DNA from: a bacterium
GTDB taxonomy: Bacteria > Patescibacteriota > 4484-211 > GCA-002791395
Assembly (NCBI GenBank): GCA_027002475.1
Contig: JALWZS010000001.1
Coordinates: 1 to 31,651 of the forward strand
Direction: 5' to 3'
Length of the DNA stretch: 31,651 nucleotides
Shown here: piece by piece, positions 1 through 31,651 of the stretch
How positions within the stretch are numbered: position 1 is the stretch's first letter
How the letters are laid out: each line of letters starts with the position of its first letter
The notes under the pieces: generated by a model
The model's input: the letters and a program-made list of their open reading frames with translations, nothing else
What the model was told of the DNA's origin: nothing
The model's database searches: none
Translations under genes and position numbers: made by a program

Positions 1-1
1 C

Positions 2-919
2 CTTAAATCTGGAGACGTTGTTGTCACAACCGAGATGGAGCATCACTCAAACTATCTGCCGTGGCTCAGGCTTAAAAAGCAAAAAGGAATTAACCTAGTT
101 GTTCTACCTTTCACTAAGGAGTATAGGTTAGACTTTAAGTACCTTTTACGTAGAAATCTGCCAAAAAAGAAAATTAAACTTGTTGCGATAACTCATGCAT
201 CAAACGTTTTTGGAACAGTAAACCCTATTAAAGAGATAATTAGTTATTACAAGTCTGAAGGGATTAATGCGAGGTTTGTTGTGGATGCAGCACAGTCTGC
301 CCCACATATTAAAGTTGATGTACAGGATTTGGGGTGTGACTTTTTGGCGTTTTCATCGCACAAGATGCTAGGTCCTGCTGGCGTTGGAGTGTTGTGGGCA
401 AAGAAAGAGCTTTTAAGCGAGACGGAACCACTTTTTGTTGGTGGGCATATGATTGAGCGAGTAACCAGAAACGAAGTTACGTATGCTCCACCTCCTGCAA
501 AGTTTGAGGCAGGAACAGGAAGGCTTGAAAGTGTTGTTGGGTTAGGAGCCGCAATAGATTACTTAAACCAGCTAGGCATGAATAATATTAAAGAGTATGA
601 AACTAAGCTGACAAACTATGCCCTGCAACGGTTTAATGAACTGACGGGGGTTTCTTTGATTGGTCCGAGGGATTTTAGTAATAGACTTGCCGTTTTTTCT
701 TTTATTATTCACGGAGTTCATCCTCATGATGTTGCAGAAATTTTAAATGAGCAAGGGATTGCAGTTAGAGCGGGACACCACTGCGCACAACCAATAATGA
801 TTAGTTGTGATATTGATGGAACAACAAGAGCATCACTTTACATTTACAATACTAAAGACGACATAGATAAATTAATTGCAGGAACACGCAGAGTAATGGA
901 GGTGTTTCATCCTAAGTAA
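2..919 (+). CDS. sufS: Cysteine desulfurase (class V aminotransferase, SufS/NifS-like), 5' partial
   Basis: The frame is open from the window edge. It carries a SSHKMLGP PLP-lysine region and the C-terminal RAGHHCAQP motif typical of cysteine desulfurases. Confidence 0.85.
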   Translation, partial: LKSGDVVVTTEMEHHSNYLPWLRLKKQKGINLVVLPFTKEYRLDFKYLLRRNLPKKKIKLVAITHASNVFGTVNPIKEIISYYKSEGINARFVVDAAQSAPHIKVDVQDLGCDFLAFSSHKMLGPAGVGVLWAKKELLSETEPLFVGGHMIERVTRNEVTYAPPPAKFEAGTGRLESVVGLGAAIDYLNQLGMNNIKEYETKLTNYALQRFNELTGVSLIGPRDFSNRLAVFSFIIHGVHPHDVAEILNEQGIAVRAGHHCAQPIMISCDIDGTTRASLYIYNTKDDIDKLIAGTRRVMEVFHPK

Positions 920-1045
920 CAAACAACGATCTAAAATTGCAAACAATACTAAAGAGACTCTTAACGTAGCCAAGAAGACTGCTTCTAGCTACTAATGCTC
1001 TTTAAATGTTCATGGGTTGTGATTTGATATTTGTAATTTGAACAT

Positions 1046-1432
1046 ATGTCTGACTCAATATACAAACAAAAAATCTTAGACTACATCGACGATCCAATAA
1101 ATAGTGGACAAATAAAAAAGCCTGACTTAAGGGCACATAAAAGTAATCCGCTATGTGGTGACGAGGTGGACATAACTATTCGACTTGACGGTGACGTGAT
1201 TAAAGATATTAAGTTTTCGTCTAAAGGATGCGCAATTTCAAAGGCGTATGCTTCCATGGCAACGGAGTTGGTTCAAGGTAAAACCTTAAAAGATATTCGA
1301 AAGATGACAGATGAGGATATTGTAAAAGAATTAAATATATGCTTAACTCCAGCTAGATTAAAGTGCGCTCTTCTTGGCTTTAGGACGATTAAAAAGGCAG
1401 CTGATGAAAAAAGCCGTCATCATGAGGAATGA
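1046..1432 (+). CDS. sufU: SufU/IscU-type Fe-S cluster scaffold (NifU N-terminal-like)
   Basis: NPLCGDEV, SKGCAISKAYASMATE and KCALLG motifs match SufU. ATG start at 1046, immediately downstream of sufS. Confidence 0.8.
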   Translation: MSDSIYKQKILDYIDDPINSGQIKKPDLRAHKSNPLCGDEVDITIRLDGDVIKDIKFSSKGCAISKAYASMATELVQGKTLKDIRKMTDEDIVKELNICLTPARLKCALLGFRTIKKAADEKSRHHEE

Positions 1433-1463
1433 AATGACGCGGCGTCTTTAGGCATAAATATCG

Positions 1464-1673
1464 CTAGCTTTCTGCTTGCTCCCATGCTTCTAGACTTTCC
1501 TTAGCTGCTTGTTCTTCTATCTTTTGCAAGATAACTCCCATTTGTACACGCACGAAGTCGCCGACTTTTATGTTCTCATCACCAACAAATGCGGTTTGGG
1601 TGGTATGCGGGTACTTGATTTCAGCTTTTCTGCCTTCAATTTTTACTACTTTACCTGGAATTGCAATACACAT
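1464..1673 (-). CDS. hypC: [NiFe]-hydrogenase assembly chaperone HypC/HupF
   Basis: N-terminal MCIAIP signature and a VGDFVRVQMGV segment matching the HypC C-terminal core. The size (69 aa) fits the family. Confidence 0.85.
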   Translation of the reverse strand: MCIAIPGKVVKIEGRKAEIKYPHTTQTAFVGDENIKVGDFVRVQMGVILQKIEEQAAKESLEAWEQAES

Positions 1674-1681
1674 ATACTAAA

Positions 1682-1704
1682 GGTGTCCACGAATAGTGTA
1701 CACC
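1682..1704. promoter_or_regulatory. 23-bp near-palindrome in the divergent hypC/hydrogenase intergenic region (candidate operator)
   Basis: GGTGTCCAC-GAATA-GTGTACACC gives 8/9 matching arm positions. It lies between the hypC start (1673) and the small-subunit start (1712). Confidence 0.3.
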
Positions 1705-1711
1705 AGCTACT

Positions 1712-2233
1712 ATGAGTGATAAAGCCCCAAATGGGAAAAAGAAAATGGCAGTTGGATGGTTCTCTTTTACCTGTTGTGAGGATAGTACTGTTCTTTTTAC
1801 AGAGCTTCTTAATGAAAACTATGACGAGTGGCGGAAGCTTGTTAATTTTCAGCACGTCAAAGCATTAAAAACCGACAACAAATTAGAAGGGTTGGACGTT
1901 GCGTTTGTTGAAGGTGCAATCTCGGCTCCAAGCCAAGAAAAAGAGCTTAAAGAAATCAGGGCAAACGCTAAATACCTTGTGGCGATTGGTTCGTGTGCAA
2001 GTACGGGGTTGCCATCAGCCAGCAGGAATGAATTTAGTGAAGATGACAAAACAGATAGAATCCGTTGGTATTTTGAGACGTTTGATTATGGTGAAAAGGT
2101 GAAACGACTTGACGAAGTTGTTAAGGTGGACGATTATGTAAAAGGATGCCCAATGAATGTGGATGTGTTCTTAGGGGTTCTAACTAAATATTTGCAGAAG
2201 TTTGGGTTGGTAGATAAGGACGTTACAAGTTAG
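1712..2233 (+). CDS. [NiFe]-hydrogenase small subunit (single proximal-cluster type, NuoB-like motif set)
   Basis: The proximal 4Fe-4S ligand motifs are FTCCEDS, GSCASTG and GCP. An alternative ATG lies at 1745 (MAVGWF...). The gene sits directly upstream of the large subunit. Confidence 0.75.
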   Translation: MSDKAPNGKKKMAVGWFSFTCCEDSTVLFTELLNENYDEWRKLVNFQHVKALKTDNKLEGLDVAFVEGAISAPSQEKELKEIRANAKYLVAIGSCASTGLPSASRNEFSEDDKTDRIRWYFETFDYGEKVKRLDEVVKVDDYVKGCPMNVDVFLGVLTKYLQKFGLVDKDVTS

Positions 2234-2315
2234 ATGTTTGTGGCGTCTTATTGCGGGTAAGAATCAAAAGCCATTGGACTGCCACGCTTCGCTCGCAGTG
2301 CCGTGGAATAATAAG

Positions 2316-3620
2316 ATGCATTCTGGGAATATAACAATAGAAAACATAACTAAAGTTGAAGGATCGGCTGGTCTTGAGGTAACTGTAGAAAACGGGCAGG
2401 TAAAGGATTTAAAGTTTAAGATTCAAGATTACCGACGTTTTTACACCGACGCTGTCAAAGGAAAACCGTTTATATCAGTACCGCTATTTTTATCTAGGAT
2501 TTGTGGGACCTGTTCTGTTGCGCATCTTTTTGCTTCCATTAAGGCCATTGAGAAAACACAGGGAATTGAGGTTAGCGAACAAACAAAGATACTACGTCGT
2601 CTTGCATATGACGCCTTGATGATTCGTGACCATGCGTTACACCTTTACTTTTTCGTCTTGCCTGATGTTTTGGGGATTGATTCAATCCTTGATATACCTG
2701 AGGATCATGACAATCCAGCACATATCCTTTTGCACGACTCCTTTGATATAAAGAAGGTAGGTTCCAAGATATCGGAGGCAATTATTGGTGCTGTGGTACA
2801 TGCACCTTATCCAACACCAGGTGGGTTTATTAAATTGCCCGACGATTCAATTTTTCCTGAGCTTATTGAGGATCTAGAAAAGATTCGTCCGCAGGTTATT
2901 CGAGGGATTAAGTTCTTTGCGAACTGGAAAGAGGAATTTATTAGAAACTCTGACTACTTAGCTCTTAGCTCAAATGAGCGTTATGCATTTTTAGAGGGAG
3001 ATGTTGTAAATAGCTCAGGTCGTAGAGTGGGGGAAGATAACTTCTACGACTTTTTAAGGTCTGTCGTTATCCCTTACTCGCAAGCTGAAGGATATGTGTT
3101 TTCTGATGTTCACGAGGACTATTTTGTGGGTTCACTTGCTAGACTTAACTTTAATAAAGACAAACTTAACGAATTTACTAAGCGAGATATTGCAAAATAC
3201 TTGGACTTATTCCCATCTGATAACATACATCACAACGATTTGGCACAAGCAATTGAGATCTTGCATTGTGTCGATGATGCTATAGATATCCTGAAAAACC
3301 TTAAGATAAAAGACGAGAAACCAATTAGGAAGGCGCCACAAAAGGGTAGAGGTGTTGGGGTTGTCGAGGCACCTAGAGGCATTTTGTACCATATGGCAGA
3401 AACTGATGAAAAGGGCATGATAGTTGATTATGATGTTATTGTCCCTACTTCACAAAACCAGATAAACATAGAAAACGACTTAAAAAAGTACTTTAATGAG
3501 AATATTGGTACAAAAAGTCGGGAGGAGCTTAAATTTGATGCTGAAAAGATAATACGAGCTTATGATCCTTGCATGTCTTGTGCTACCAACTTCCTTAAGA
3601 TGGAGTGGATTGATTCTTGA
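2316..3620 (+). CDS. [NiFe]-hydrogenase large subunit
   Basis: L1 motif RICGTCSVAH and L2 motif DPCMSCATN, with a 9-residue C-terminal tail. The N-terminal region (VEGSAG ... YRRFYTDAVKG) has a group 1-3-like architecture. The ATG at 2316 is preferred over the TTG at 2238. Confidence 0.8.
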   Translation: MHSGNITIENITKVEGSAGLEVTVENGQVKDLKFKIQDYRRFYTDAVKGKPFISVPLFLSRICGTCSVAHLFASIKAIEKTQGIEVSEQTKILRRLAYDALMIRDHALHLYFFVLPDVLGIDSILDIPEDHDNPAHILLHDSFDIKKVGSKISEAIIGAVVHAPYPTPGGFIKLPDDSIFPELIEDLEKIRPQVIRGIKFFANWKEEFIRNSDYLALSSNERYAFLEGDVVNSSGRRVGEDNFYDFLRSVVIPYSQAEGYVFSDVHEDYFVGSLARLNFNKDKLNEFTKRDIAKYLDLFPSDNIHHNDLAQAIEILHCVDDAIDILKNLKIKDEKPIRKAPQKGRGVGVVEAPRGILYHMAETDEKGMIVDYDVIVPTSQNQINIENDLKKYFNENIGTKSREELKFDAEKIIRAYDPCMSCATNFLKMEWIDS

Positions 3621-3955
3621 GGGATAGGCTTTCCCATAGGGATACCAATTATGGTTAGGCGTTTAAGCTTACCTAGTTTCTTTAAGTATTTTAGTTGAAA
3701 ATTAAGGTCAAAGTCATGTGCGGAAACTCTTGGTGAAAGCGCTAGGTTGTCAATCGCACTTTCATCAAATAGTGTTACTTTTTCTAAGCCTTGTACTGTG
3801 TCCATAATGACAACATGAGGCTCGTCGTCAAAGGGTAAATCCTCGTTGGGCTTAACAAAGCGCCAAGTAATTCCTTTAATATTTGTTGATGTAGCAATCT
3901 CAAGTGGCTTAGAATCAATTACTACGTCTGGATTTCCAAAGACGTAAATAGTCAT
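3560..3955 (-). CDS. Hydrogenase maturation endopeptidase (HycI/HoxW/FrhD family)
   Basis: Matches the family at VFGNPDVVIDS near the N-terminus and at VIMDTVQG and SAHDFDL. It is convergent with the large subunit and overlaps it by 61 nt. Confidence 0.65.
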   Translation of the reverse strand: MTIYVFGNPDVVIDSKPLEIATSTNIKGITWRFVKPNEDLPFDDEPHVVIMDTVQGLEKVTLFDESAIDNLALSPRVSAHDFDLNFQLKYLKKLGKLKRLTIIGIPMGKPIPQESIHSILRKLVAQDMQGS

Positions 3956-4023
3956 AATCTAATTGTAGCAGTCGATTTAAGAGCGAATCTCTTAAACTGC
4001 TTAATATATGTTAGGATGAAAAC

Positions 4024-4734
4024 GTGGATATAAAGGCTTTGCAGCTTGCATGTAGGTTTGCGCTGCCTCCTAATGCTAAAGGGTATTGTGGTAGGAACAG
4101 TGCTCCTGCAAAATTCATAAAGTGCATAGAGCAGGGGAGCTGTGAAGAAGTGATGGAAGAGATTGAAAAATTTATTGTTTTGCACCCATACCTTAAAACA
4201 ATTGCTGATATTGTTGAAAAAAATAAATTCGACTACGATGTTATAGAGGCGTATTGGCTAGGAAACGACCTGTTAAAAAAGATAAAACCTTTTCATTATG
4301 ATTTACTTTTAGAAAACTTTGCGAAACAAGGAGTACCCGATTTTTTTATTAAGACTTTACAAGAAGAAAAACCCAAAGGGTTTGTACCAACACATCTTTT
4401 TCAAGTGATACATGTAGGTGTGGGGCGAGCAAGCGGTGTGGTCCCGTTTAATCTTGCAAGCATCAATGAATGTATGATTCGGTGGGGTAAAGTGCTAGAG
4501 ATAAATAATAAGTCTGCTTTAGTTTTAATAAATAGTCTTAAGCAGGAGGCTAAAATGTATGTTTTGGCTACTGAAGAAGTTACTATAAATCTTGAAAGCG
4601 GACTAGAAAGCAATTTGCAAGTTGGGCAGGCAGTTGCAGTTCATTGGGGAAATATTATAAAAGTTCTGAATGATGTTGAGATAGAAAAAATAGAATTTTG
4701 GACTAATAAAACGCTTGATGCTTGTAATCAGTAA
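4024..4734 (+). CDS. Hypothetical protein; N-terminus is Cys-rich and the C-terminal segment resembles the HypC core
   Basis: 236-aa ORF with a GTG start. Cysteines occur in GYCGRN...CIEQGSCEE. The C-terminal VGQAVAVHWGNIIKVL...EIEKIE resembles HypC VGDYVLVHVGFAIEKI. I did not recognise a known family. Confidence 0.45.
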   Translation: MDIKALQLACRFALPPNAKGYCGRNSAPAKFIKCIEQGSCEEVMEEIEKFIVLHPYLKTIADIVEKNKFDYDVIEAYWLGNDLLKKIKPFHYDLLLENFAKQGVPDFFIKTLQEEKPKGFVPTHLFQVIHVGVGRASGVVPFNLASINECMIRWGKVLEINNKSALVLINSLKQEAKMYVLATEEVTINLESGLESNLQVGQAVAVHWGNIIKVLNDVEIEKIEFWTNKTLDACNQ

Positions 4735-5633
4735 GCGGCTATTTGCTGTGGCTCGCTTGCTAAAGTTGCTTTATAAATAAGCCAGACACCTACCCCCACA
4801 AGTACTAATTGTGATAAGAACCCTTCGTTTAGTGTATGTGTGACAAAGAACGCTGAAAGAATGTTAGTGATTATTGTTGCTCCAACTAGGATTGACGCGA
4901 CCGTGATTGCAGGGGCATATTTTAGTGCTCTGTACCAAGTGGTTACATAAAGAAGAAGCGTTGACATAGTAATAACCATCCAAAACGCTTGTTCTGAGGA
5001 GATTTGTTTAAGACTACTAAGTGAAAACGAGCCGCTTATTGTCGCTATCAGGAGCAAAATTACTGCTCCGCCTGCCATTCTCGCAGTTGCTAATACATCC
5101 GGATCGAGCTTTTTTAACGCTTTTTTAGCAATGATTGTTTCTACTGCCCAAAGAATGGTTGCTGATAATACCATTAGCTCTCCTGTACTATATGTAAGAC
5201 CTTTAAATCCCCCGATCATGAAGTTGCTAATAAACAAAACCGTAACAGCAATAATCTTTGAAATAGTTGGCTTTTCTTTTAAGAAAAAGATGGCTAAAAT
5301 TGCTACCCAAATAACAAGCGTTTTGTGTATAAGTGCTGCATTTATTGCAGGAATAATTGATAGACCAGTAAAGAAAAGGTAAAAAGGCAAAGCCCCACCA
5401 ATTACAGCAATACTAACAAGAAGCAATTTTTGCTGCTTATTCACATGCAAGAGTGTTCGCCATTTTGCGGTTGCTAATATCCAAATAAGTAAAATCAGTC
5501 CAACACCGGCGTTTTTAATGGCTGTGAATGCGATTGGAGGTGTAATAGCGCCGACTGCAAACTTATTAACAAAAATTGCAATACCAGAAACAAGGGCTGT
5601 TAAAAAAGCTAACTTAACTCCTCGCTTAACCAT
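4728..5633 (-). CDS. DMT-superfamily (EamA-like) transporter
   Basis: About 10 predicted TM helices across 301 aa with a duplicated 5-TM architecture, and a glycine-rich hydrophobic composition. Confidence 0.6.
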   Translation of the reverse strand: MVKRGVKLAFLTALVSGIAIFVNKFAVGAITPPIAFTAIKNAGVGLILLIWILATAKWRTLLHVNKQQKLLLVSIAVIGGALPFYLFFTGLSIIPAINAALIHKTLVIWVAILAIFFLKEKPTISKIIAVTVLFISNFMIGGFKGLTYSTGELMVLSATILWAVETIIAKKALKKLDPDVLATARMAGGAVILLLIATISGSFSLSSLKQISSEQAFWMVITMSTLLLYVTTWYRALKYAPAITVASILVGATIITNILSAFFVTHTLNEGFLSQLVLVGVGVWLIYKATLASEPQQIAAY

Positions 5634-5679
5634 CCTATCTTGTTTATATTACAAACAAACTCCTATCGCAAATTGAGGG

Positions 5680-5931
5680 TTACGCGGGCCAGAGTTGTTC
5701 GCCGGTTTCGATATCTTTTACAATAATCGCCTTTACTGGGCAAGCTTGCGCAGCCATTAGGATTGTGTCTGGAAGATCAGAAGTCTCCTCATTCATTACT
5801 GCAATGTTGTTTTCATCTAGCTCGAATGTGTCGGGAGCCATTGCAACACATGTTGCCGCACCAATACAAACATCTCTTAGTAAAGTAACCTCGTATTTTC
5901 CGACCTTTATTACTTGTGTATTATCTGCCAT
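5680..5931 (-). CDS. Small ferredoxin (single [4Fe-4S]/[3Fe-4S] cluster type)
   Basis: CIGAATC...P...ACPVKAI motifs as in Pyrococcus-type ferredoxin. The ATG start is preceded by AAGGAGGTG with a 7-nt spacer. Confidence 0.75.
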   Translation of the reverse strand: MADNTQVIKVGKYEVTLLRDVCIGAATCVAMAPDTFELDENNIAVMNEETSDLPDTILMAAQACPVKAIIVKDIETGEQLWPA

Positions 5932-5948
5932 CAACTTACACCTCCTTT

Positions 5949-6806
5949 TTAACTATATGACTTTAGAATCTCTTTTAACCCATCTCGTTTAATTGGGATT
6001 TTAACAATTGGTGTTTGTTTTAATTGTGGGAAGTGTGACTCATTAGTTGGTTTTTCTACTTCATAAAATATACCAACAGGAATGTCATTTTCACCAAACT
6101 CCATTGCTTTCATAAATGCTGCTGCCTTATCTGTCCTGTCCCAGTCGTCAGGTAACGGAGTTGTGTTTTGTTGATAAAAAGTGTGAGTACAAACTTTGTG
6201 GAATGTAACGCAGGGTTGTAGTACGTCAATTATTGCGATTCCTTTGTGCTTGTTGGCCTTAATGAGTATCTCTTTTAGGTTTTTAATGTCACCTGAATAA
6301 ACTCTGGCAACAAATGTTGCGCCTGACGCAATTGCAAGCGCTGCTGGTGAAAACGGTTTGTCTGGGTTACCAAACGGTGTTGATTTAGTCGGATATCCTT
6401 GTTGAGTAGTTGGTGATGTTTGACCTGTTGTTAGCGAGTAAAGCTCGTTGTCATGAATAACTACTGTAATGTCATGATTACGCCTGCATGCGTGGATAAA
6501 GTGGTTTCCGCCTTCACCCATACAGCCACCGTCTCCGATGAAAGAAAATACATTAAGTTTATGGTTTGCCATTTTTATGCCTTCTGCAACTGGAAGTGCA
6601 CGACCATGTAATCCTTCAACCGAATTGATTTTTGTAAAGTTAACGATATGACCATTACAGCCAATATCTGCAGTCATTGCGGTGTTGGTATTATCCCAGC
6701 CTTGCTCTACTGCTGCATTTTTAAATGCTGCCCAAATTGTGTAGTTGCCGCATCCTGGACACCAGTTTGGTTGGTGTGGTGTTGCTAAATCAGCTAGCGT
6801 TGTCAT
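5949..6806 (-). CDS. 2-oxoacid:ferredoxin oxidoreductase beta subunit (TPP-binding)
   Basis: N-terminal WCPGCGN plus GDGG motifs. Its start overlaps the stop of the alpha subunit (ATGA). Confidence 0.85.
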   Translation of the reverse strand: MTTLADLATPHQPNWCPGCGNYTIWAAFKNAAVEQGWDNTNTAMTADIGCNGHIVNFTKINSVEGLHGRALPVAEGIKMANHKLNVFSFIGDGGCMGEGGNHFIHACRRNHDITVVIHDNELYSLTTGQTSPTTQQGYPTKSTPFGNPDKPFSPAALAIASGATFVARVYSGDIKNLKEILIKANKHKGIAIIDVLQPCVTFHKVCTHTFYQQNTTPLPDDWDRTDKAAAFMKAMEFGENDIPVGIFYEVEKPTNESHFPQLKQTPIVKIPIKRDGLKEILKSYS

Positions 6807-8533
6807 GAACTTACTCCTTTCTTTAGTACTTCTTCTATTTTATTTTGAATCTCCTTTGGATAAAATGGACGACCGTCGTATTTAAGTAACGTGTCATCAA
6901 CTACAAATCCAGTTTTTTCGCGAAGTAATCCGGTAAAGTGAGCGCCATAGTTTAACTCAGCACTAATTGTGTATTTTGCCTTTTCTAGCATTCTAGTTAG
7001 AGCCTGCGTTGGGAAGGGGTTCATCCACTTTACTTGGATAAAGTTGACATTGTCGTATTTTTCAATTGCTTGCAAGATTGCACCTTTGGTACTACCCCAA
7101 GAAATTATTGTAATGTCTGCATTTTCTGGGCCGTGCAGAACTGGTTCTTCCATGTCTTCTCTTGCACATGTTTCAAGCTTTCTCATGCGTTTTCGCATTT
7201 GGGTGTTTCGATTATCGATCTCTTCGCTTGAGTAACCGTATTCATCATGCTCGTCTGAGTTGGCAATAAAGAAGTTGCCGACACCAGCAGCTGAACGCAC
7301 GGAAATACCATCTTCGCTATCTGCGTAGCGTTTGTAGTTAGGAGTTGGCTCCATAGTAAACTTACCTCGATCTATCTTGTAGTCAGAGTAGTCAAAGTAT
7401 GGATAGTTTTGGTCGCTTTCACAAAGGTCTTTGTCGATGAGTACCACAACTGTAGTTTGGTACTTTTCTGCCAAATTAAACGCTTGCATTGTGGTATAAA
7501 AAACCTCTTTAGTATCACCAGGTGTTAGAACAATTCTTGGAAAGTCGCCTTGATGTGCATGCAAGACCAATCTTAAATCGCTTTGTTCACTCCAAGTTGG
7601 AAGTCCTGTTGCTGGTGCCCCGCGCATTCCTTCGATAATTACAAGTGGCGTTTCTGTAATTCCAGCAAGTCCGTAAGTTTCTGCCATTAAGCTAAACCCG
7701 CCGCCTGAAGTTGCAACCATTGACCTAGCACCTGCAAAAGCTGCTCCAATTGCCATATTCATTGCTGCTATCTCATCTTCCGGTTGTTTGTAAATGTAGT
7801 TAAACTCTTCTTGATGACGAGCCAATACATGTAAGATATTGGAGATTGGGGACATTGGGTAAATAGCTGCAAACTGCATACCAGCTGCAATTGCACCAAG
7901 CGCGGCTGCTTCGTTGCCGTTAAGTACCATTTTGTGCTCACCCTTTTCTGCTGGTTCTAGTGGGTTGGTAAATTTGTGTCCAAAGTTCTTGAGAGCAAAA
8001 TCGTAACCTAATTGAGCCGCTTTTTTGTCAGAAGCGACGATTTTTTCACCCTTATCACCAAATTCATCTTCAATGAGCTTAAACATGATGTTTAAATCTC
8101 CTCCCATAATTCCAACAACTGCCCCTAGCGCCACTGTGTTGATTAAAATGTCAGAGCCGCCTGCTTCCTTTGCAAACTGAGCTAGCGGAATAGGGCAAAG
8201 GTGAACAGTTTCAGGAACGTTATCAGTGTTTAATTTTTTGTCGGAATCGAAAAGGAGTCCAGCGCCAGGAGTTAGTTCCTCTAAATGTTTATCTATGGTT
8301 TCTTGATTTAGGGCAATTAAAAAGTCTATCTTGGACTGAGTGGCGGCAACGTTGCCTTTTGATATGTTTACCTGCATTACGTTATGTCCACCTCGAATGA
8401 TTGAGGGGTATTCAACGTGTGTGAAAATGTTATATCCGGATCGGCTGGCAAACCTAGCGAGTAAAATCCCAGAGGCCTTTATACCTTGTCCGGCCATGCC
8501 TCCAATTGTTACTGTAAAGATTTTACTTTCCAC
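6803..8533 (-). CDS. 2-oxoacid:ferredoxin oxidoreductase alpha subunit with a fused N-terminal gamma domain
   Basis: The N-terminus GGMAGQG...EYPSIIRGG is a POR gamma domain, followed by the alpha catalytic domain. The GTG start overlaps the upstream TAG by 1 nt and is preceded by AGAGAGG. Confidence 0.8.
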   Translation of the reverse strand: MESKIFTVTIGGMAGQGIKASGILLARFASRSGYNIFTHVEYPSIIRGGHNVMQVNISKGNVAATQSKIDFLIALNQETIDKHLEELTPGAGLLFDSDKKLNTDNVPETVHLCPIPLAQFAKEAGGSDILINTVALGAVVGIMGGDLNIMFKLIEDEFGDKGEKIVASDKKAAQLGYDFALKNFGHKFTNPLEPAEKGEHKMVLNGNEAAALGAIAAGMQFAAIYPMSPISNILHVLARHQEEFNYIYKQPEDEIAAMNMAIGAAFAGARSMVATSGGGFSLMAETYGLAGITETPLVIIEGMRGAPATGLPTWSEQSDLRLVLHAHQGDFPRIVLTPGDTKEVFYTTMQAFNLAEKYQTTVVVLIDKDLCESDQNYPYFDYSDYKIDRGKFTMEPTPNYKRYADSEDGISVRSAAGVGNFFIANSDEHDEYGYSSEEIDNRNTQMRKRMRKLETCAREDMEEPVLHGPENADITIISWGSTKGAILQAIEKYDNVNFIQVKWMNPFPTQALTRMLEKAKYTISAELNYGAHFTGLLREKTGFVVDDTLLKYDGRPFYPKEIQNKIEEVLKKGVSS

Positions 8534-11391
8534 TATGAAAACCTCTCTTTATAAATCTTATCTTTTGTGGCGCCATTTGCAAGTAGCACTTCTGTTGCGC
8601 TTTCTATCATTGCTGGGTGACCACACAAATACGTGCTTGTATCGCTTGCATCTTTAAAGTTTTCTTTTACTAACTCGGTGACAAATCCAGAATGTCCTTT
8701 CCACTTAGTCGTTGGTTTCCAGATTACATATTCAAAGTTAAAGTTTTTGTATTTTCGTTTTAGTGCTTCGAAGTGTTTTTTCCAGAATATCTCCTTTTCG
8801 TAGCTTAATCCGAAATAGAGCGTAATCGGACGTTTTTCGTTTAGTTTAGTTAGTGCCGTGTCAATCATGCATCGGACTGCACTAATCCCTGAGCCAGTAG
8901 CTAAAAATAGCAAGCGCTTAGAGTTGTCGTTATGATTGAAGGTAAACATTCCAAATGGTCCCATATAGGTCATGATGTCGCCGACCTTTAGTTTGTCAAA
9001 AAACTGTGAGCCTGGTCCTCCGGGGCGGGTATCAACAAGTAAGCCAAAGTGGTATTCGTCGGTATAGGTGGCAATAGAGTAAGCACGGATGTTTTTAGGG
9101 TCGACTTTTACACTGATATATTGACCGGGTTTTAAAAGTAATGGGGTTTGTGTTTTAAATTCTAAATAGTTAAATTGAGTTGCCAAGACTTCGTGTTTTG
9201 TGCATGTGGCGGTTTGTAATTGTGGTGGCTTTGGGGTGGGCTTTGCTCCGTCTCTTAGGATGATTTTTCCATCAACGGCAAATACATCATTTAACGTGAC
9301 AACAACTGGGTTTATCTCGATATCACTAGCGTTTGTGGCTTTTTCGGCAAGCTTGCCAACCTTTACAATCAGGTCATATAGTTTATCAAGTGCATAAGGA
9401 GGATCGCCTCTGTAACCATTTAGTATTTTAGCAATCTTTGACTTTTGCACCAGGGCTTTTGCTTCTTCGTGACCTATCGGAAACAACTGTAGGTTTCTAT
9501 CTTCAATAACTTCCGCATATGTTCCGCCAGCGCCAAACAACATTACATTACCAAATGTTGGGTCTCTTTTAACACCGACTATAACCTCGATCCCTTGCAT
9601 AATTTGTTGTTGAATTTGAATTTTAGTTTTGCTTTGAACCTCTTTATCAAGCTCACCGAGTACATGTGTTAGTTGGTTAAAGGCACTATCGAGCATATTG
9701 GGGTTTTTAATATTTGTTATCACGCCGCCAGCATCTTTTTTATGAAGAAGTCCTGGTGCGGAAAGCTTTAAAACAACAGGCCACCCATTCTCCATTGCAA
9801 ATACTGTTGCCTCATGTACGTCTTTAACGTATTTGGTTTTTGGGGTGTTAAGCCCGCAATGTCTTAATACTTCATCTGCTTCGATATTGCCAAGTGTCTT
9901 GTCTTTACTACTTATTGCTTTGTTTATTACGTCTTGAATTGCTGAAAGGTTTATATTGACTTCTTTTGTCTCATTTTTGGTCTTTTGCGTATGTTTTAGA
10001 GTGTGTTGCTTGAAACGCCACATTCTAGAGATTGCCGCAATTGCTTGTTCTGGAAACCTAAATGATGGGATTTTGTAGGAGTTTAAGATTTCTTCGCCTT
10101 CTTTTATTAGCCGTCCTCCAATAAATGCGCAAAAGATTGGTTTCTTGTACTTATTCCAGAGCCTTCCAATTGTTTTAGCGGTCTTTTCAACTTCTGTCAT
10201 AACTTGTGGTGTAAGGATGACAACTACTGAGTCAACCTCATCACTTGGCAGGATCGCTTCTAGTGCTTGAGAGTAACGTTTGGCTAATGCATCTCCGAGT
10301 ACATCAACAGGGTCTTTTATTGCAGCTTCACGTGGTAAGTTCTTTTTTAGTTCCTCTTGGGTTTCCTTACTCAACTTAGCAAGTTCAAGCCCACTGCTTT
10401 CAACTGCATCGGCGCTTATAACAGCAGGACCACCCGCGTTAGAAACTATAGCAACTCTAGGACCTTTGGGCAGTTCGCTCCATGCAAATGCGCGTGAAAG
10501 TAAGAAGAATTCTTCGAGTGTTTCGCAGTGGACAACTCCTGCTTGTTTCATCGCAGCCTTTAAAACATCATTGCTTCCTGCAATTGCACCAGTGTGTGAT
10601 TGCATTGCGTGTACCGCCGCTTTAGTTTTTCCAGGTTTTAGAAGGAGTATCGGATTTTTTTTAGAGATCTCTGTAGTTAAGCGTAAGAATTCTTTCCCGT
10701 TTGAAATTGACTCTAGATAGAGACCGATAGGAGAGAGCGAAGATAATCCATCTTGGTGAACTTCTTTAGGCAATTCGTTTTCTAGAAAGTATTTTAAAAA
10801 GTCGTTTTCTGTTAGGTCTGCTTTATTTCCAAGCGTTATAAACTCGCTATAGCCTAAATCTACACTGTCGAACCAGTCAAAGAGACTCGATGCGATTGCT
10901 CCTGATTGAGTTATATAACGCAAGTTTCCAGGAGTTGGAACGGATTGGGCAAATGTTGCATTGACCGGTAGGATGTTATTGACGAATCCTAAGCAGTTAG
11001 GTCCTAATATGTTCATGGAGTACTTTTGAGCAGTGTTTGTAACTTTTTTCTCAAGTACTTTCCCTTGGGAGCCTGCTTCTTTAAAACCTGCTGAAATTAT
11101 GATTACATTTTTTACATTACGTTCTCCTAATTCGTTTAGTACGTTGGGTACTATGTCGGCTGGCACAACAACTATTGCAAGGTCTGGTGGCTCTGGTAGG
11201 TCTAGAATGCTGTTACAAACCTCAAGTCCTTGAATATGCTTTGCATGCGGATTAACAGGATACACTTTACCTTCGTATTTAGAGTTAATAATGTTTCGAA
11301 GAATTATAGAACCAGTTTTTTTCTCAGAGCGGGAAGCTCCAATTACTGCTATAGATTTTGGGGCAACGAAGCTACTTAAATTGCAATCCAC
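8533..11391 (-). CDS. ADP-forming acetyl-CoA synthetase (fused alpha-beta, ACD) with a C-terminal ferredoxin-NADP reductase-like FAD/NAD(P)-binding domain
   Basis: The N-terminus KSIAVIGAS...VNP is a CoA-binding domain and an ATP-grasp beta domain follows, together about 700 aa. After a Pro-rich linker PTPKPPQLQ come RAYSIA, GGPGSQF, ATGSGIS, YLCGHP and a terminal ERF, which are hallmarks of the FNR family. Confidence 0.75.
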   Translation of the reverse strand: MDCNLSSFVAPKSIAVIGASRSEKKTGSIILRNIINSKYEGKVYPVNPHAKHIQGLEVCNSILDLPEPPDLAIVVVPADIVPNVLNELGERNVKNVIIISAGFKEAGSQGKVLEKKVTNTAQKYSMNILGPNCLGFVNNILPVNATFAQSVPTPGNLRYITQSGAIASSLFDWFDSVDLGYSEFITLGNKADLTENDFLKYFLENELPKEVHQDGLSSLSPIGLYLESISNGKEFLRLTTEISKKNPILLLKPGKTKAAVHAMQSHTGAIAGSNDVLKAAMKQAGVVHCETLEEFFLLSRAFAWSELPKGPRVAIVSNAGGPAVISADAVESSGLELAKLSKETQEELKKNLPREAAIKDPVDVLGDALAKRYSQALEAILPSDEVDSVVVILTPQVMTEVEKTAKTIGRLWNKYKKPIFCAFIGGRLIKEGEEILNSYKIPSFRFPEQAIAAISRMWRFKQHTLKHTQKTKNETKEVNINLSAIQDVINKAISSKDKTLGNIEADEVLRHCGLNTPKTKYVKDVHEATVFAMENGWPVVLKLSAPGLLHKKDAGGVITNIKNPNMLDSAFNQLTHVLGELDKEVQSKTKIQIQQQIMQGIEVIVGVKRDPTFGNVMLFGAGGTYAEVIEDRNLQLFPIGHEEAKALVQKSKIAKILNGYRGDPPYALDKLYDLIVKVGKLAEKATNASDIEINPVVVTLNDVFAVDGKIILRDGAKPTPKPPQLQTATCTKHEVLATQFNYLEFKTQTPLLLKPGQYISVKVDPKNIRAYSIATYTDEYHFGLLVDTRPGGPGSQFFDKLKVGDIMTYMGPFGMFTFNHNDNSKRLLFLATGSGISAVRCMIDTALTKLNEKRPITLYFGLSYEKEIFWKKHFEALKRKYKNFNFEYVIWKPTTKWKGHSGFVTELVKENFKDASDTSTYLCGHPAMIESATEVLLANGATKDKIYKERFS

Positions 11392-11452
11392 TTAACTAGT
11401 GTATGTAAATTTGTCTCTAGTGTCAAAACTGTACGAGGGGTATACTTAAAGT

Positions 11453-11620
11453 ATGGATGAACAAGAGATAGAAAAAATAAAGACGCCGCAAAAACCAAAA
11501 TTAGATAAGCTTTTTTCTAAAAGAATGCTGATTTCTTACTTTATTGGTCTTAGTTTAGTTGCGTTACTCATTGCAGCTTACTATTACTTCATGATTCGTT
11601 ACATCAATGGTCTTGTCTAG
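11453..11620 (+). CDS. Small (55 aa) single-TM hypothetical protein
   Basis: ATG is preceded by GAGGGG. One hydrophobic helix. The stop lies 3 nt before the peptidase ATG. It is below the length cut-off of the supplied ORF track. Confidence 0.35.
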   Translation: MDEQEIEKIKTPQKPKLDKLFSKRMLISYFIGLSLVALLIAAYYYFMIRYINGLV

Positions 11621-11623
11621 GTC

Positions 11624-12283
11624 ATGAAACTATTACTAACTTCTGCAGGTCTAACTAACGATTCTATAACTGGGGCATTTAAAGAGCTCCTTAAAGCACC
11701 GGTTAATCAAAAAAAGCTGCTTTATGTGTTAACTGCTGCAATGATTGAAGACGGTAGTAAAGATTGGGCAATGGATGAGATGAACTCGTTTTATCGTTTG
11801 GGTTTTAAGGAGTTTGACTTTATAGATGTGGTAGCTCTGCCAAAAGAAGTAGTTTTAAAACGTTTTGAAAATGCAGATGTAATGGTCTTTGGCGGAGGGG
11901 TAACGTTTCATTTGCTTCATAGTTTACTGACTTTGGGTTTGGTAGAGTCTCTAAAACAGTTGTTAAAGACAAGAGTTTATGTTGGTGTCAGTGCAGGCTC
12001 AATTATTGCATCTAAAAACATTGACTTAACACATTCAAAGATTTTTTATGATGAGGTTGTTGGAAATGTTAAATATAAGCATGGACTAGGTTTTGTGGAT
12101 TTTCAAATTGTGCCACATATGAATTCACGGTTTTTCCCTAAGGCTTCTGAGGAAAATATGATAAAGGAATTGTCTGGCGCAAAAGATACTATTTATGCTC
12201 TAGATGATAGTAGTGCAATTATGGTTAATGACGCTAAGATTGGCATTGTTAGCGAGGGGCAGTGGCGCAGATTTCCTAAGTAG
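11624..12283 (+). CDS. Peptidase S51 family (dipeptidase E-like)
   Basis: VFGGGVTFHLL and VGVSAGS are Ser-His catalytic motifs of the S51 family. Confidence 0.7.
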   Translation: MKLLLTSAGLTNDSITGAFKELLKAPVNQKKLLYVLTAAMIEDGSKDWAMDEMNSFYRLGFKEFDFIDVVALPKEVVLKRFENADVMVFGGGVTFHLLHSLLTLGLVESLKQLLKTRVYVGVSAGSIIASKNIDLTHSKIFYDEVVGNVKYKHGLGFVDFQIVPHMNSRFFPKASEENMIKELSGAKDTIYALDDSSAIMVNDAKIGIVSEGQWRRFPK

Positions 12284-12288
12284 GCGAC

Positions 12289-12807
12289 TTATTTAGGTAT
12301 CCACTCGCCGTTTGTTGCTTGATCTGCTATGGCTTCACAGCTTTCTAGGCCATCTAGGTTGTTGTCAAAAACGTTAGCCCCGTCGCATATGTAGCCGAAA
12401 CTACCTGTTGTCGTTTGGTAGCAGTAATGAACATGCGTTGAACTGCTAGGACAGTCGTATATATTAGGTGCTCCGGCTAGGGTTGTTGCAATCCATGCGT
12501 TTTCTTTATCTGCTGTTCGAGAGTAGTATGCACACCCATCTGGAACGAATTTGAGATCTTTCATTGGGACTATATCGTTTATGTCTGCAGGATATTCCAA
12601 AAAATTTCGTACGTGCCATGTTTCAATTGCATTGGCGCATTGACCGATGTCGTTAATATCCCCGATGTCACGTGCCCGATTCATCATTTGAGTTGGATTA
12701 ACAGCGGTCATTACAATACTTGCTACAATGGCGATTACTGCGATAACAACAAGAAGCTCAATTAAAGTAAATCCTGACTGTGGGGAATAATAAGAATTTG
12801 TGTTCAC
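12289..12807 (-). CDS. Type IV pilin / pseudopilin (prepilin-type N-terminal methylation domain)
   Basis: Leader MNTNSYYSPQSG followed by FTLIELLVVIAVIAI. The C-terminal domain carries several Cys pairs. Confidence 0.85.
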   Translation of the reverse strand: MNTNSYYSPQSGFTLIELLVVIAVIAIVASIVMTAVNPTQMMNRARDIGDINDIGQCANAIETWHVRNFLEYPADINDIVPMKDLKFVPDGCAYYSRTADKENAWIATTLAGAPNIYDCPSSSTHVHYCYQTTTGSFGYICDGANVFDNNLDGLESCEAIADQATNGEWIPK

Positions 12808-12873
12808 ACTTAATAGTATACTGCTAGAACCTAAAACATTGTCAATAGCTAAATTTATGGTTATATTTAATAT

Positions 12874-13134
12874 ATGGATCTTGGGCTTAAAATTTTGATG
12901 TTTTTTGTTTTCGTATCATTGGGTTTAATTTCATTTATCATGACAGATCTTATTAGCAAGTTGTGGGGGAATACGTTGATTGCACACGAAGGTACCTTAA
13001 GGAAGGTACCATTTTTCGGAATGTTTACAAGGAGTTTTATATTTTGGTTCGAAAAAGGTTCTGGGGATATGTTAGTGAGATTTATGGGGGCGGTGTGTAT
13101 CTTCTTAGGGCTATTGGTGTTTGTTATTTTTTAG
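12874..13134 (+). CDS. Small hypothetical membrane protein
   Basis: 86 aa with two hydrophobic segments and an ATG start. No recognisable family. Confidence 0.35.
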   Translation: MDLGLKILMFFVFVSLGLISFIMTDLISKLWGNTLIAHEGTLRKVPFFGMFTRSFIFWFEKGSGDMLVRFMGAVCIFLGLLVFVIF

Positions 13135-13135
13135 C

Positions 13136-13543
13136 TTAGGACTCAAACTCTGAGTAAGAAGAGCTTTCAAATGTACCAGTTGCGAAATAATTTTTTACTT
13201 TTTGTACAAGTTGGGTTGGGAGTACATTTATTTTAAGAATATATCCTTGGGCGCCAATTCTAAATGCCTCTTCAACAACACTTTCTTGTCCTAAATTGGT
13301 CAGCATTATTGTGGGAGTATCCTTAGTTGTGGGGTTACTTTTTATGGCGCGAAGAATGTCTATGCCGTTTGTGCCAGGAAGCATAATATCAAGTAAGATT
13401 AGGTCATATTTTTGGGTTGTGGCTAATTCTAGGCCGTTGTTCCCTTCAACTGCTTGCGTTATTAAATAACCCGCTTTGGAAAGCTCCCGCGAGTATGTTT
13501 CTAGTATAAATGGTTCATCTTCGACTATAAGAATCTTTTTCAT
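13136..13543 (-). CDS. Stand-alone response regulator receiver (CheY-like)
   Basis: KILIVEDE...DLILLDIMLPG receiver motifs. 135 aa with no output domain. Confidence 0.85.
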   Translation of the reverse strand: MKKILIVEDEPFILETYSRELSKAGYLITQAVEGNNGLELATTQKYDLILLDIMLPGTNGIDILRAIKSNPTTKDTPTIMLTNLGQESVVEEAFRIGAQGYILKINVLPTQLVQKVKNYFATGTFESSSYSEFES

Positions 13544-13554
13544 AGCTATATAGT

Positions 13555-14853
13555 TTAACTCTTTTTGTCATCTCCCTCGCGGTATGTGGGTAGGGCGAAC
13601 GAGAATACAGTTCCTTTGCCTTCAACACTCTCAACCCATATCCTACCACCCTGCATCTCTATGAGTTTCTTAGCAATGTATAAACCTAGCCCTGTCCCTT
13701 TAGATCCTTGCTCTAGCAACGAACTAACCCTGTAAAACTTTTCAAACATGTGTGGTAATGCCTCGACAGGAATTCCTTGCCCGGTATCTTTAACTGATAT
13801 CGTTACTTGGTGACCACCGGGTTGGTAGTGCAGTGAAACAGTGACAGAGCCTTTAGCTGTGTAGCTAATAGCGTTAGAAACAAGGTTGTCTATTATTTGC
13901 CTAATGTATTTTGGATCTCCTTTAACTCGTGGAACGTCACCAGGAGGTCTAATGTATGCAAACTTTAGATTTTTTTCTTTAGCGTCTGGTCTAAAGCTAG
14001 TCATAGTTTTTTCGATAATGTCATTGATATCAACTGGCATGAGGTTTAGTTTCACTTTATGGCGTTCTATCTGAGAGACAGAAAGCAGGTTACTCATCAA
14101 ATTTACTAATCTGTCTGAAGCAAGCAAGGCGTGTTCTAAGAACTTTCTGTGTACTGGTTGCAAATAATATTCGGTCTCGTTAATAAGAAGCTCTAAGTAT
14201 CCGCGAATTGAAGTCATTGGAGTTCGTAGCTCGTGGGCGGCCATTGCTACAAAGTCTAGTTTCATTTTTTCTAGGGCTTGTTCTTCTGTGATGTCTTGCA
14301 TCAAAACAACAACTCTTTTTTTGTGAGTGTTTGGATCTTCGTAGGGGCTAACACTCACGTTAAGATAAACGGTTTCATCTTTAAAATAAAGCTGTAGGTT
14401 TTTTAGTTGTTGCTGTTGCCCGCTTTGTAGGGCTTTGTTTATTGGGTCTTTATCTGCGCCTATGTAGATGGAGTCCCCTGTGTCTGAAAAGAGGGGTAGT
14501 ACTTCTGTGTAAGACTTTCCTTGAACGCTATCGATATCCTTGCGTAGTATTTTAAGGGCCGATTGGTTGGCATATTCAAATGAGCCGTTTTCATTAAATA
14601 CAAGGACCGCCTCTGCAATACTGTCAAATATATTCATTCCCTCATTTATGCCACTAGTCTCGCCTTTTTTACTAAATAGGAATAAGTAGGCAAGGTTAAG
14701 CGTTGCTGTGATTATTAAAGTAAGTAGCATGAGAAGACTACTTGTTTGCACGCTAAATGGCAGGGCTTTTGTGTAAAGTAGTACGGCAAATAAAACGCTA
14801 ATTATTGAAACAGAAAGAATAAGAAGTTTGGCAGTATTAGTGGATTTATCCAT
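13555..14853 (-). CDS. Sensor histidine kinase (2 TM, PAS, HisKA, HATPase)
   Basis: H-box HELRTPMTSIRGY and G-boxes GTGLGL. It lies directly upstream of the receiver on the same strand. Confidence 0.85.
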   Translation of the reverse strand: MDKSTNTAKLLILSVSIISVLFAVLLYTKALPFSVQTSSLLMLLTLIITATLNLAYLFLFSKKGETSGINEGMNIFDSIAEAVLVFNENGSFEYANQSALKILRKDIDSVQGKSYTEVLPLFSDTGDSIYIGADKDPINKALQSGQQQQLKNLQLYFKDETVYLNVSVSPYEDPNTHKKRVVVLMQDITEEQALEKMKLDFVAMAAHELRTPMTSIRGYLELLINETEYYLQPVHRKFLEHALLASDRLVNLMSNLLSVSQIERHKVKLNLMPVDINDIIEKTMTSFRPDAKEKNLKFAYIRPPGDVPRVKGDPKYIRQIIDNLVSNAISYTAKGSVTVSLHYQPGGHQVTISVKDTGQGIPVEALPHMFEKFYRVSSLLEQGSKGTGLGLYIAKKLIEMQGGRIWVESVEGKGTVFSFALPTYREGDDKKS

Positions 14854-14958
14854 GTCCAGATTTAATTATGGCACAGCAATCTAGCAATGCCAAGTATTTT
14901 TTATTTAACGCTTGAACCTGACCATAAATGACGTTAAACTGGTATTAGAAACTTTAAA

Positions 14959-16236
14959 ATGTCGTTTAATAAACTGCTCGATTTGTATAAAAGGTTAACT
15001 GTTAATGGATTGTATGACGATGTGGGAGAGGACGACCTACGTCGTATTCGAACGATTAACTCTGTGAGCATAATTCTTTTAGCCGCTTTGGTTTTGTTCA
15101 TGGTTATCGATGGATTATTCTTCAGGCGTGTGTATGTAGTAATGGTAGAGGCTATGGCTTTTGTTACAGGGGCTTACTATTTGTACATACAACGCAAGAT
15201 CCGCGACATTAACTTAATATCTCACTTTGCAACGGCAATCATTACGTTTTCGATGTTTGGCATCAGTCTTTTAAGTGGCGTGGGTACCTCGACTGCGTTT
15301 TGGTTTTTCTTTATCCCCCCGTTTGCGTTTTATGTCAACGGAGCAAGGGGCGGGCTTATTTGGTCTTTTGTAAACTTTGCTTGGTTGCTGTTACATATGA
15401 TATTAGGGGTTTTTCACATCTACGGTATTCCGGTCGGATGGGATTTTGCTGTAAACCTACTACTGGCATTTTTGGTTGTTGTCATATTGGCGTATTTATT
15501 TGAGCGTTCGCGTGCTGCTGCTGTCAACAATTTAGCCAGCGCGAATGACGAGATGCGGCGGTTAATTTATGTAGTGTCGCATGATCTAAGGACACCGCTT
15601 ACTGCGCTTCGTGGGTATTCGGAATTTTTGCGAGAAGATATAGATGCAAACAACACAGAAGACATACGAACGGATATCGACAGGATTGACCTAATGGCAA
15701 AGAATTTGGGCTCTATGATCGATGATTTGCTTAATTTAAGCCGGATCGGCCGTCAGGTTAGTGAAGATGAAATGGTGAATACAAGAGAAGTCATAGATTT
15801 AGTCGTAGCTGGTAATGAGCCTCAGCTTTTAGAAAAGAAAATAAAGGTAGATATCGTTGAGCCTCTGCCTCGTTTGTATATGAATAGGCGAAAATTTGAA
15901 GAGATCCTAAGAAACCTTATGTCTAATGCAATAAAGTATATTGGAGACGCTAAGGAGCCTTTAATAAGAATTGGTGCGTATGATAGGGATGATGAGTACC
16001 ATTTTTATGTGAAAGATAACGGAATAGGAATTGATAAAAAAGACTTTGATGAGATATTTAAACTCTTTGTTAGAAAAACAGACATGGGTGAAGGCTCAGG
16101 CATTGGACTATCTATTGTAAAAGGATTTGTTGAAGATATGGGAGGGCGTGTTTGGGTTGAGTCTGAATTAGGAAAGGGCAGTACGTTTTGGTTTTCTGTT
16201 CCCAAAAAAGAACCGCCAAAAGAAGGTGAGCAATAA
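14959..16236 (+). CDS. Sensor histidine kinase with a polytopic membrane N-terminal domain
   Basis: About 6 TM helices, followed by VSHDLRTPLTALRGY, a DNGIGID N-box and GSGIGLSIV. Confidence 0.85.
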   Translation: MSFNKLLDLYKRLTVNGLYDDVGEDDLRRIRTINSVSIILLAALVLFMVIDGLFFRRVYVVMVEAMAFVTGAYYLYIQRKIRDINLISHFATAIITFSMFGISLLSGVGTSTAFWFFFIPPFAFYVNGARGGLIWSFVNFAWLLLHMILGVFHIYGIPVGWDFAVNLLLAFLVVVILAYLFERSRAAAVNNLASANDEMRRLIYVVSHDLRTPLTALRGYSEFLREDIDANNTEDIRTDIDRIDLMAKNLGSMIDDLLNLSRIGRQVSEDEMVNTREVIDLVVAGNEPQLLEKKIKVDIVEPLPRLYMNRRKFEEILRNLMSNAIKYIGDAKEPLIRIGAYDRDDEYHFYVKDNGIGIDKKDFDEIFKLFVRKTDMGEGSGIGLSIVKGFVEDMGGRVWVESELGKGSTFWFSVPKKEPPKEGEQ

Positions 16237-16295
16237 CTTCTAACTTAATTCCGTAAAGCTTTTGCGGTAGTACCGTAGTGGTATCATTCATAAAG

Positions 16296-17189
16296 ATGAA
16301 AAACACGGCAGACGCTAACGTGGTAGAAAATGGCATTGTTGAGGGTATTTCGTTGTTTAAGGCTAATGTAAATGGCATAGATGTTAATTTTGCGAAAGTC
16401 GGACAAGGTCCTGCTATTATTTTAGTTCACGGATTAACAAATAATTGGTTTGGGTGGGGCAGAGTGATAGAGTTTTTAAAGGACGACTTTACTCTTTATA
16501 TTCCAGACTTACTTGGCTACGGACATTCCGGGGATTTTAACGGCGATTACTCGTTGCAGCAACAAGCGCAATTTATCTCAGACTTTATTGATACTCTTGA
16601 AATTAAGCCGGTGGCTGTAATGGGGGTTTCTATGGGCAGTTTGGTTACGGCGGAGGTGGGTAAGTTGATTGGCGATAGATTGAAGTCTGTAATCTTGGTT
16701 AGTCCGCTTCTGCATCCAGCGCGTCATAGTTATTTAAAGGTCTTTTTTTGGCGGCAGCTTAATAAATTAATGTTAAAAAGAGACTTTTTAATGAGAGCTT
16801 ATAAGAGGTTCATAGCAACCCGATTTATGTCTCATTCATTATCTTTTTTCCTTAATATGTGTAGGTATGATTTTAAACTTGTTGAGAAATATGGGTTTGT
16901 TGGAAAACGGCTAATGCGCACTAAAACGTATTTACAGATGAGTCTGTCAGTTAGTTTGTATGACCTTCGTGAGTTCTTGCAGATTTATACTGATAATATC
17001 CTTTTGATTTATGGGAAATGTGATCGTGTAGCTAGACCGCGTCATGCTTACGATATTGTTGCCTCTAAGGCAGATACAATGAATATTGTAGAAATTGACA
17101 GCGCTGGACATTGGGTACAAGTAGAAAAACCTGAAGAGCTATCAAATGCGGTAAAAAAGTATTTAACGGCAATACTTAGTAATGATTAA
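16296..17189 (+). CDS. Alpha/beta-fold hydrolase
   Basis: ILVHGLTNNWFGW and a GVSMGS nucleophile elbow. An alternative GTG start lies at 16278. Confidence 0.7.
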   Translation: MKNTADANVVENGIVEGISLFKANVNGIDVNFAKVGQGPAIILVHGLTNNWFGWGRVIEFLKDDFTLYIPDLLGYGHSGDFNGDYSLQQQAQFISDFIDTLEIKPVAVMGVSMGSLVTAEVGKLIGDRLKSVILVSPLLHPARHSYLKVFFWRQLNKLMLKRDFLMRAYKRFIATRFMSHSLSFFLNMCRYDFKLVEKYGFVGKRLMRTKTYLQMSLSVSLYDLREFLQIYTDNILLIYGKCDRVARPRHAYDIVASKADTMNIVEIDSAGHWVQVEKPEELSNAVKKYLTAILSND

Positions 17190-18075
17190 GAGTAACTGGG
17201 TAAAGATTGTAGCGATTACTACTCTTATTGCGATTGTTCTTGTTGCCATAGTTTCTTTTTATGGATGGTATAAACTGCATGAGCTTTTGCATGTACACAT
17301 TGCTCCAGGAGACAAAACACCAAGCGATTACGGGCTAACTTACGAAGGTTACAGTTTTAAGTCTCTTGATGACATAGATCTTGCAGCTTGGTATGTTCCA
17401 GTAGAAAATCCTAAAGCAGTTATTATTATTGCACATGGCTATAACGATTCTGGGAAAGTTGAGTTTTTACCGTACGCGAGATTCTTACACGATAATGGCT
17501 ATGCTTCTTTTCTTTTAGACCTTCGGGCATTTGGTTATAGCAGTGGCAACCAAGTTAGTATTGGAACTAAAGAGTGGCAAGATGTGGTGGCTGCGTATGA
17601 CTTTGTGCGAGATAACTTAGTTGACTCCAATGTGTCTGTGGGGTTTTTAGGTAAATCGCTAGGTGCTGCAACGGTTGTTATAGCTAATGGATACACGGGT
17701 AAAGGGGACTTTGTGATTGCTGAGGTCCCTTATGCACATTTTGTGGGATTGTTTGAACCACAAATGAAGGAGCGAGGATACTCAGCTGTTCTTATGCCGT
17801 TTTTAAAGATTGCAATGTATTTTGAACTAGGCTTTGGTTACACAAAGTTTGAGCCAATCAAAATGGCAAAGAATATAACGGTGCCGCTTTTGGCAATTAG
17901 TGCGCAGTACGATGAGTCTGTATATCCAACAGATGCAAAGGAAATATACGAGACTGCTAAAGGAGAGAAAGTGTATTGGTTTGCACCATCTGGACATAAC
18001 GTTTACATAGATCTATCAGAAGAGTATAAAAACAAAGTAACAGATTTCCTTGATACGTACGTTGCAAAAGATTGA
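17182..18075 (+). CDS. Alpha/beta-fold hydrolase with an N-terminal TM anchor
   Basis: IIIAHGYNDSG and GKSLGAA. The 8-nt ATGATTAA overlap with the preceding gene places the two in one operon. Confidence 0.7.
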   Translation: MIKSNWVKIVAITTLIAIVLVAIVSFYGWYKLHELLHVHIAPGDKTPSDYGLTYEGYSFKSLDDIDLAAWYVPVENPKAVIIIAHGYNDSGKVEFLPYARFLHDNGYASFLLDLRAFGYSSGNQVSIGTKEWQDVVAAYDFVRDNLVDSNVSVGFLGKSLGAATVVIANGYTGKGDFVIAEVPYAHFVGLFEPQMKERGYSAVLMPFLKIAMYFELGFGYTKFEPIKMAKNITVPLLAISAQYDESVYPTDAKEIYETAKGEKVYWFAPSGHNVYIDLSEEYKNKVTDFLDTYVAKD

Positions 18076-18179
18076 TCCATTTTAAAGCTTTGCGCCAACA
18101 CGTTTGGGGCTATAGGGTATAATTGATCCAACTTAGAACCTTTTCATTTTTTCTGCTTCTCTCACTAAGGAGGTGAGAA

Positions 18180-19109
18180 ATGTGGCTTGTAGTCATTGTA
18201 ACTCTAGTCCTCCTTGTGGGAGGACTTTTGGGTAGCGCATGGTTTCTTTTGCGTTACCTGATTTACGGGGAGTGGAGAGGAGGCCGCTGGTCTCCCAAAG
18301 ACTTTGGGCTCGATGGGGAATGGATTGAGTTCAAGTCTTTGGATGGTAGCATAATCCACTCCTATCGGGTCTCTCCTGATGAGCCCACTGCCTGGGTTGT
18401 GATAGCCCACGGTTTTAACCCCACCGGCGGCTTTGTGGGTGCGGCTGAATTTTGGCCGTATGCCAAAAAGTTCGTTGGTGCCGGGTACGGGGTTCTGGTC
18501 TTAGACCTACCCGGCTTTGGGCTATCTCCTCGGCGCGCTCGAGGATACCGTCTTGGTTTCCTCGAGTGGTGGGACGCAGTTGCTGCGTATGAGTTCTTGC
18601 GATTTGAGCTTAAGATCGACTTGCCGGTTGGTCTTTTTGCTAAATCGGCTGGAACTCCAGCAGCTATCATTGCCGCTGCCCAAGGATGTGCTGACTTTGT
18701 AGTGTTAGAGTCAGCAATTGCATCCTTTCGGTCGCTCATGGTTGCGCAGTTGCAGTACCATGGGCTACCGCGGATGCTCGCGCTCCCGTTGGCAGCAGTG
18801 TTGGATCTTGTTTGGCGATATGGGTTTAATCACAGCGGGGTGATTGACCCAATAGATGTCGCCCGCGGGATTGGCGTTCCAATCCTCTTCCTTCGGGGTG
18901 GTCAAGATCCTGAGGTCCTGGAAGAGGACACGGTTTTCCTTGCTGAGGAAATTGGGCGCTTGGCAACTGTGAGGTACTTTGCAGCTGCTGGGCACAACAT
19001 CCTCAGACTCAATGGGGAGCCGGCGCACCTCATTAATAAGGAGGAGGCGAAAAAGGCATGGGCGGATACCTTTGCCTTTTTAAGAAACGTAACAACTGGG
19101 AGGCGGTAG
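18180..19109 (+). CDS. Alpha/beta-fold hydrolase, a high-GC paralogue of 17182..18075
   Basis: VVIAHGFNPTGG and AKSAGTPAA are homologous to the neighbouring gene, but GC is about 53-60% and the sequence is rich in Arg, Ala, Gly and Trp. It has a perfect SD (AAGGAGGTGAGAAATG) and a GGGTATAAT -10-like element upstream. Confidence 0.8.
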   Translation: MWLVVIVTLVLLVGGLLGSAWFLLRYLIYGEWRGGRWSPKDFGLDGEWIEFKSLDGSIIHSYRVSPDEPTAWVVIAHGFNPTGGFVGAAEFWPYAKKFVGAGYGVLVLDLPGFGLSPRRARGYRLGFLEWWDAVAAYEFLRFELKIDLPVGLFAKSAGTPAAIIAAAQGCADFVVLESAIASFRSLMVAQLQYHGLPRMLALPLAAVLDLVWRYGFNHSGVIDPIDVARGIGVPILFLRGGQDPEVLEEDTVFLAEEIGRLATVRYFAAAGHNILRLNGEPAHLINKEEAKKAWADTFAFLRNVTTGRR

Positions 19110-19121
19110 CTGCCGCCTCCC
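19098..19121. terminator. GC-rich hairpin shared by convergent genes
   Basis: GGGAGGCGG-tagctg-CCGCCTCCC. It contains the stop codons of both the +strand hydrolase and the -strand rlmD-like gene. Confidence 0.45.
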
Positions 19122-20452
19122 TAGCAAATTCTAGGGATTTCTCTGTTCTTTTTTGTTAGTAAAGTTACTAGTTCTACATGAGGAGTATGTGGAAACATAT
19201 CAATGCCTCGCATCTTTTTTACTTCGTATATTTTCTGTAATGTCTGCATATCACGACTAAAGTTTTTAAAGTTGCAGGAGACATATATAAGGTTATCGGG
19301 TTGAAGAGTTACGAGTTGTGAGAGTGCAGTTTTACGAAGACCTGAGCGAGGTGGGTCAAGAATTACTAAATTTGGATTTAACTCACTCCAATCATAATCT
19401 TCGCTTGGCATAGCAATAAAAGTTGCATTTGTGTTGTTGAGTTTATTGTTTTCTTTCGCATCTTCAATTGCATCTTTAACGATTTCTACTCCAATTGTGT
19501 TGGCGTTAAACTTATCGGCAAGCGGAATGGTGAAAAAGCCGCTGCCGGAATATAGATCGAGGATGGTGATGGGGGTAGTGGGTTGGAGAGTTGTAGTGTT
19601 GGAGTGTTGGGGACTTGGAGAGTTGGAAAGTTGGAGTGTTTCGGGGAGATCGTTTCGTTGATTCTCGCCTCGCGATGACGTGGCTGTATCGGATGGATTT
19701 GTGGATTTGTCATTGCGAGCGAAGCGTGGCAATCTTATTGCCGTTTCGGCGAATTCTAAAACGGTATCCATTAAAAGTTTTGCCGCGTGAGAGTTAGTTT
19801 GAAAAAAAGCGTTGGGCGTTATTTTATATTTGTAACCGTTTATCTCCTCAATAATATAACCCTTTCCCAAGATTATATGAACTTCTCCGCCATGAGAAAC
19901 GTCAGATGTGGTTTTGTTGATTGAGTGGATCAGGGTTGCGAGTATAGAGTTACGGGTTACGAGTTTAGATAAGTTGGATAATGCTTTTGTCAGTTGCTCG
20001 TTTTCGCTATCGTCTTTTGGTTGACTTGTTACGATTGTAATCATTGATTCGCCGGTAGTTGTTGTTCTAATTACTGCGTAGCGAAGCAAGCCATGGTGAT
20101 ATTTTCTATCAAAAAAAGTTAGTCCTGCGTTTTGTGCCCAATCTCTTACGATATGAAAAAGCTCTTCTATTTTTTCATCAGAGATAAAACATGTGTGATT
20201 ATCAATAACTCGCCACCATTTTCCTTTTTGCCGCAATCCTACGCGTCCTTCAAAATCAATAACAAAGTCCATACGGTTTCGGTAGTGACTAGTCTTAGGA
20301 GAGGGGAGTATTTCTTTTAGTTGTAGGTCAAGTTTATGCAATTTAAAGCTAAAGTTTATTTCATTGACCTTCTGCTGGAGTTGCTTTTCGTATGGAATAT
20401 GAGACCAGCTACAAGAGCCGCATACTTCTTTGTTTGGACATAAACTTTGCAT
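19121..20452 (-). CDS. rlmD: RumA/RlmD-family RNA (uracil-5-)-methyltransferase with an internal low-complexity insertion
   Basis: N-terminal Cys cluster CPNKEVCGSCSW, SAM motif ILDLYSGSGFF, and VILDPPRSGL and YVSCNF catalytic motifs. About 60 aa of repeat-derived sequence sit between the central and methyltransferase domains. Confidence 0.75.
   Translation of the reverse strand: MQSLCPNKEVCGSCSWSHIPYEKQLQQKVNEINFSFKLHKLDLQLKEILPSPKTSHYRNRMDFVIDFEGRVGLRQKGKWWRVIDNHTCFISDEKIEELFHIVRDWAQNAGLTFFDRKYHHGLLRYAVIRTTTTGESMITIVTSQPKDDSENEQLTKALSNLSKLVTRNSILATLIHSINKTTSDVSHGGEVHIILGKGYIIEEINGYKYKITPNAFFQTNSHAAKLLMDTVLEFAETAIRLPRFARNDKSTNPSDTATSSRGENQRNDLPETLQLSNSPSPQHSNTTTLQPTTPITILDLYSGSGFFTIPLADKFNANTIGVEIVKDAIEDAKENNKLNNTNATFIAMPSEDYDWSELNPNLVILDPPRSGLRKTALSQLVTLQPDNLIYVSCNFKNFSRDMQTLQKIYEVKKMRGIDMFPHTPHVELVTLLTKKNREIPRIC
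19560..19745. repeat. Intragenic GC-rich repeat insertion in the rlmD-like gene
   Basis: Tandem GTTGGAG-type low-complexity tract (19581-19640) plus the element GTCATTGCGAGCGAAGCGTGGCAATC (19709-19734). The same motif recurs in truB. Confidence 0.6.
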
Positions 20453-20500
20453 AAGCGTTAGGATAACATAAAACTATGCAGTGCCGTATAATCTTTAAGC

Positions 20501-21151
20501 GTGAGATATAAATATCTTCTTATTGATTGGGACGGGTGCGTAATAGATTCTTTGAATTTGTGGCGTAAGGAGATAAAAAAGCATCTAGCGGTTTTAGGAG
20601 TTGAAGCTTCTAATAAAGAGGTTGTCTCTAAAGCAATGGGAAAACGCGAGGCTGCTTTGAACTTTGGCTTAGATGTGGATTATAAAAGCTTTTGGGGACC
20701 AATAAGGAAAATTGTAGAAAGAGAGATTGCTAATGTCCCGTATTTACCTGAAGTTGAAGATACACTTAAAAAACTTTATGAAAACGGACACAAAATGGGC
20801 GTTATTACATCGAGTGCAAGAGGGGTTTTTAATGTGGGTTTTAAAGGAAGATCGGTAGCTAAGTACTTTGATGCAACTGTTACTGCTTCGGATGTTAAGA
20901 ATTTAAAGCCGGATCCTGAGGCAGTTAACTTATTGATGTCAAAATTGGGCGCTAGTCGAGATGAAAGTCTCATTATTGGAGATTCGCCACATGATATTGG
21001 GGCAGGTAAAAATGCTAATGTTGATACTTGTCTTTTTTATCCCAAACAAAATCATTCTTTTTATAAATATGAAGATTTGCTTGCAACCGAGCCAACATTT
21101 TTAATTGAACAATTTTCAGACTTGCTTGATGTAGTTGGGGGTGGAGTATAA
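20501..21151 (+). CDS. HAD-superfamily hydrolase (phosphatase-like)
   Basis: Motif I LIDWDG, motif IV GDSPHDIGAG and the motif III Lys. GTG start. Confidence 0.7.
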   Translation: MRYKYLLIDWDGCVIDSLNLWRKEIKKHLAVLGVEASNKEVVSKAMGKREAALNFGLDVDYKSFWGPIRKIVEREIANVPYLPEVEDTLKKLYENGHKMGVITSSARGVFNVGFKGRSVAKYFDATVTASDVKNLKPDPEAVNLLMSKLGASRDESLIIGDSPHDIGAGKNANVDTCLFYPKQNHSFYKYEDLLATEPTFLIEQFSDLLDVVGGGV

Positions 21152-21161
21152 TCAAAAAGAT

Positions 21162-22166
21162 ATGCTATATAGGACGCTTGGCAAAACAGGGCTTAAAGTA
21201 GCAGAGGTCGGTATGGGGACTTGGCAACTAGCCGGAGATGGTGGTATGTGGACGAAACCTGACGAGTCTGAAAGTCTAAGAACTTTACGTAAATACATTG
21301 AGCTTGGTGGGAATTTTTTGGATACAGCTTGGATTTATGGATATGATAGCAAAACAGGTAGGCATGCCTCCGAAGAACTAATTGGCAAGTTTTTAAAAGA
21401 GTTTGGTGTAAGAGACAAGGTAATCATTGCTAGCAAAATTGCGCCTAAGAATATGCACTGGCCAGCCAGACCCGGAATTCCAATCGATGAGGTTTTTCCT
21501 AATGATTGGATAAGGTCTTCTGTTGAAGATTCACTAAGAAGTCTACAAGTAGACTTTATTGATTTAATGCAGTTTCATGTGTGGCAGGATGATTTTGCTA
21601 ATCGTGATGAGTGGAAAGAGGAGATTAAACGTTTAACCAATGAAGGAAAAGTGAAACACTGGGGTGTGTCAATCAACGATTACCAGCCTGAAAATGTGCT
21701 AAATACTCTTGAGACGGGTGTAATTGAAACAGTGCAGTTTATTTTTAATATTTTTCACCAAAAACCTGAAGAAAAGCTATTGCCTTATGCTAAGGAGCAC
21801 AACATTGGATTGATTGCTCGCGTACCACTAGATGAAGGTGGCCTTTCAGGAAAGTTCACACTTGATACGGTTTTTCCTGAAGGAGATTTTCGGAGTTGGT
21901 ACTTTGGTGGGGATAACTTGAAAGAACTCGTAAAAAGAACTAACAAGCTAAAAAAGATTATGGATGGTGAAGCCAAAACTTTAGTTGAGTTAGCACTTCG
22001 GTGGATTTTAACGCATGAAGAAGTATCAACTGTGATTCCAGGAATGAGAAAAGTTGAATATGCAGAGCAAAACACTGCCATTTCTGATGGGCGTAAACTC
22101 TCTGACGCTTTAATGAAAGAGCTAAAAAAGCACTCTTGGGAACGCAATTTTTATAAAGTGTTTTAA
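21162..22166 (+). CDS. Aldo/keto reductase
   Basis: MLYRTLGKTGLKVAEVGMGTW N-terminus. ATG at 21162 is preferred over the in-frame TTG at 21135, which overlaps the HAD gene. Confidence 0.75.
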   Translation: MLYRTLGKTGLKVAEVGMGTWQLAGDGGMWTKPDESESLRTLRKYIELGGNFLDTAWIYGYDSKTGRHASEELIGKFLKEFGVRDKVIIASKIAPKNMHWPARPGIPIDEVFPNDWIRSSVEDSLRSLQVDFIDLMQFHVWQDDFANRDEWKEEIKRLTNEGKVKHWGVSINDYQPENVLNTLETGVIETVQFIFNIFHQKPEEKLLPYAKEHNIGLIARVPLDEGGLSGKFTLDTVFPEGDFRSWYFGGDNLKELVKRTNKLKKIMDGEAKTLVELALRWILTHEEVSTVIPGMRKVEYAEQNTAISDGRKLSDALMKELKKHSWERNFYKVF

Positions 22167-22248
22167 AACTGTGAGATCTTTGTTGACTCCTTGATATGAC
22201 TATTCTTGTAAGATTGTGCTCCTATCTGTTGGTGTAAAATAAATAACG

Positions 22249-22992
22249 ATGCCTAAGACGATACTTATTACTGGGTCAAGTCGGGGAATTGGTGGAGCTA
22301 CTGCACGGCTAGCTCACAAGCGTGGCTATCAGGTAATTGTTCATGGCAAAACAGATTCTGACGAACTAAACAATATTCATAATGAACTTTCTGGTTCAAT
22401 AAAAACGTTTTTTGATGTTCGAGATAAAAAGGAGGTTGAGAGCGCTATAAATAAGGTTTTGCAGCAGGTTGGCAACATTGAGATCTTAGTTAATAACGCT
22501 GGTATCGCTCGTAATTTTGTTAAGAATATAAATGAGGTTAGTGATGAAAATGCAATTGAGGAATGGGAAGTAAACGTTTTAGGAATAATTCATTGCGTTC
22601 AAGCTGTTGTGCCCAACATGCTTGAACAAGGACACGGTAGTATTGTCAACATTGCATCAATTAAGGGTTACCCAGAGATGGCTACGATGAGTACATTTAC
22701 TTACTCGGCAACTAAATCTGCTGTTATGTCTATTACAAAAAGCTTGGCAAAAGAGTATTCTCCAAAGGGGGTTCGAGTGAATGCAGTCGCTCCCGGATAT
22801 ACCGAGACTGAAGTTGTAAAGAGTTGGGATCCTAAAGCAAGAGAGCGTGTAGATAATGGGATTTTATTAAATCGATTGGCGTCTCCTACCGAAATTGCAA
22901 AGTCAGTTATGTTTTTAGCCTCAGATGATGCCAGTTATATTACTGGCACAGTTTTGCTGGCCGATGGTGGGTATATGCTTAAAGGTAAGTAA
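22249..22992 (+). CDS. Short-chain dehydrogenase/reductase (SDR, FabG-like)
   Basis: TGSSRGIG Rossmann motif, NNAG and YSATK catalytic motifs. Confidence 0.85.
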   Translation: MPKTILITGSSRGIGGATARLAHKRGYQVIVHGKTDSDELNNIHNELSGSIKTFFDVRDKKEVESAINKVLQQVGNIEILVNNAGIARNFVKNINEVSDENAIEEWEVNVLGIIHCVQAVVPNMLEQGHGSIVNIASIKGYPEMATMSTFTYSATKSAVMSITKSLAKEYSPKGVRVNAVAPGYTETEVVKSWDPKARERVDNGILLNRLASPTEIAKSVMFLASDDASYITGTVLLADGGYMLKGK

Positions 22993-23862
22993 TTACTTTT
23001 CTCCTGTTGTAAGGTTATAGTGGAAAAGGTCGGGGTGTTTTAATGCCCATCCAATTAATTCTGCCACAACTGTAGTATGTCTAAACTTTTTTTGAAGGTT
23101 AAATGTTTTAACAAGGGGATATATAGAACTAGCCAGTTTATAAATTCGTTCAAATGATGGGCGAACATAGTCGTCTAGTTCTTCATGTGTAACGTTTCTA
23201 AATCCTGCTTCTTGCATAATGGTTGGCAAGGTCCCATGCCGTAATTCAGGTAGTGCGAATAAGGACGATAGTTCGACCACTCGCTTTAATGATTCCTGGA
23301 AGTTTGAGTATTCTTCTTCGGATAATGTCGACTTAATTTGTTCGTCAGGGGCAATTGAGTAATCAAATACTGCAATTTTGCCATTTGGTTTAAGTAGCCG
23401 GTGCATTTCATAAACGGTTTGATAAAGCATATATGAATGTTGGATACTCTCCATCATATAAATCTTATCGAAGTGGTTATCGTCAAAGCTTGTATGCGTA
23501 AAATCTTCGATTAGAAACTGTGTCTTGTCTTCAACATTTAGTTTTTGAGCAAGGGCTTCCGCCTTTTCTTGCTCTTGTGGGACAATAGTTATGCCAACAA
23601 CATAACATCCTACTTGTTTAGCGATTCTGCATGCCATCGTTCCTTGACCGCATCCAGCTTCTAATACCATGTCGCCTTCTTTTAATGAAAGCGTTTTGAT
23701 TGCGAGCTGTTCCATTTCTAAAACGGCTTCTCGTTCGGAAATATCTGCTCGCTGATTAGGATAATAGCCAAAGTGCCGAGTTCCTCCAGTGAGTTTGTTG
23801 TAACCAAGAATGGACTCAATGTTGGAGTACTGTGAAACTATCTGTTTAACTTTATCGTTCAC
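22993..23862 (-). CDS. Class I SAM-dependent methyltransferase
   Basis: Motif I VLEAGCGQG and motif post-II KPNGKIAV. The substrate is unknown. Confidence 0.7.
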   Translation of the reverse strand: MNDKVKQIVSQYSNIESILGYNKLTGGTRHFGYYPNQRADISEREAVLEMEQLAIKTLSLKEGDMVLEAGCGQGTMACRIAKQVGCYVVGITIVPQEQEKAEALAQKLNVEDKTQFLIEDFTHTSFDDNHFDKIYMMESIQHSYMLYQTVYEMHRLLKPNGKIAVFDYSIAPDEQIKSTLSEEEYSNFQESLKRVVELSSLFALPELRHGTLPTIMQEAGFRNVTHEELDDYVRPSFERIYKLASSIYPLVKTFNLQKKFRHTTVVAELIGWALKHPDLFHYNLTTGEK

Positions 23863-24035
23863 AACAACTTTATTATATGCTATTTTAGTCCTAGATGTGG
23901 TTAATTGATGTTTTGCTAAACCCTGTTGTTGTAGTTGGTGTAATTATCTTAATTGTAAACACTAAACTAAGAGCTAAGCTCATAGAGAAAGTAAGGCTTG
24001 TTCTGTCAGGAGCCACAGATGTTACAATAAAAGGG

Positions 24036-24866
24036 ATGAACAGTTTTGGATTAAAACTTATTGCGGCAGTGATTGTATTAGTTGTGATCGGAGCGATTGC
24101 CCTTCGGTTCTTAGTTGTAATTCCGGCTGGGTTTACAGGGGTATATGTTTTGTTTGGGAAAGTTTCACCTAATGAGTTGCACTCAGGGATAAATTTTGTA
24201 AATCCCTTGGGAAAGGTCATAAAAATGAGTACTCGGACAGAGCAATATACGATGAGCATTGCAAATGCCGAGGGACAACGTTTAGGGGACGATAGCATTT
24301 CTGCACTAACTAACGAGGGGCTTAATGTGAAACTCGATATTACTGTTCTTTATCACTTGGATGAAGACAAGGCTGATGAGATATATAAAAATGTTGGGCT
24401 TAACTTTGTAGAGAAGGTGATTCGCCCTTCAATCCGTTCGATTATTCGCGAAGAAGTAGCAAAGTATTCTGCTAAAGAGATATATTCAGACAAAAGAGAG
24501 GAGCTAAGTATCCGTATTATGGAAAAGCTTGAAGCAGACTTAAAAAATAGAGGCATTGTTGTAGAAGACGTTTTGCTTAGGAATGTACAACTTCCGGCTC
24601 AACTTACAAAAAGCATTCAAGATAAATTAACGGCAGAGCAGGAAGCACAAAAGTATGACTTCGTTTTAGATAAGGAGAGAAAAGAGGCTGAAAGAAAACG
24701 AATTGAGGCCAAAGGGCAACGTGATTCTCAACAGATAATTAATGAGAGTTTGACCGATAGATATCTTGAGTACTTATACATCCAGTCGCTAAAAGATAGG
24801 GAAGGTACGATTTATGTGCCTACAAATCCTGATAACGGTCTGCCAATGTTTAAAAACATTCCGTAA
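24036..24866 (+). CDS. SPFH/Band 7 (prohibitin/HflC-like) membrane protein
   Basis: One N-terminal TM, then an SPFH core and a coiled-coil region (EAQKYDFVLDKERKEAERKRIEAKG). The ATG at 24036 has an AAAAGGGA RBS. The longer ORF starting at 23895 is an alternative. Confidence 0.65.
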   Translation: MNSFGLKLIAAVIVLVVIGAIALRFLVVIPAGFTGVYVLFGKVSPNELHSGINFVNPLGKVIKMSTRTEQYTMSIANAEGQRLGDDSISALTNEGLNVKLDITVLYHLDEDKADEIYKNVGLNFVEKVIRPSIRSIIREEVAKYSAKEIYSDKREELSIRIMEKLEADLKNRGIVVEDVLLRNVQLPAQLTKSIQDKLTAEQEAQKYDFVLDKERKEAERKRIEAKGQRDSQQIINESLTDRYLEYLYIQSLKDREGTIYVPTNPDNGLPMFKNIP

Positions 24867-24878
24867 GGTTGTTGCTAA

Positions 24879-25730
24879 ATGATTACTGCGCTTTATAAAC
24901 CCTTGGGAATTTCTACGCATTCCTTTGTAAAAAAGTACGGAGATTTATTGGGTCAAAAAGTTACGCATACAGGTTCACTAGATCCCATGGCTGAAGGGAT
25001 TGTAGTAGTGCTTACTGGAGATGACAGGTTTAAAAAGGAATTACTTAGCGATGTTGAGAAAGAGTATGAGTTCGAAATTTTATTAGGCTTCAAAACTGAT
25101 TCATGGGATTTGTTGGGATTAGTTGAAGGGGTTGAGCGTTTAAGAGTTAGAGAGTTGAAGAGTAGGCGAGTTAGAGAGTTGGAGGGTGTGTTGCCTGAGT
25201 TTGTGGGAACGTATGAGCAGGTAATTCCAAAGTTTTCTGCAAAAAGAATAAATGGGGAAAGCTATTTTGATAAAGCTAAAAGAGGGGAGATCTGGGAGCA
25301 AGGGGTGCAAAGTGTTAGTGTCAAAGAGTTGCAAGTTTTAGAGAGTTGGCAGGTTGGCATGTACAGCTTGCAGGAAGAAATTCTTTCTAGGATTAGTAAG
25401 GTCAGAGGAGACTTTAGACAAGAAGAGATTATAAAGAGATGGGGTGACGTCATTGCGAGGAGCAAAGCGACGTGGCAATCTAGCGAAGATGGGAATAATG
25501 TGGATTGCCACGAGAGTTCCGCGCACATCTCTGCCAATGACGTTTGTGTAATTGTGAAACTGCGAGCTGTTACTTCAAAACGATTTTATATTCGGGGATT
25601 GGTACGTGATATTTCTAACAAAACTAATCTTCCGATGACGACTTTTTCTATAAAGCGGATAAGACATGGTGATTACTCAATTGATAATTTAAGTGCAAGT
25701 ACTAATGACAACTTGGGTAAAGAATTGTAA
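24879..25730 (+). CDS. truB: tRNA pseudouridine(55) synthase TruB with a repeat-derived internal insertion
   Basis: HTGSLDPMAEGIVVV contains the catalytic Asp. The insertion includes VIARSKATWQSSEDG... Confidence 0.75.
   Translation: MITALYKPLGISTHSFVKKYGDLLGQKVTHTGSLDPMAEGIVVVLTGDDRFKKELLSDVEKEYEFEILLGFKTDSWDLLGLVEGVERLRVRELKSRRVRELEGVLPEFVGTYEQVIPKFSAKRINGESYFDKAKRGEIWEQGVQSVSVKELQVLESWQVGMYSLQEEILSRISKVRGDFRQEEIIKRWGDVIARSKATWQSSEDGNNVDCHESSAHISANDVCVIVKLRAVTSKRFYIRGLVRDISNKTNLPMTTFSIKRIRHGDYSIDNLSASTNDNLGKEL
25449..25541. repeat. Imperfect palindromic element inside truB
   Basis: Left arm GTCATTGCGAGGAGCAAAGCGACGTGGCAATC and right arm GATTGCCACGAGAGTTCCGCGCACATCTCTGCCAATGAC are inverted at their ends. 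The tandem GAGTTAGAGAGTTG(A/G)AG copies at 25144-25186 belong to the same gene. Confidence 0.6.
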
Positions 25731-25739
25731 AATAGAAAC

Positions 25740-26036
25740 GTGACTCTTGAAGAAATAAAGAAAGCTTTAGGTCCTGATACGAAATGGGATGCGTTTGAGT
25801 CATCCATAAGTAGGAATTTCAAGTTTGAAAACAAAAACGAAGCGCACGAGTTTATGGCACGGGTGGGTGAAGTTTCAGAACGATACCATAATAAGTCTGA
25901 TTTATTTGTACAAAGCTACAATAATATTAAAGTGTTACTTACAACTGAGGCGATAAGTGACGTAACTATGCAGGATATCGAGATATCAAGGCGAATTGAC
26001 GAGATTTATGACGATATAGTTTCGAAAAGGGGGTGA
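25740..26036 (+). CDS. Pterin-4a-carbinolamine dehydratase (PCD/DCoH-like)
   Basis: FENKNEAHEFMARVGEVSERYHNKSD and LLTTEAISDVTMQD fit the PCD family. GTG start. Confidence 0.65.
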   Translation: MTLEEIKKALGPDTKWDAFESSISRNFKFENKNEAHEFMARVGEVSERYHNKSDLFVQSYNNIKVLLTTEAISDVTMQDIEISRRIDEIYDDIVSKRG

Positions 26037-26042
26037 TAAAAA

Positions 26043-26462
26043 GTGGAAGAAGAAAAGACTTTAAACGAAGAGGCAAAGGAGGCTCAGCCACAACAAGAGC
26101 AAACCGCAGAGCAGGCTAGCGGAACTGCTACGCCAGCGGCTACACCAAATGCAAAGACCGGTAAGAACACAGGTATGGCAATAGTTGCGTACTTTTTGTT
26201 CTTTGTACCGATGCTAACAGGTGATTTGAAGGATCCATTTGTAAAGTTCCATACTAACCAGGCATTGGTGCTATTCATAGTTGATGTTGTTGCATGGATT
26301 CTAGGGATAATATTTAGTGCTGTTACGTTAGGCCTAGGAGCACTTTTGATGCCACTTATTTGGTTATTCATATTTGTTCTTTGGGTTATGGGTATTATCA
26401 ATGCGGCTAAGGGTGATATGAAACCATTACCGCTTATTGGAGGAATTACTATCCTAAAGTAA
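26043..26462 (+). CDS. DUF4870-like small membrane protein
   Basis: A disordered N-terminus, then DPFVKFHTNQALVLFI and TM helices. GTG start preceded by GGGGGTGA. Confidence 0.6.
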   Translation: MEEEKTLNEEAKEAQPQQEQTAEQASGTATPAATPNAKTGKNTGMAIVAYFLFFVPMLTGDLKDPFVKFHTNQALVLFIVDVVAWILGIIFSAVTLGLGALLMPLIWLFIFVLWVMGIINAAKGDMKPLPLIGGITILK

Positions 26463-26477
26463 GAACAGCAACTGACT

Positions 26478-26535
26478 AAGAGCGGGGATCGTGAGTCTAT
26501 ACTGTTGTATAGATAGGGTGAACCGCTCTTTTCTT
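26478..26535 (+). terminator. Compound hairpin with a T-tract downstream of the DUF4870 gene
   Basis: Outer stem AAGAGCGG/CCGCTCTT encloses an inner hairpin CTATAC-TGTT-GTATAG and is followed by TTCTT. Confidence 0.4.
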
Positions 26536-26540
26536 ATGGA

Positions 26541-26571
26541 TAAAAGAAAAGGGGCACCCGGTTAGACCGGG
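26541..26571 (-). terminator. Rho-independent terminator for the high-GC SPFH gene
   Basis: 6-bp GC stem CCCGGT/ACCGGG with a 3-nt loop. On the minus strand it is followed by TTTTCTTTT, 24 nt past the stop codon. Confidence 0.6.
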
Positions 26572-26594
26572 CACCCCACGCAACAGTAGGAGAC

Positions 26595-27836
26595 TTAAGG
26601 GGTTGGTTGTGGAGTCGGCGTTGAGGTGGGTAGCGCTTGCTGGAAGAAAAACGGCGGTTGCGCCCCGGCTTCATTCGTGAAAAGTGTGCTGGGCACATCC
26701 CCTTGCCAACGCTGAATGGCTTCGTAAGTGAGAATGTTGGGGTCCGATGCGATTTGCTGGCGGATTAGCTCCAGGGCTTTAGCATCAGCTTGTGCCCTTA
26801 AAATCCGCGCCTGGCTATCGCCTTCGGCCTTCAAAATCTCTGCCTTCTTTTGCGCTTCAGCGGCGGCCACCTTGGCCTTGCCTTCATTGGCGGCTTTTTC
26901 TTCGAGCTGGGCCGCGATCTCTACGTCCATTTGAGCGGCCTCGAGCTGCAGCCGTTTCTCGGCTTGGGTTTTCAGCTGCGCCTCGAATTCCGGTGAGTAG
27001 TTGAAGAAACTGATAGCAACATCAGTAACTTCAACCAGGCCGCCAAGCTTTGCTTGCAGCTCGGTCTTGATCTCATCCTGAGCTTCTTTCTTGTGCACGC
27101 CAAAGTAATCATATGGATGTGCACCTGAAACTGATTTGACCGCATTGATAGCGGCTTCTTTGACCAGGACCTTTTCGTAATCAGGCCCATATCGCAAGTC
27201 AAGGAGCTTCATGGATTCGATTGGGACTGAGAGCTGCGTTAGCTCAAGCTCTTTACCTTCCTCGACGGGCAGTCGGAACCAAATCACAACATCCGGGTAA
27301 ATCTCCGGTCGACCAGTTGTGTTGGTGTCCGCTTGGATGTCGTAGATCTTCATTGGGCGAATCCGTGTCGTGTAGCGATTCACTCGAGACACGAACGGTG
27401 TTGCCCAGTGGGTTCCAGGACCAACAACTCGGTATCCAACGTTTGGGAACGACTGTCGGATGACGCCGACATTCGTTGGGGTCACGACCTGCAGCCCCGC
27501 GAAGAACAGATACCCGGCAATGCCCACCATCGCGAACACCTTTGCCCAGCGGTGGCGGCTTTTCGAGCCAGCTTCGGGGTATCCTTCGAGGAACAGATCG
27601 TAGTAACCCCAAACAAGTGAGACCAGAATGATTAGCAACATGACCCCCTGCAATGCGTCTGGCCATGCAAAGGCGCTGCCGTCATCCTGGAACTCAAAGG
27701 TAGTGGTGACCGTCTCTCGGTCGACTGGCACTGCTTTCCCTGCTTCTGGTGTGGGGGTTGCTGGTGCACATGCCATTAAGGCGGTGGCGAGCAAACCGAC
27801 AACAAGGATGAGCAGGACAATTTTTCGAAGTTTCAT
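26595..27836 (-). CDS. SPFH/Band 7 family protein (lipoprotein-like N-terminus), in a high-GC insert
   Basis: LLATALMAC lipobox-like signal, an SPFH core and a long Ala/Glu/Lys coiled coil. GC is about 55-58%, against about 38% in the flanks. Perfect SD GGAGGT. Confidence 0.75.
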   Translation of the reverse strand: MKLRKIVLLILVVGLLATALMACAPATPTPEAGKAVPVDRETVTTTFEFQDDGSAFAWPDALQGVMLLIILVSLVWGYYDLFLEGYPEAGSKSRHRWAKVFAMVGIAGYLFFAGLQVVTPTNVGVIRQSFPNVGYRVVGPGTHWATPFVSRVNRYTTRIRPMKIYDIQADTNTTGRPEIYPDVVIWFRLPVEEGKELELTQLSVPIESMKLLDLRYGPDYEKVLVKEAAINAVKSVSGAHPYDYFGVHKKEAQDEIKTELQAKLGGLVEVTDVAISFFNYSPEFEAQLKTQAEKRLQLEAAQMDVEIAAQLEEKAANEGKAKVAAAEAQKKAEILKAEGDSQARILRAQADAKALELIRQQIASDPNILTYEAIQRWQGDVPSTLFTNEAGAQPPFFFQQALPTSTPTPQPTP

Positions 27837-27884
27837 TGTTTTACCTCCAAAAGAGTGAAAAGAGTTGGTTTCATTGAGCAGTCT

Positions 27885-27934
27885 CCTTACTGCTACTGCA
27901 AAAACACGTAAATGTTCTTACAGTAGCAGTAGGG
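27885..27934. repeat. 14-bp inverted repeat just upstream of the high-GC SPFH gene
   Basis: CCTTACTGCTACTG ... CAGTAGCAGTAGGG with 13/14 complementarity and a 22-nt spacer. Confidence 0.4.
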
Positions 27935-28185
27935 AGGGTAACGGTAAGTGTAATGTGCGTTTGGGACAGCGTCGCTGGGGATTATACTGTAAAACATACG
28001 TTTCTGCAATAAATTGAGTAGGTGCTACTGTTACTTTTTATATGCCGATATATTTTTTATATCAACAATGTAAGATTTATACCATGCCCCAGGCGGAATG
28101 TCAACCTTATATTTTTAATATATCTGCAAGCTGGATATTGCTTGATTTATGCACAAATTATCAACATGTGGTATATAATATTTAT

Positions 28186-29055
28186 ATGAGGTTACGTGCT
28201 GCCCTAACTAAATTTATTAAGGAATTAGAAAATTTGAATTATCCAGAAACAACAATTCGTGGGTATGCGACTGATATAAAGCAATTCATTGAGTTTTTGC
28301 AGGATTTTAATGTAGAGGATATATCTACAGTTTCCCCAAAACATGCAGAATTATTTATTGAACGACTAGAGTCGGAAAATTATGCTCCCCGAAGTATCTC
28401 CAGGAAAATAAATGCGCTTAAGTTATTTGATAATTTTTTGTACGGGCAGGGGCTTATTAACGACCATTTTGCAAATGAGTTAAAACATCCTGAACAGGAA
28501 CAAAGAGAATTAAGAATTCTTTCAAGTGATGAGCTTGCAAAACTGCGTGAAGTTGTTGTAAACGATCTAAAGTATAGGGCGATTATAGAAACTTTGCTTC
28601 AAACCGGCATGGGAATAAGTGAGCTTGCTGGTCTTACTATCGATGATGTAGTTTTGGTTCCTGGTCCAAAATTTGGTGAGGTTCATATTCGAAACCGTAC
28701 TGGGCAGCGAGTTGTCCCAATAAATAATGCAATGGAAAAAGTGCTTGAGGAGTACTTAGAAATTCGTCCAGAATCTGAATCAAGGGCTCTTTTTGTTACT
28801 AAAAACGGCAAGCCTTTGCTTGAAAGAAATATTAGGAGAAAACTCAAAGAGTATTTTAAAAAGGCTGGAATTAATAATGTTATGGTGAATGATTTAAGGA
28901 ATACATTTATTGCCAATCAGCTAATGAAAGGAGTTTCTATCGGTAGAGTTGCATACCTTGTTGGCTATAAAAACATTAGCTCGCTAAACAAGTTTGTTAA
29001 AGCATTGGGAGATAAAATTAAAACACCTGACTACGGAGTGATTGAAGAAGTCTAG
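28186..29055 (+). CDS. Tyrosine-recombinase (phage integrase)-like protein, probably catalytically degenerate
   Basis: It has an N-terminal SAM-like core-binding domain and a C-terminal fold alignable to XerD, but the canonical Arg I, His II, His III and Tyr positions read G, N, Y and F. Only Arg II (DLR) is retained. Confidence 0.65.
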   Translation: MRLRAALTKFIKELENLNYPETTIRGYATDIKQFIEFLQDFNVEDISTVSPKHAELFIERLESENYAPRSISRKINALKLFDNFLYGQGLINDHFANELKHPEQEQRELRILSSDELAKLREVVVNDLKYRAIIETLLQTGMGISELAGLTIDDVVLVPGPKFGEVHIRNRTGQRVVPINNAMEKVLEEYLEIRPESESRALFVTKNGKPLLERNIRRKLKEYFKKAGINNVMVNDLRNTFIANQLMKGVSIGRVAYLVGYKNISSLNKFVKALGDKIKTPDYGVIEEV

Positions 29056-29846
29056 TCGGCTCGTTTGCTCCAATATTTCCACAGTGTCTCAAATGTTTCT
29101 CTTTCTGCTGCTGCGATCGTTTCGTCTTCTATTATGACTGCTTTTAAGTTGTCGTGTGATATAAACGTGACCTTATTTCCGTGAATGATTTTATCTACAT
29201 GGCTTACTTTTGACGTTTTATTACTCGGGGTTAGTATTATTTGTCGTTTCTCGCTTCCAAACTTTTCTTTGTACTCACGTGTCGCTGGCGTATCTTGGAG
29301 TAACTCACGGGTTTTTTGTCCGCGCAGGACTGACTCTTCTACATATTGTTTTAGATATTCTGGATCGTCGTCGAGCTTTAATTGAGTGTTAACATCTCCA
29401 TTGCACAGCCAAAGAGATTCTTCGGCGGCGAGTGTGTCGTATAGTGCAAAACGGAGGCCGCGTTCGCCCTTGTAAAAGCGAACCTTAGGCATGCCCGGCG
29501 TGTTAGAGTTATAAATGGATTCTAATTGCGGAAGCATTTTTTCTAGTGCTGCTGCGCTTTGTGTTAAGTCATTGAGCTTGTCTTTGGCGAGTTTCAATAA
29601 CTGTGAGGGTTCTGTTGGCGTGAAAAAGGTTTTCGTTTCTTCCTTAACGGATGAGACTAAGCCCATTTTTTGTAGGTCATTTAAAATCCCATAAACCGTG
29701 CTTCTTGGGACTTTGGCGTTTTTTGCAATTGCCGATGCTGGGGACTTCCCTAGTTCTAGGTTGGCCAAATAAACCTTGGCATGATTTTCGTCAAGCCCAA
29801 TTGTTTCTAGTGACTTAGTTATTTGTGTCGGCGCGTTCGACAACAT
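29052..29846 (-). CDS. TrmB-family transcriptional regulator
   Basis: N-terminal wHTH LGLDENHAKVYLANLELGKSPASAIAKNAKVPRSTVYGILNDLQKMGLV, followed by a TrmB-like C-terminal domain. Confidence 0.75.
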   Translation of the reverse strand: MLSNAPTQITKSLETIGLDENHAKVYLANLELGKSPASAIAKNAKVPRSTVYGILNDLQKMGLVSSVKEETKTFFTPTEPSQLLKLAKDKLNDLTQSAAALEKMLPQLESIYNSNTPGMPKVRFYKGERGLRFALYDTLAAEESLWLCNGDVNTQLKLDDDPEYLKQYVEESVLRGQKTRELLQDTPATREYKEKFGSEKRQIILTPSNKTSKVSHVDKIIHGNKVTFISHDNLKAVIIEDETIAAAERETFETLWKYWSKRAD

Positions 29847-29883
29847 AGTGCTTATATACTATCGCGTCGGTATTATATTGTCA

Positions 29884-30402
29884 ATGAAGGGAACGCGAGT
29901 CATTCTATACATGGCGGTATCTGCAAATGGTTACATCGCGGATTGCGATGGGGAGACGCCATGGACAACAGCAGAATGGAATAAATTTAAGGAAAAAGTA
30001 AACGAGATAGGGAACGTTTTAGTAGGTAGGAAAACGTATGAGCTTATGAAAAAGGATGGTACGCTAGCAGATATGCCCTACAAAAAGCTTTTTGTACTGA
30101 CTTCAAATAAGGATAAGTTTATGGATAATGAAGTATTATTTGTAAGTTCTATTAGCGACGCGATTAAAATCTTAACGAAAGAAAATCCTACGCAACTTTT
30201 AATTGCCGGTGGAGCTGCTGCTAATACAGCTGCGCTGAAAACTGGACTTGTTGATGAGATTATATTGGACATAGAGCCTATTCTTTTTGGGAATGGACTG
30301 TCGCTGTTCGAACTAAGTGATTATGTTAAGCGTTTGGAGCTTATAAATCTAGCACGCTATGGTGATAGTGGGGTGCAATTGCACTATGAAGTTTTAAAAT
30401 AA
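29884..30402 (+). CDS. Dihydrofolate-reductase-like (RibD C-terminal domain) protein
   Basis: VILYMAVSANGYIA and VGRKTYE, and a size typical of the family. ATG at 29884 is preferred over the longer ORF. Confidence 0.65.
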   Translation: MKGTRVILYMAVSANGYIADCDGETPWTTAEWNKFKEKVNEIGNVLVGRKTYELMKKDGTLADMPYKKLFVLTSNKDKFMDNEVLFVSSISDAIKILTKENPTQLLIAGGAAANTAALKTGLVDEIILDIEPILFGNGLSLFELSDYVKRLELINLARYGDSGVQLHYEVLK

Positions 30403-30439
30403 CACTTTATAGTTTTCCTTCCTATGCGTTTACTCCAGT

Positions 30440-30463
30440 ACTCCAGTGTACTGGAGTGTTTAT
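30440..30463 (+). terminator. Candidate terminator after the DHFR-like gene
   Basis: Stem ACTCCAG/CTGGAGT with a 4-nt loop, followed by GTGTTTAT. The T-tract is weak. Confidence 0.3.
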
Positions 30464-30506
30464 AAGAAGTTGGGTTTATTCTTACTAGATATTGGTGGAT
30501 TAAGTC

Positions 30507-30535
30507 TTGACGATACTTAGACTTGGATATATTCT
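30507..30535 (+). promoter_or_regulatory. Sigma70-like promoter upstream of pyk
   Basis: TTGACG at 30507-30512, then TATATT or TATTCT after a 15-17 nt spacer, about 27 nt upstream of the pyk ATG. Confidence 0.3.
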
Positions 30536-30561
30536 ACTAGCCTGGTAAATTAATTAAGTAC

Positions 30562-31651
30562 ATGTCAAAAACAAAGATTGTTGCAACAATTGGTCCTGCA
30601 TCTGACTCCCCTGAACTTATCACCGAAATGATTCGCTCTGGCGTTAACGTTTTTCGATTTAACACAAAACACGCCGATGTAAAATGGCATAAAGAGCGCA
30701 TAAAATTGGTACGATCAATTTCTAAAAAGTTGAAGTCTCCGGTTGGAGTTATGATTGATCTACAAGGACCAGAGATTAGGATTGAGACTCCATACAAGCG
30801 TCCTCTCGCAATCAAAAAAGATGAAGAGGTTATATTTGCTCCTGAATTTATTAAAGGTAAAAAGGTTGTCAAACTAAAAGAGCGAGAAGTTTATGCTGCA
30901 GTTAACGAAGGTGACGTAATCTTAATCGACGATGGGTATAACGAGTTTGTTGTAACTGAGCGAGGGATTGATTTTATTACTACTCGTGCTCTTGATGATT
31001 ACGTGATTGGGCATAGGAAGAGTCTTAACATTCCAGGCGCGTTTATTGATATGCCCTCTTTGACCGAGCGGGACTTTGAATACTTGGACTTAGCTAAAGA
31101 AGAACCTGTTGATTTTGTGGCATTATCGTTTGTTCGAAGTCGTGAAGACGTGCTTGTTTTAAAGCACCAGCTCCAAGCTCGTAAAATTCGTGCAGGAATT
31201 ATCTCGAAGGTTGAGGGGGCTCACGCAATTGAGAATATTGATGAAATTATTGAGATTACTGATGCAGTAATGGTTGCCCGCGGGGATTTGGGAGTTGAAA
31301 TTCCAATCGAGCAGATAACTTACTGGCAGAAAAAGATAATTAATAAGTGTAGGACCGCTGCCAAACCTGTGATTACTGCAACAGAGATGCTTCAGTCGAT
31401 GATTGAGCATTCTAGACCAACAAGGGCAGAGGTTAGCGATGTCGCAAACGCTGTATTTGATGGGACAGATGCTGTTATGCTTTCTGGTGAGTCTGCGAGC
31501 GGAAAGCACCCCGTAAAAGCTGTTAGCATGATGGATAGGATTTGCGAGTTTAATGAGGATAAAAGCTTTGTTCCAACTCTCCCGGAAGAAAAGGTAGCCA
31601 ATCAAACAAAGGTTGTAACGCGAGCTGTTATGGATATCGTCTCGATGGGAA
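30562..31651 (+). CDS. pyk: Pyruvate kinase, 3' partial (runs off the window; not in the ORF track)
   Basis: My own translation from ATG 30562 gives [14 protein letters not shown]...[10 protein letters not shown]...[12 protein letters not shown]. The minus-strand ORFs listed here are shadow frames of it. Confidence 0.9.

What the first reader, a model, noticed from the sequence alone, without database searches (positions are those of the whole stretch)
1712..3955. Minimal two-subunit [NiFe]-hydrogenase with mixed-group features and no diaphorase/FeS partner genes
Only a ~170-aa small subunit and a ~435-aa large subunit are present, with HypC upstream and the protease downstream. The large-subunit N-terminal region looks group 1-3-like (VEGSAG...RRFYTDAVKG...RICGTCSVAH). 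The small subunit carries the tandem-cysteine proximal motif FTCCEDS, then GSCASTG and GCP, which I associate with NuoB and group 4 small subunits rather than the CxGC of soluble group 3 enzymes. No HydB/HydG-like or membrane subunit genes are adjacent. The only nearby FNR-like module is the one fused to ACD on the other strand. The physiological electron partner is therefore unclear and may be the adjacent ferredoxin or the FNR fusion.
Basis: partly seen in the sequence, partly recalled or inferred. Interest (0 to 1): 0.55.

Follow-up and report, generated by a model that had tools for sequence, protein, structure and literature searches.

The report
Two-subunit CPR nickel-iron hydrogenase
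This is a real, stripped-down nickel-iron hydrogenase of an ultra-small (CPR/Patescibacteria) bacterium, a type already described in 2020 as "hyd2", and its odd double-cysteine motif comes from ordinary group 3b enzymes rather than from respiratory complex I.

Summary
The genes are as described: HypC (1464-1673, -), a 173-aa small subunit (1712-2233), a 434-aa large subunit (2316-3620) and a HycI-like protease (3560-3955, -). No HydB/HydG or membrane subunits occur in the window or 10 kb upstream.

This is the CPR-specific, group-3b-related "hyd2" clade of Jaffe et al. 2020: truncated small subunit, no beta/gamma subunits, function left open. It has thousands of homologues.

The "mixed-group" reading fails.
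- Both subunits score best on group 3b (P. furiosus SHI).
- Group 4 small subunits (HycG, MbhJ) carry CxxC, not CC.
- NuoB's CC sits at the second canonical Cys. Here CC sits at the first, and the second is Ser.
- Ordinary 240-270-aa 3b small subunits also carry CC[EQ]GC.

The small subunit has exactly four Cys, so at most one cluster.

HypC, small, large, protease and DUF6390 (a HypC-fold protein) are syntenic in 14/14 loci. A P. furiosus-type ferredoxin, a 2-oxoacid:ferredoxin oxidoreductase and the ACD::FNR fusion follow in most. In DPANN relatives, FNR-, TrxR- or NuoF-like flavoproteins are fused to the same small subunit.

Most likely function (inferred): a ferredoxin-linked, H2-evolving fermentative electron sink. 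Direct FNR coupling is the main rival.

The parts
1464..1673 (-). HypC-type [NiFe] maturation chaperone (69 aa, N-terminal Met-Cys), divergently transcribed from the small subunit
   Evidence: PF01455 3e-15 and TIGR00074 above cut-off. Present in 14/14 related loci.
1712..2233 (+). Truncated [NiFe]-hydrogenase small subunit (173 aa). It keeps only the N-terminal flavodoxin-like domain and has four Cys in total.
   Evidence: PF01058. Best NCBIfam hits are HydD, FrhG and ShyD, matching only positions ~3-154 of the 261-position HydD model. Family profile vs PDB: SHI delta 1e-16. AF2 pLDDT 84; Foldseek top hit 9e1j_A.
1766..1786 (+). FTCCEDS motif (F19-S25). C22 is the canonical first proximal-cluster Cys, C21 is an extra Cys, and S25 replaces the canonical second Cys.
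   Evidence: HMMER register against SHI delta ALTSCYGC. C21, E23 and D24 are invariant; C22 and S25 are >=90% conserved. Variants are listed.
1994..1996 (+). Cys95 (GSCAS), third predicted proximal-cluster ligand
   Evidence: Invariant in alignment A1. Aligns with GACA of SHI delta.
2147..2149 (+). Cys146 (GCPM), fourth predicted proximal-cluster ligand
   Evidence: Invariant. Aligns with GCPP of SHI delta and NuoB.
2316..3620 (+). [NiFe]-hydrogenase large subunit (434 aa from ATG 2316; the mechanical ORF starts at TTG 2238)
   Evidence: PF00374. Best NCBIfam hits: ShyA 1e-69 and HydA 8e-63. Best PDB hits: T. kodakarensis and P. furiosus group 3b alpha, 4e-55 and 1e-52, full length.
2496..2513 (+). 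L1 metal-binding motif RICGTC (R61-C66)
   Evidence: Position. The motif (R[IV]CGTCS[VI]AH) is conserved in 14 loci.
3564..3590 (+). L2 metal-binding motif DPCMSCATN (D417-N425). Asn occupies the position of the usual His/Arg cleavage residue, followed by a 9-aa tail.
   Evidence: Conserved in 14 CPR loci. DPANN relatives keep His at this position.
3560..3955 (-). Divergent HycI/HybD-like maturation endopeptidase (131 aa). It overlaps the large-subunit 3' end by 61 nt, antisense.
   Evidence: PF01750 1.5e-4 and TIGR00072 3e-4, both below cut-off. HycI hits in orthologues. Conserved GNxD, D and H positions.
4024..4734 (+). DUF6390 protein: an N-terminal helical domain plus a C-terminal HypC-fold domain. 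Probable extra maturation factor; part of the conserved core.
4728..5633 (-). EamA/DMT-family permease, frequently syntenic with the hydrogenase
   Evidence: PF00892. Present in CPR loci and in DPANN loci L016 and L017.
5680..5934 (-). Single-cluster ferredoxin (84 aa, pI about 4.05) with only three Cys (CIGAATC...CP). Candidate electron partner.
   Evidence: PF13370 and PF13459. Best PDB hit is P. furiosus ferredoxin 1siz_A, with Ala at the Asp14 ligand position. Present in 9 of 13 CPR loci with downstream DNA and next to the DPANN operon.
5949..8533 (-). Two-subunit 2-oxoacid:ferredoxin oxidoreductase (beta 5949-6806, alpha 6803-8533), source of reduced ferredoxin
   Evidence: NF008820 4.5e-97 and TIGR03710 3.8e-188, above cut-off. 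Synteny.
8533..11391 (-). ADP-forming acyl-CoA synthetase fused to a C-terminal FNR-type FAD/NAD(P) module (module at about 8533-9255)
   Evidence: Pfam domains. The FNR module is best matched by the MmoC/BenC/Fre reductase modules (1e-37); HydG reaches only 9e-13. It is 30% identical (E 5e-29) to the FNR modules fused to hyd2-type small subunits in other lineages.

Best explanation
Identity (high confidence). This is a member of the CPR-specific, group-3b-derived minimal [NiFe]-hydrogenase clade that Jaffe et al. 2020 called hyd2.

What the sequence shows:
- The large subunit has a complete NiFe site: four Cys, the proton-relay Glu in KVEG, and the APRG Arg.
- It has its own HypC, a HycI-like protease and a second HypC-fold protein (DUF6390).
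- The small subunit has lost the C-terminal domain that carries the medial and distal clusters in SHI. Its four Cys (C21, C22, C95, C146) can bind only a proximal [4Fe-4S] cluster.

Mechanism (inferred, about 50%). With no internal FeS wire, the proximal cluster exchanges electrons directly with a soluble partner. In this genome the partner is most likely the adjacent P. furiosus-type ferredoxin. The neighbouring 2-oxoacid:ferredoxin oxidoreductase reduces that ferredoxin. The enzyme would then vent fermentative reducing power as H2, while ACD makes ATP from the acyl-CoA. The FNR module on ACD would offer the same ferredoxin pool a second outlet to NAD(P)+.
For: Identity:
- Best hits of both subunits are group 3b.
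- Small-subunit length, CPR origin, nearby HypC and absence of beta/gamma subunits all match the published hyd2 description.

Functional catalytic site and maturation set:
- Motifs are conserved in 14 loci.
- HypC and protease are present.
- DUF6390 has a HypC fold.

Single cluster:
- Only four Cys in the small subunit.
- The HydD model is matched only over positions 3-154 of 261.
- A clade that lost the mid Cys but carries CCEGC shows that position 21 can act as a ligand.

Ferredoxin link:
- Ferredoxin lies in 9 of 13 CPR loci with downstream DNA, OFOR in 7 and ACD::FNR in 8.
- A DPANN operon at 45% large-subunit identity has the same set: OFOR, ferredoxin, EamA, DUF6390, HypC and protease.
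- The ferredoxin's closest solved relative is P. furiosus Fd. From my own knowledge, that protein carries electrons from POR to a hydrogenase.
- Searched from the other side, 18 loci matching the ACD::FNR query with about 7 kb or more of downstream DNA nearly all carry OFOR, and most carry ferredoxin, but only 9 carry the hydrogenase. The FNR is therefore tied to OFOR/ferredoxin, and the hydrogenase is an add-on to that ferredoxin-centred module.
Against: - No biochemistry exists for this clade.
- The ferredoxin has three Cys (CxxAxxC...CP). It may therefore hold a [3Fe-4S] cluster, whose potential could be too positive for H2 evolution.
- Three CPR loci (L011, L014, L015) have no ferredoxin or OFOR within 6-9 kb.
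- In related lineages the same small subunit is fused to NAD(P)H-dependent flavoproteins. That points to nicotinamide rather than ferredoxin coupling as the family's general habit.
- HypA/B/D/E/F were not seen in the window or in the flanks of any CPR locus. I could not scan whole genomes.
- The ligand set of the cluster is not settled. Some family members have CSEDS, which keeps only C21, so D24 could be a ligand instead of C22.
Confidence: 0.55

Rival explanations
1. NAD(P)H-linked minimal hydrogenase. The FNR module at the C-terminus of ACD docks directly on the truncated small subunit, giving the path FAD to proximal cluster to NiFe. It would replace the beta/gamma diaphorase of group 3b, and ferredoxin would not be the direct partner.
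For: - hyd2-type small subunits with the same FS[FC]CCEDS motif, 52-60% identical to the window protein, are fused to FNR-like modules (P0379-P0388).
- Others are fused to TrxR-like flavoproteins (about 30 clusters) and to a NuoF-like module (P0136).
- These fusions sit in full hydrogenase operons.
- The window's FNR module is homologous to the fused ones (30% identity, E 5e-29).
- ACD::FNR lies in 8 of 13 CPR loci.
Against: - The FNR here is tethered to ACD, not to the hydrogenase.
- ACD::FNR is almost always next to OFOR, but next to the hydrogenase in only 9 of 18 informative loci.
- The window's FNR module resembles generic MmoC/BenC/Fre reductase modules (1e-37) more than anything hydrogenase-specific.
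- Ferredoxin is retained next to the operon even where FNR is fused to the small subunit.
- NAD(P)H to H2 is uphill except at very low H2 (general thermodynamics).
Confidence: 0.2
2. An ordinary four-subunit group 3b (sulf)hydrogenase whose HydB/HydG genes are simply encoded elsewhere in the genome.
For: - The large subunit is most similar to ShyA/HydA.
- Only about 40 kb of the 79-kb contig, and no whole genome, could be inspected.
- Jaffe et al. left open whether hyd2 genomes have beta/gamma subunits.
Against: - The small subunit lacks the whole C-terminal two-cluster domain that wires delta to beta in SHI: four Cys only, and HydD model positions 155-261 are unmatched.
- No beta/gamma genes lie within about 10 kb in 14 genome loci.
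- The truncation is consistent across thousands of sequences.
Confidence: 0.07
3. One reading: a chimeric enzyme whose small subunit is NuoB- or group-4-like (tandem-Cys N2-type cluster) paired with a group 1-3-like large subunit.
For: - A CC pair followed by GxCxxxG and GCP is superficially like NuoB's CC...GxCxxxG...GCPP.
- Weak NuoB HMM hits exist at E 1e-5 to 1e-3.
Against: - The NuoB hits cover only the C-terminal GCP region.
- Group 4 HycG and MbhJ have CxxC, not CC.
- NuoB's CC is offset by three residues from this CC.
- CC[EQ]GC occurs in ordinary full-length 3b small subunits.
- Fold hits rank SHI delta first and complex I PSST from rank 9.
Confidence: 0.03
4. A non-catalytic or sensory relic: an H2 sensor, or a decaying enzyme in a reduced genome.
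For: - The genome is reduced.
- No HypA/B/D/E/F genes were seen nearby.
- Asn replaces the His/Arg at the C-terminal processing site.
- Two histidine kinases and a response regulator lie in the window at 13.1-16.2 kb.
Against: - All NiFe ligands and catalytic residues are conserved across loci that share only about 50-75% identity.
- A dedicated HypC, protease and DUF6390 are retained in 14/14 loci.
- The kinases are about 10 kb away and are not found in related loci.
- From my own knowledge, sensory hydrogenases typically lack the protease and the C-terminal extension.
Confidence: 0.05

Closest known systems
CPR 'hyd2' group-3b-related [NiFe]-hydrogenase (Jaffe et al. 2020, BMC Biol 18:69; PMC7304191)
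   Same: - CPR origin.
[quoted passage not shown]
- Small subunit consistently truncated (published mean 164 aa; 173 aa here).
- HypC nearby, and no beta/gamma genes on the same strand or close by.
- The NAD-binding protein on the other strand and the small FeS protein family they mention match the ACD::FNR fusion and the ferredoxin seen here.
   Different: Nothing essential; this locus is a member. The text I could read does not discuss the Cys register, the single-cluster consequence, DUF6390 as a HypC-fold protein, the OFOR-ferredoxin-ACD::FNR synteny, or the DPANN flavoprotein fusions. It calls the function 'uncertain'.
Group 3b soluble hydrogenases SHI/SHII of Pyrococcus furiosus and the cytosolic enzyme of Thermococcus kodakarensis (PDB 9nez, 9e1j, 5yxy)
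   Same: - These are the best sequence and fold matches for both subunits.
- Same L1/L2 Cys motifs.
- Cytoplasmic, with no signal peptide.
   Different: - The SHI delta subunit is 261 aa with three clusters and works with the beta and gamma diaphorase subunits. Here the small subunit has one cluster and there are no beta/gamma genes.
- CCEDS replaces SCYGC.
- Asn replaces His after DPCxxCxx.
- Scores are far below the NCBIfam equivalog cut-offs: 235 vs 700 bits for ShyA, and 43 vs 500 bits for HydD.
Single-cluster small subunits of other soluble [NiFe] enzymes: HoxY of the group 3d NAD+-reducing hydrogenase (5xf9_C, 189 aa) and the small subunit of the electron-bifurcating NiFe-HydABCSL (7t2r_E, 179 aa)
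   Same: - Similar length and fold (Foldseek ranks 3 and 6; TM normalised to target 0.63-0.66).
- Proximal cluster only, so electrons leave directly to another protein.
   Different: - Those enzymes have dedicated HoxFU or HydABC diaphorase subunits encoded alongside; none is present here.
- Sequence similarity is lower than to group 3b.
Complex I NuoB/PSST (cluster N2, tandem Cys) and group 4 small subunits (HycG, MbhJ)
   Same: - Same PF01058 fold.
- One [4Fe-4S] cluster.
- A vicinal Cys pair is possible as ligands; strained tandem ligation is established for N2 (PMC8042128).
   Different: - The CC pair is in a different register.
- Group 4 has CxxC, not CC.
- There are no membrane subunits.
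- HMM similarity is weak and only C-terminal.
P. furiosus POR - ferredoxin - hydrogenase fermentation route (functional analogue; from my own knowledge)
   Same: The ingredients are the same: a 2-oxoacid:ferredoxin oxidoreductase, a P. furiosus-type single-cluster ferredoxin, ADP-forming acyl-CoA synthetase and a [NiFe]-hydrogenase.
   Different: In P. furiosus the ferredoxin-oxidising hydrogenase is the membrane-bound, ion-pumping group 4 MBH. Here it would be a soluble two-subunit enzyme that conserves no energy. That would be a new role for a group 3 enzyme, and it is untested.

Membership tests
[NiFe]-hydrogenase (catalytic large subunit) | Two CxxC pairs (RxCGxC near the N-terminus, DPCxxC near the C-terminus) that bind Ni and Fe | tested here: met
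   RICGTC at residues 61-66 and DPCMSC at 417-422. The motifs are conserved in 14 loci. PF00374 is above cut-off.
[NiFe]-hydrogenase (catalytic large subunit) | C-terminal extension removed by a specific endopeptidase after His/Arg of DPCxxCxxH/R | tested here: inconclusive
   A 9-aa tail and an adjacent HycI-like protease are present. The cleavage residue is Asn in all 14 CPR loci and His in DPANN relatives. Processing itself cannot be tested in silico.
Group 3b (SHI/SHII-type) hydrogenase | Large subunit closest to group 3b references | tested here: met
   ShyA 1e-69 and HydA 8e-63, versus VhuA 1.5e-41 and FrhA 7e-35. PDB: 3b 4e-55, versus Mvh 1e-44 and 3d 2e-31. The scores are below the equivalog cut-offs. 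No reference phylogeny was run.
Group 3b (SHI/SHII-type) hydrogenase | Small (delta) subunit of about 240-260 aa with proximal, medial and distal FeS clusters | tested here: not met
   173 aa, four Cys only. Only positions 3-154 of the 261-position HydD model are matched.
Group 3b (SHI/SHII-type) hydrogenase | Beta (HydB) and gamma (HydG) diaphorase subunits, normally co-encoded | tested here: not met
   None in the window, in 10 kb upstream, or in the flanks of 13 other loci. The rest of the genome was not searchable.
CPR hyd2 clade (Jaffe et al. 2020) | CPR genome; group-3b-related large subunit; small subunit truncated to about 164 aa; HypC nearby; no co-located beta/gamma subunits | tested here: met
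   Relatives are WWE3, Woesebacteria, Shapirobacteria and other Patescibacteria. The small subunit is 173 aa; HypC is adjacent; there are no beta/gamma genes. Placement in their actual tree was not tested.
NuoB / complex I PSST-type subunit | Tandem CC at the position of the second Cys of the hydrogenase CxxC (GLACCAVEM), ligating N2 | tested here: not met
   NuoB's CC aligns with G16-C17 of HycG's C14-N-G-C17. The window's CC aligns with S-C of SHI's S-C-Y-G-C, and position 25 is Ser.
Group 4 membrane-bound hydrogenase small subunit | CxxC(E/D)IE motif, best similarity to HycG/MbhJ/EchC, and co-encoded membrane subunits | tested here: not met
   HycG and MbhJ show CNGC. MbhJ scores E 0.49 against the window protein. 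No membrane subunits are present.
Group 3d (HoxEFUYH) hydrogenase | Single-cluster HoxY plus HoxF/HoxU NADH diaphorase | tested here: not met
   The single-cluster small subunit is analogous. No PF01512 or PF10589 genes lie in the window. The 3d large subunit is a weaker hit than 3b. One distant relative (P0136) does carry a NuoF-like fusion.

The most novel reading that the evidence does not exclude
The CPR/DPANN minimal enzymes would form their own functional subgroup of group 3. It would be a two-subunit soluble [NiFe]-hydrogenase whose single proximal cluster has an unusual N-terminal ligand pair: vicinal Cys21/Cys22, or Cys21/Asp24. That cluster would plug directly into interchangeable partners: free ferredoxin in CPR, and fused FNR-, TrxR- or NuoF-like flavoproteins in DPANN. 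In this bacterium it would be a ferredoxin-dependent, non-energy-conserving, H2-evolving [NiFe] enzyme. That role is so far attributed to [FeFe] hydrogenases and membrane-bound group 4 enzymes. DUF6390 would be a new HypC-fold maturation factor.
Probability: 0.35. Interest if true: 0.6.

Novelty: already known. Interest (0 to 1): 0.35.

Why it matters
CPR bacteria and DPANN archaea are abundant fermenters in anoxic groundwater and sediments, and their H2 output feeds neighbouring hydrogenotrophs. The hyd2 clade is large (thousands of sequences) and has never been characterised.

If it is a soluble, ferredoxin- or simple-flavoprotein-coupled two-subunit [NiFe] enzyme, two things follow:
- It would be the smallest natural [NiFe]-hydrogenase module with a defined partner, which makes it attractive for engineering.

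For this scan, the practical points are that the locus is a member of an already described clade and that the 'NuoB-like' feature is a misreading.

Tried and rejected
- **NuoB/group 4 affinity.** Rejected after explicit alignments to solved HycG, MbhJ and NDUFS7 chains and to SHI delta.
- **FNR module as a displaced HydG.** Rejected. It scores 1e-37 on MmoC/BenC-type reductase modules against 9e-13 on HydG, and it has no 2Fe-2S domain.
- **DUF6390 as the missing FeS subunit.** Rejected. Its conserved Cys do not form an FeS pattern, and its C-terminal domain is a HypC fold. A sequence search of the PDB gave nothing, and no paper mentions DUF6390.
- **First metagenome scan with the single ACD::FNR sequence.** It found no relatives. 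Repeating it with an alignment worked.
- **First motif tally.** It used a mis-registered column map; it was corrected. The motif labels in the NJ tree are shifted by one residue, so that tree was used only to show that CCEDS/CSEDS sequences form their own clade.
- **Neighbours in CPR loci lacking ferredoxin/OFOR.** These were scanned for other redox partners; only housekeeping genes turned up.
- **tRNA scan.** No tRNAs in the window.
- **Not possible with these tools:** fetching whole genomes to look for HydB/HydG or HypA/B/D/E/F; modelling the heterodimer or measuring Cys geometry (no coordinates are returned); looking up genomic context for proteins returned only by the representative search.
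- **Literature.** Searches for hyd2-type enzymes in later papers found only Jaffe et al. 2020. The 2024 CPR paper (PMC10811913) treats the four-subunit form.


Full report
**What is there.**
The window (about 39% GC) is part of a 79-kb metagenomic scaffold of a CPR/Patescibacteria bacterium. The closest relatives of its hydrogenase genes come from WWE3, Woesebacteria, Shapirobacteria and other Patescibacteria MAGs. The finding's coordinates hold four genes:
- HypC, 1464-1673 (-).
- A 173-aa PF01058 small subunit, 1712-2233 (+).
- A PF00374 large subunit. The mechanical ORF starts at TTG 2238; the start used in the public record is ATG 2316, giving 434 aa.
- A 131-aa divergent HycI-like protease, 3560-3955 (-).

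All quoted motifs are present. No HydB/HydG, HoxF/U or membrane subunits occur in the window or in the 10 kb upstream.

**It is already described.**
Jaffe et al. [quoted passage not shown] They noted an NAD-binding protein on the other strand and a small FeS protein family near some members. They concluded that 'its function remains uncertain'. This locus fits that description point for point. The small subunit has 2357 homologues in the large protein collection. The best 120 are 158-197 aa long, and 111 of them carry SFTCCEDST. I found no later paper that resolves hyd2.

**Classification of the subunits.**
- Large subunit: it scores best on ShyA (1e-69) and HydA (8e-63), ahead of VhuA and FrhA. 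It aligns over its full length with T. kodakarensis and P. furiosus group 3b alpha subunits (4e-55 and 1e-52).
- Small subunit, sequence: a profile of 34 family members hits P. furiosus SHI delta at 1e-16 across positions 5-161 of 167. NuoB/NdhK reach only about 1e-3, and only around GCP.
- Small subunit, structure: the AF2 model (pLDDT 84) finds SHI delta first. Next come the 179-aa small subunit of the bifurcating NiFe-HydABCSL, MvhG and HoxY. Complex I PSST appears from rank 9.

**The CC motif.**
- *Register against group 3b.* HMMER aligns FSFT-C21-C22-E-D-S25 with ALT-S-C-Y-G-C of SHI delta. C22 is therefore the canonical first Cys, S25 replaces the canonical second Cys, and C21 is an extra Cys.
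- *Register against NuoB and group 4.* Solved group 4 small subunits have CxxC: HycG has GGCNGCEIE and MbhJ has GSCNGCDIE. NDUFS7/NuoB (GLACCAVEM) aligns so that its CC equals the residue before the second Cys plus the second Cys. The N2 tandem pair is documented in PMC8042128. The window's CC is thus three residues away from NuoB's, and group 4 has no CC at all.
- *CC in ordinary 3b enzymes.* Among 50 representatives of conventional length (>=220 aa), nine carry CC[EQ]GC. The five tested score full-length on the HydD/ShyD models.
- *Which residues are ligands.* In the family, C21, E23, D24, C95 and C146 are invariant, and C22 and S25 are >=90% conserved. A related short clade has lost the mid Cys (GSGA) but carries CCEGC, which shows that a Cys at position 21 can serve as a ligand. 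Some hyd2 members have CSEDS, so C21/D24 ligation cannot be excluded. The protein has exactly four Cys, so it can hold one cluster only.

**Catalytic competence.**
Across 14 loci that share 68-76% large-subunit identity but only about 30-60% for accessory genes, the following are conserved:
- R[IV]CGTCS[VI]AH, APRG and DPC[MV]SC[AS]TN in the large subunit.
- The protease's D/D/H positions.
- HypC's N-terminal Met-Cys.

One oddity is that Asn replaces the His/Arg after which the endopeptidase normally cuts. Two DPANN relatives keep His there.

**Neighbourhood.**
- *Core.* HypC, small, large, protease and DUF6390 occur in 14/14 loci.
- *Downstream genes.* Of 13 loci with downstream DNA, 9 have the ferredoxin, 7 have the two-subunit OFOR and 8 have the ACD::FNR fusion. 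Three loci have only unrelated neighbours.
- *The ferredoxin.* Its closest solved relative is P. furiosus Fd. It has three Cys, with Ala at the Asp14 ligand position.
- *The FNR module.* It resembles MmoC/BenC/Fre reductase modules (1e-37) far more than HydG (9e-13) and has no 2Fe-2S domain.

**Fusions in relatives.**
hyd2-type small-subunit domains (same CCEDS motif, 52-60% identical to the window protein) occur fused to three kinds of flavoprotein, mostly in DPANN archaea:
- FNR-like modules (P0379-P0388).
- TrxR-like PF07992 flavoproteins (about 30 clusters).
- A NuoF-like module (P0136).

One such operon (L016) carries OFOR, flavodoxin, HypA, HypC, DUF6390, EamA, FNR::small, large, protease and ferredoxin. 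That is the same gene set as here. A TrxR::small operon (L017) has no ferredoxin or OFOR nearby. These fusions show that the truncated small subunit passes electrons directly to a flavoprotein in some lineages.

**Which partner here?**
I searched from the ACD::FNR side using an alignment-based metagenome scan. Among 18 loci matching the ACD::FNR query with about 7 kb or more of downstream DNA:
- Nearly all have OFOR, and most have the ferredoxin.
- Only 9 have the hydrogenase.

ACD::FNR-OFOR-ferredoxin is therefore a self-standing module, and the hydrogenase core is an optional neighbour of it. That favours ferredoxin as the shared hub and the hydrogenase's direct partner: 2-oxoacid to reduced ferredoxin to H2, with ACD making ATP. 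The FNR would be a second outlet to NAD(P)+.

Direct FNR docking remains a serious rival because of the fusions. I put ferredoxin coupling at about 50%, direct FNR coupling at about 20%, and hidden beta/gamma subunits at under 10%. All of this is inference from sequence and synteny; nothing has been measured.

**Verdict.**
- The 'mixed-group/NuoB-like' interpretation is wrong.
- The partner hypotheses are reasonable.
- The architecture itself was published in 2020, so the finding is already known. The physiological partner, the ligand set of the single cluster and the role of DUF6390 remain open and are now more sharply testable.

Noticed in passing
window 3560-3620: The large subunit's last 20 codons (including the Ni-binding DPCMSCATN) and the protease's last 20 codons (...LRKLVAQDMQGS) overlap antisense by 61 nt. 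The same 61-nt overlap is seen in L002, L004 and L005. It is 32 nt in DPANN locus L016 and absent in L017.
   Followed up: partly
window 4024-4734 (+): DUF6390 is uncharacterised and no paper mentions it. It is a two-domain protein whose C-terminal half is a HypC fold, with an internal Cys (C150) aligned to HypC's essential Cys2. It accompanies the hydrogenase in 14/14 CPR loci. Shorter HypC-like proteins of 159-166 aa sit in the DPANN operons.
   Followed up: yes
window 3588-3590 (Asn425 of the large subunit): All 14 CPR hyd2 large subunits have Asn where [NiFe]-hydrogenases have the His/Arg that marks the endopeptidase cleavage site. They also have EG[SNT] instead of EGH near the N-terminus. 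DPANN relatives at 45-49% identity keep both His residues.
   Followed up: partly
window 5680-5934 (-): The ferredoxin has only three Cys (CIGAATC...CP), with Ala where P. furiosus Fd has its Asp14 ligand. It may therefore bind a [3Fe-4S] cluster. The pattern is conserved in CPR loci and in the DPANN locus L016.
   Followed up: partly
window 8533-11391 (-): This is a 952-aa fusion of a complete ADP-forming acyl-CoA synthetase with a C-terminal FNR-type FAD/NAD(P) module. It is widespread in metagenomes and almost always lies next to a two-subunit OFOR and the small ferredoxin, with or without the hydrogenase. Why a redox module is fused to a non-redox ATP-forming enzyme is unexplained.
   Followed up: partly
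window 4728-5633 (-); L016 9097-9999; L017 9078-10001: An EamA/DMT-family permease is conserved beside the hydrogenase genes in both CPR and DPANN operons. This suggests a functional link, such as metal or metabolite transport.
   Followed up: no
proteins P0201, P0239, P0252: These distant relatives of the small subunit are fusions of a NiFe small-subunit domain, two 4Fe-4S domains and an [FeFe] H-cluster domain. They correspond to the 'hybrid hydrogenases' of Greening et al. 2024 (PMC11216029). P0218 fuses a response regulator and a histidine-kinase ATPase domain to a small-subunit domain.
   Followed up: no
proteins P0131, P0141, P0143, P0144, P0148, P0158: These are other clades of short (about 160 aa) single-cluster small subunits with different first motifs: TCDEGC, TGDEGC, and CCEGC with the mid Cys lost. 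Small-subunit truncation and ligand shuffling have probably happened several times in group 3. Their genomic contexts could not be looked up.
   Followed up: no
window 18180-19109, 26595-27836, 28042-29055: Two ORFs, an alpha/beta hydrolase and an SPFH/Band-7 protein, lie in regions of about 50% GC against a 38-40% background. A tyrosine recombinase lies next to the second one, so this may be acquired DNA.
   Followed up: no
window 35-1432 and L001 5616-9721: A SUF Fe-S assembly cluster (SufC, SufBD, SufS, NifU-like) lies immediately upstream of HypC here and in L004 and L005. That places Fe-S biogenesis next to an FeS-rich gene set.
   Followed up: no

Follow-up and report, generated by a model that had tools for sequence, protein, structure and literature searches.

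On the minus strand of the 31,651-nucleotide stretch of DNA analysed here (the window), a single gene (8533..11391) encodes an ADP-forming acyl-CoA synthetase (ACD) fused to a module of the ferredoxin-NADP reductase (FNR) family. The product, ACD-FNR, is probably (at about 0.6) a bifunctional enzyme of a compact fermentative module in a tiny-celled, groundwater-type bacterium of the Candidate Phyla Radiation (CPR), in which a 2-oxoacid:ferredoxin oxidoreductase (OFOR) would supply acyl-CoA and reduced ferredoxin, the ACD half would form ATP, and the FNR half would form NAD(P)H. The fusion is not a singleton but is widespread and conserved in Microgenomates/WWE3 CPR bacteria. Genome reconstructions of CPR bacteria posit PFOR, ACD and a 'ferredoxin-NADP reductase' as the terminal fermentation route, with no fusion noted (PMC7143001, PMC3812714). 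No description of an ACD-FNR fusion was found in the literature searched, and it is likewise unmentioned in PMC7304191 and PMC13198582. Public databases name the proteins only 'acetate--CoA ligase family protein', 'acetyltransferase' or 'hypothetical', so that the annotations do not reveal the reductase half; a protein-cluster look-up gave neither name nor accession for the window protein.

The ORF list and the translation gave one uninterrupted ORF of 952 codons plus stop, starting with GTG at 11391, and the plus-strand frame over the same interval contained many stops. An earlier note on this DNA had described, with no strand given, one 952-aa ORF without in-frame stop or frameshift, which was confirmed at exactly these coordinates. 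Profile searches assigned seven Pfam domains, all listed Pfam matches scoring above the curated cut-offs. In the order of the protein, i.e., from high to low coordinates on the minus strand, these form a CoA-binding Rossmann subdomain (residues 12-138, 10978..11358; CoA_binding_2 PF13380, E 1.2e-24; also PF02629), a Succ_CoA_lig subdomain (residues 154-301, 10489..10932; PF13607, E 5e-37), a CoA-ligase subdomain (Ligase_CoA_2; residues 313-456, 10024..10455; PF19045, E 2.7e-7) and the ATP-grasp_5 or ACD beta part (residues 492-712, 9256..9918; PF13549, E 5.8e-58). After a Pro/Lys-rich linker (residues ~713-729, 9205..9255) follow the FAD-binding beta-barrel (FAD_binding_6; residues 730-817, 8941..9204; PF00970, E 3.4e-10) and the NAD(P)H-binding domain with the C-terminal tail to residue 952 (8536..8907; NAD_binding_1 PF00175 at residues 829-932, E 3.6e-19). 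Thus, residues 1-712 are a complete fused alpha-beta ACD with both catalytic histidines kept and four ACD Pfam families above their cut-offs, followed by an FNR-family FAD/NAD(P)H module of ~225-240 aa with intact motifs, in which PF00970 scored 40.6 bits (cut-off 21.1) and PF00175 69.9 bits (cut-off 22). Both halves had been proposed in the earlier note, the second at ~240 aa; the linker, placed there at about 9270-9330, was off by about 50 nt. Among homologues, the linker differs in sequence and length, with insertions of up to ~18 residues, and in the AF2 model pLDDT falls below 50 at its residues 715-722. With a pTM of 0.68 and this disordered linker, the model gives no support to a fixed arrangement of the FNR module on the ACD.

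In the ACD half, the swinging-loop phospho-histidine H266 (codon 10594..10596; motif SHTGA) and the second catalytic histidine H550 (codon 9742..9744; motif LLHKKDAGGV) were each invariant in 40/40 homologues. H266 aligns to H256 of Nmar_0206 (PDB 8wzu), the swinging-loop phospho-histidine of that enzyme (PMC11494057), and H550 aligns to H535 of the same protein as well as to the HKSD motif of 4xyl_B and 1wr2. Loop 255-272, which bears H266, is a low-confidence mobile segment in the AF2 model. The match of the ACD part to 8wzu was full-length (E 1.6e-120), with a TM-score of 0.89 for the model, normalised to 8wzu. The five subdomains of the ACD superfamily (two CoA-binding, CoA-ligase, ATP-grasp plus lid) were found together with the counterparts of both Nmar_0206 phospho-histidines. 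Regarding named enzymes, the score for acetate--CoA ligase (ADP-forming), TIGR02717, was 503.5 bits against a cut-off of 567, and NF045493, NF045494 and NF045492 stayed far under their cut-offs. Because the NCBIfam equivalog cut-offs for acetate, 4-hydroxybutyrate and 3-hydroxypropionate ligases were not reached, the ACD part was classified as a superfamily member without assigned acyl specificity. Its best named matches were the CoA-ester-forming 4-hydroxybutyrate/3-hydroxypropionate ligases of the thaumarchaeal cycle.

The FNR module carries the flavin motifs R769-A-Y771-S772 and G792-P-G794-S795, whose Y, S, G, G and S were invariant in 40 homologues, with R769 replaced by Asn in 19 of them. 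In the NAD(P)H motif T832-G-S-G835-I-S-A838, the window and 19/40 homologues have Ala at the Pro position, where the remaining 21 have Pro. Also present are Y921-L-C923-G924 and, at the C-terminus, E949-R-F951 (F951 was F in 37/40), so that Y771-S772, GxGS, TGSG, YxCG and the terminal E-x-F vary little or not at all. The superfamily profiles, the flavin and NAD(P)H motifs and the C-terminal aromatic residue thus all place the module in the FNR superfamily, and both halves of the fusion look catalytically intact from their conserved residues. The structural matches of the module included the NqrF FAD domain, cytochrome b5 reductase and T4moF (probability 1.00), and its best named relatives were the reductase modules of MmoC, BenC, AntC, Fre and NqrF. 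All NCBIfam matches to named enzymes were far under their cut-offs, the best being MmoC with 125 bits versus 500, and the plant/cyanobacterial PetH-type FNR profiles gave 37-41 bits versus cut-offs of 600-635. The module belongs to the BenC/MmoC/NqrF/Fre reductase class minus its usual [2Fe-2S] domain and falls outside plant- and bacterial-type FNR in the strict sense. The nearest characterised relatives (MmoC, BenC, NqrF, Fre) run from NADH to [2Fe-2S] or flavin, not from ferredoxin to NAD(P)+. No Fe-S domain was found in the reductase module by the Pfam and NCBIfam profile searches. Lacking an Fe-S domain of its own, the module would need an external one-electron partner, and the sole conserved candidate is the operon ferredoxin. 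A preference for NADH or NADPH was also sought in the residue that follows strand 2 of the NAD domain (S863; T/S or R in two subtypes), but this indicator was unreliable and was dropped because named relatives with either residue use NADH.

Downstream on the same strand lie the OFOR alpha gene (gamma and alpha fused; 6803..8533; TIGR03710, 627 bits, above cut-off; POR, POR_N), the OFOR beta gene (TPP, [4Fe-4S]; 5949..6806; TIGR02177, 293 bits, above cut-off; TPP_enzyme_C, PFO_beta_C) and a gene for an 84-aa single-cluster ferredoxin (5680..5934; Fer4_13, Fer4_15). ACD-FNR is therefore the first gene of an operon with a 2-oxoacid:ferredoxin oxidoreductase and a ferredoxin, as had been read from the sequence before. 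The ferredoxin has three Cys in a C-x2-A-x2-C ... C-P pattern, i.e., it is of the [3Fe-4S] type. The redox potential of such a ferredoxin may be close to that of NAD(P)H or higher. The ACD-FNR stop overlaps the GTG start of OFOR-alpha (TAGTG), a Shine-Dalgarno-like GAGAGG lies inside the 3' end of the FNR-coding part, and a stop/start overlap also joins a free-standing FNR gene to OFOR-alpha in the related locus L053. These overlaps suggest translational coupling of the FNR-coding gene with OFOR-alpha. A promoter-like site, TTGACA-17-TACACT (11398..11426, minus strand), ends 6 nt before the GTG start; its support is weak and positional only, as the promoter/terminator scan of the window returned fewer sites than shuffled sequences and no excess. 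The Rfam and tRNA scans gave no Rfam match and no tRNA in the window, so that the assignment to the Microgenomates/WWE3 lineage is based solely on neighbouring relatives among proteins.

The order ACD-FNR, OFOR-alpha, OFOR-beta, 3-Cys ferredoxin is nearly invariant and is kept across 50-60% sequence divergence. OFOR-alpha directly follows the FNR domain or gene in 62/63 related loci; 54/55 loci contain OFOR-beta and 49/53 the ferredoxin, with the CxxAxxC pattern in 49 of 50 ferredoxin copies of related loci. A divergent fusion of 37% identity (L083) keeps the four-gene core with no hydrogenase within 8 kb. In the split forms L053, L056, L060 and L061, a stand-alone FNR gene of 230-235 aa immediately precedes OFOR-alpha, an AMP-forming acyl-CoA ligase gene taking the place of ACD in L056 and L061; L059 and L071 have an unfused ACD 2.5-3 kb upstream. 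In these rare loci, ACD is thus detached, absent or swapped for an AMP-forming ligase, while FNR stays before OFOR-alpha. The FNR module would accordingly be functionally tied to OFOR/ferredoxin and not to the ACD chemistry, and the existence of split forms shows the fusion itself to be dispensable. A neighbour-joining tree placed L059, L060 and L071 at the base and the remaining split forms within the fused clade. Standalone members of this FNR clade that are more distantly related, in other CPR genomes, adjoin a Fer4_13 ferredoxin and SufS/NifU, and L069 has an FNR-ferredoxin gene pair; this neighbourhood points to an FNR-ferredoxin partnership. Most likely, two neighbouring genes of the operon gave rise to the fusion.

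A minimal group-3b-like [NiFe] hydrogenase is encoded in the same island on the plus strand (1712..3620; NCBIfam ShyA/HydA, HydD; PDB 5yxy, 9nez). Its large subunit (2238..3620) is preceded by a truncated small subunit of 173 aa (1712..2233), whose cluster-binding Cys are limited to the four for the proximal cluster; genes for beta or gamma subunits were not found in the window. Between hydrogenase and ferredoxin lie genes for a HycI-like maturation protease (3560..3955, minus strand; PF01750, weak), a DUF6390 protein (4024..4734, plus strand; PF19927) and an EamA/DMT-family transporter (4728..5633, minus strand; PF00892). Among 40 loci with enough flank, the hydrogenase was present in 29, the protease in 31 and the transporter in 27; DUF6390 occurred in the cluster only alongside the hydrogenase (28 loci with, 0 without). 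The hydrogenase matches the 'hyd2' type of Jaffe et al. 2020, whose partners were given as unknown, with a NAD-binding-motif protein nearby on the other strand (PMC7304191).

This arrangement allows a different assignment, in which the FNR module and the small ferredoxin would replace the canonical gamma (FNR-like) and beta (Fe-S) subunits and so supply the hydrogenase with the diaphorase arm, i.e., the NAD(P)H coupling, that it lacks, their main job being NAD(P)H-linked H2 production or uptake and not OFOR service. The reduced subunit set, the unassigned 'hyd2' partners, the shared conserved island (29-31/40 loci) and a weak similarity of the module to sulfhydrogenase gamma subunits (E 1e-8 to 1e-11; PDB 9nez_C) favour it. 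We nevertheless consider it unlikely, since the four-gene core survives without any hydrogenase in 9/40 loci and in L083, and the FNR gene abuts OFOR-alpha and never the hydrogenase genes, which lie divergent or convergent and several kb off. In addition, the module has three scattered Cys and no cluster-type Cys motif as in true gamma subunits, for which it scored 44-51 bits versus cut-offs of 395-650; BenC, MmoC and NqrF match better. The diaphorase and OFOR roles are not mutually exclusive if the ferredoxin is a shared hub.

In the preferred reading, i.e., ACD-FNR as a bifunctional fermentation enzyme, the two-subunit OFOR would oxidatively decarboxylate a 2-oxoacid, most likely pyruvate, to acyl-CoA and CO2 and reduce the co-encoded 3-Cys ferredoxin. 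The ACD half would convert acyl-CoA, ADP and Pi to the acid, CoA and ATP, with the phosphoryl group passing via H550 and then H266 on the swinging loop. The FNR module, with a bound flavin that is probably FAD and a site for NAD(P)H, would take single electrons from reduced ferredoxin and pass hydride to NAD(P)+, regenerating oxidised ferredoxin. Where present, the minimal hydrogenase could act as a second outlet that discharges ferredoxin as H2, with ferredoxin as the hub. The fusion would ensure that the activities for ATP formation and ferredoxin recycling are made 1:1, and possibly co-assembled, beside OFOR. The earlier note had suggested ATP formation from acetyl-CoA combined with ferredoxin/NAD(P)H exchange, and a reading of this kind, with acyl-CoA, is by inference the one that the comparative context supports best. 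Substrate, direction of electron flow, flavin identity, NAD versus NADP and any physical complex are likewise inferred.

Another unlikely possibility is that the pathway runs in the assimilatory direction, with ACD or the AMP-forming ligase activating acetate or some other acid to the CoA ester, ferredoxin being reduced by NAD(P)H via FNR or by H2 via the hydrogenase, and OFOR fixing CO2 as a synthase of pyruvate or another 2-oxoacid. The swap of ACD for an AMP-forming acyl-CoA synthetase in two lineages, a class that usually works towards the CoA ester, and the CoA-ester-forming relatives of the ACD part speak for this direction; relatives of the FNR module also normally move electrons from NAD(P)H to Fe-S centres. 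Still, such a direction appears slightly less probable than the hydrogenase-centred assignment. By established thermodynamics, NAD(P)H cannot reduce a low-potential ferredoxin, nor can acetyl-CoA be reductively carboxylated, unless further energy is coupled in. In some loci, malic enzyme, enolase and PEP-utilising genes are found close to the cluster, in keeping with pyruvate as input, and CPR genomes of this group are described as those of fermenters that run glycolysis as far as pyruvate, with limited biosynthesis and without fixation of carbon (PMC7143001, PMC3812714).

Only a slight chance is given to a role of the FNR module outside ferredoxin chemistry, either as a Fre-like free-flavin/metal reductase or, by analogy with PatZ, as a redox- or NAD(P)H-sensing appendage that tunes ACD. 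Fre (NAD(P)H-flavin reductase) ranked with the better NCBIfam matches (E 3e-28), half of the homologues have Asn in place of Arg in the R-x-Y-S motif, and PatZ as top structural match gives a precedent for accessory C-terminal domains on ACD scaffolds. All hydride-transfer motifs are conserved, however, as is the ferredoxin in the operon, and an ACD-centred role is difficult to reconcile with an FNR that adjoins OFOR-alpha even without ACD.

That two neighbouring genes were wrongly joined by assembly or annotation has practically no chance of being correct, because the in-frame junction occurs in 56 related loci, nearly all from species-representative genomes that were assembled separately and including the closed genome CP006914, the same seven-domain architecture was seen in 120/120 homologues among the matches listed (50-58% identity, ~950 aa), the frame is always preserved although linker length varies, and an independent assembly of run SRR14510437 yielded the identical 952-aa product. 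Mis-assembly was thus excluded. The fusion-bearing lineages comprise WWE3, Levybacteria, Roizmanbacteria, Amesbacteria and Daviesbacteria, so that the survey of related genomes proposed in the earlier note revealed a conserved architecture. A spread beyond Microgenomates/WWE3, as implied by the labels 'uncultured Saccharibacteria', 'uncultured Gammaproteobacteria' and 'Woesearchaeota', was rejected, since these names appear to be placeholders or the result of mis-binning and the proteins share 45-56% identity with those from named WWE3 and Levybacteria genomes.

CPR/Patescibacteria make up a large share of bacterial diversity and are fermentative, with almost no respiratory machinery. In genome reconstructions, the disposal of reduced ferredoxin after pyruvate oxidation is usually drawn as a generic 'FNR or hydrogenase' box. 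The fusion is a specific, conserved candidate for this ferredoxin recycling, genetically tied to OFOR, a dedicated 3-Cys ferredoxin and ATP formation, and its locus puts the truncated 'hyd2' hydrogenase in the same island. It thereby offers a module of four genes on which the terminal energy metabolism of one major CPR lineage can be tested directly, as well as a clean Rosetta-stone case for inferring enzyme partnerships. More tentatively, ACD-FNR, OFOR and the 3-Cys ferredoxin could possibly form one physical, ferredoxin-wired 'pyruvate:NAD(P)+ oxidoreductase / acetate thiokinase' metabolon whose ferredoxin also plugs into 'hyd2'. If so, ultra-small bacteria would have a single particle in place of pyruvate dehydrogenase, phosphotransacetylase and acetate kinase, the island would let fermentation electrons be switched between NAD(P)H and H2 as outlets, and 'hyd2' would gain its missing electron-transfer chain.

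Compared with known systems, fused alpha-beta ACDs such as Korarchaeum ACD1 (PDB 4xyl) have the same five-subdomain order as residues 1-712, both phospho-histidines and the swinging loop, which is predicted to be mobile here, whereas the additional ~225-aa FNR-family module occurs on none of the solved or characterised ACDs. The PatZ/Pat lysine acetyltransferases (PDB 9it0, 9isq), PatZ being the best whole-chain structural match of the model, also combine an ACD-like alpha-beta body of ~700 residues with a C-terminal catalytic domain. In PatZ, this domain is a GNAT acetyltransferase and not an FNR module, the ACD-like part is regulatory, and it is much less similar in sequence (E 1e-77 versus 1e-120 for 8wzu).

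BenC, MmoC, AntC, T4moF, NqrF and Fre have the FAD_binding_6 plus NAD_binding_1 fold and the R-x-Y-S, G-x-G-S, T-G-S-G, C-G and C-terminal aromatic motifs in common with the FNR module, at an identity of only 20-26% in structural alignments. Except for Fre, they possess their own plant-type [2Fe-2S] ferredoxin domain, which the module lacks, and feed oxygenases or a quinone reductase, whereas the N-terminal partner here is ACD. The gamma subunit of group 3b [NiFe] hydrogenases is likewise an FNR-like FAD/NAD(P)H protein encoded near a group-3b-like hydrogenase. In true gamma subunits an Fe-S cluster motif is present, and their genes are co-transcribed with those for alpha, beta and delta; the FNR module is a cluster-free part of the ACD fusion and lies in the OFOR operon, on the strand opposite to the hydrogenase genes and several kb away.

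In Euglena and Cryptosporidium, pyruvate:NADP+ oxidoreductase (PNO) passes electrons from PFOR-type pyruvate oxidation to NADP+ via a covalently attached flavoprotein module. In the proposed reading, the ACD-FNR operon would follow the same overall logic as PNO, with electrons from 2-oxoacid oxidation going to NAD(P)+. The earlier note had called the domain order superficially similar, with ACD and not PFOR as the fusion partner, and indeed OFOR is a separate two-subunit enzyme, the reductase is attached to ACD and no flavodoxin-like FMN domain is present. Thus, PNO carries on PFOR itself a reductase of the cytochrome-P450-reductase type (flavodoxin plus FNR) that works without free ferredoxin, whereas in the operon described here a bare FNR module is fused to the next enzyme of the pathway and paired with a separate ferredoxin.

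On the minus strand, 8533..11391 is spanned by one ORF (952 codons and a stop) that begins with GTG at 11391 (ORF list and translation); the plus-strand frame across the same interval contains many stops. Pfam yielded six non-overlapping domains, each above its curated cut-off: CoA_binding_2 (residues 12-138), Succ_CoA_lig (154-301), Ligase_CoA_2 (313-456), ATP-grasp_5 (492-712), FAD_binding_6 (730-817) and NAD_binding_1 (829-932). Thus, one ORF joins an ADP-forming acyl-CoA synthetase (ACD) to a ferredoxin-NADP reductase (FNR)-family module, as the earlier note had claimed, and the profile search recovered both halves. The linker between them is present at residues ~713-729 (nt 9205..9255, minus strand), about 50 nt from where that note had placed it. 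The first four domains together constitute a complete fused alpha-beta ACD, and this part gave a full-length match (E 1.6e-120) to PDB 8wzu, the 4-hydroxybutyryl-CoA synthetase of Nitrosopumilus. The last two correspond, judged by their profiles, to an FNR-superfamily flavoprotein module. Its closest named relatives are the reductase parts of MmoC, BenC, AntC, Fre and NqrF, most of which differ from it in having an Fe-S domain. Since no equivalog cut-off was reached by the fusion (ACD-FNR) in either superfamily, it is assigned to the ACD and FNR superfamilies at the domain level. Within 11389..11426 (minus strand), the GTG start directly follows a TAA stop and lies only 6 nt past a promoter-like -10 hexamer, and no Shine-Dalgarno motif is seen there. 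The transcript may have little or no leader, an uncommon arrangement for a GTG start.

Residue conservation was counted across 40 aligned homologues. Both H266 (SHTGA) and H550 (LLHKKDAGGV) were invariant and aligned to H256 and H535 of Nmar_0206, the phosphoryl-carrying residues of the ACD mechanism (PMC11494057). Invariant or nearly invariant positions of the FNR module were Y771-S772, G792/G794/S795, T832/G833/G835, Y921/C923/G924, E949 and F951. In the R-x-Y-S motif, the window protein keeps the Arg, which is replaced by Asn in 19 of the 40 homologues. This position covaries with four others, defining two subtypes of the module that may handle flavin or pyridine nucleotides differently. 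Read at window residues 769 (the R-x-Y-S Arg position), 838, 863, 925 and 950, the subtypes are R/A/(T,S)/H/R (21 sequences, window included) and N/P/R/N/K (19 sequences).

The AlphaFold2 model (mean pLDDT 85.7, pTM 0.68) was confident except for residues 255-272, a known mobile swinging loop, and residues 471-475 and 715-722, the two linkers. A Foldseek search of the PDB confirmed both folds, with 8wzu at a TM-score of 0.89 normalised to the target and the C-terminal part matching the NqrF FAD domain, cytochrome b5 reductase and T4moF. The best whole-chain match was PatZ, which likewise has an ACD-like body but carries a different C-terminal catalytic domain.

The same architecture was present in all 120 homologues listed (50-58% identical, 940-1018 aa), which stem from Patescibacteria, WWE3, Woese- and Roizmanbacteria and Microgenomates and are named only 'acetate--CoA ligase family protein', 'acetyltransferase' or 'hypothetical protein'. 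The survey of related genomes proposed in the earlier note was based on one genome per bacterial species, scanned with a junction-spanning alignment of residues 640-952, and gave 78 loci. Together with three further loci, these were analyzed by tblastn and a reading-frame check, and the fusion was in frame in 56 loci, one of them from WWE3 bacterium RAAC2, whose genome is closed (CP006914). An identical 952-aa product was obtained from an independent assembly of run SRR14510437. Among homologues, the linker is Pro/Lys-rich and variable in length and sequence, but the frame is always kept, a pattern that argues for a genuine interdomain tether.

Downstream of ACD-FNR and on the same strand follow a 2-oxoacid:ferredoxin oxidoreductase (OFOR) alpha gene with gamma fused (TIGR03710, 627 bits), the OFOR beta gene (TIGR02177, 293 bits), a gene for an 84-aa ferredoxin with three Cys (CxxAxxC...CP; Fer4_13/Fer4_15) and one for an EamA-family transporter. 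The ACD-FNR stop shares bases with the GTG that opens OFOR alpha (TAGTG), with a GAGAGG motif just upstream; the gene overlaps are of the translational-coupling type. The proposed operon with OFOR and ferredoxin was borne out, and its order recurs elsewhere: OFOR alpha directly followed the FNR domain or gene in 62 of 63 related loci, OFOR beta was present in 54 of 55 and the ferredoxin in 49 of 53, with the three-Cys pattern in 49 of 50 ferredoxin copies.

In a minority of related genomes, FNR is a free-standing gene (230-239 aa), located immediately before OFOR alpha in every split case. No ACD lies upstream at locus L053, where the FNR stop overlaps the OFOR-alpha start, and none was detected upstream of the FNR gene at L060. 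At L056 (2471..4935) and L061 (5266..7678), an AMP-binding acyl-CoA synthetase gene takes the place of ACD directly before FNR and OFOR. Thus, either an ADP-forming or an AMP-forming enzyme seems able to fill the CoA-ligase position in the operon. At L059 (482..5904) and L071 (1811..7699), an unfused ACD (749 and 724 aa, respectively) lies 2.5-3 kb upstream of the FNR gene, and between them are a Pyr_redox_2 flavoprotein gene of NDH-2/thioredoxin-reductase-like type and a flavodoxin gene on the opposite strand, which suggests that other electron carriers are encoded nearby. In a neighbour-joining tree of the FNR parts, L059, L060 and L071 were basal in the OFOR-linked clade, and L053, L056 and L061 were nested within the fused clade; crude as this tree is, it agrees with a single joining of adjacent genes and a few later fissions.

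When the FNR part was compared with 1.84 billion representative proteins, the nearest non-fused relatives were standalone proteins of ~232 aa; those of apparently intermediate length proved to be pieces of fusions that lack the N-terminus. Standalone members at greater distance (30-39% identity) adjoin SufS/NifU. At L065 (5702..7711), L067 (5730..7708) and L069 (679..3234), FNR follows right after the cysteine desulfurase (and NifU) of Fe-S assembly operons, and at L069 it directly precedes a Fer4_13 ferredoxin gene. Standalone FNR and ferredoxin may be a reductase/ferredoxin pair for Fe-S cluster biogenesis in Candidate Phyla Radiation (CPR) bacteria. From the split forms and standalone relatives it follows that the invariant partnership is FNR, OFOR and ferredoxin, ACD being a frequent but non-obligatory covalent passenger.

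Beyond the transporter lies a group-3b-like [NiFe] hydrogenase cluster (1712..3955, including a HycI-like protease gene). It encodes a large subunit of 460 aa and a small subunit of 173 aa that retains just the Cys of the proximal cluster, four in all, and contains no beta or gamma subunit genes. Among 40 related loci with enough flank, the large subunit was present in 29 and HycI in 31; roughly three in four related loci thus have a hydrogenase beside the operon. The window enzyme matches the 'hyd2' type, with a small subunit cut to ~164 aa, beta and gamma partners called unknown, and a NAD-binding-motif protein nearby on the other strand (Jaffe et al. 2020, PMC7304191). We infer that the latter is very probably ACD-FNR and that the nearby Fe-S family of that study is probably the three-Cys ferredoxin. 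A DUF6390 gene (4024..4734, plus strand) between transporter and hydrogenase protease occurred only where the hydrogenase was present (28 loci with, 0 without), and its product may thus be a hydrogenase accessory or partner; a C-x11-C-x5-C stretch lies near its N-terminus. Just upstream of the hydrogenase, genes for a NifU-like scaffold and for a NifS-type cysteine desulfurase that is truncated where the window ends (35..1432) add Fe-S assembly functions to the island.

Elsewhere, the window encodes a type IV pilin-like protein that bears a methylation motif at its N-terminus, as is typical of CPR genomes (12289..12807, minus strand), a PAS histidine kinase/response regulator pair (13136..14853), a second kinase (14959..16236) and three tandem alpha/beta-hydrolase (S33/S9-like) paralogues (16278..19109), the third lying within a stretch of markedly higher GC (0.51 versus ~0.39). 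A second GC-rich stretch (26000..29055; 0.49-0.51) contains an SPFH/Band-7 gene (26595..27836, minus strand) followed by a tyrosine recombinase/integrase gene (28042..29055), and may have been laterally acquired. Another Band-7 gene is located at 23895..24866.

The earlier interpretation of ACD-FNR was supported overall. In the favoured reading (probability about 0.6), OFOR would oxidise a 2-oxoacid (pyruvate being the likeliest) to acyl-CoA while reducing the operon ferredoxin; the ACD part would gain ATP from acyl-CoA, the FNR module would re-oxidise ferredoxin while reducing NAD(P)+, and the minimal hydrogenase, where present, would release electrons as H2 through a second outlet. Domain composition, conservation of catalytic residues, gene order and the stop/start overlaps were observed directly; from these we infer the substrate, the direction of electron flow, the choice of FAD or FMN and of NAD or NADP, and any physical complex. 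It is possible, though rather unlikely, that the main task of the FNR module is to supply the partner-less hydrogenase with an NAD(P)H arm. This is compatible with the favoured reading, but it is weakened because the four-gene core persists without hydrogenase: a divergent fusion (P0124, 37% identical) keeps the core with no hydrogenase within 8 kb. Operation in the assimilatory direction, hinted at by the AMP-forming ligase replacements of ACD, is made less likely by thermodynamics and physiology, and we consider it improbable. Even less probable is an FNR module acting as a Fre-like or regulatory appendage. An artefactual fusion is extremely improbable.

ACD-FNR sits inside a conserved, partly unexplained fermentation and hydrogen island, and should be useful and somewhat surprising to specialists in the metabolism of anaerobes or CPR bacteria. 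With it, how ferredoxin is recycled and which partners hyd2 has become directly testable by reconstitution of four to six genes. The protein is not categorically new, its sequences being already public under uninformative names; rather, two well-known enzyme modules are joined in an uncharacterised, lineage-wide fusion, for which a full-text literature search found no description. CPR papers draw PFOR, ACD and a 'ferredoxin-NADP reductase' from separate annotations (PMC7143001, PMC3812714); the proposed route matches their pathway, in which it went unnoticed that one protein accounts for two of the steps. ACD-FNR is not a hydrogenase gamma subunit, since it has no cluster motif and belongs to a different operon. 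Nor is it a pyruvate:NADP+ oxidoreductase, since the reductase is attached to ACD rather than PFOR, the distinction drawn in the earlier note, and an FMN domain is absent. The same net coupling as in that enzyme would be reached, but via free ferredoxin.

Follow-up and report, generated by a model that had tools for sequence, protein, structure and literature searches.

A probable in-frame insertion of REP-type repeat DNA in the rlmD-like methyltransferase gene of a Patescibacteria bacterium

The stretch of DNA analyzed here (the window, 31,651 nucleotides from a Patescibacteria genome) carries on its minus strand a gene whose product belongs to the tRNA_U5-meth_tr family (Pfam PF05958) and scores 225.8 bits against the NCBIfam model TIGR00479 rumA, which has a cut-off of 183.55. 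The gene and the parts of its extra segment are listed below.

19121-20452, minus strand: rlmD-like host gene for an RlmD/RumA-type 23S rRNA (uracil-C5) methyltransferase of 443 aa (Pfam PF05958, NCBIfam TIGR00479 and orthologue alignment)
19568-19747, minus strand: variable segment of rlmD, codons 236-295 (orthologue alignment, PDB 2jjq and AlphaFold2)
19708-19737, plus strand: REP unit U2, tGTC-ATTGC-GAG-CGAAGC-GTG-GCAAT-CTT (exact motif)
19681-19707, no strand assigned: U3-U2 spacer of about 27-29 nt, with the tags facing each other across it (read from the sequence)
19648-19680, minus strand: REP unit U3, cGTC-ATCGC-GAG-GCGAGAATCAACGAA-(A/G)CGAT-CTC (head with one mismatch to GTCATTGCGAG)
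19564-19643, no strand assigned: rlmD octanucleotide tract (GTTGGAGW)n of about 7-9 units (TRF and direct-repeat family D1)

When aligned with 18 homologues, the protein has 60 residues (236-295) at a site where orthologues have 6, which is a net gain of 54 codons or 162 nt. The original prediction had placed an in-frame insertion at 19560-19745, within 8 nt of the limits derived here, and the low-complexity peptide quoted with it is present exactly in the translation of the open reading frame at 19121-20452. The insert is absent from about 17 orthologues of 370-412 aa, where the typical junction is EFAGDL-SGKTLLDLY, and an orthologue with 68% identity (L002) lacks it at the DNA level. The insert is open in one of the six frames only. 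The downstream catalytic motifs and the reading frame had been described as intact, which agrees with the invariant alignment columns D299, L300, Y301, G303 and G305, D366, P367, P368, R369 and G371, and S392 and C393. The orthologue L002 has 8 extra residues at the same site together with a 9-nt direct repeat, and such length variation would fit a native, lineage-specific low-complexity linker that grew in place and resembles repeats by chance. However, the GC content is 50-52% over 19500-19750 compared to 31-42% in the remaining gene (100-nt windows), which bears out the earlier description of the insert as GC-rich and speaks against a native origin.

In the structural match PDB 2jjq the chain passes from residue 290 to 294 across query positions 236-297, i.e., the insert spans a 3-residue junction. 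AlphaFold2 gives residues 248-291 a pLDDT below 50, compared to a mean of 84.9 for the whole model, and this segment sits between the helix at 221-240 and the strand at 296-300. The insert is thereby located between the last pre-Rossmann helix and strand beta-1 (motif I), and it is predicted to form a disordered loop directly ahead of the SAM-binding strand. The catalytic motifs of the rlmD-like protein are intact, and the insert very probably occupies a surface loop of a functional protein that tolerates extra residues. A protein-database search with the 58-aa insert peptide returned one candidate, and none scored.

The insert is also found in a second genome, GCA_054010915.1 (relative L001), with about 92-93% identity, and an identical rlmD-like protein is found on a Logan contig from run SRR14510437. 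Within the insert the window and the second genome differ by 13%, and the rlmD tract of L001 is shorter by exactly 24 nt, corresponding to 3 repeat units or 8 codons. Among differing codons, the synonymous to non-synonymous ratio is 6:10 within the insert, compared to 55:21 for the flanking parts. These figures, the single open frame and the size of the indel point to selection for the frame. As the frame is kept and the indel is exactly 24 nt, the segment is probably read by the ribosome and not removed. These data bear on the idea of an assembly chimera, or of an intron or intein removed before the protein functions. Repeats can mislead assemblers, a Logan contig (L123) ends inside truB, and the insert stands exactly between two domains as an intron or intein might. 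Nevertheless, we regard both options as extremely improbable, since the same insert occurs in two assemblies of the organism and, diverged, in the second genome, and since a net insertion of 162 nt (variable segment of 180 nt) is much smaller than an intron or intein. Additionally, the 60 aa are low-complexity with no domain match, and neither the window nor 13 loci gave an Rfam family at the gathering score (one tRNA elsewhere). Rfam matches at E up to 10 were noise only, with nothing relevant in 19400-19900.

The original prediction recognized one motif in the insert, GTCATTGCGAGCGAAGCGTGGCAATC at 19709-19734. This motif is confirmed, but the insert holds two inverted units and not one, and the 8-nt tract is separate from them. 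Allowing up to 3 mismatches, GTCATTGCGAGCGAAGCGTGGCAATC has 2 matches in the window compared to 0.00 in 100 shuffles, and the identical U2 26-mer variant was seen 35 times among the fetched loci. U2 is antisense to rlmD and is read as the peptide RLPRFARND, while U3 lies in the sense of rlmD and is complete in L001, where its outer stem is compensated (ATCGC/GCGAT). The GTTGGAG-like tandem tract was correctly described; TRF reports it as an array of GTTGGAGT x7.4 with an 8-nt period at 19582-19640, and it is translated as ...LQLSNSPSPQHSNTTTLQP...

The same family of units recurs in a second housekeeping gene, truB, and between genes.

24879-25730, plus strand: truB, tRNA pseudouridine-55 synthase of 283 aa (Pfam TruB_N and PDB TruB matches)
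25104-25191, no strand assigned: second octanucleotide tract, in truB, AGAGTTGG-like and read as ...ERLRVRELKSRRVRELEG... (TRF at 25121-25184; same direct-repeat family D1 as the rlmD tract)
25448-25483, plus strand: REP unit U4 in truB, cGTC-ATTGC-GAG-GAGCAAAGCGAC-GTG-GCAAT-CTA (motif search)
25500-25542, minus strand: REP unit U5 in truB, degenerate, cGTC-ATTGG-CAG-...-GTG-GCAAT-CCA (motif search)
2277-2303, minus strand: REP unit U1, extragenic, cGGC-ACTGC-GAG-CGAAGC-GTG-GCAGT-CCA (motif search; compensated outer-stem change ACTGC/GCAGT)

Recurrence of the motif family in truB at a distance of 5.7 kb had been predicted, and GTCATTGCGAG indeed occurs in-frame at 25449, 5740 nt from 19709. 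U4, whose variant was found 4 times elsewhere, and U5 form a dimer with outward-facing tags, separated by a spacer of about 25 nt, and the whole is about 96 nt or 32 codons (25448-25542). This dimer is in-frame within truB, matches the commonest arrangement and the median spacer of the family, and has z = -2.28 when folded as DNA. It is missing in the aligned orthologues without insert, several of which are named candidate division WWE3 by their sources; truB orthologues have 243-264 aa. U1 lies in the 82-nt gap between a hydrogenase small-subunit gene (1712-2233) and the large-subunit gene (start at 2316). In total the window holds 5 units compared to about 1.0 in shuffles, and 3 more are found upstream on this scaffold, within 8.3 kb, which gives 8 units in about 40 kb, 4 of them intergenic and at three intergenic sites. 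There is no intrinsic-terminator-like site at the units.

One composite mobile element made of the 8-nt tract and the hairpin units was considered. This candidate was rejected because 258 nt of native, conserved coding sequence lie between the tract and the units in truB, and because short tandem repeats are only about 1.5-fold enriched near units (0.237 compared to 0.157 per kb elsewhere, P = 0.045, in about 2 Mb of loci). We regard the 8-nt tract as a simple repeat of its own, which evolves fast and is distinct from the hairpin units. At its tract truB is only about 4 aa longer than its orthologues.

The unit is built from an unpaired C/TGTC tag, a 5-bp outer stem ATTGC/GCAAT, a variable covarying inner stem, a GNA triloop and usually a CCA tail. 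Between the stems there is a conserved purine-rich internal loop with GA on the 5' side and G-N-R on the 3' side. The inner stem has 2-8 bp, the internal loop is 2x3, and the terminal loop is mostly the 3-nt GNA. Across 286 units, GTC is preceded by C in 156 cases, by T in 119 and by A or G in 11, while the most frequent tails are CCA (124) and CTC (63). In the window, the tag is CGTC in U3, U4 and U5, TGTC in U2 and CGGC in U1, and the tail is CCA in U1 and U5, CTT in U2, CTC in U3 and CTA in U4. Of 60 rows, 54 have A-U at pair 1 of the outer stem and 59 have U-A at pair 2. The commonest cores are GCGAAGC, GCGCAGC and GCGTAGC, and the peptides encoded by the unit are VIASEAWQS, RLPRFARND and DCHASLAMT.

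The hairpin structure of the unit is real and is supported by covariation. In the gap-free 32-nt class of units used for this test, 40 cells were changed on both sides of a pair compared to 5.5 in shuffles, and 0 of 500 shuffles reached 40. Cells were paired in 85% of cases, compared to 17-50% with partners slid, and GNA loops are closed by inner stems as different as GGGC/GCCC, GCC/GGC and GTGC/GCAC. When the variable middles were put through a crude hairpin test anchored at the ends, no enrichment emerged, because fuzzy matches and register shifts swamp the signal. Secondary-structure prediction, suggested earlier as a check, gave a divided answer in nearest-neighbour models, as single units fold no better than shuffled sequence and only the dimers stand out (z -2.3 to -2.8).

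The unit is widespread. A version of the 26-nt unit with 24 specified bases matches at least 120 stretches of genomic DNA, drawn from more than 12 phyla, compared to 0.004 expected by chance, and its 18-mer core is found in at least 120 viral-contig stretches. Exact carriers include CPR bacteria, Bradyrhizobium, cyanobacteria, Chloroflexota and Bacteroidota, at loci with a GC content of 0.29-0.69. This distribution is difficult to combine with a native linker, as the stretches with an exact match are unrelated, shuffles of the window have none, and the same family is present in truB and at the three intergenic scaffold sites. A native linker is therefore very improbable; it is refuted for the hairpin units and could apply only to part of the 8-nt tract. 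The orthologue alignment proposed as a check in the original prediction thus yielded boundaries (19568-19747), and its ancestral-linker alternative failed as the units match other loci.

An inverted partner is found at most 135 nt away for 153 of the 286 units, and both window inserts are inverted pairs. Arrangements with tags outward (182) exceed those in tandem (87) and with tags inward (30). The commonest arrangement, with a spacer of 7-130 nt, resembles a small element with inverted repeats at its ends, as expected if the dimers were classical MITEs, i.e., deletion derivatives of a DDE-type insertion sequence with GTCATTGCGAG/CTCGCAATGAC as terminal inverted repeats and cut-and-paste movement. 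However, units also occur frequently on their own, in tandem arrays with a period of 34-45 nt and in tags-inward pairs, which fits independent units and not a bounded transposon. Additionally, neither the rlmD nor the truB insert is flanked by a target-site duplication, and no parent insertion sequence was noticed in about 2 Mb of fetched loci (no systematic search). We consider the MITE origin improbable.

The rlmD segment is, in our view, very probably an in-frame insertion of non-autonomous repeat DNA made of two inverted REP-type units of about 30 nt and an adjoining octanucleotide repeat. The units would spread as hairpins, probably via single-stranded DNA and a trans-acting enzyme. Copies landing in genes would survive only if the frame is kept, no stop codon arises and the loop tolerates extra residues, and the rlmD insert would be translated as a neutral linker. 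The 8-nt tract may gain or lose units by slippage, always in multiples of three, so that the frame is preserved. To our knowledge there is no mobilizing enzyme for this repeat class, and the window encodes no transposase or mobilizing enzyme, so mobility is inferred from the distribution of the copies. Neither a target-site duplication nor an empty site that is polymorphic within a species was seen.

The divergence between the window and L001 differs among the parts of the inserts. U2 has 1 difference in 29 nt and U3 has 1, while the U3-U2 spacer differs at 5 of 27 positions, close to the neutral rate, and the tracts (13/54 in rlmD, 19/87 in truB, 32/141 in total) evolve at the neutral rate or faster. 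The four intragenic units together differ at 4 of 122 nt compared to 30 of 178 four-fold degenerate sites in the same genes, i.e., about 5x fewer differences (binomial P = 3e-6, Fisher P = 1.6e-4, for two genomes). Judged from these sequences, a purely neutral linker would not explain the low divergence of the hairpin units. One alternative is that the element has the same origin but has been exapted, so that the hairpin units are now kept by selection at the nucleic-acid level; a protein-binding site, or an mRNA or single-stranded DNA hairpin which modulates translation or replication at the domain boundary, are candidates for such a role. Besides the slow divergence, the identity of the 26-nt unit across phyla and over the wide GC range points in this direction, as does the location of both inserts between structural modules of their proteins. 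However, the units could also stay alike without any function through gene conversion from copies elsewhere in the genome, and the comparison covers two genomes only. Moreover, no partner protein is known, and elsewhere the family is mostly extragenic, with 46 of 47 units outside long open frames and 1 of 47 inside (loci with GC below 0.52). Exaptation is therefore a doubtful reading, and an in-frame repeat insertion without an acquired role is preferred.

A broader proposal, for the family as a whole, is that the unit is a pan-bacterial, sequence-conserved single-stranded DNA hairpin kept by selection. We advance this tentatively, as a possibility suggested by the cross-phylum identity that includes viral contigs, by the GCGNAGC core and by a rate of change about 5x slower than at synonymous sites within open reading frames. 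If true, this would imply that the 'orphan' CGTC-type repeats have a widely conserved trans-acting partner, either a mobilizing enzyme or a host factor, and the in-frame CPR copies would be maintained sites and not debris. Profiling the presence of the unit against gene content could make it testable what moves or maintains CGTC-type REPs.

In-frame palindromic repeats in housekeeping genes are documented mainly in Rickettsia and some Proteobacteria, and our finding extends such colonization to a genome of the CPR/Patescibacteria in which intergenic space is very scarce. A literature search with unit sequences (CATTGCGAG, TTGCGAGCGAAGC) and the encoded peptides gave unrelated primer matches only; no paper was found which prints the sequence of the unit, and none which links Patescibacteria with REPs. 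Another CPR rlmD (L245) holds a different palindrome family in-frame. As that gene is also repeat-bearing, "insertions" in CPR proteins may often be repeat-derived, which matters for annotation, alignments and structure prediction.

Among known systems, the 8-nt tract is comparable to the short tandemly repeated sequences (STRRs) of cyanobacteria, which are heptamers, and to coding microsatellites. It likewise has a short period and a copy number that changes between close relatives, but it lies inside open reading frames, and the only change in length observed amounts to three units (24 nt).

For the inserts as a whole, a close precedent is the Rickettsia palindromic elements (RPEs), which Ogata et al. 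reportedly described in 2000 and 2002 as in-frame in housekeeping genes of a reduced genome and tolerated as surface segments. In-frame insertion tolerated as a surface segment also applies to the rlmD and truB inserts. However, RPE-1 consists of one palindrome of about 100-150 bp, whereas the rlmD insert consists of two short units plus a simple repeat, and the host is a CPR bacterium. When the two proteins and the two insert peptides were scanned against NCBIfam, no RPE domain model matched at E up to 10.

GTAG REPs and REPINs occasionally insert in-frame and keep the reading frame (PMC6006769). Like the present unit, the repeats of the REPIN-RAYT system are short hairpins with a 5' tetranucleotide and inverted doublets. 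However, their tag is GT[AG]G and not C/TGTC, and REP families are normally species- or genus-specific while this unit is sequence-identical across phyla. No RAYT gene adjoins any copy examined, and the genes called in the scaffold regions read include no Y1 transposase. In the REP tables of Nunvar et al. (2010), GCGAAGC occurs only inside unrelated GTAG REPs. GCGNAGC is described as an extraordinarily stable DNA mini-hairpin in a review (PMC13037366). The commonest unit cores fit d(GCGNAGC), even though the mini-hairpin is a physico-chemical motif and not a genetic element.

The nearest match in layout is the CGTC-tagged REP superfamily, which has an unpaired CGTC/TGTC tag, a stem starting with A-T and T-A, a CCA tail, and inverted pairs with 20-100 nt spacers; its members are mostly intergenic, near gene ends and without a flanking transposase (Di Nocera, De Gregorio and Rocco, 2013, BMC Genomics 14:522; PMC3733652). 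A minority are in-frame in open reading frames, including truB and rRNA/tRNA methyltransferase genes, and in R. conorii CGTC-1 is RPE-6, CGTC-4 is RPE-4, and truB carries RPE-1 (PMC3733652). The tag (variants CGTC, TGTC and CCTC in the superfamily, C/TGTC here), the A-T/T-A stem start, the CCA tail and the inverted pairing are all shared with the present unit. The published families have continuous stems of 8-9 bp, loops of 4-5 nt and the peptides VIPAKAGIQ, VIPGLDPGIH and VIPVLDTGI, and come from 5 phyla, none of them CPR (PMC3733652). The present unit differs in having a 5-bp outer stem, an internal loop and a 3-nt GNA loop, and in its spread over more than 12 phyla. The listed peptides of CGTC-1 to CGTC-4 all differ from those of our unit in a comparison made with text and supplements, as the consensuses stand in a figure, and a unit of the ATTGCGAG type and its peptides were not found in the text or supplements of PMC3733652. 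By its sequence layout, the unit appears to match the CGTC-tagged REP superfamily, and since tag, AT-start stem, tail and dimer arrangement are shared with the superfamily that contains RPE-4 and RPE-6, the likeness to Rickettsia palindromic elements proposed in the original prediction seems to be more than an analogy. RPE-like in-frame REP insertion is known from Rickettsia and other bacteria, and the rlmD segment is a new example of it and not a new phenomenon.

The 443-aa product of 19121-20452 is an RlmD/RumA-type uracil-C5 RNA methyltransferase (Pfam PF05958 at residues 296-435; NCBIfam rumA, 225.8 bits with a cut-off of 183.55), and it contains exactly the peptide quoted in the original prediction. 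Database search gave thousands of homologues, typically 370-380 aa long, named RlmD/RumA and with Uhrbacteria, Parcubacteria or Patescibacteria as sources. An alignment of 19 sequences bears out the claim of an insertion: the window RlmD has 60 residues (236-295, nt 19568-19747) where the orthologues have 6, with the consensus EFAGDL-SGKT(L)LDLYCGTGFF at this site, and the placing of the insert at 19560-19745 was essentially right. The columns downstream of the insert that are invariant in the alignment include D299, L300, Y301, G303, G305, D366-P-P-R369, G371, S392 and C393, and only one of the six frames of the insert is stop-free, which is the frame used by rlmD. The insert is extra repeat-family DNA in one open frame, with frame and catalytic motifs kept as predicted. 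The tandem tract, the motif and the GC-rich insert were likewise recovered: TRF detects an 8-nt array (GTTGGAGT, 7.4 copies) at 19582-19640, the 26-mer GTCATTGCGAGCGAAGCGTGGCAATC lies at 19709-19734, and GC is 50-52% at 19500-19750 versus 31-42% in the remaining rlmD (100-nt windows). With up to 3 mismatches, GTCATTGCGAGCGAAGCGTGGCAATC has two matches in the window versus 0.00 in 100 shuffles. The features in and around the insert, and the other copies on the scaffold, are listed here.

Features of the repeat family and its host genes (window coordinates unless stated)
19121-20452, minus strand: rlmD-like ORF, 443 aa, Pfam PF05958 and NCBIfam rumA
19564-19643, read on the plus strand: octanucleotide tract of tandem 8-nt units in rlmD
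19648-19680, minus strand: hairpin unit U3, cGTCATCGCGAG-GCGAGAATCAACGAA-ACGATC
19681-19707: U3-U2 spacer, 27 nt as measured between the annotated ranges, which take in the tag base, and 29 nt from one GTC core to the other
19708-19737, plus strand: hairpin unit U2, tGTCATTGCGAG-CGAAGCGTG-GCAATC
24879-25730, plus strand: truB, the second gene with intragenic units
25104-25191: 8-nt tract in truB, sharing its direct-repeat family with the rlmD tract
25448-25483, plus strand: hairpin unit U4 in truB
25500-25542, minus strand: hairpin unit U5 in truB, degenerate
2277-2303, minus strand: hairpin unit U1, in the 82-nt gap between hydrogenase small-subunit and large-subunit genes
5488-5515, 6359-6393 and 6476-6514 of L244 (same scaffold, upstream of the window): three further units

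The insert is not an artefact, as the identical RlmD protein is encoded on both the 79,479-bp ENA/NCBI scaffold and a separately assembled Logan contig (run SRR14510437), and as a different genome also carries the insert, in its syntenic locus L001 (GCA_054010915.1), with 86.7% nucleotide identity inside it. The Logan contig with the identical rlmD (L123:1-604) terminates inside truB, which would fit an assembly break close to the repeat DNA of that gene. The L001 protein is the nearest relative in the alignment (93% identical), and its insert is that of the window, 8 residues shorter; at the DNA level the difference is a single 24-nt gap of exactly three 8-nt units. The tract thus changes length by three units. 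The next relative, 68% identical, is without the insert. At the junction where the insert would lie (L002:6690-6730), its gene has 8 additional residues (HQPSQPSQ), for which the 9-nt direct repeat CAGCCATCT/CAACCATCT codes; this loop varies in length independently of the hairpin units.

Compared with the Pyrococcus abyssi structure 2jjq, the match stops at query 236/chain 290 and restarts at query 297/chain 294, and the insert therefore replaces a junction of about 3 residues just before the first strand of the SAM-binding fold. In an AlphaFold2 model built on the alignment (mean pLDDT 84.9, pTM 0.83), residues 248-291 have pLDDT below 50 and no secondary structure, and lie between helix 221-240 and strand 296-300. 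The insert is thus located at a junction of structural modules, in a loop that is predicted to be disordered. The rlmD insert is probably translated.

The motif family had also been reported in truB, and there it is represented by U4 and U5 (25448-25542). This dimer has its tags outward, a spacer of about 25 nt and a total length of about 96 nt or 32 codons. Those aligned truB orthologues that lack it, several of which carry the name candidate division WWE3 from their sources, are 243-264 aa long and have a variable linker of 10-12 residues at the site; against Thermotoga maritima TruB, query 160-225 faces chain 152-159. The truB tract is only about 4 residues longer than in the orthologues. 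The only two 8-nt tracts of the window lie in the same two genes as the intragenic hairpin dimers, and both have their G-rich strand on plus, though rlmD and truB are on opposite strands. A single composite tract-plus-hairpin transposon was rejected, as 258 nt of conserved native sequence separate tract and dimer in truB and the association of tracts with units is weak across other loci. An intron or intein was rejected on a negative Rfam search and on size, and a role of the units as intrinsic terminators was rejected as well.

The scaffold carries eight units over about 40 kb, four extragenic and four intragenic. U2 and U3 have their tags pointing toward each other. The outer stem of U1 is compensated (ACTGC/GCAGT), and in L001 the U3 tail is GCGATC, giving a compensated ATCGC/GCGAT stem. 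The three units in L244, the 8.3 kb that precede the window on this scaffold, are all intergenic; in one, the outer stem is fully compensated (ATCGC/GCGAT) and the inner stem is GCC-GAA-GGC, and the other two are paired and fill the sufC-sufB spacer from 5 nt past the sufC stop to 3 nt short of the sufB start. No transposase was found among the gene calls of the scaffold regions read. Beside rlmD, an alpha/beta-hydrolase ORF (18180-19109) has a GC of 50-58% against a background of about 37%. Its two upstream paralogues (16278-17189 and 17182-18075) are low-GC, and the gene is also found in L001 (11323-12252); the ORF may be a recent horizontal acquisition.

Beyond this scaffold, the pattern GTCATTGCGAGCGAAGCGNNGCAATC matches at least 120 stretches in GTDB species genomes versus about 0.004 expected by chance. 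Record titles of the matches listed include Bradyrhizobium, Sphingomonadales, Rhodospirillales, Rickettsiales, Legionellales, Coxiellaceae, Burkholderiales, Desulfomonilaceae, Nitrospirota, Planctomycetota, Omnitrophota, Acidobacteriota, Chloroflexota (Dehalococcoidia, SAR202), Bacteroidota, Eubacteriales, Calothrix and Saccharibacteria, and the GC of the unit-bearing loci listed ranges from 0.29 to 0.69. At least 120 stretches of IMG/VR contigs carry the 18-mer GTCATTGCGAGCGAAGCG, often more than once in a contig (L003-L122), and these contigs, provided that they are real phages, would be a candidate route by which the unit spreads from phylum to phylum. In the set of 286 core matches, C precedes GTC in 156 and T in 119, the three bases 3' of GCAAT are most often CCA (124), then CTC (63), and 153 have an inverted partner within 135 nt. 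Arrangements comprise 182 with tags outward (median spacer 25 nt), 30 with tags inward and 87 in tandem. At loci with GC below 0.52, just 1 of 47 units lies inside a reading frame that stays open for 70 codons or more to either side, and the family is normally extragenic. Head-to-tail arrays with a period of 34-45 nt and up to 6 or more copies occur in L013, L022, L088, L109, L154 and L223 (5946-6150, reverse strand, for example); their spacing is too short for CRISPR.

Across variants the frame ATTGC-GA-G...C-GNR-GCAAT is constant, and the inner stem that it encloses has compensated changes (G-GGGC-GAA-GCCC-C, G-GCC-GAA-GGC, G-GTGC-AGC-GCAC-C, A-GCCC-GAA-GGGC-T), and a further class has tandem GA/GA mismatches. 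When 60 distinct gap-free 32-nt units were tested against a two-helix model, 85% of cells were paired versus 77.5% in shuffles and 17-50% with partners slid; 40 cells had changed on both sides versus 5.5 in shuffles (reached by 0 of 500), and the covariation score was 0.213 versus 0.079. Nearest-neighbour folding was no better than shuffles for single units and gave z from -2.3 to -2.8 for dimers. Most loops are GNA. GCGAAGC, GCGCAGC and GCGTAGC, the cores seen most often, fit GCGNAGC, described in PMC13037366 as an unusually stable DNA mini-hairpin, which is a hint, not proof, that the unit acts as single-stranded DNA.

Between the two genomes, window and L001, 4 of 122 positions (3.3%) differ in the four intragenic units (5 of 133 with U3 extended to 19648), compared with 30 of 178 four-fold degenerate sites (16.9%) from the insert-free parts of rlmD and truB (binomial P = 3e-6, Fisher P = 1.6e-4), 5 of 27 in the U3-U2 spacer (18.5%) and 32 of 141 in the two 8-nt tracts (22.7%). 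Differing codons are synonymous:non-synonymous 6:10 in the rlmD insert and 55:21 outside. Together, these ratios and rates show that the insert peptide is not conserved and the hairpin units are. In these two genomes, the slow change of the units points to either selection on the nucleic acid or gene conversion among copies. The cross-phylum sequence identity of the unit and its slow evolution inside ORFs are points worth following.

We propose that the units would spread as hairpins via a trans-acting enzyme, and that purifying selection would eliminate insertions into genes unless they are frame-preserving, stop-free and in permissive loops. Such selection would leave a larger share of the surviving copies intragenic in a genome whose intergenic spacers are very short.

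CGTC-tagged REPs were defined by Di Nocera, De Gregorio and Rocco 2013 (PMC3733652) by a terminal CGTC, TGTC or CCTC, stems whose first residues are complementary A-T, loops of 4-5 nt, a CCA tail, a frequent arrangement as inverted dimers and the lack of an associated transposase. Many in-frame intragenic copies are reported, including in truB of E. litoralis (aa 164-190) and S. alaskensis (aa 169-177), in an RsmE gene and, in R. conorii, in genes for tRNA and rRNA methyltransferases; the truB of R. conorii is also noted to carry an RPE-1 (PMC3733652). In another CPR bacterium, the rlmD orthologue P0101 (GCA_964355525.1) has palindromic inserts of a different family, both in-frame (L245:4493-4530 and L245:4799-4840), at two loops other than that of the window gene. 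Their sequences are CCCTCTCCCGCGACGGGAGAGGG and CCCTCTCCTTTTGAGGGAGAGGG+CGGGGGGAGAGGGG, translated as ...LSRDGRG... and ...PSPFEGEGGGRGV...; a similar motif, CTCTCCC..GGGAGAGG+GGTGAGGG, directly adjoins CGTC-type units in L003, L008, L044 and L073. The CPR rlmD homologue P0081 has a called N-terminal extension with CHPGPKAGIQ, which resembles the CGTC-1 REP peptide VIPAKAGIQ (PMC3733652) and suggests a different CGTC-type unit just upstream of the gene, swallowed by the ORF call.

The unit of the window has the tag, AT-start stem, tail and dimer habit of CGTC REPs, but its stem and loop architecture is different, and neither its sequence nor its characteristic peptides were found in the text and supplements of PMC3733652, whose coverage does not extend to the CPR. 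We therefore class it with the CGTC-type REPs as a kind, without assigning it to one of their families. No paper that prints the sequence was found by literature search; the host group is new, and no description of the sequence type was found in the literature searched. The predicted likeness to Rickettsia palindromic elements is supported, as the unit shares CGTC REP traits and R. conorii RPE-6 and RPE-4 are equated with CGTC-1 and CGTC-4 (PMC3733652), and the phenomenon is of a known kind, in-frame REP/RPE-type insertion.

Follow-up and report, generated by a model that had tools for sequence, protein, structure and literature searches.

A probable inverted pair of CGTC-type hairpin units, in frame in the truB gene of a CPR bacterium

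What kind of element is the palindromic sequence that lies within the truB gene of a CPR bacterium, and what does it do to the encoded protein? The question is raised by a 31,651-nucleotide stretch of DNA (hereafter, the window; positions 1 to 31,651 of contig JALWZS010000001.1, assembly GCA_027002475.1), in which the initial annotation recorded GTCATTGCGAGGAGCAAAGCGACGTGGCAATC at 25449-25480 and an inverted partner ending in CAATGAC at 25541, both of which are indeed there. The pair, along with a tandem micro-repeat located upstream, was taken for the second copy of a mobile, frame-tolerant, MITE-like repeat that also occurs in an rlmD-like gene.

The host gene and the palindromic element

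The host gene is an open reading frame of 283 codons (24879..25730, plus strand) that encodes a TruB catalytic domain with no PUA domain. The product matches the Pfam family TruB_N (E = 4.4e-24), and the best Foldseek matches are TruB structures (2ab4 and 1k8w, E about 1e-17). We identified 440 TruB homologues, mostly 241-260 aa long; all columns that are invariant among 116 TruB sequences are retained in the window protein, including D35, Y63, and R180. The linker between W188 and S233 comprises 44 aa in the window protein; for 115 homologues, its median length is 21 aa, and 114 of them fall in the range of 18-27 aa. The palindromic element is found in none of these; the single outlier, P0094, with a 51 aa linker, contains small palindromes that are different from the element in the window. 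The nearest homologue (56-60% identity) lacks the element and is too divergent to provide an empty truB site at the DNA level, and no such site was found.

The whole element spans 95 nt (25448-25542) and consists of two inverted units, a left one of 33 nt and a degenerate right one, separated by a 22-nt spacer (TAGCGAAGATGGGAATAATGTG, 25481..25502). The left unit (25448..25480, plus strand) starts with the tag CGTC (25448-25451), followed by a stem formed by ATTGC (25452-25456) and GCAAT (25475-25479), with a closing C at 25480; the inner part is GAG-GAGCAAAGCGAC-GTG, and the unit encodes VIARSKATWQS. The right unit (25503..25542, minus strand) reads CGTC-ATTGG-CAG...CGT-GGCAAT-C, with its CGTC at 25539-25542, and encodes DCHESSAHISAND. 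The arms are thus unequal in length, at 33 and 40 nt, and their alignment agrees with the initial description of arms that are alike at the termini and unlike in the middle: the ends are identical (CGTCATTG and CGTGGCAATC) and the central portion is divergent. Two perfect inverted repeats are nested within the element, the outer one formed by ACGTCATTG (25447-25455) and CAATGACGT (25535-25543), and the inner one by CGTGGCAATC (25471-25480) and GATTGCCACG (25503-25512). The predicted RNA fold of the element has an energy of -36.8 kcal/mol (z = -3.0; equalled by 2 of the 200 shuffled sequences).

The element spans 31 in-frame codons (93 nt, a multiple of three) corresponding to TruB residues 191-221, and the truB reading frame continues exactly in the flanks on both sides. 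The addition of about 50 residues originally proposed is therefore an overestimate: with a 44 aa linker against the homologue median of 21, the protein is longer by about 23 aa net. Deletion of the 31 codons would leave a linker about 8 aa shorter than in the homologues, so the boundaries of the insertion are approximate. Frame tolerance holds in part: four of the six frames through the element are open, and CAA-TGA-C at the tag end closes one frame in each orientation.

In the comparison with the Thermotoga TruB, window residues 160-225 align to about 6 residues. Most of this length difference is due not to the palindromic element but to a clade-conserved helical insertion, in which G177, F179, R180, Q181, and W188 show little or no variation across the clade. 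In the AlphaFold (AF2) model of the window protein (overall pLDDT 91), the sole weak stretch is the insert, at residues ~196-221, with coil at 202-221 and pLDDT below 50 at 209-215. According to the model, the 31 residues of the insert form a largely disordered surface loop, in agreement with the original suggestion of a tolerated loop, and leave the TruB core intact; the enzyme is probably still active.

The micro-repeat upstream is real as well. It is an array of GAGTTRGA-type octamers with a 24-nt duplication (25143..25191, plus strand) that encodes RVRELKSRRVRELEG and includes two copies of GAGTTAGAGAGTTG(A/G)AG, at 25144-25160 and 25168-25184; TRF reports period 8/16, with 5.2 copies of period 8 and 73% matches at 25143-25184. 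The array adds only about 3 aa to TruB (29 residues between G80 and G110 versus a median of 26), which the model places inside the helix 90-108. A 16-mer search produced 10 matches, against 0.26 expected, all within two arrays; a second array is located within the rlmD-like insertion (19580-19640) and a third one in the sufB-sufS spacer, outside the window. An apparent fourth array, at 39254-39413, was rejected as a Pro/Thr linker with a different repeat. We also considered a composite element in which the micro-repeat would travel with the palindromic units. This idea was dropped after a survey of 200 loci in other genomes, where the vicinity of units shows no enrichment in period-8 arrays (3 near versus 9 far). 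The octamer repeats (GAGTTGGA arrays) are a host-specific family that is separate from the palindromic element.

Copies along the contig and across bacteria

In 48.7 kb of the 79-kb source contig, the repeat unit is present at no fewer than six loci, with at least ten units in total (window coordinates -2801; -1930/-1848/-1813; 2277; 19660/19709; 25449/25514; and 32016-32105). The inner hairpins of these units vary in sequence and still pair, for example, as GAATTTAT-TGC-ATAAATTC. Four of the six loci are intergenic, and the initial observation that two RNA-modification enzymes are hit, from the truB and rlmD-like copies, carries no statistical weight. One of the copies is a single degenerate unit, GGCACTGCGAGCGAAGCGTGGCAGTC (2277..2302, minus strand), that lies between the genes for the small and large subunits of NiFe-hydrogenase, the latter starting at 2316 (gene calls in L203).

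The second intragenic copy was correctly recognized at the outset. The rlmD/RumA-like methyltransferase gene (19121-20452, minus strand) contains a 60-aa in-frame insertion (19565..19744, minus strand) just before SAM motif I, which translates to TAIRLPRFARNDK... Residues 10-236 and 297-432 of the product align to residues 86-290 and 294-424 of the Pyrococcus abyssi structure 2jjq; because the alignment resumes only at residue 297, residues 237-296 have no counterpart in 2jjq. The insertion includes a forward unit, GTCATTGCGAGCGAAGCGTGGCAATC (19709-19734, plus strand, with the tag TGTC at 19708-19711), and a degenerate inverted unit (19660-19679, minus strand, with the tag CGTC), so that the tags face inward.

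Beyond the contig, units with the consensus YGTC-ATTGC-GAG-[variable hairpin]-CGT-GGCAAT-C occur in over 120 genome stretches that represent many phyla, among them Proteobacteria, Chloroflexota, Firmicutes, Bacteroidota, Planctomycetota, Rickettsiales, several CPR groups, and others; the left truB unit fits this family pattern. The units are 24-36 nt long; an outer stem of 5 bp leads to a conserved GAG/CGT internal loop, the center measures 10-24 nt, and the inner hairpins show compensatory changes across genomes. The base preceding the GTC of the tag (position -1) is a pyrimidine in 95% of 210 units. The stem is followed by C, then by C/T in 97% and C/A in 84% of the units (the tail in truB is C-TA); the search patterns required both the GTC and the C directly after the stem, so the conservation of these positions across the family is by construction. 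Of 276 distinct units, 97% have a forward strand that folds better than the complementary one, a preference that relies on G-U/G-T pairs. At 120 loci, the commonest arrangement is plus-then-minus with a 10-50 nt spacer, as in truB; single units and opposite arrangements are also present. The early view of a dispersed repeat inserted into TruB, as opposed to native TruB sequence, is borne out by these further copies and by the absence of the segment from the TruB homologues.

GIY-YIG nucleases and the known repeat families

Examination of 829 kb of unit-selected loci revealed no recurrent transposase family next to the units; only GIY-YIG nuclease genes recur, and all four of these genes in the 829 kb lie within 71 nt of a unit. 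In an independent set of 80 metagenome loci, chosen by GIY-YIG similarity alone, a ATTGCGAG unit is located within 150 nt of the GIY-YIG gene in 35 loci, with a density of 3.27 units per kb near these genes versus 0.096 per kb beyond 500 nt, a 34-fold difference. When any CGTC-type unit is counted, 73 of the 80 loci contain one, and the respective densities are 6.7 and 0.215 per kb (31-fold). The most common layout of a GIY-YIG locus (32 of the 80) is unit(+)-ORF-unit(-), so that in the gene-carrying versions the GIY-YIG gene occupies the position of the spacer in the truB element. The unit-linked proteins are 95-98 aa long, with GIY-YIG as the only Pfam domain, and an NCBIfam search returned no name for them. 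Among CPR bacteria, a Woesebacteria locus (L092) contains the exact rlmD unit adjoining a GIY-YIG gene, which lies at L092:1716-2009. A search of the window plus the sequence adjoining it, 48.7 kb of contig in all, revealed no GIY-YIG gene; a cognate nuclease is presumably encoded in the source genome. The association with GIY-YIG genes, which at first seemed new, had already been published in 2025 (PMC11893778).

The closest known relatives of the units belong to the superfamily of CGTC-tagged REPs defined by Di Nocera, De Gregorio and Rocco in 2013, which includes the Neisseria dRS3 (CGTC-1) and the Rickettsia RPE-6 and RPE-4 (CGTC-1 and CGTC-4) (PMC3733652). These repeats have an unpaired CGTC (or TGTC/CCTC) tag, a stem of 8-9 bp whose positions 1 and 2 are A-T pairs, a loop of 4-5 nt and a short unpaired tail with the consensus CCA; they form mostly inverted dimers, often heterodimers, with spacers of about 20-100 bp, and were found in 5 phyla, mostly in Alphaproteobacteria (PMC3733652). 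Intragenic CGTC dimers encode 20-30 aa, and truB is among the hosts (PMC3733652). The window units share the CGTC/TGTC tag, the A-T start of the stem (ATTGC...GCAAT) and the tail; the truB element is likewise an inverted heterodimer, with a 22-nt spacer, and the copies are dispersed, some of them intragenic and in frame. Moreover, the CGTC-3 peptide VIAGLDPAIH implies GTCATTGCC...GGCAATCCA, with an outer stem identical to that of the window units. Unlike the four described CGTC families, however, the window units lack a simple 8-9 bp stem with a 4-5 nt loop, and the host is a CPR bacterium rather than a member of Alphaproteobacteria, the main source of the published repeats. The units fit a ATTGCGAG subfamily of the CGTC-tagged superfamily, of the same kind as the Neisseria dRS3/NTS and the Rickettsia RPE-4 and RPE-6.

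The link to function comes from the work of Chenal et al. (2025) on the Ssn GIY-YIG nucleases, which act on single-stranded (ss) DNA, and on the NTS and other Ssn-related motifs (SRM) (PMC11893778). The architecture there is NTS-ssnA-NTS, with SRMs flanking a gene for a ~94-aa single-domain GIY-YIG protein (cd10448); GTC before the palindrome and C after it are critical positions for cleavage and binding by SsnA (PMC11893778). Similarly, both arms of the truB element, as well as the rlmD unit, have GTC upstream and C directly downstream; the units of this family are strand-oriented and, in other genomes, flank genes for single-domain GIY-YIG proteins of ~95 aa in the form unit-gene-unit. The published SRM search sequence, HGTCWYN(0-2)YYVSBRHN(0-5)WNVSBRGN(0-2)RNCYNB, which finds the NTS control, fails to pick up the truB unit, the rlmD unit or any of the 281 ATTGCGAG units, and yields no match across the 48.7 kb of contig; this subfamily is accordingly no more than a candidate for the set of Ssn motifs defined by experiment. 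The Neisseria repeats also differ in location, forming intergenic clusters near variable genes, whereas the truB copy is an in-frame insert. In Neisseria, the role of Ssn that has been shown is the cutting of incoming single-stranded DNA, and Ssn nucleases are not known to move such repeats.

Two other systems are comparable in certain respects. RPE-1 (Ogata et al. 2000, cited in PMC3733652) is palindromic and inserted in frame in genes, with the truB of R. conorii among the hosts. Like RPE-1, the window repeat lies in frame in a housekeeping gene and is tolerated at the protein level; this likeness concerns the kind of element and does not place the two in one family. RPE-1 has a greater length (about 100-150 bp), and its sequence is unrelated to that of the window units. 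The REPIN-RAYT systems also combine non-autonomous inverted doublets with a single-copy enzyme gene flanked by the same repeats; there, however, the tag is GTAG and the enzyme an HUH tyrosine transposase, whereas here these are YGTC and GIY-YIG, respectively.

Weighing the explanations

We consider it very probable that the segment 25448-25542 is an outward-tagged inverted pair of CGTC-type REP hairpin units inserted in frame into the TruB linker. We infer that the pair arrived at some time by insertion into this variable surface linker, and the insert would be translated as a largely disordered 31-residue loop. By analogy with biochemical results published for the family, the form that functions would be a hairpin on the forward-strand ssDNA, and a cognate small Ssn-type GIY-YIG nuclease would recognize this hairpin plus the following C and cut a few bases 5' of the GTC tag. 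In the gene-carrying versions, the spacer holds the nuclease ORF; the version in truB would be empty and non-autonomous. The right arm in truB may be beyond recognition by any enzyme because it is degenerate (ATTGG, weak inner pairing).

The MITE class suggested by the initial annotation would imply descent from an insertion sequence by deletion, recognition of the terminal inverted repeats in double-stranded form by a DDE transposase, and a flanking target-site duplication. The short length of 95 nt, the inverted ends and the presence of several copies are compatible with this possibility, which we nevertheless regard as highly improbable: each arm is an oriented, REP-like hairpin by itself, with compensatory inner stems and strand asymmetry; single units and opposite arrangements exist alongside the pairs; TGACGT, which occurs at each end, belongs to the inverted repeat and cannot be separated from it as a target-site duplication; and the only gene that recurs next to the units in 829 kb of loci encodes a ~95-aa GIY-YIG protein, not a transposase. 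The inverted REP dimers with short spacers would equally suit a REPIN of the GTAG type mobilized by RAYT, an HUH tyrosine transposase (PMC3733652). The CGTC/TGTC tag in place of GTAG, the lack of RAYT-like ORF clusters near the units, and the failure of Di Nocera et al. to find any transposase association for CGTC repeats (PMC3733652) leave hardly any room for this explanation.

The element could, alternatively, act at the RNA level, as a hairpin in the truB mRNA (affecting stability or translation pausing, or serving as an RNase III site) or as an intervening sequence that is removed. The predicted hairpin is stable, REPs are often transcribed and can affect the fate of mRNA (PMC3733652), and the G-U/G-T pairs underlying the forward-strand folding are possible in RNA as well. 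Nevertheless, an RNA element appears quite unlikely, given that a search of the window against Rfam 15 at the gathering score yielded no match, and one at E <= 10 for positions 25300-25700 only a chance match to a snoRNA; 93 nt is far below the size of known self-splicing introns; the frame stays open through the insert; and SsnA binds the related hairpin as ssDNA, not as RNA (PMC11893778). ARAGORN detected no tRNA or tmRNA in the window. The orientation relative to truB is uninformative in this regard because, in a dimer, each strand carries one forward unit. Finally, a native TruB sequence that is palindromic by chance, or an assembly artefact that joined a repeat to truB, might be invoked in view of the variable linker, the long linker of P0094 and the metagenomic origin of the assembly. 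The chances of either are minimal, considering that the same 26-33 nt unit recurs at other sites of the contig and across many phyla, that the linker is of ordinary length in all but one of the homologues and that one carries different palindromes, and that the frame is exact on both flanks of an insert whose length is a multiple of three. A literature search with the raw sequence of the element returned only primers.

The finding itself is ordinary because RPEs and intragenic REPs are known and truB has already been reported as a host; what is added is the extension of in-frame palindromes in housekeeping genes to a reduced, WWE3-like CPR genome. The two TruB regions that take palindromes here take different ones in another lineage, which points to permissive sites. 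The published counts of Ssn-related motifs may be too low because the widespread ATTGCGAG subfamily falls outside the SRM search pattern. In genome annotation, the units give rise to numerous spurious small ORFs (…LPRFARNDK…, …VIARSEATWQS…) and to falsely extended N termini, as in the pgk call beside the window. A further proposal, which we view as doubtful, is that the ATTGCGAG units form a class of their own among Ssn-type recognition hairpins, one that is spread over many phyla but missed by the SRM pattern, with their own clade of GIY-YIG ssDNA nucleases active in CPR bacteria, and that the in-frame copies in core genes are live cut sites. If this were true, the truB and rlmD copies would shape the recombination of incoming single-stranded DNA at those loci, and the embedded units would matter to organisms that depend on DNA uptake, as more than tolerated junk.

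The insert in TruB

The truB ORF (24879–25730, + strand; 283 aa; Pfam TruB_N, E = 4e-24; 440 homologues) lies, with the rest of the window, in a 79.5-kb metagenome scaffold (ENA ERZ23491050). Its best named relatives in the homologue search are CPR bacteria, candidate division WWE3 among them, and the predicted structure of the protein matches solved TruB structures with an E-value of about 1e-17. The palindromic element inside this gene (25448–25542) consists of a left unit (25448–25480, +), a 22-nt spacer and a degenerate right unit (25503–25542, −), and contains an outer perfect inverted repeat (ACGTCATTG, 25447–25455/CAATGACGT, 25535–25543) and a nested one (CGTGGCAATC, 25471–25480/GATTGCCACG, 25503–25512). 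The element folds both as RNA (−36.8 kcal/mol, z = −3.0) and as DNA (−19.9 kcal/mol, z = −2.9). The initial annotation had located these sequences correctly.

The element takes up codons 191–221; its 31 aa (VIARSKATWQSSEDGNNVDCHESSAHISAND) are read in the truB frame, with no stop codon. Alignment of the window TruB with 115 homologues places 44 residues between the invariant anchors W188 and S233, compared with a median of 21 in the homologues (range 18–27, with one outlier of 51); the net gain from the element is about 23 aa. The estimate of about 50 residues added relative to canonical TruB, made initially, is too high because it merged the element with a helical insertion common to the whole clade. 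Indeed, residues 160–225 are opposite only about 6 residues of Thermotoga TruB, and the bulk of this excess is the clade insertion, where the motif G177-x-F179-R180-Q181 and W188 are invariant or nearly so. This conserved insertion of ~40 aa (aa 161–201, V-x-G-D-F-R-Q-x-E-I...W) is missing in the TruB of Thermotoga and E. coli; the TruB of this CPR clade also comes without the C-terminal PUA domain.

In an AlphaFold model built from the 116-sequence alignment (mean pLDDT 91), the sole poor stretch is aa ~196–221 (pLDDT 74, 54 and 51 by block, dropping under 50 at 209–215). The modelled first arm extends helix 181–201, followed by coil until strand 222–232, so that mapping the insert onto the structure, the check proposed at the outset, places most of the element in low-confidence coil. 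Given that all family-invariant residues are retained in the alignment and that the only weak stretch coincides with the insert, the modelled TruB looks like an intact enzyme with an extra floppy loop. A TruB homologue from another metagenome, the long-linker outlier P0094 (L204:601–1461), is likewise extended in the two variable TruB regions and contains different small palindromes (CCTGCCTGC/GCAGGCAGG, CCGAC-TTTT-GTCGG and TTTTGCGGT/ACCGCAAAA), which suggests that TruB in general accepts palindromes at these two sites.

Other repeats on the contig

The search for copies across 48.7 kb of the contig (the window plus extensions, with negative coordinates lying upstream of the window) yielded six unit loci, four of them intergenic. 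Besides the truB element, these are a unit GTCATTGCGAGCGAAGCGTGGCAATC (19709–19734) with a degenerate inverted partner (19660–19679) inside an rlmD/RumA-like ORF; a degenerate single unit in the spacer between hydrogenase subunit genes (2277–2302); a single unit at −2801; a cluster in the sufC-sufB spacer (−1930 to −1776); and an inverted dimer at the pyk-pgk junction, just beyond the window (32016–32105; L202:12106–12195). The inner parts vary in sequence between copies with pairing kept (GAATTTAT-TGC-ATAAATTC, TGCTTGC-AAA-GCAAGTA, TACTAAC-GAA-GTTAGTA). Residues 10–236 and 297–432 of the rlmD-like protein (minus-strand ORF 19121–20452) align to the P. abyssi methyltransferase 2jjq; the unaligned residues 237–296 (19565–19744) thus represent a 60-aa in-frame insertion immediately ahead of SAM motif I, which encodes TAIRLPRFARNDKSTNPSDTATSSRGENQRNDLPETLQLSNSPSPQHSNTTTLQPTTPIT and comprises a tags-inward unit pair and an 8-nt tandem array. 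Accordingly, the proposed second copy of the element exists, and the six loci and the predicted TruB loop bear out the view that the repeat is dispersed and that a loop can tolerate it. The pgk ORF as called (477 aa) has its start upstream of the pyk-pgk dimer and runs on through it (VPHVIARNLLHKFCGNLIDKRSPRTCFASTRGDE...), but the canonical N-terminus of PGK (KLRTIRDFDF) is reached only about 50 codons further on; the annotated N-terminal extension is therefore probably false.

The tandem micro-repeat in truB is confirmed as a 24-nt duplication built on an 8-nt sub-period, and adds about 3 residues within a confidently predicted helix (alignment; AlphaFold). Three GAGTTGGA-type octamer arrays were identified, all on the + strand regardless of gene orientation: inside the rlmD insertion, antisense to the gene (19580–19640), in truB, in the sense direction (25136–25191), and in the sufB-sufS spacer (−397 to −342; L203:7892–7947). 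The tie to the palindromic element proposed in the initial annotation does not hold: in the loci from other genomes, units and period-8 arrays show no association, and the octamers are therefore a second repeat family, specific to this genome and separate from the palindromic units.

The GC skew of the + strand is positive across the whole window. GC content rises to 0.49–0.51 at 18001–19000 and 26001–28000, against a background of 0.37–0.43. The latter island, which may have been horizontally acquired, holds a second, divergent Band_7/SPFH gene (26595–27836, −), adjoined by a phage-integrase-type gene (28042–29055), and a hairpin with 24-nt arms (27883–27936).

Family assignment and spread

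An exact-pattern scan (GTCATTGCGAG-N6-14-GTGGCAATC, one genome per species) produced at least 120 stretches. The matches listed come from Gamma-, Alpha- and Deltaproteobacteria, Rickettsiales, Dehalococcoidia, Oscillospiraceae, Bacteroidota, Planctomycetota, Nitrospirota, Melainabacteria, Atribacterota and several CPR groups. Among them, the commonest layout is that of the truB element: unit(+), 10–50 nt, unit(−). C or T precedes GTC in 95% of these units, and the closing C is followed by C/T and then C/A; the centres are many different hairpins (for example, CCGAAGG, GCCACGAAGTGGC and GGCCTTTAGGCC), and, for 97% of 276 distinct units, folding is stronger on the forward strand than on the complementary one. 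In four loci, from Planctomycetota, Deltaproteobacteria, Sphingopyxis and Bacteroidota (L013, L014, L026, L116), units adjoin one or both of the carbamoyl-phosphate synthase genes carA and carB, and seem to lie within or close to the spacer that separates the two. In four others (L044:545–975, L050:739–1529, L193, L112), alternating units are strung into long arrays at constant spacings, for example 57/14 nt in an Azoarcus MAG, and give rise to long spurious ORFs in several frames.

The initial annotation regarded the element as MITE-like; the features of these units, here called the ATTGCGAG subfamily, instead match the CGTC-tagged REPs, if incompletely. In the latter, the CGTC/TGTC tag is unpaired, the stem begins with A-T pairs and a short tail follows; most occur as inverted dimers with 20–100 bp spacers, and both Neisseria dRS3 and Rickettsia RPE-6/RPE-4 belong to them (Di Nocera et al. 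2013, PMC3733652). The tag, stem start, tail and inverted-dimer layout all agree, and the CGTC-3 peptide VIAGLDPAIH back-translates to GTCATTGCC...GGCAATCCA, with an outer stem identical to that of the truB unit. In-frame intragenic copies are on record, with dimers encoding 20–30 aa; the hosts named include truB in S. maltophilia, E. litoralis and S. alaskensis, and the paper also notes that R. conorii truB carries RPE-1 (PMC3733652). However, whereas the described families have a plain 8–9 bp stem and a 4–5 nt loop (PMC3733652), the outer stem of the ATTGCGAG units has 5 bp and is followed by a GAG/CGT internal loop, which is conserved, and an inner hairpin, which varies.

A linked GIY-YIG nuclease

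Clustering of the ORFs near units in the at least 120 loci (829 kb) revealed, among the matches listed, a sole recurrent mobile-type gene, encoding a GIY-YIG protein of ~95 aa. All four GIY-YIG genes in the 829 kb of loci listed lie within 71 nt of a unit; 5.4% of the bases are within 100 nt of one. In an independent test on 80 metagenome loci picked by GIY-YIG similarity alone, a ATTGCGAG unit was found within 150 nt of the gene in 35 (3.27 per kb vs 0.096 per kb beyond 500 nt), and any CGTC-type unit in 73 (6.7 vs 0.215 per kb); the commonest layout (32 of the 80) was unit(+)-ORF-unit(−), in which the median distance from the stop codon to the downstream unit was 7 nt. Such proteins are encoded in CPR genomes of Microgenomates, Berkelbacteria, Levybacteria and Daviesbacteria, and in a Woesebacteria locus (L092) the gene is located next to a unit identical to the one in rlmD; none was found in the 48.7 kb of the source contig.

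The association of GIY-YIG genes with hairpin repeats has already been published (Chenal et al. 2025, PMC11893778). Members of the Ssn family (cd10448) are site-specific single-strand DNA nucleases whose binding to the NTS hairpin (CGTCATTCCCGCGMAVGCGGGAATCYRG, with dRS3 inside it) is limited to ssDNA of one strand. Binding depends on the C that follows the palindrome and cutting on the three bases that precede it, and the nuclease genes are typically flanked by such motifs (PMC11893778). The ATTGCGAG units flank the same kind of gene but differ in that the published degenerate SRM pattern, which matched NTS, matched none of the 281 distinct units in the matches listed (L001–L201) and none in the source contig; the subfamily thus falls outside the published motif definition. 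How the units spread, that this genome encodes a cognate nuclease and that TruB is active are inferences.

In sum, two CGTC-tagged REP/Ssn-motif-like hairpins, inverted and in frame, form the palindrome in a permissive TruB loop; the kind of element is known, and this example of it has a CPR host and belongs to the ATTGCGAG subfamily. Because the SRM pattern fails on units that flank GIY-YIG genes, published genome counts of Ssn-related motifs may miss this subfamily.

Follow-up and report, generated by a model that had tools for sequence, protein, structure and literature searches.

A GC-rich SPFH lipoprotein gene in a conserved Patescibacteria chromosomal slot that holds a different lipoprotein gene in a sister genome

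How does a single GC-rich gene come to lie among the AT-rich housekeeping genes of a bacterial chromosome, beside a gene for a tyrosine recombinase? The window analyzed here, the whole 31,651-nt stretch at positions 1 to 31,651 of contig JALWZS010000001.1 (assembly GCA_027002475.1), comes from a WWE3/Microgenomates-like Patescibacteria genome and contains such a gene. A previous reading of the bare sequence (hereafter, the sequence-only reading) took it for a high-GC insert encoding an SPFH lipoprotein next to an integrase-like gene. The question is by which route the gene reached its position, and whether its composition marks a recent transfer at all. The features involved are listed below, where L012 is a sister genome.

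23895..24866, plus strand: native SPFH gene, HflC/prohibitin-like, with a GC content of 0.384 and 86% amino acid identity to its L012 orthologue
26043..26529, plus strand: left border of the slot, formed by a native gene for a DUF4870 membrane protein (26043-26462) together with that gene's own terminator hairpin, which ends at 26529
26541..26577, minus strand: intrinsic terminator of the GC-rich gene, with the hairpin at 26577-26551 and the T-run at 26550-26541
26595..27836, minus strand: GC-rich SPFH coding sequence (CDS), 413 aa, from the ORF call, Pfam, composition and AlphaFold/Foldseek
27846..27851, minus strand: Shine-Dalgarno (SD) sequence GGAGGT, 6 nt upstream of the ATG of the GC-rich gene and kept in L012
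27883..27936, minus strand: inverted repeat with 24-nt arms (27883-27906 and 27913-27936) and a 6-nt spacer
27981..28009, minus strand: a further promoter-like site, TTGCAG-17-TATAAT, ~45 nt upstream of the hairpin (read by eye)
28076..28104, minus strand: promoter-like site, TTGACA-17-TATAAA, pointing at the slot gene (read by eye)
28150-28179, plus strand: promoter-like site, TGCACA-18-TATAAT, ending 7 nt before the recombinase ATG
28186..29055, plus strand: Xer-like tyrosine recombinase gene, 289 aa, of low GC content (0.349-0.355)

The genes of the neighbourhood are of housekeeping type (TruB, pterin dehydratase, DHFR, PK, PGK, PFOR and hydrogenase). A search of the window with Rfam did not identify any structured RNA, and PADLOC, run for anti-phage defence, gave a single marginal and irrelevant match. 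The native SPFH gene is, as the sequence-only reading had it, a separate low-GC gene on the other strand; its product has no significant BLASTP similarity to that of the GC-rich gene (E = 0.095), and the two are not close paralogues.

The GC-rich gene has a GC content of 0.542 (GC1 0.63, GC2 0.41, GC3 0.59), against 0.393 (sd 0.019) and a GC3 of 0.34 (sd 0.036) in the other 28 genes of the window. The resulting z-scores (7.8 for GC and 6.9 for GC3) bear out the sharp, single-gene stretch of high GC that had been reported. Along the DNA, in steps of 100 nt, GC rises from ~0.39-0.48 to 0.57-0.62 between ~26550 and 27800, then drops to 0.40 past the gene and to 0.27-0.33 beyond 28000. The gene uses neither AGA nor ATA, prefers TTC over TTT, and shows a relative synonymous codon usage that correlates negatively with that of the host (r = -0.26). 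Both G and C are raised at its four-fold sites. These values support the conclusion that the gene is compositionally alien at every codon position as well as in its choice of codons. We searched the family for a signature of translational selection, but the use of C- versus G-ending codons was inconsistent across members, with no consistent pattern of optimal codons. Competing accounts of the GC offset are weighed below.

A sharp change in GC could also arise in an assembly chimera of reads from two organisms, and this change itself is the one observation in favour of such an artefact. The Logan assembly of run SRR14510437 matches positions 25453-30461 of the window at 99.96% without gaps and is identical across both junctions, L012 carries the same junctions between flanks and GC-rich CDS, and the same pattern recurs at seven further loci from other samples. 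The junctions are genuine, mis-assembly is excluded, and we assign a chimera practically no probability.

The encoded protein begins with a lipoprotein signal, in which the signal peptide MKLRKIVLLILVVGLLATALMA is followed by Cys23 in a lipobox L-M-A-C (judged from the pattern). Two transmembrane helices (~58-82 and ~92-114) with a basic loop between them, an SPFH domain (115-281), a long coiled-coil helix (282-364) and a C-terminus with a W-x-G-x-V-P motif and a Pro/Thr tail follow in this order. Among its relatives, the lipobox Cys is present in P0001, P0002, P0003, P0006, P0007 and P0009 and absent from P0010; P0008 is truncated at its N-terminus. Pfam Band_7 (PF01145) matches residues 117-302 with E = 3.4e-11 (43.9 bits, for a cut-off of 23.6). 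The AlphaFold (AF2) model has an SPFH alpha/beta fold followed by the long helix 282-364, with a pLDDT of 71 overall and 80-95 in the core, and its top Foldseek matches are prohibitin (E = 3e-13) and HflC (2e-12), also HflK/C and erlin (best structures 8rrh, 7vhq, 9o9z and 7wi3). By domain score and fold, the product belongs to the SPFH / Band 7 superfamily. Sequence, Pfam and AlphaFold together confirm the perfect SD, the lipobox, the SPFH core and the long coiled coil that had been noticed from the letters.

From its fold and topology, the protein is probably of the prohibitin/HflK/C type. Read from the sequence, the loop at residues 83-98 contains many K, R and H residues, which fits the positive-inside rule. 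A lipid-modified N-terminal Cys and a helical hairpin of two transmembrane segments would together anchor the protein in the membrane, and with this anchoring the SPFH and coiled-coil part is predicted to lie outside the cytoplasmic membrane. Judging from its homologues, the protein may form a multimeric cage that organises or shields membrane proteins.

The gene forms a monocistronic unit, with a promoter, a 5' hairpin, a strong SD, the CDS and an intrinsic terminator (the promoters being consensus matches only). The terminator stem has 12 bp, nine of them G-C pairs, and is kept in L012, where paired changes preserve it. The gene does have its own GC-rich terminator, as claimed, although at the coordinates listed above rather than at 26541-26571. 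Similarly, the inverted repeat upstream is real, but its arms are of 24 nt (27883-27936) and not of 14 bp (27885-27934). The arms are 88% complementary, and the repeat occurs once in the window (chance expectation 0.02). As minus-strand RNA it folds into a hairpin that leaves a single position unpaired (z = -5.7). One position is changed relative to the L012 counterpart, and there a U.G pair is kept on the minus strand; since this sole change preserves pairing on that strand alone, it fits an RNA hairpin. The repeat is most likely a 5'-UTR hairpin or an operator of the slot gene. Further upstream, the TTGACA-17-TATAAA site sits in an intergenic stretch (28003-28185) that is strongly conserved in L012, while the TTGCAG-17-TATAAT site is specific to the window and lies in a spacer that varies between the two genomes. 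This variable spacer is flanked by an 11-nt inverted pair (27917-27927 and 28018-28028). An invertible promoter was considered here and rejected: the spacer aligns to that of L012 no better than shuffled sequences in either orientation, and the second assembly has the same orientation. The conserved recombinase leader (27995-28190) shows no folding beyond that of shuffled sequences (z = -0.09).

The sequence-only reading had proposed looking for the insert's presence or absence in related genomes. We found one related genome, L012, and its site is not empty: the slot is filled by a different GC-rich gene. L012 has the same gene order, with flanks ~84% identical to the window, and both the DUF4870 gene and its terminator hairpin are conserved. 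The blastn homology between the two genomes stops at 26609 and 27824, so that it breaks within ~15 nt of the CDS ends, and promoter region, hairpin, SD and terminator are all conserved outside these points. The L012 slot gene encodes 440 aa and has a GC content of 0.515 and a GC3 of 0.55. The two slot proteins share a stretch of only the C-terminal ~80 aa (44% identity; hhalign probability 95.8%), and hhalign of the two allele families shows similarity only in the signal peptide and the C-terminus. Both match phrog_200, annotated as “lipoprotein”, and lipoproteins of Bacillus phage G (gp65) and of a faecal phage scaffold show 35-38% identity to the L012 allele. We did not find a PDB match for the L012 allele, and its single-sequence AF2 model, with a pLDDT of 49, was left out of the analysis. 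The window protein is nearer to other Patescibacteria members of its family (35-44% identity) than to the L012 slot protein. Along the region, dS between the window and L012 is a mosaic of values between 0.29 and >1.7, indicative of recombination.

The SPFH gene thus occupies a conserved chromosomal slot, from the DUF4870 gene to the Xer-like recombinase gene, and in one or both of the sister lineages a lipoprotein gene that is very distant or unrelated has taken the place of the coding body of the slot. Two slot alleles are known so far.

Searched exhaustively with HMMER, 1.84 billion representatives yielded a tight SPFH family of seven at E < 1e-30, and the named members are Patescibacteria. 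We did not find a donor among ~15 billion proteins, where the nearest relative is only 43-46% identical, nor any family member among the GTDB species genomes. A search for a reservoir of the window allele gave only remote matches to Stenotrophomonas phage (25% identity) and none in plasmids or IMG/VR, and a scan of JGI metagenomes with TruB gave relatives at 35% identity only, with no usable slot. Our literature search found no work on SPFH proteins of Patescibacteria, nor any on genes of high GC content in their genomes.

At eight of the nine family loci, the gene forms a GC-rich island in a contig of low GC; the ninth, from among the more distant relatives (36% identity), lies in a uniformly GC-rich contig (64%) that carries toxin-antitoxin genes. 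At the eight low-GC loci, the GC content of the CDS exceeds that of the host by 13.3±1.5 points, and it tracks host GC (r = 0.87, slope 0.84). The rise is confined to the CDS at every family locus, with flanks that are host-like, AT-rich and promoter-bearing. A gene GC that follows the host, in a rise confined to the CDS, is not the pattern expected of random transfers out of one fixed donor. The sequence-only reading had held that a native gene should have its closest homologues in low-GC relatives of the same codon usage. The closest homologues are indeed in low-GC Patescibacteria; however, they are still GC-rich compared to their own genomes.

The window contains a second single gene of this kind, with the same CDS-limited rise in GC.

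18180..19109, plus strand: alpha/beta hydrolase gene with an N-terminal transmembrane segment

Its orthologue in a distant WWE3 genome is syntenic and 47% identical in amino acid sequence, and the neighbours are 34-56% identical. The hydrolase keeps a GC3 of 0.53-0.57 in hosts whose GC3 spans 0.34-0.52. Both this gene and the SPFH gene have a strong SD and a G+C-rich terminal hairpin. The hydrolase looks vertically inherited, a long-term resident that is yet still GC-rich, and since it is resident and syntenic, recent transfer may not explain every GC-rich gene here.

As for the route, the sequence-only reading implied a link between the insert and the neighbouring integrase. A tyrosine-recombinase-like gene does adjoin, most likely starting at 28186, and its distance from the SPFH gene start is corrected from ~330 bp to 350 nt; since the promoter-like site ends 7 nt before its ATG, the transcript is probably leaderless. 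The implied link itself does not hold. The recombinase gene is of low GC, scores best against Xer models, all below their cut-offs (XerA 142 bits for 220, XerC 130 for 335, XerD 126 for 330), and has an orthologue of 85% amino acid identity at the same position in L012, beside TrmB, DHFR, PK and PGK. No recombinase was found near the other family loci that have several kb of flank (none of five: L003, L007, L010, L011 and L014). It is a conserved core gene outside the insert and a bystander to the SPFH gene. Nor did we find att-type boundaries: there is no tRNA in the window and no direct repeat flanking the borders of the SPFH gene, and a 14-nt half-site resembling one arm of the inverted repeat (26454-26467) is not conserved in L012. 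An integrase-borne genomic island was rejected on the GC and synteny of the recombinase gene and on the lack of att repeats and of a tRNA target. The recombinase has no close relative among the GTDB species genomes, and repeats near distant Xer homologues are unrelated to the one in the window, and hence uninformative.

The recombinase could still have acted from where it stands, by using the 24-nt repeat with its 6-nt spacer as a core site and inserting the gene as a cassette, as in IMEX/dif elements and integrons. A pair of inverted arms with 6 bp between them does have the geometry of a tyrosine-recombinase core site. The repeat is also near-invariant between genomes whose flanks differ by 16%, and it lies between a divergent recombinase gene and a variable gene, as attI does in integrons. 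However, the site is present in a single copy, with a non-conserved half-site at the other border, and the swapped segment is not bounded by it, as ~45 nt of conserved UTR plus the SD lie between, while the 3' border falls at the stop codon with the conserved terminator beyond. In addition, the repeat marks no switch in GC skew, the five other loci have no recombinase near the gene, and the repeat's one change keeps the pairing of an RNA hairpin. The recombinase is also far below the integron-integrase cut-offs (TIGR02249, 56.9 bits for 265; PRK15417, 31 for 435), which, with a 3' hairpin common to both alleles, led us to reject an integron. A terminus dif site was likewise rejected, GC skew staying positive over >10 kb to either side of the repeat and no dif-consensus arms being seen by eye, as was an IMEX with a degenerate second site, the half-site being treated as a chance occurrence. 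We consider any such site-specific capture very unlikely. A recent transfer from a GC-richer organism outside Patescibacteria, such as the bacterial host of a presumed episymbiont, appears only a little less improbable. By the general relations between codon positions and genomic GC, the values of GC1, GC2 and GC3 are those of a native gene in a genome of ~54% GC, and one family member does sit in the 64% GC contig with toxin-antitoxin genes. Against this, all but one of the members are on low-GC contigs, well-sampled GC-rich phyla should hold relatives closer than the best identity of <46%, and the flanking DNA has no sequence of donor type.

A different possibility is that the family is resident, its CDS actively held ~13 points of GC above the genome by selection at the nucleotide or mRNA level, so that GC would not mark recent transfer; one variant invokes a long-lived, nuclease-resistant mRNA bracketed by the 5' stem-loop and the strong 3' stem-loop. 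The near-constant offset that tracks host GC over eight lineages, its restriction to the CDS between host-like flanks at every locus, and the near confinement of the family to low-GC Patescibacteria contigs all favour it. So do the hydrolase, syntenic, diverged like its neighbours and steady in GC3, and the strong SDs and G+C-rich terminal hairpins of both genes. On the other hand, the slot allele has demonstrably been exchanged between sister genomes and is not simply vertical, the rise of both G and C at four-fold sites points to a different mutational background rather than to codon selection, and no such genes were seen at the other Patescibacteria loci examined. To our knowledge, no mechanism of such size (+25 points of GC3) has been established for bacterial protein genes. 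We regard this possibility as doubtful, though more plausible than an outside donor. Equally tentative is its generalization to a small class of Patescibacteria genes (the SPFH family, the hydrolase at 18180-19109 and other single genes in L003, L007 and L014) held ~13 GC points above their genomes for a very long time, independently of recent transfer. If selection does maintain the offset, this would constrain the composition of a bacterial CDS in an unusual way, and such a class would imply either gene-specific selection, e.g., for long-lived stem-loop-bracketed mRNAs in cells with few transcripts, or an unseen GC-rich mobile reservoir.

The explanation that we favour as a whole, and consider on balance probable, is in-place replacement of a self-contained, monocistronic accessory gene through the conserved flanks of the slot, from a Patescibacteria gene pool and without delivery by a recombinase. 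The coding body is swapped while the expression signals on both sides are kept, which argues for in-place (xenologous) allele replacement by homologous recombination through these flanks. The replacement genes would be drawn from a pool circulating mainly among Patescibacteria, and perhaps their phages, and the foreign composition of the SPFH gene would reflect that pool. Most of the transfers detected into Patescibacteria are reported to come from other Patescibacteria (PMC12455944). The exposed location of the protein suggests diversifying selection, through contact with phages or host cells, as a reason for turnover. What counts against this explanation is that no donor was found, that nearly all family loci are GC islands in low-GC contigs with a gene GC that follows the host, that the hydrolase looks vertically inherited but stays GC-rich, and that break points exactly at the CDS ends require donors with the same slot flanks.

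Among known systems, the protein resembles HflK/HflC, prohibitin and erlin in its Band_7 domain, in the SPFH1-SPFH2 fold with a long coiled-coil helix and in the N-terminal membrane anchor, and HflK/C also in that the bulk of it is predicted to be extracytoplasmic. Unlike these proteins, it belongs to a tiny subfamily of seven representatives. It scores far below the equivalog cut-offs of HflC and HflK (NCBIfam hflC 22 bits for 134.4; hflK 20.1 for 159.4), and it has a lipobox and a two-helix hairpin in place of a single transmembrane segment. It is also encoded by a single gene rather than a K/C pair, with no FtsH, NfeD or adjacent second SPFH gene among the annotated neighbours. As a genetic unit, the gene is similar to a phage moron, being an autonomous promoter-CDS-terminator unit of a composition unlike its neighbours, and both slot alleles match phrog_200, with the L012 allele resembling gp65 of Bacillus phage G. 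In contrast to a moron, it is outside any prophage, among housekeeping genes, and our searches of viral contigs and plasmids found no relatives.

The arrangement of an Xer-like gene beside a conserved inverted repeat, with arms 6 nt apart and a foreign gene adjoining, recalls XerS-difSL, where the site is next to the gene, and the IMEX elements that exploit such systems. It differs from these by having no GC-skew switch, no second site and no likeness to dif arms (by eye), and by a swapped segment that the repeat does not bound. It recalls integrons in that a palindromic site separates the tyrosine recombinase gene from a divergently oriented, variable single gene. Unlike in integrons, the recombinase fails the integron-integrase models, there is one cassette-like gene only, and both alleles share the 3' hairpin, a conserved terminator rather than a cassette-specific attC. 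A neighbouring “integrase” can thus be a bystander. The family-wide, CDS-limited offset and the long-resident hydrolase are reasons not to equate a GC island in these genomes with a recent insertion.

Hypervariable surface loci, such as O-antigen and capsule clusters or the central regions of flagellins, are swapped via conserved flanks and have atypical GC. The slot is like them in its conserved flanks, in the discrete, unalignable alleles found in one position, all atypical in composition, and in a product predicted to be surface-exposed. It is unlike them in consisting of a single gene, in a GC content that is atypically high and not low, and in breaks at the CDS ends. Patescibacteria, with their tiny genomes, presumably live attached to other cells. 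Any gene for an exposed membrane structure that passes between their lineages is a candidate for a role in host contact or phage resistance, and this locus offers a concrete, alignable case of the probable in-place replacement of a surface-protein gene within a syntenic region of housekeeping genes.

The window has a mean GC of 40%, and 28 of the 30 genes examined in it lie between 0.35 and 0.43 (mean 0.393, sd 0.019; mean GC3 0.34). The two outliers were a hydrolase gene (18180-19109, plus strand) and the SPFH gene, whose GC is 0.542 (GC1/2/3 = 0.63/0.41/0.59; z = 7.8 against the 28 genes).

Features of the locus (window coordinates, except for the sister genome contig L012)
23895-24866, plus strand: native SPFH gene
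26043-26462, plus strand: DUF4870 gene
26577-26551, minus strand: terminator of the SPFH gene, a 12-bp stem and then a T-run
26595-27836, minus strand: SPFH gene, a GC-rich lipoprotein CDS of 413 aa
27883-27936: inverted repeat, 24-nt arms (27883-27906 and 27913-27936) and a 6-nt spacer
Within 28003-28185, minus strand: promoter-like TTGACA-17-TATAAA toward the slot gene, found by eye
Within 28003-28185, plus strand: promoter-like TGCACA-18-TATAAT, with its end 7 nt upstream of the recombinase start codon
28186-29055, plus strand: Xer-like tyrosine recombinase gene
L012 11715-13037, minus strand: L012 slot gene, 440 aa, GC 0.515, GC3 0.55

At 100-nt resolution, the GC rise runs from the terminator (~26550) to a point ~60 nt into the CDS from its 5' end, and the intergenic DNA upstream has a GC of at most 0.40. 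The sequence-only reading had described a single GC-rich gene with a GGAGGT SD, a lipobox and an SPFH core, and all of these were recovered: the SD sits 6 nt before the ATG, the lipobox is LMA-C, and the core matches Band_7 (E = 3.4e-11). The gene does have its own terminator, at the revised coordinates listed here, and the inverted repeat exists, with 24-nt arms instead of the 14 bp first described. The neighbouring SPFH gene is of low GC, as had been claimed, and its pairwise similarity to the GC-rich gene was not significant. The SPFH gene is thus a real, well-bounded, compositionally foreign single gene.

Mis-assembly at the junctions had been named as one possible objection to this. The window is part of a 79-kb ENA scaffold (JOHN19-1_SAMN10217877 scaffold_192), and a 5-kb Logan contig (run SRR14510437), which may come from the same sample, matches 25453-30461 at 99.96% with no gaps and therefore covers both junctions. 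Another genome, L012, has the same kind of junction. The SPFH gene is not an assembly artefact, an explanation to which we give practically no chance. Compared with the window, the ENA record of this scaffold has 3 differing positions in 15 kb (16595-31651) and the Logan contig 2 in 5 kb, which may stem from micro-heterogeneity among strains or from unequal polishing.

L012 (NCBI contig JBPMZJ010000016, GCA_054010915.1) was found through a TruB at least 90% identical to that of the window. It shares the window's gene order over the stretch that begins with the histidine kinases and ends with PGK, at ~84% identity in the flanks. Presence or absence of the insert in relatives had been proposed as a check; in L012 the slot between the DUF4870 and recombinase genes is not empty but filled by a different GC-rich gene. 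Nucleotide homology ends at 26609 and restarts at 27824, no more than ~15 nt from the stop codon and 12 nt from the start codon. Around the swapped body, the two genomes share the DUF4870 terminator, the minus-strand slot terminator (with paired changes that preserve the stem), the last four codons of the slot gene (QPTP*), its SD, the inverted repeat, which is identical except at one position, and the intergenic region 28003-28185, strongly conserved against the ~84% of the flanks.

The two slot proteins have only their C-terminal ~80 residues in common (44% identity, hhalign probability 95.8%); both match phrog_200 'lipoprotein' (7e-29 for the window and 2e-13 for L012), and profile-profile comparison did not find homology between the core domains of the two families. 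We did not find a Pfam match for the L012 protein. Bacillus phage G gp65 and a lipoprotein ORF of the faecal phage scaffold MT835676 share 35-38% identity with it. The Cys at residue 106 of the L012 protein aligns with the lipobox Cys of these phage relatives (alignment A5), and the protein carries three extra N-terminal hydrophobic helices. The L012 slot gene is a phage-type lipoprotein. Family members from other Patescibacteria share 35-44% identity with the window protein, which is thus closer to them than to the L012 slot protein; the coding body must therefore have been replaced in place in at least one of the sister lineages.

Synonymous divergence between the two genomes across 14959-30402 is a mosaic, with dS from 0.29 to above 1.7: ~0.3 in TruB and the tRNA methyltransferase, 0.4-0.9 in several genes, and above 1.7 in the genes for pterin dehydratase and the native SPFH protein, a pattern suggesting that homologous recombination with diverged relatives has been frequent. 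In a WWE3 relative (L026, 7598-8270), the Logan contig ends ~300 nt past the DUF4870 gene, at the expected slot, perhaps because the assembly broke at a variable locus.

The sequence-only reading had implied a link between the insert and its integrase-like neighbour, a link that did not survive: the recombinase is of low GC and is shared with L012 (85% amino acid identity, dN/dS 0.09), and no recombinase lies near the SPFH gene at five other loci for which several kb of surrounding DNA were covered (L003, L007, L010, L011, L014). The adjacency is coincidental. The best models for the recombinase were XerA, XerC and XerD, all below their cut-offs, and it fell far below those of integron integrases. 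Its ORF most plausibly starts at 28186, since family models align from about residue 9 of this version and a longer N-terminal extension, which does not look like protein, would run into conserved DNA of promoter-like sequence. The plus-strand site 7 nt before the ATG suggests a leaderless mRNA. RNA structure in 28003-28185 was not significant (z = -0.09), and neither tRNAs nor Rfam matches were found in the window.

Site-specific capture of the SPFH gene would draw on the inverted repeat, whose arms and spacer are arranged like a tyrosine-recombinase core site. The repeat, however, occurs as a single copy in the window and does not bound the swapped segment, and GC skew keeps its positive sign through more than 10 kb in each direction from it; we consider capture very improbable. 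On the minus strand, two A.C mismatches of the plus strand become G.U pairs, the sole L012 substitution turns an A-U into a G.U pair, and the RNA would form a hairpin with one unpaired position (124-nt leader, -41 kcal/mol, z = -5.7). With its single copy, the swap not bounded by it, the lack of a skew switch and the pairing kept on the minus strand, we read the repeat as a probable 5'-UTR hairpin or operator of the slot gene; its near-invariant sequence is compatible with protein binding. Three copies of the motif CAGTAGCA/TGCTACTG are present, at 27917-27927 and 27892-27902 in the repeat and at 28018-28028 in the conserved leader, ~100 nt off; they may bind a protein, either the TrmB-like regulator or the recombinase. 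Promoter inversion at the slot was tested, with a negative result.

Searched exhaustively with HMMER, 1.84 billion representatives yielded seven proteins at E < 1e-30, generic SPFH proteins following from E = 8e-24; named members belong to Candidatus Roizmanbacteria and a 'Patescibacteria group bacterium'. IMG/VR contigs, plasmids and GTDB species genomes yielded no relatives. DNA was obtained for nine loci. That the closest homologues might lie in low-GC relatives, which had been set against a foreign origin, is right for the hosts at eight of the nine, but the gene still stands 11-15.5 GC points above its contig there (window, L003, L004, L007, L008, L009, L011, L014); L010 is the only uniformly GC-rich locus (64%). 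The GC of the gene follows that of the host (r = 0.87, p = 0.004, slope 0.84) with an offset of 13.3+-1.5 points. The rise is confined to the CDS at every low-GC locus with upstream sequence available; in the preceding 250 nt the DNA is AT-rich, resembles that of the host and contains promoter-like sites and a strong SD, and most of these loci have a hairpin terminator 3' of the gene. Codon usage of the SPFH gene is anticorrelated with the host and moderately alike among the window and L012 alleles and the L003 and L010 copies; both G and C are raised at four-fold sites, and no consistent optimal-codon signature was found across the family.

Other single genes are also GC-rich:

Window 18180-19109 (plus strand), L012 3516-4445, L025 (WWE3 contig) 8175-9134: alpha/beta hydrolase with N-terminal TM (in the window, GC 0.537 and GC3 0.54)
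L003 136-531: GC-rich single gene
L007 6891-8006: GC-rich single gene
L014 13614-14096 and 14231-14647: GC-rich single genes

The hydrolase resembles the SPFH gene in anatomy: it has a promoter-like site of its own, its SD is AAGGAGG, GC rises over the CDS alone, and the stop codon lies within a 9-bp G+C hairpin. Its family is as small: besides the query, a search brought up the L012 orthologue (79% identity), another protein (65%) and one from WWE3 (47%). L025 (GC 0.456) keeps the local order HisKA, Hydrolase_4, hydrolase, HAD, and the hydrolase (47% amino acid identity) is as diverged from that of the window as its neighbours (34-56%), so it looks vertically inherited. Its GC3 is 0.54, 0.53 and 0.57 in the three genomes, against backgrounds of 0.34, ~0.33 and ~0.52. 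The genes at L003, L007 and L014 encode an RNA-polymerase alpha-CTD-like protein, a secreted protein and two small Pfam-less proteins; unrelated Patescibacteria loci (L016, L019, L021-L023) had no GC-rich single genes. With the hydrolase and these genes, GC-richness is an unsafe clock for recent insertion in these genomes. Elsewhere in the window, 8533-11391 (minus strand) encodes a 952-aa fusion of an ADP-forming acyl-CoA synthetase (CoA_binding, Succ_CoA_lig, ATP-grasp_5) and a C-terminal reductase (FAD_binding_6, NAD_binding_1), adjoining PFOR subunit genes.

We lean towards in-place xenologous replacement at the slot. The L012 swap establishes turnover there, in which the coding body would be exchanged by recombination through the conserved flanks, and the recombinase is dropped as its vehicle. 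According to published work (PMC12455944), the transfers detected into Patescibacteria mostly originate within that same group, in agreement with a family nearly confined to it; transfer from a GC-rich organism outside the group we hold to be decidedly unlikely. That the composition of GC-rich CDSs is simply maintained is a rather doubtful account of the gene. Options for the source of the uniformly positive, CDS-limited offset are an unsampled GC-richer reservoir, turnover too rapid for amelioration, and selection holding coding sequences GC-rich.

The AlphaFold model of the SPFH protein (8-sequence family alignment; pLDDT 71 overall, 80-95 in the core) has N-terminal helices 2-23, 58-82 and 92-114, an alpha/beta SPFH domain and a long helix 282-364. 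Its best Foldseek matches in the PDB were human prohibitin, E. coli HflK/C and erlin (E = 1e-13 to 1e-9), the same families as in a profile search of PDB sequences. The signal peptide would be cleaved at Cys23, giving an outer-leaflet lipid anchor, and the first TM would run inward and the second outward around a basic loop (83-98; K, R, H-rich), so that the SPFH and coiled-coil part is predicted to face outward, as in HflK/C. The protein is not an HflK or HflC equivalog, and no partner gene adjoins it in the window; it represents a new small subfamily of SPFH lipoproteins. What is notable is the swap of alleles inside a conserved expression frame, together with the family-wide GC offset. The locus is not a new type of system, and belongs with known kinds, SPFH scaffolds and replaceable accessory loci.
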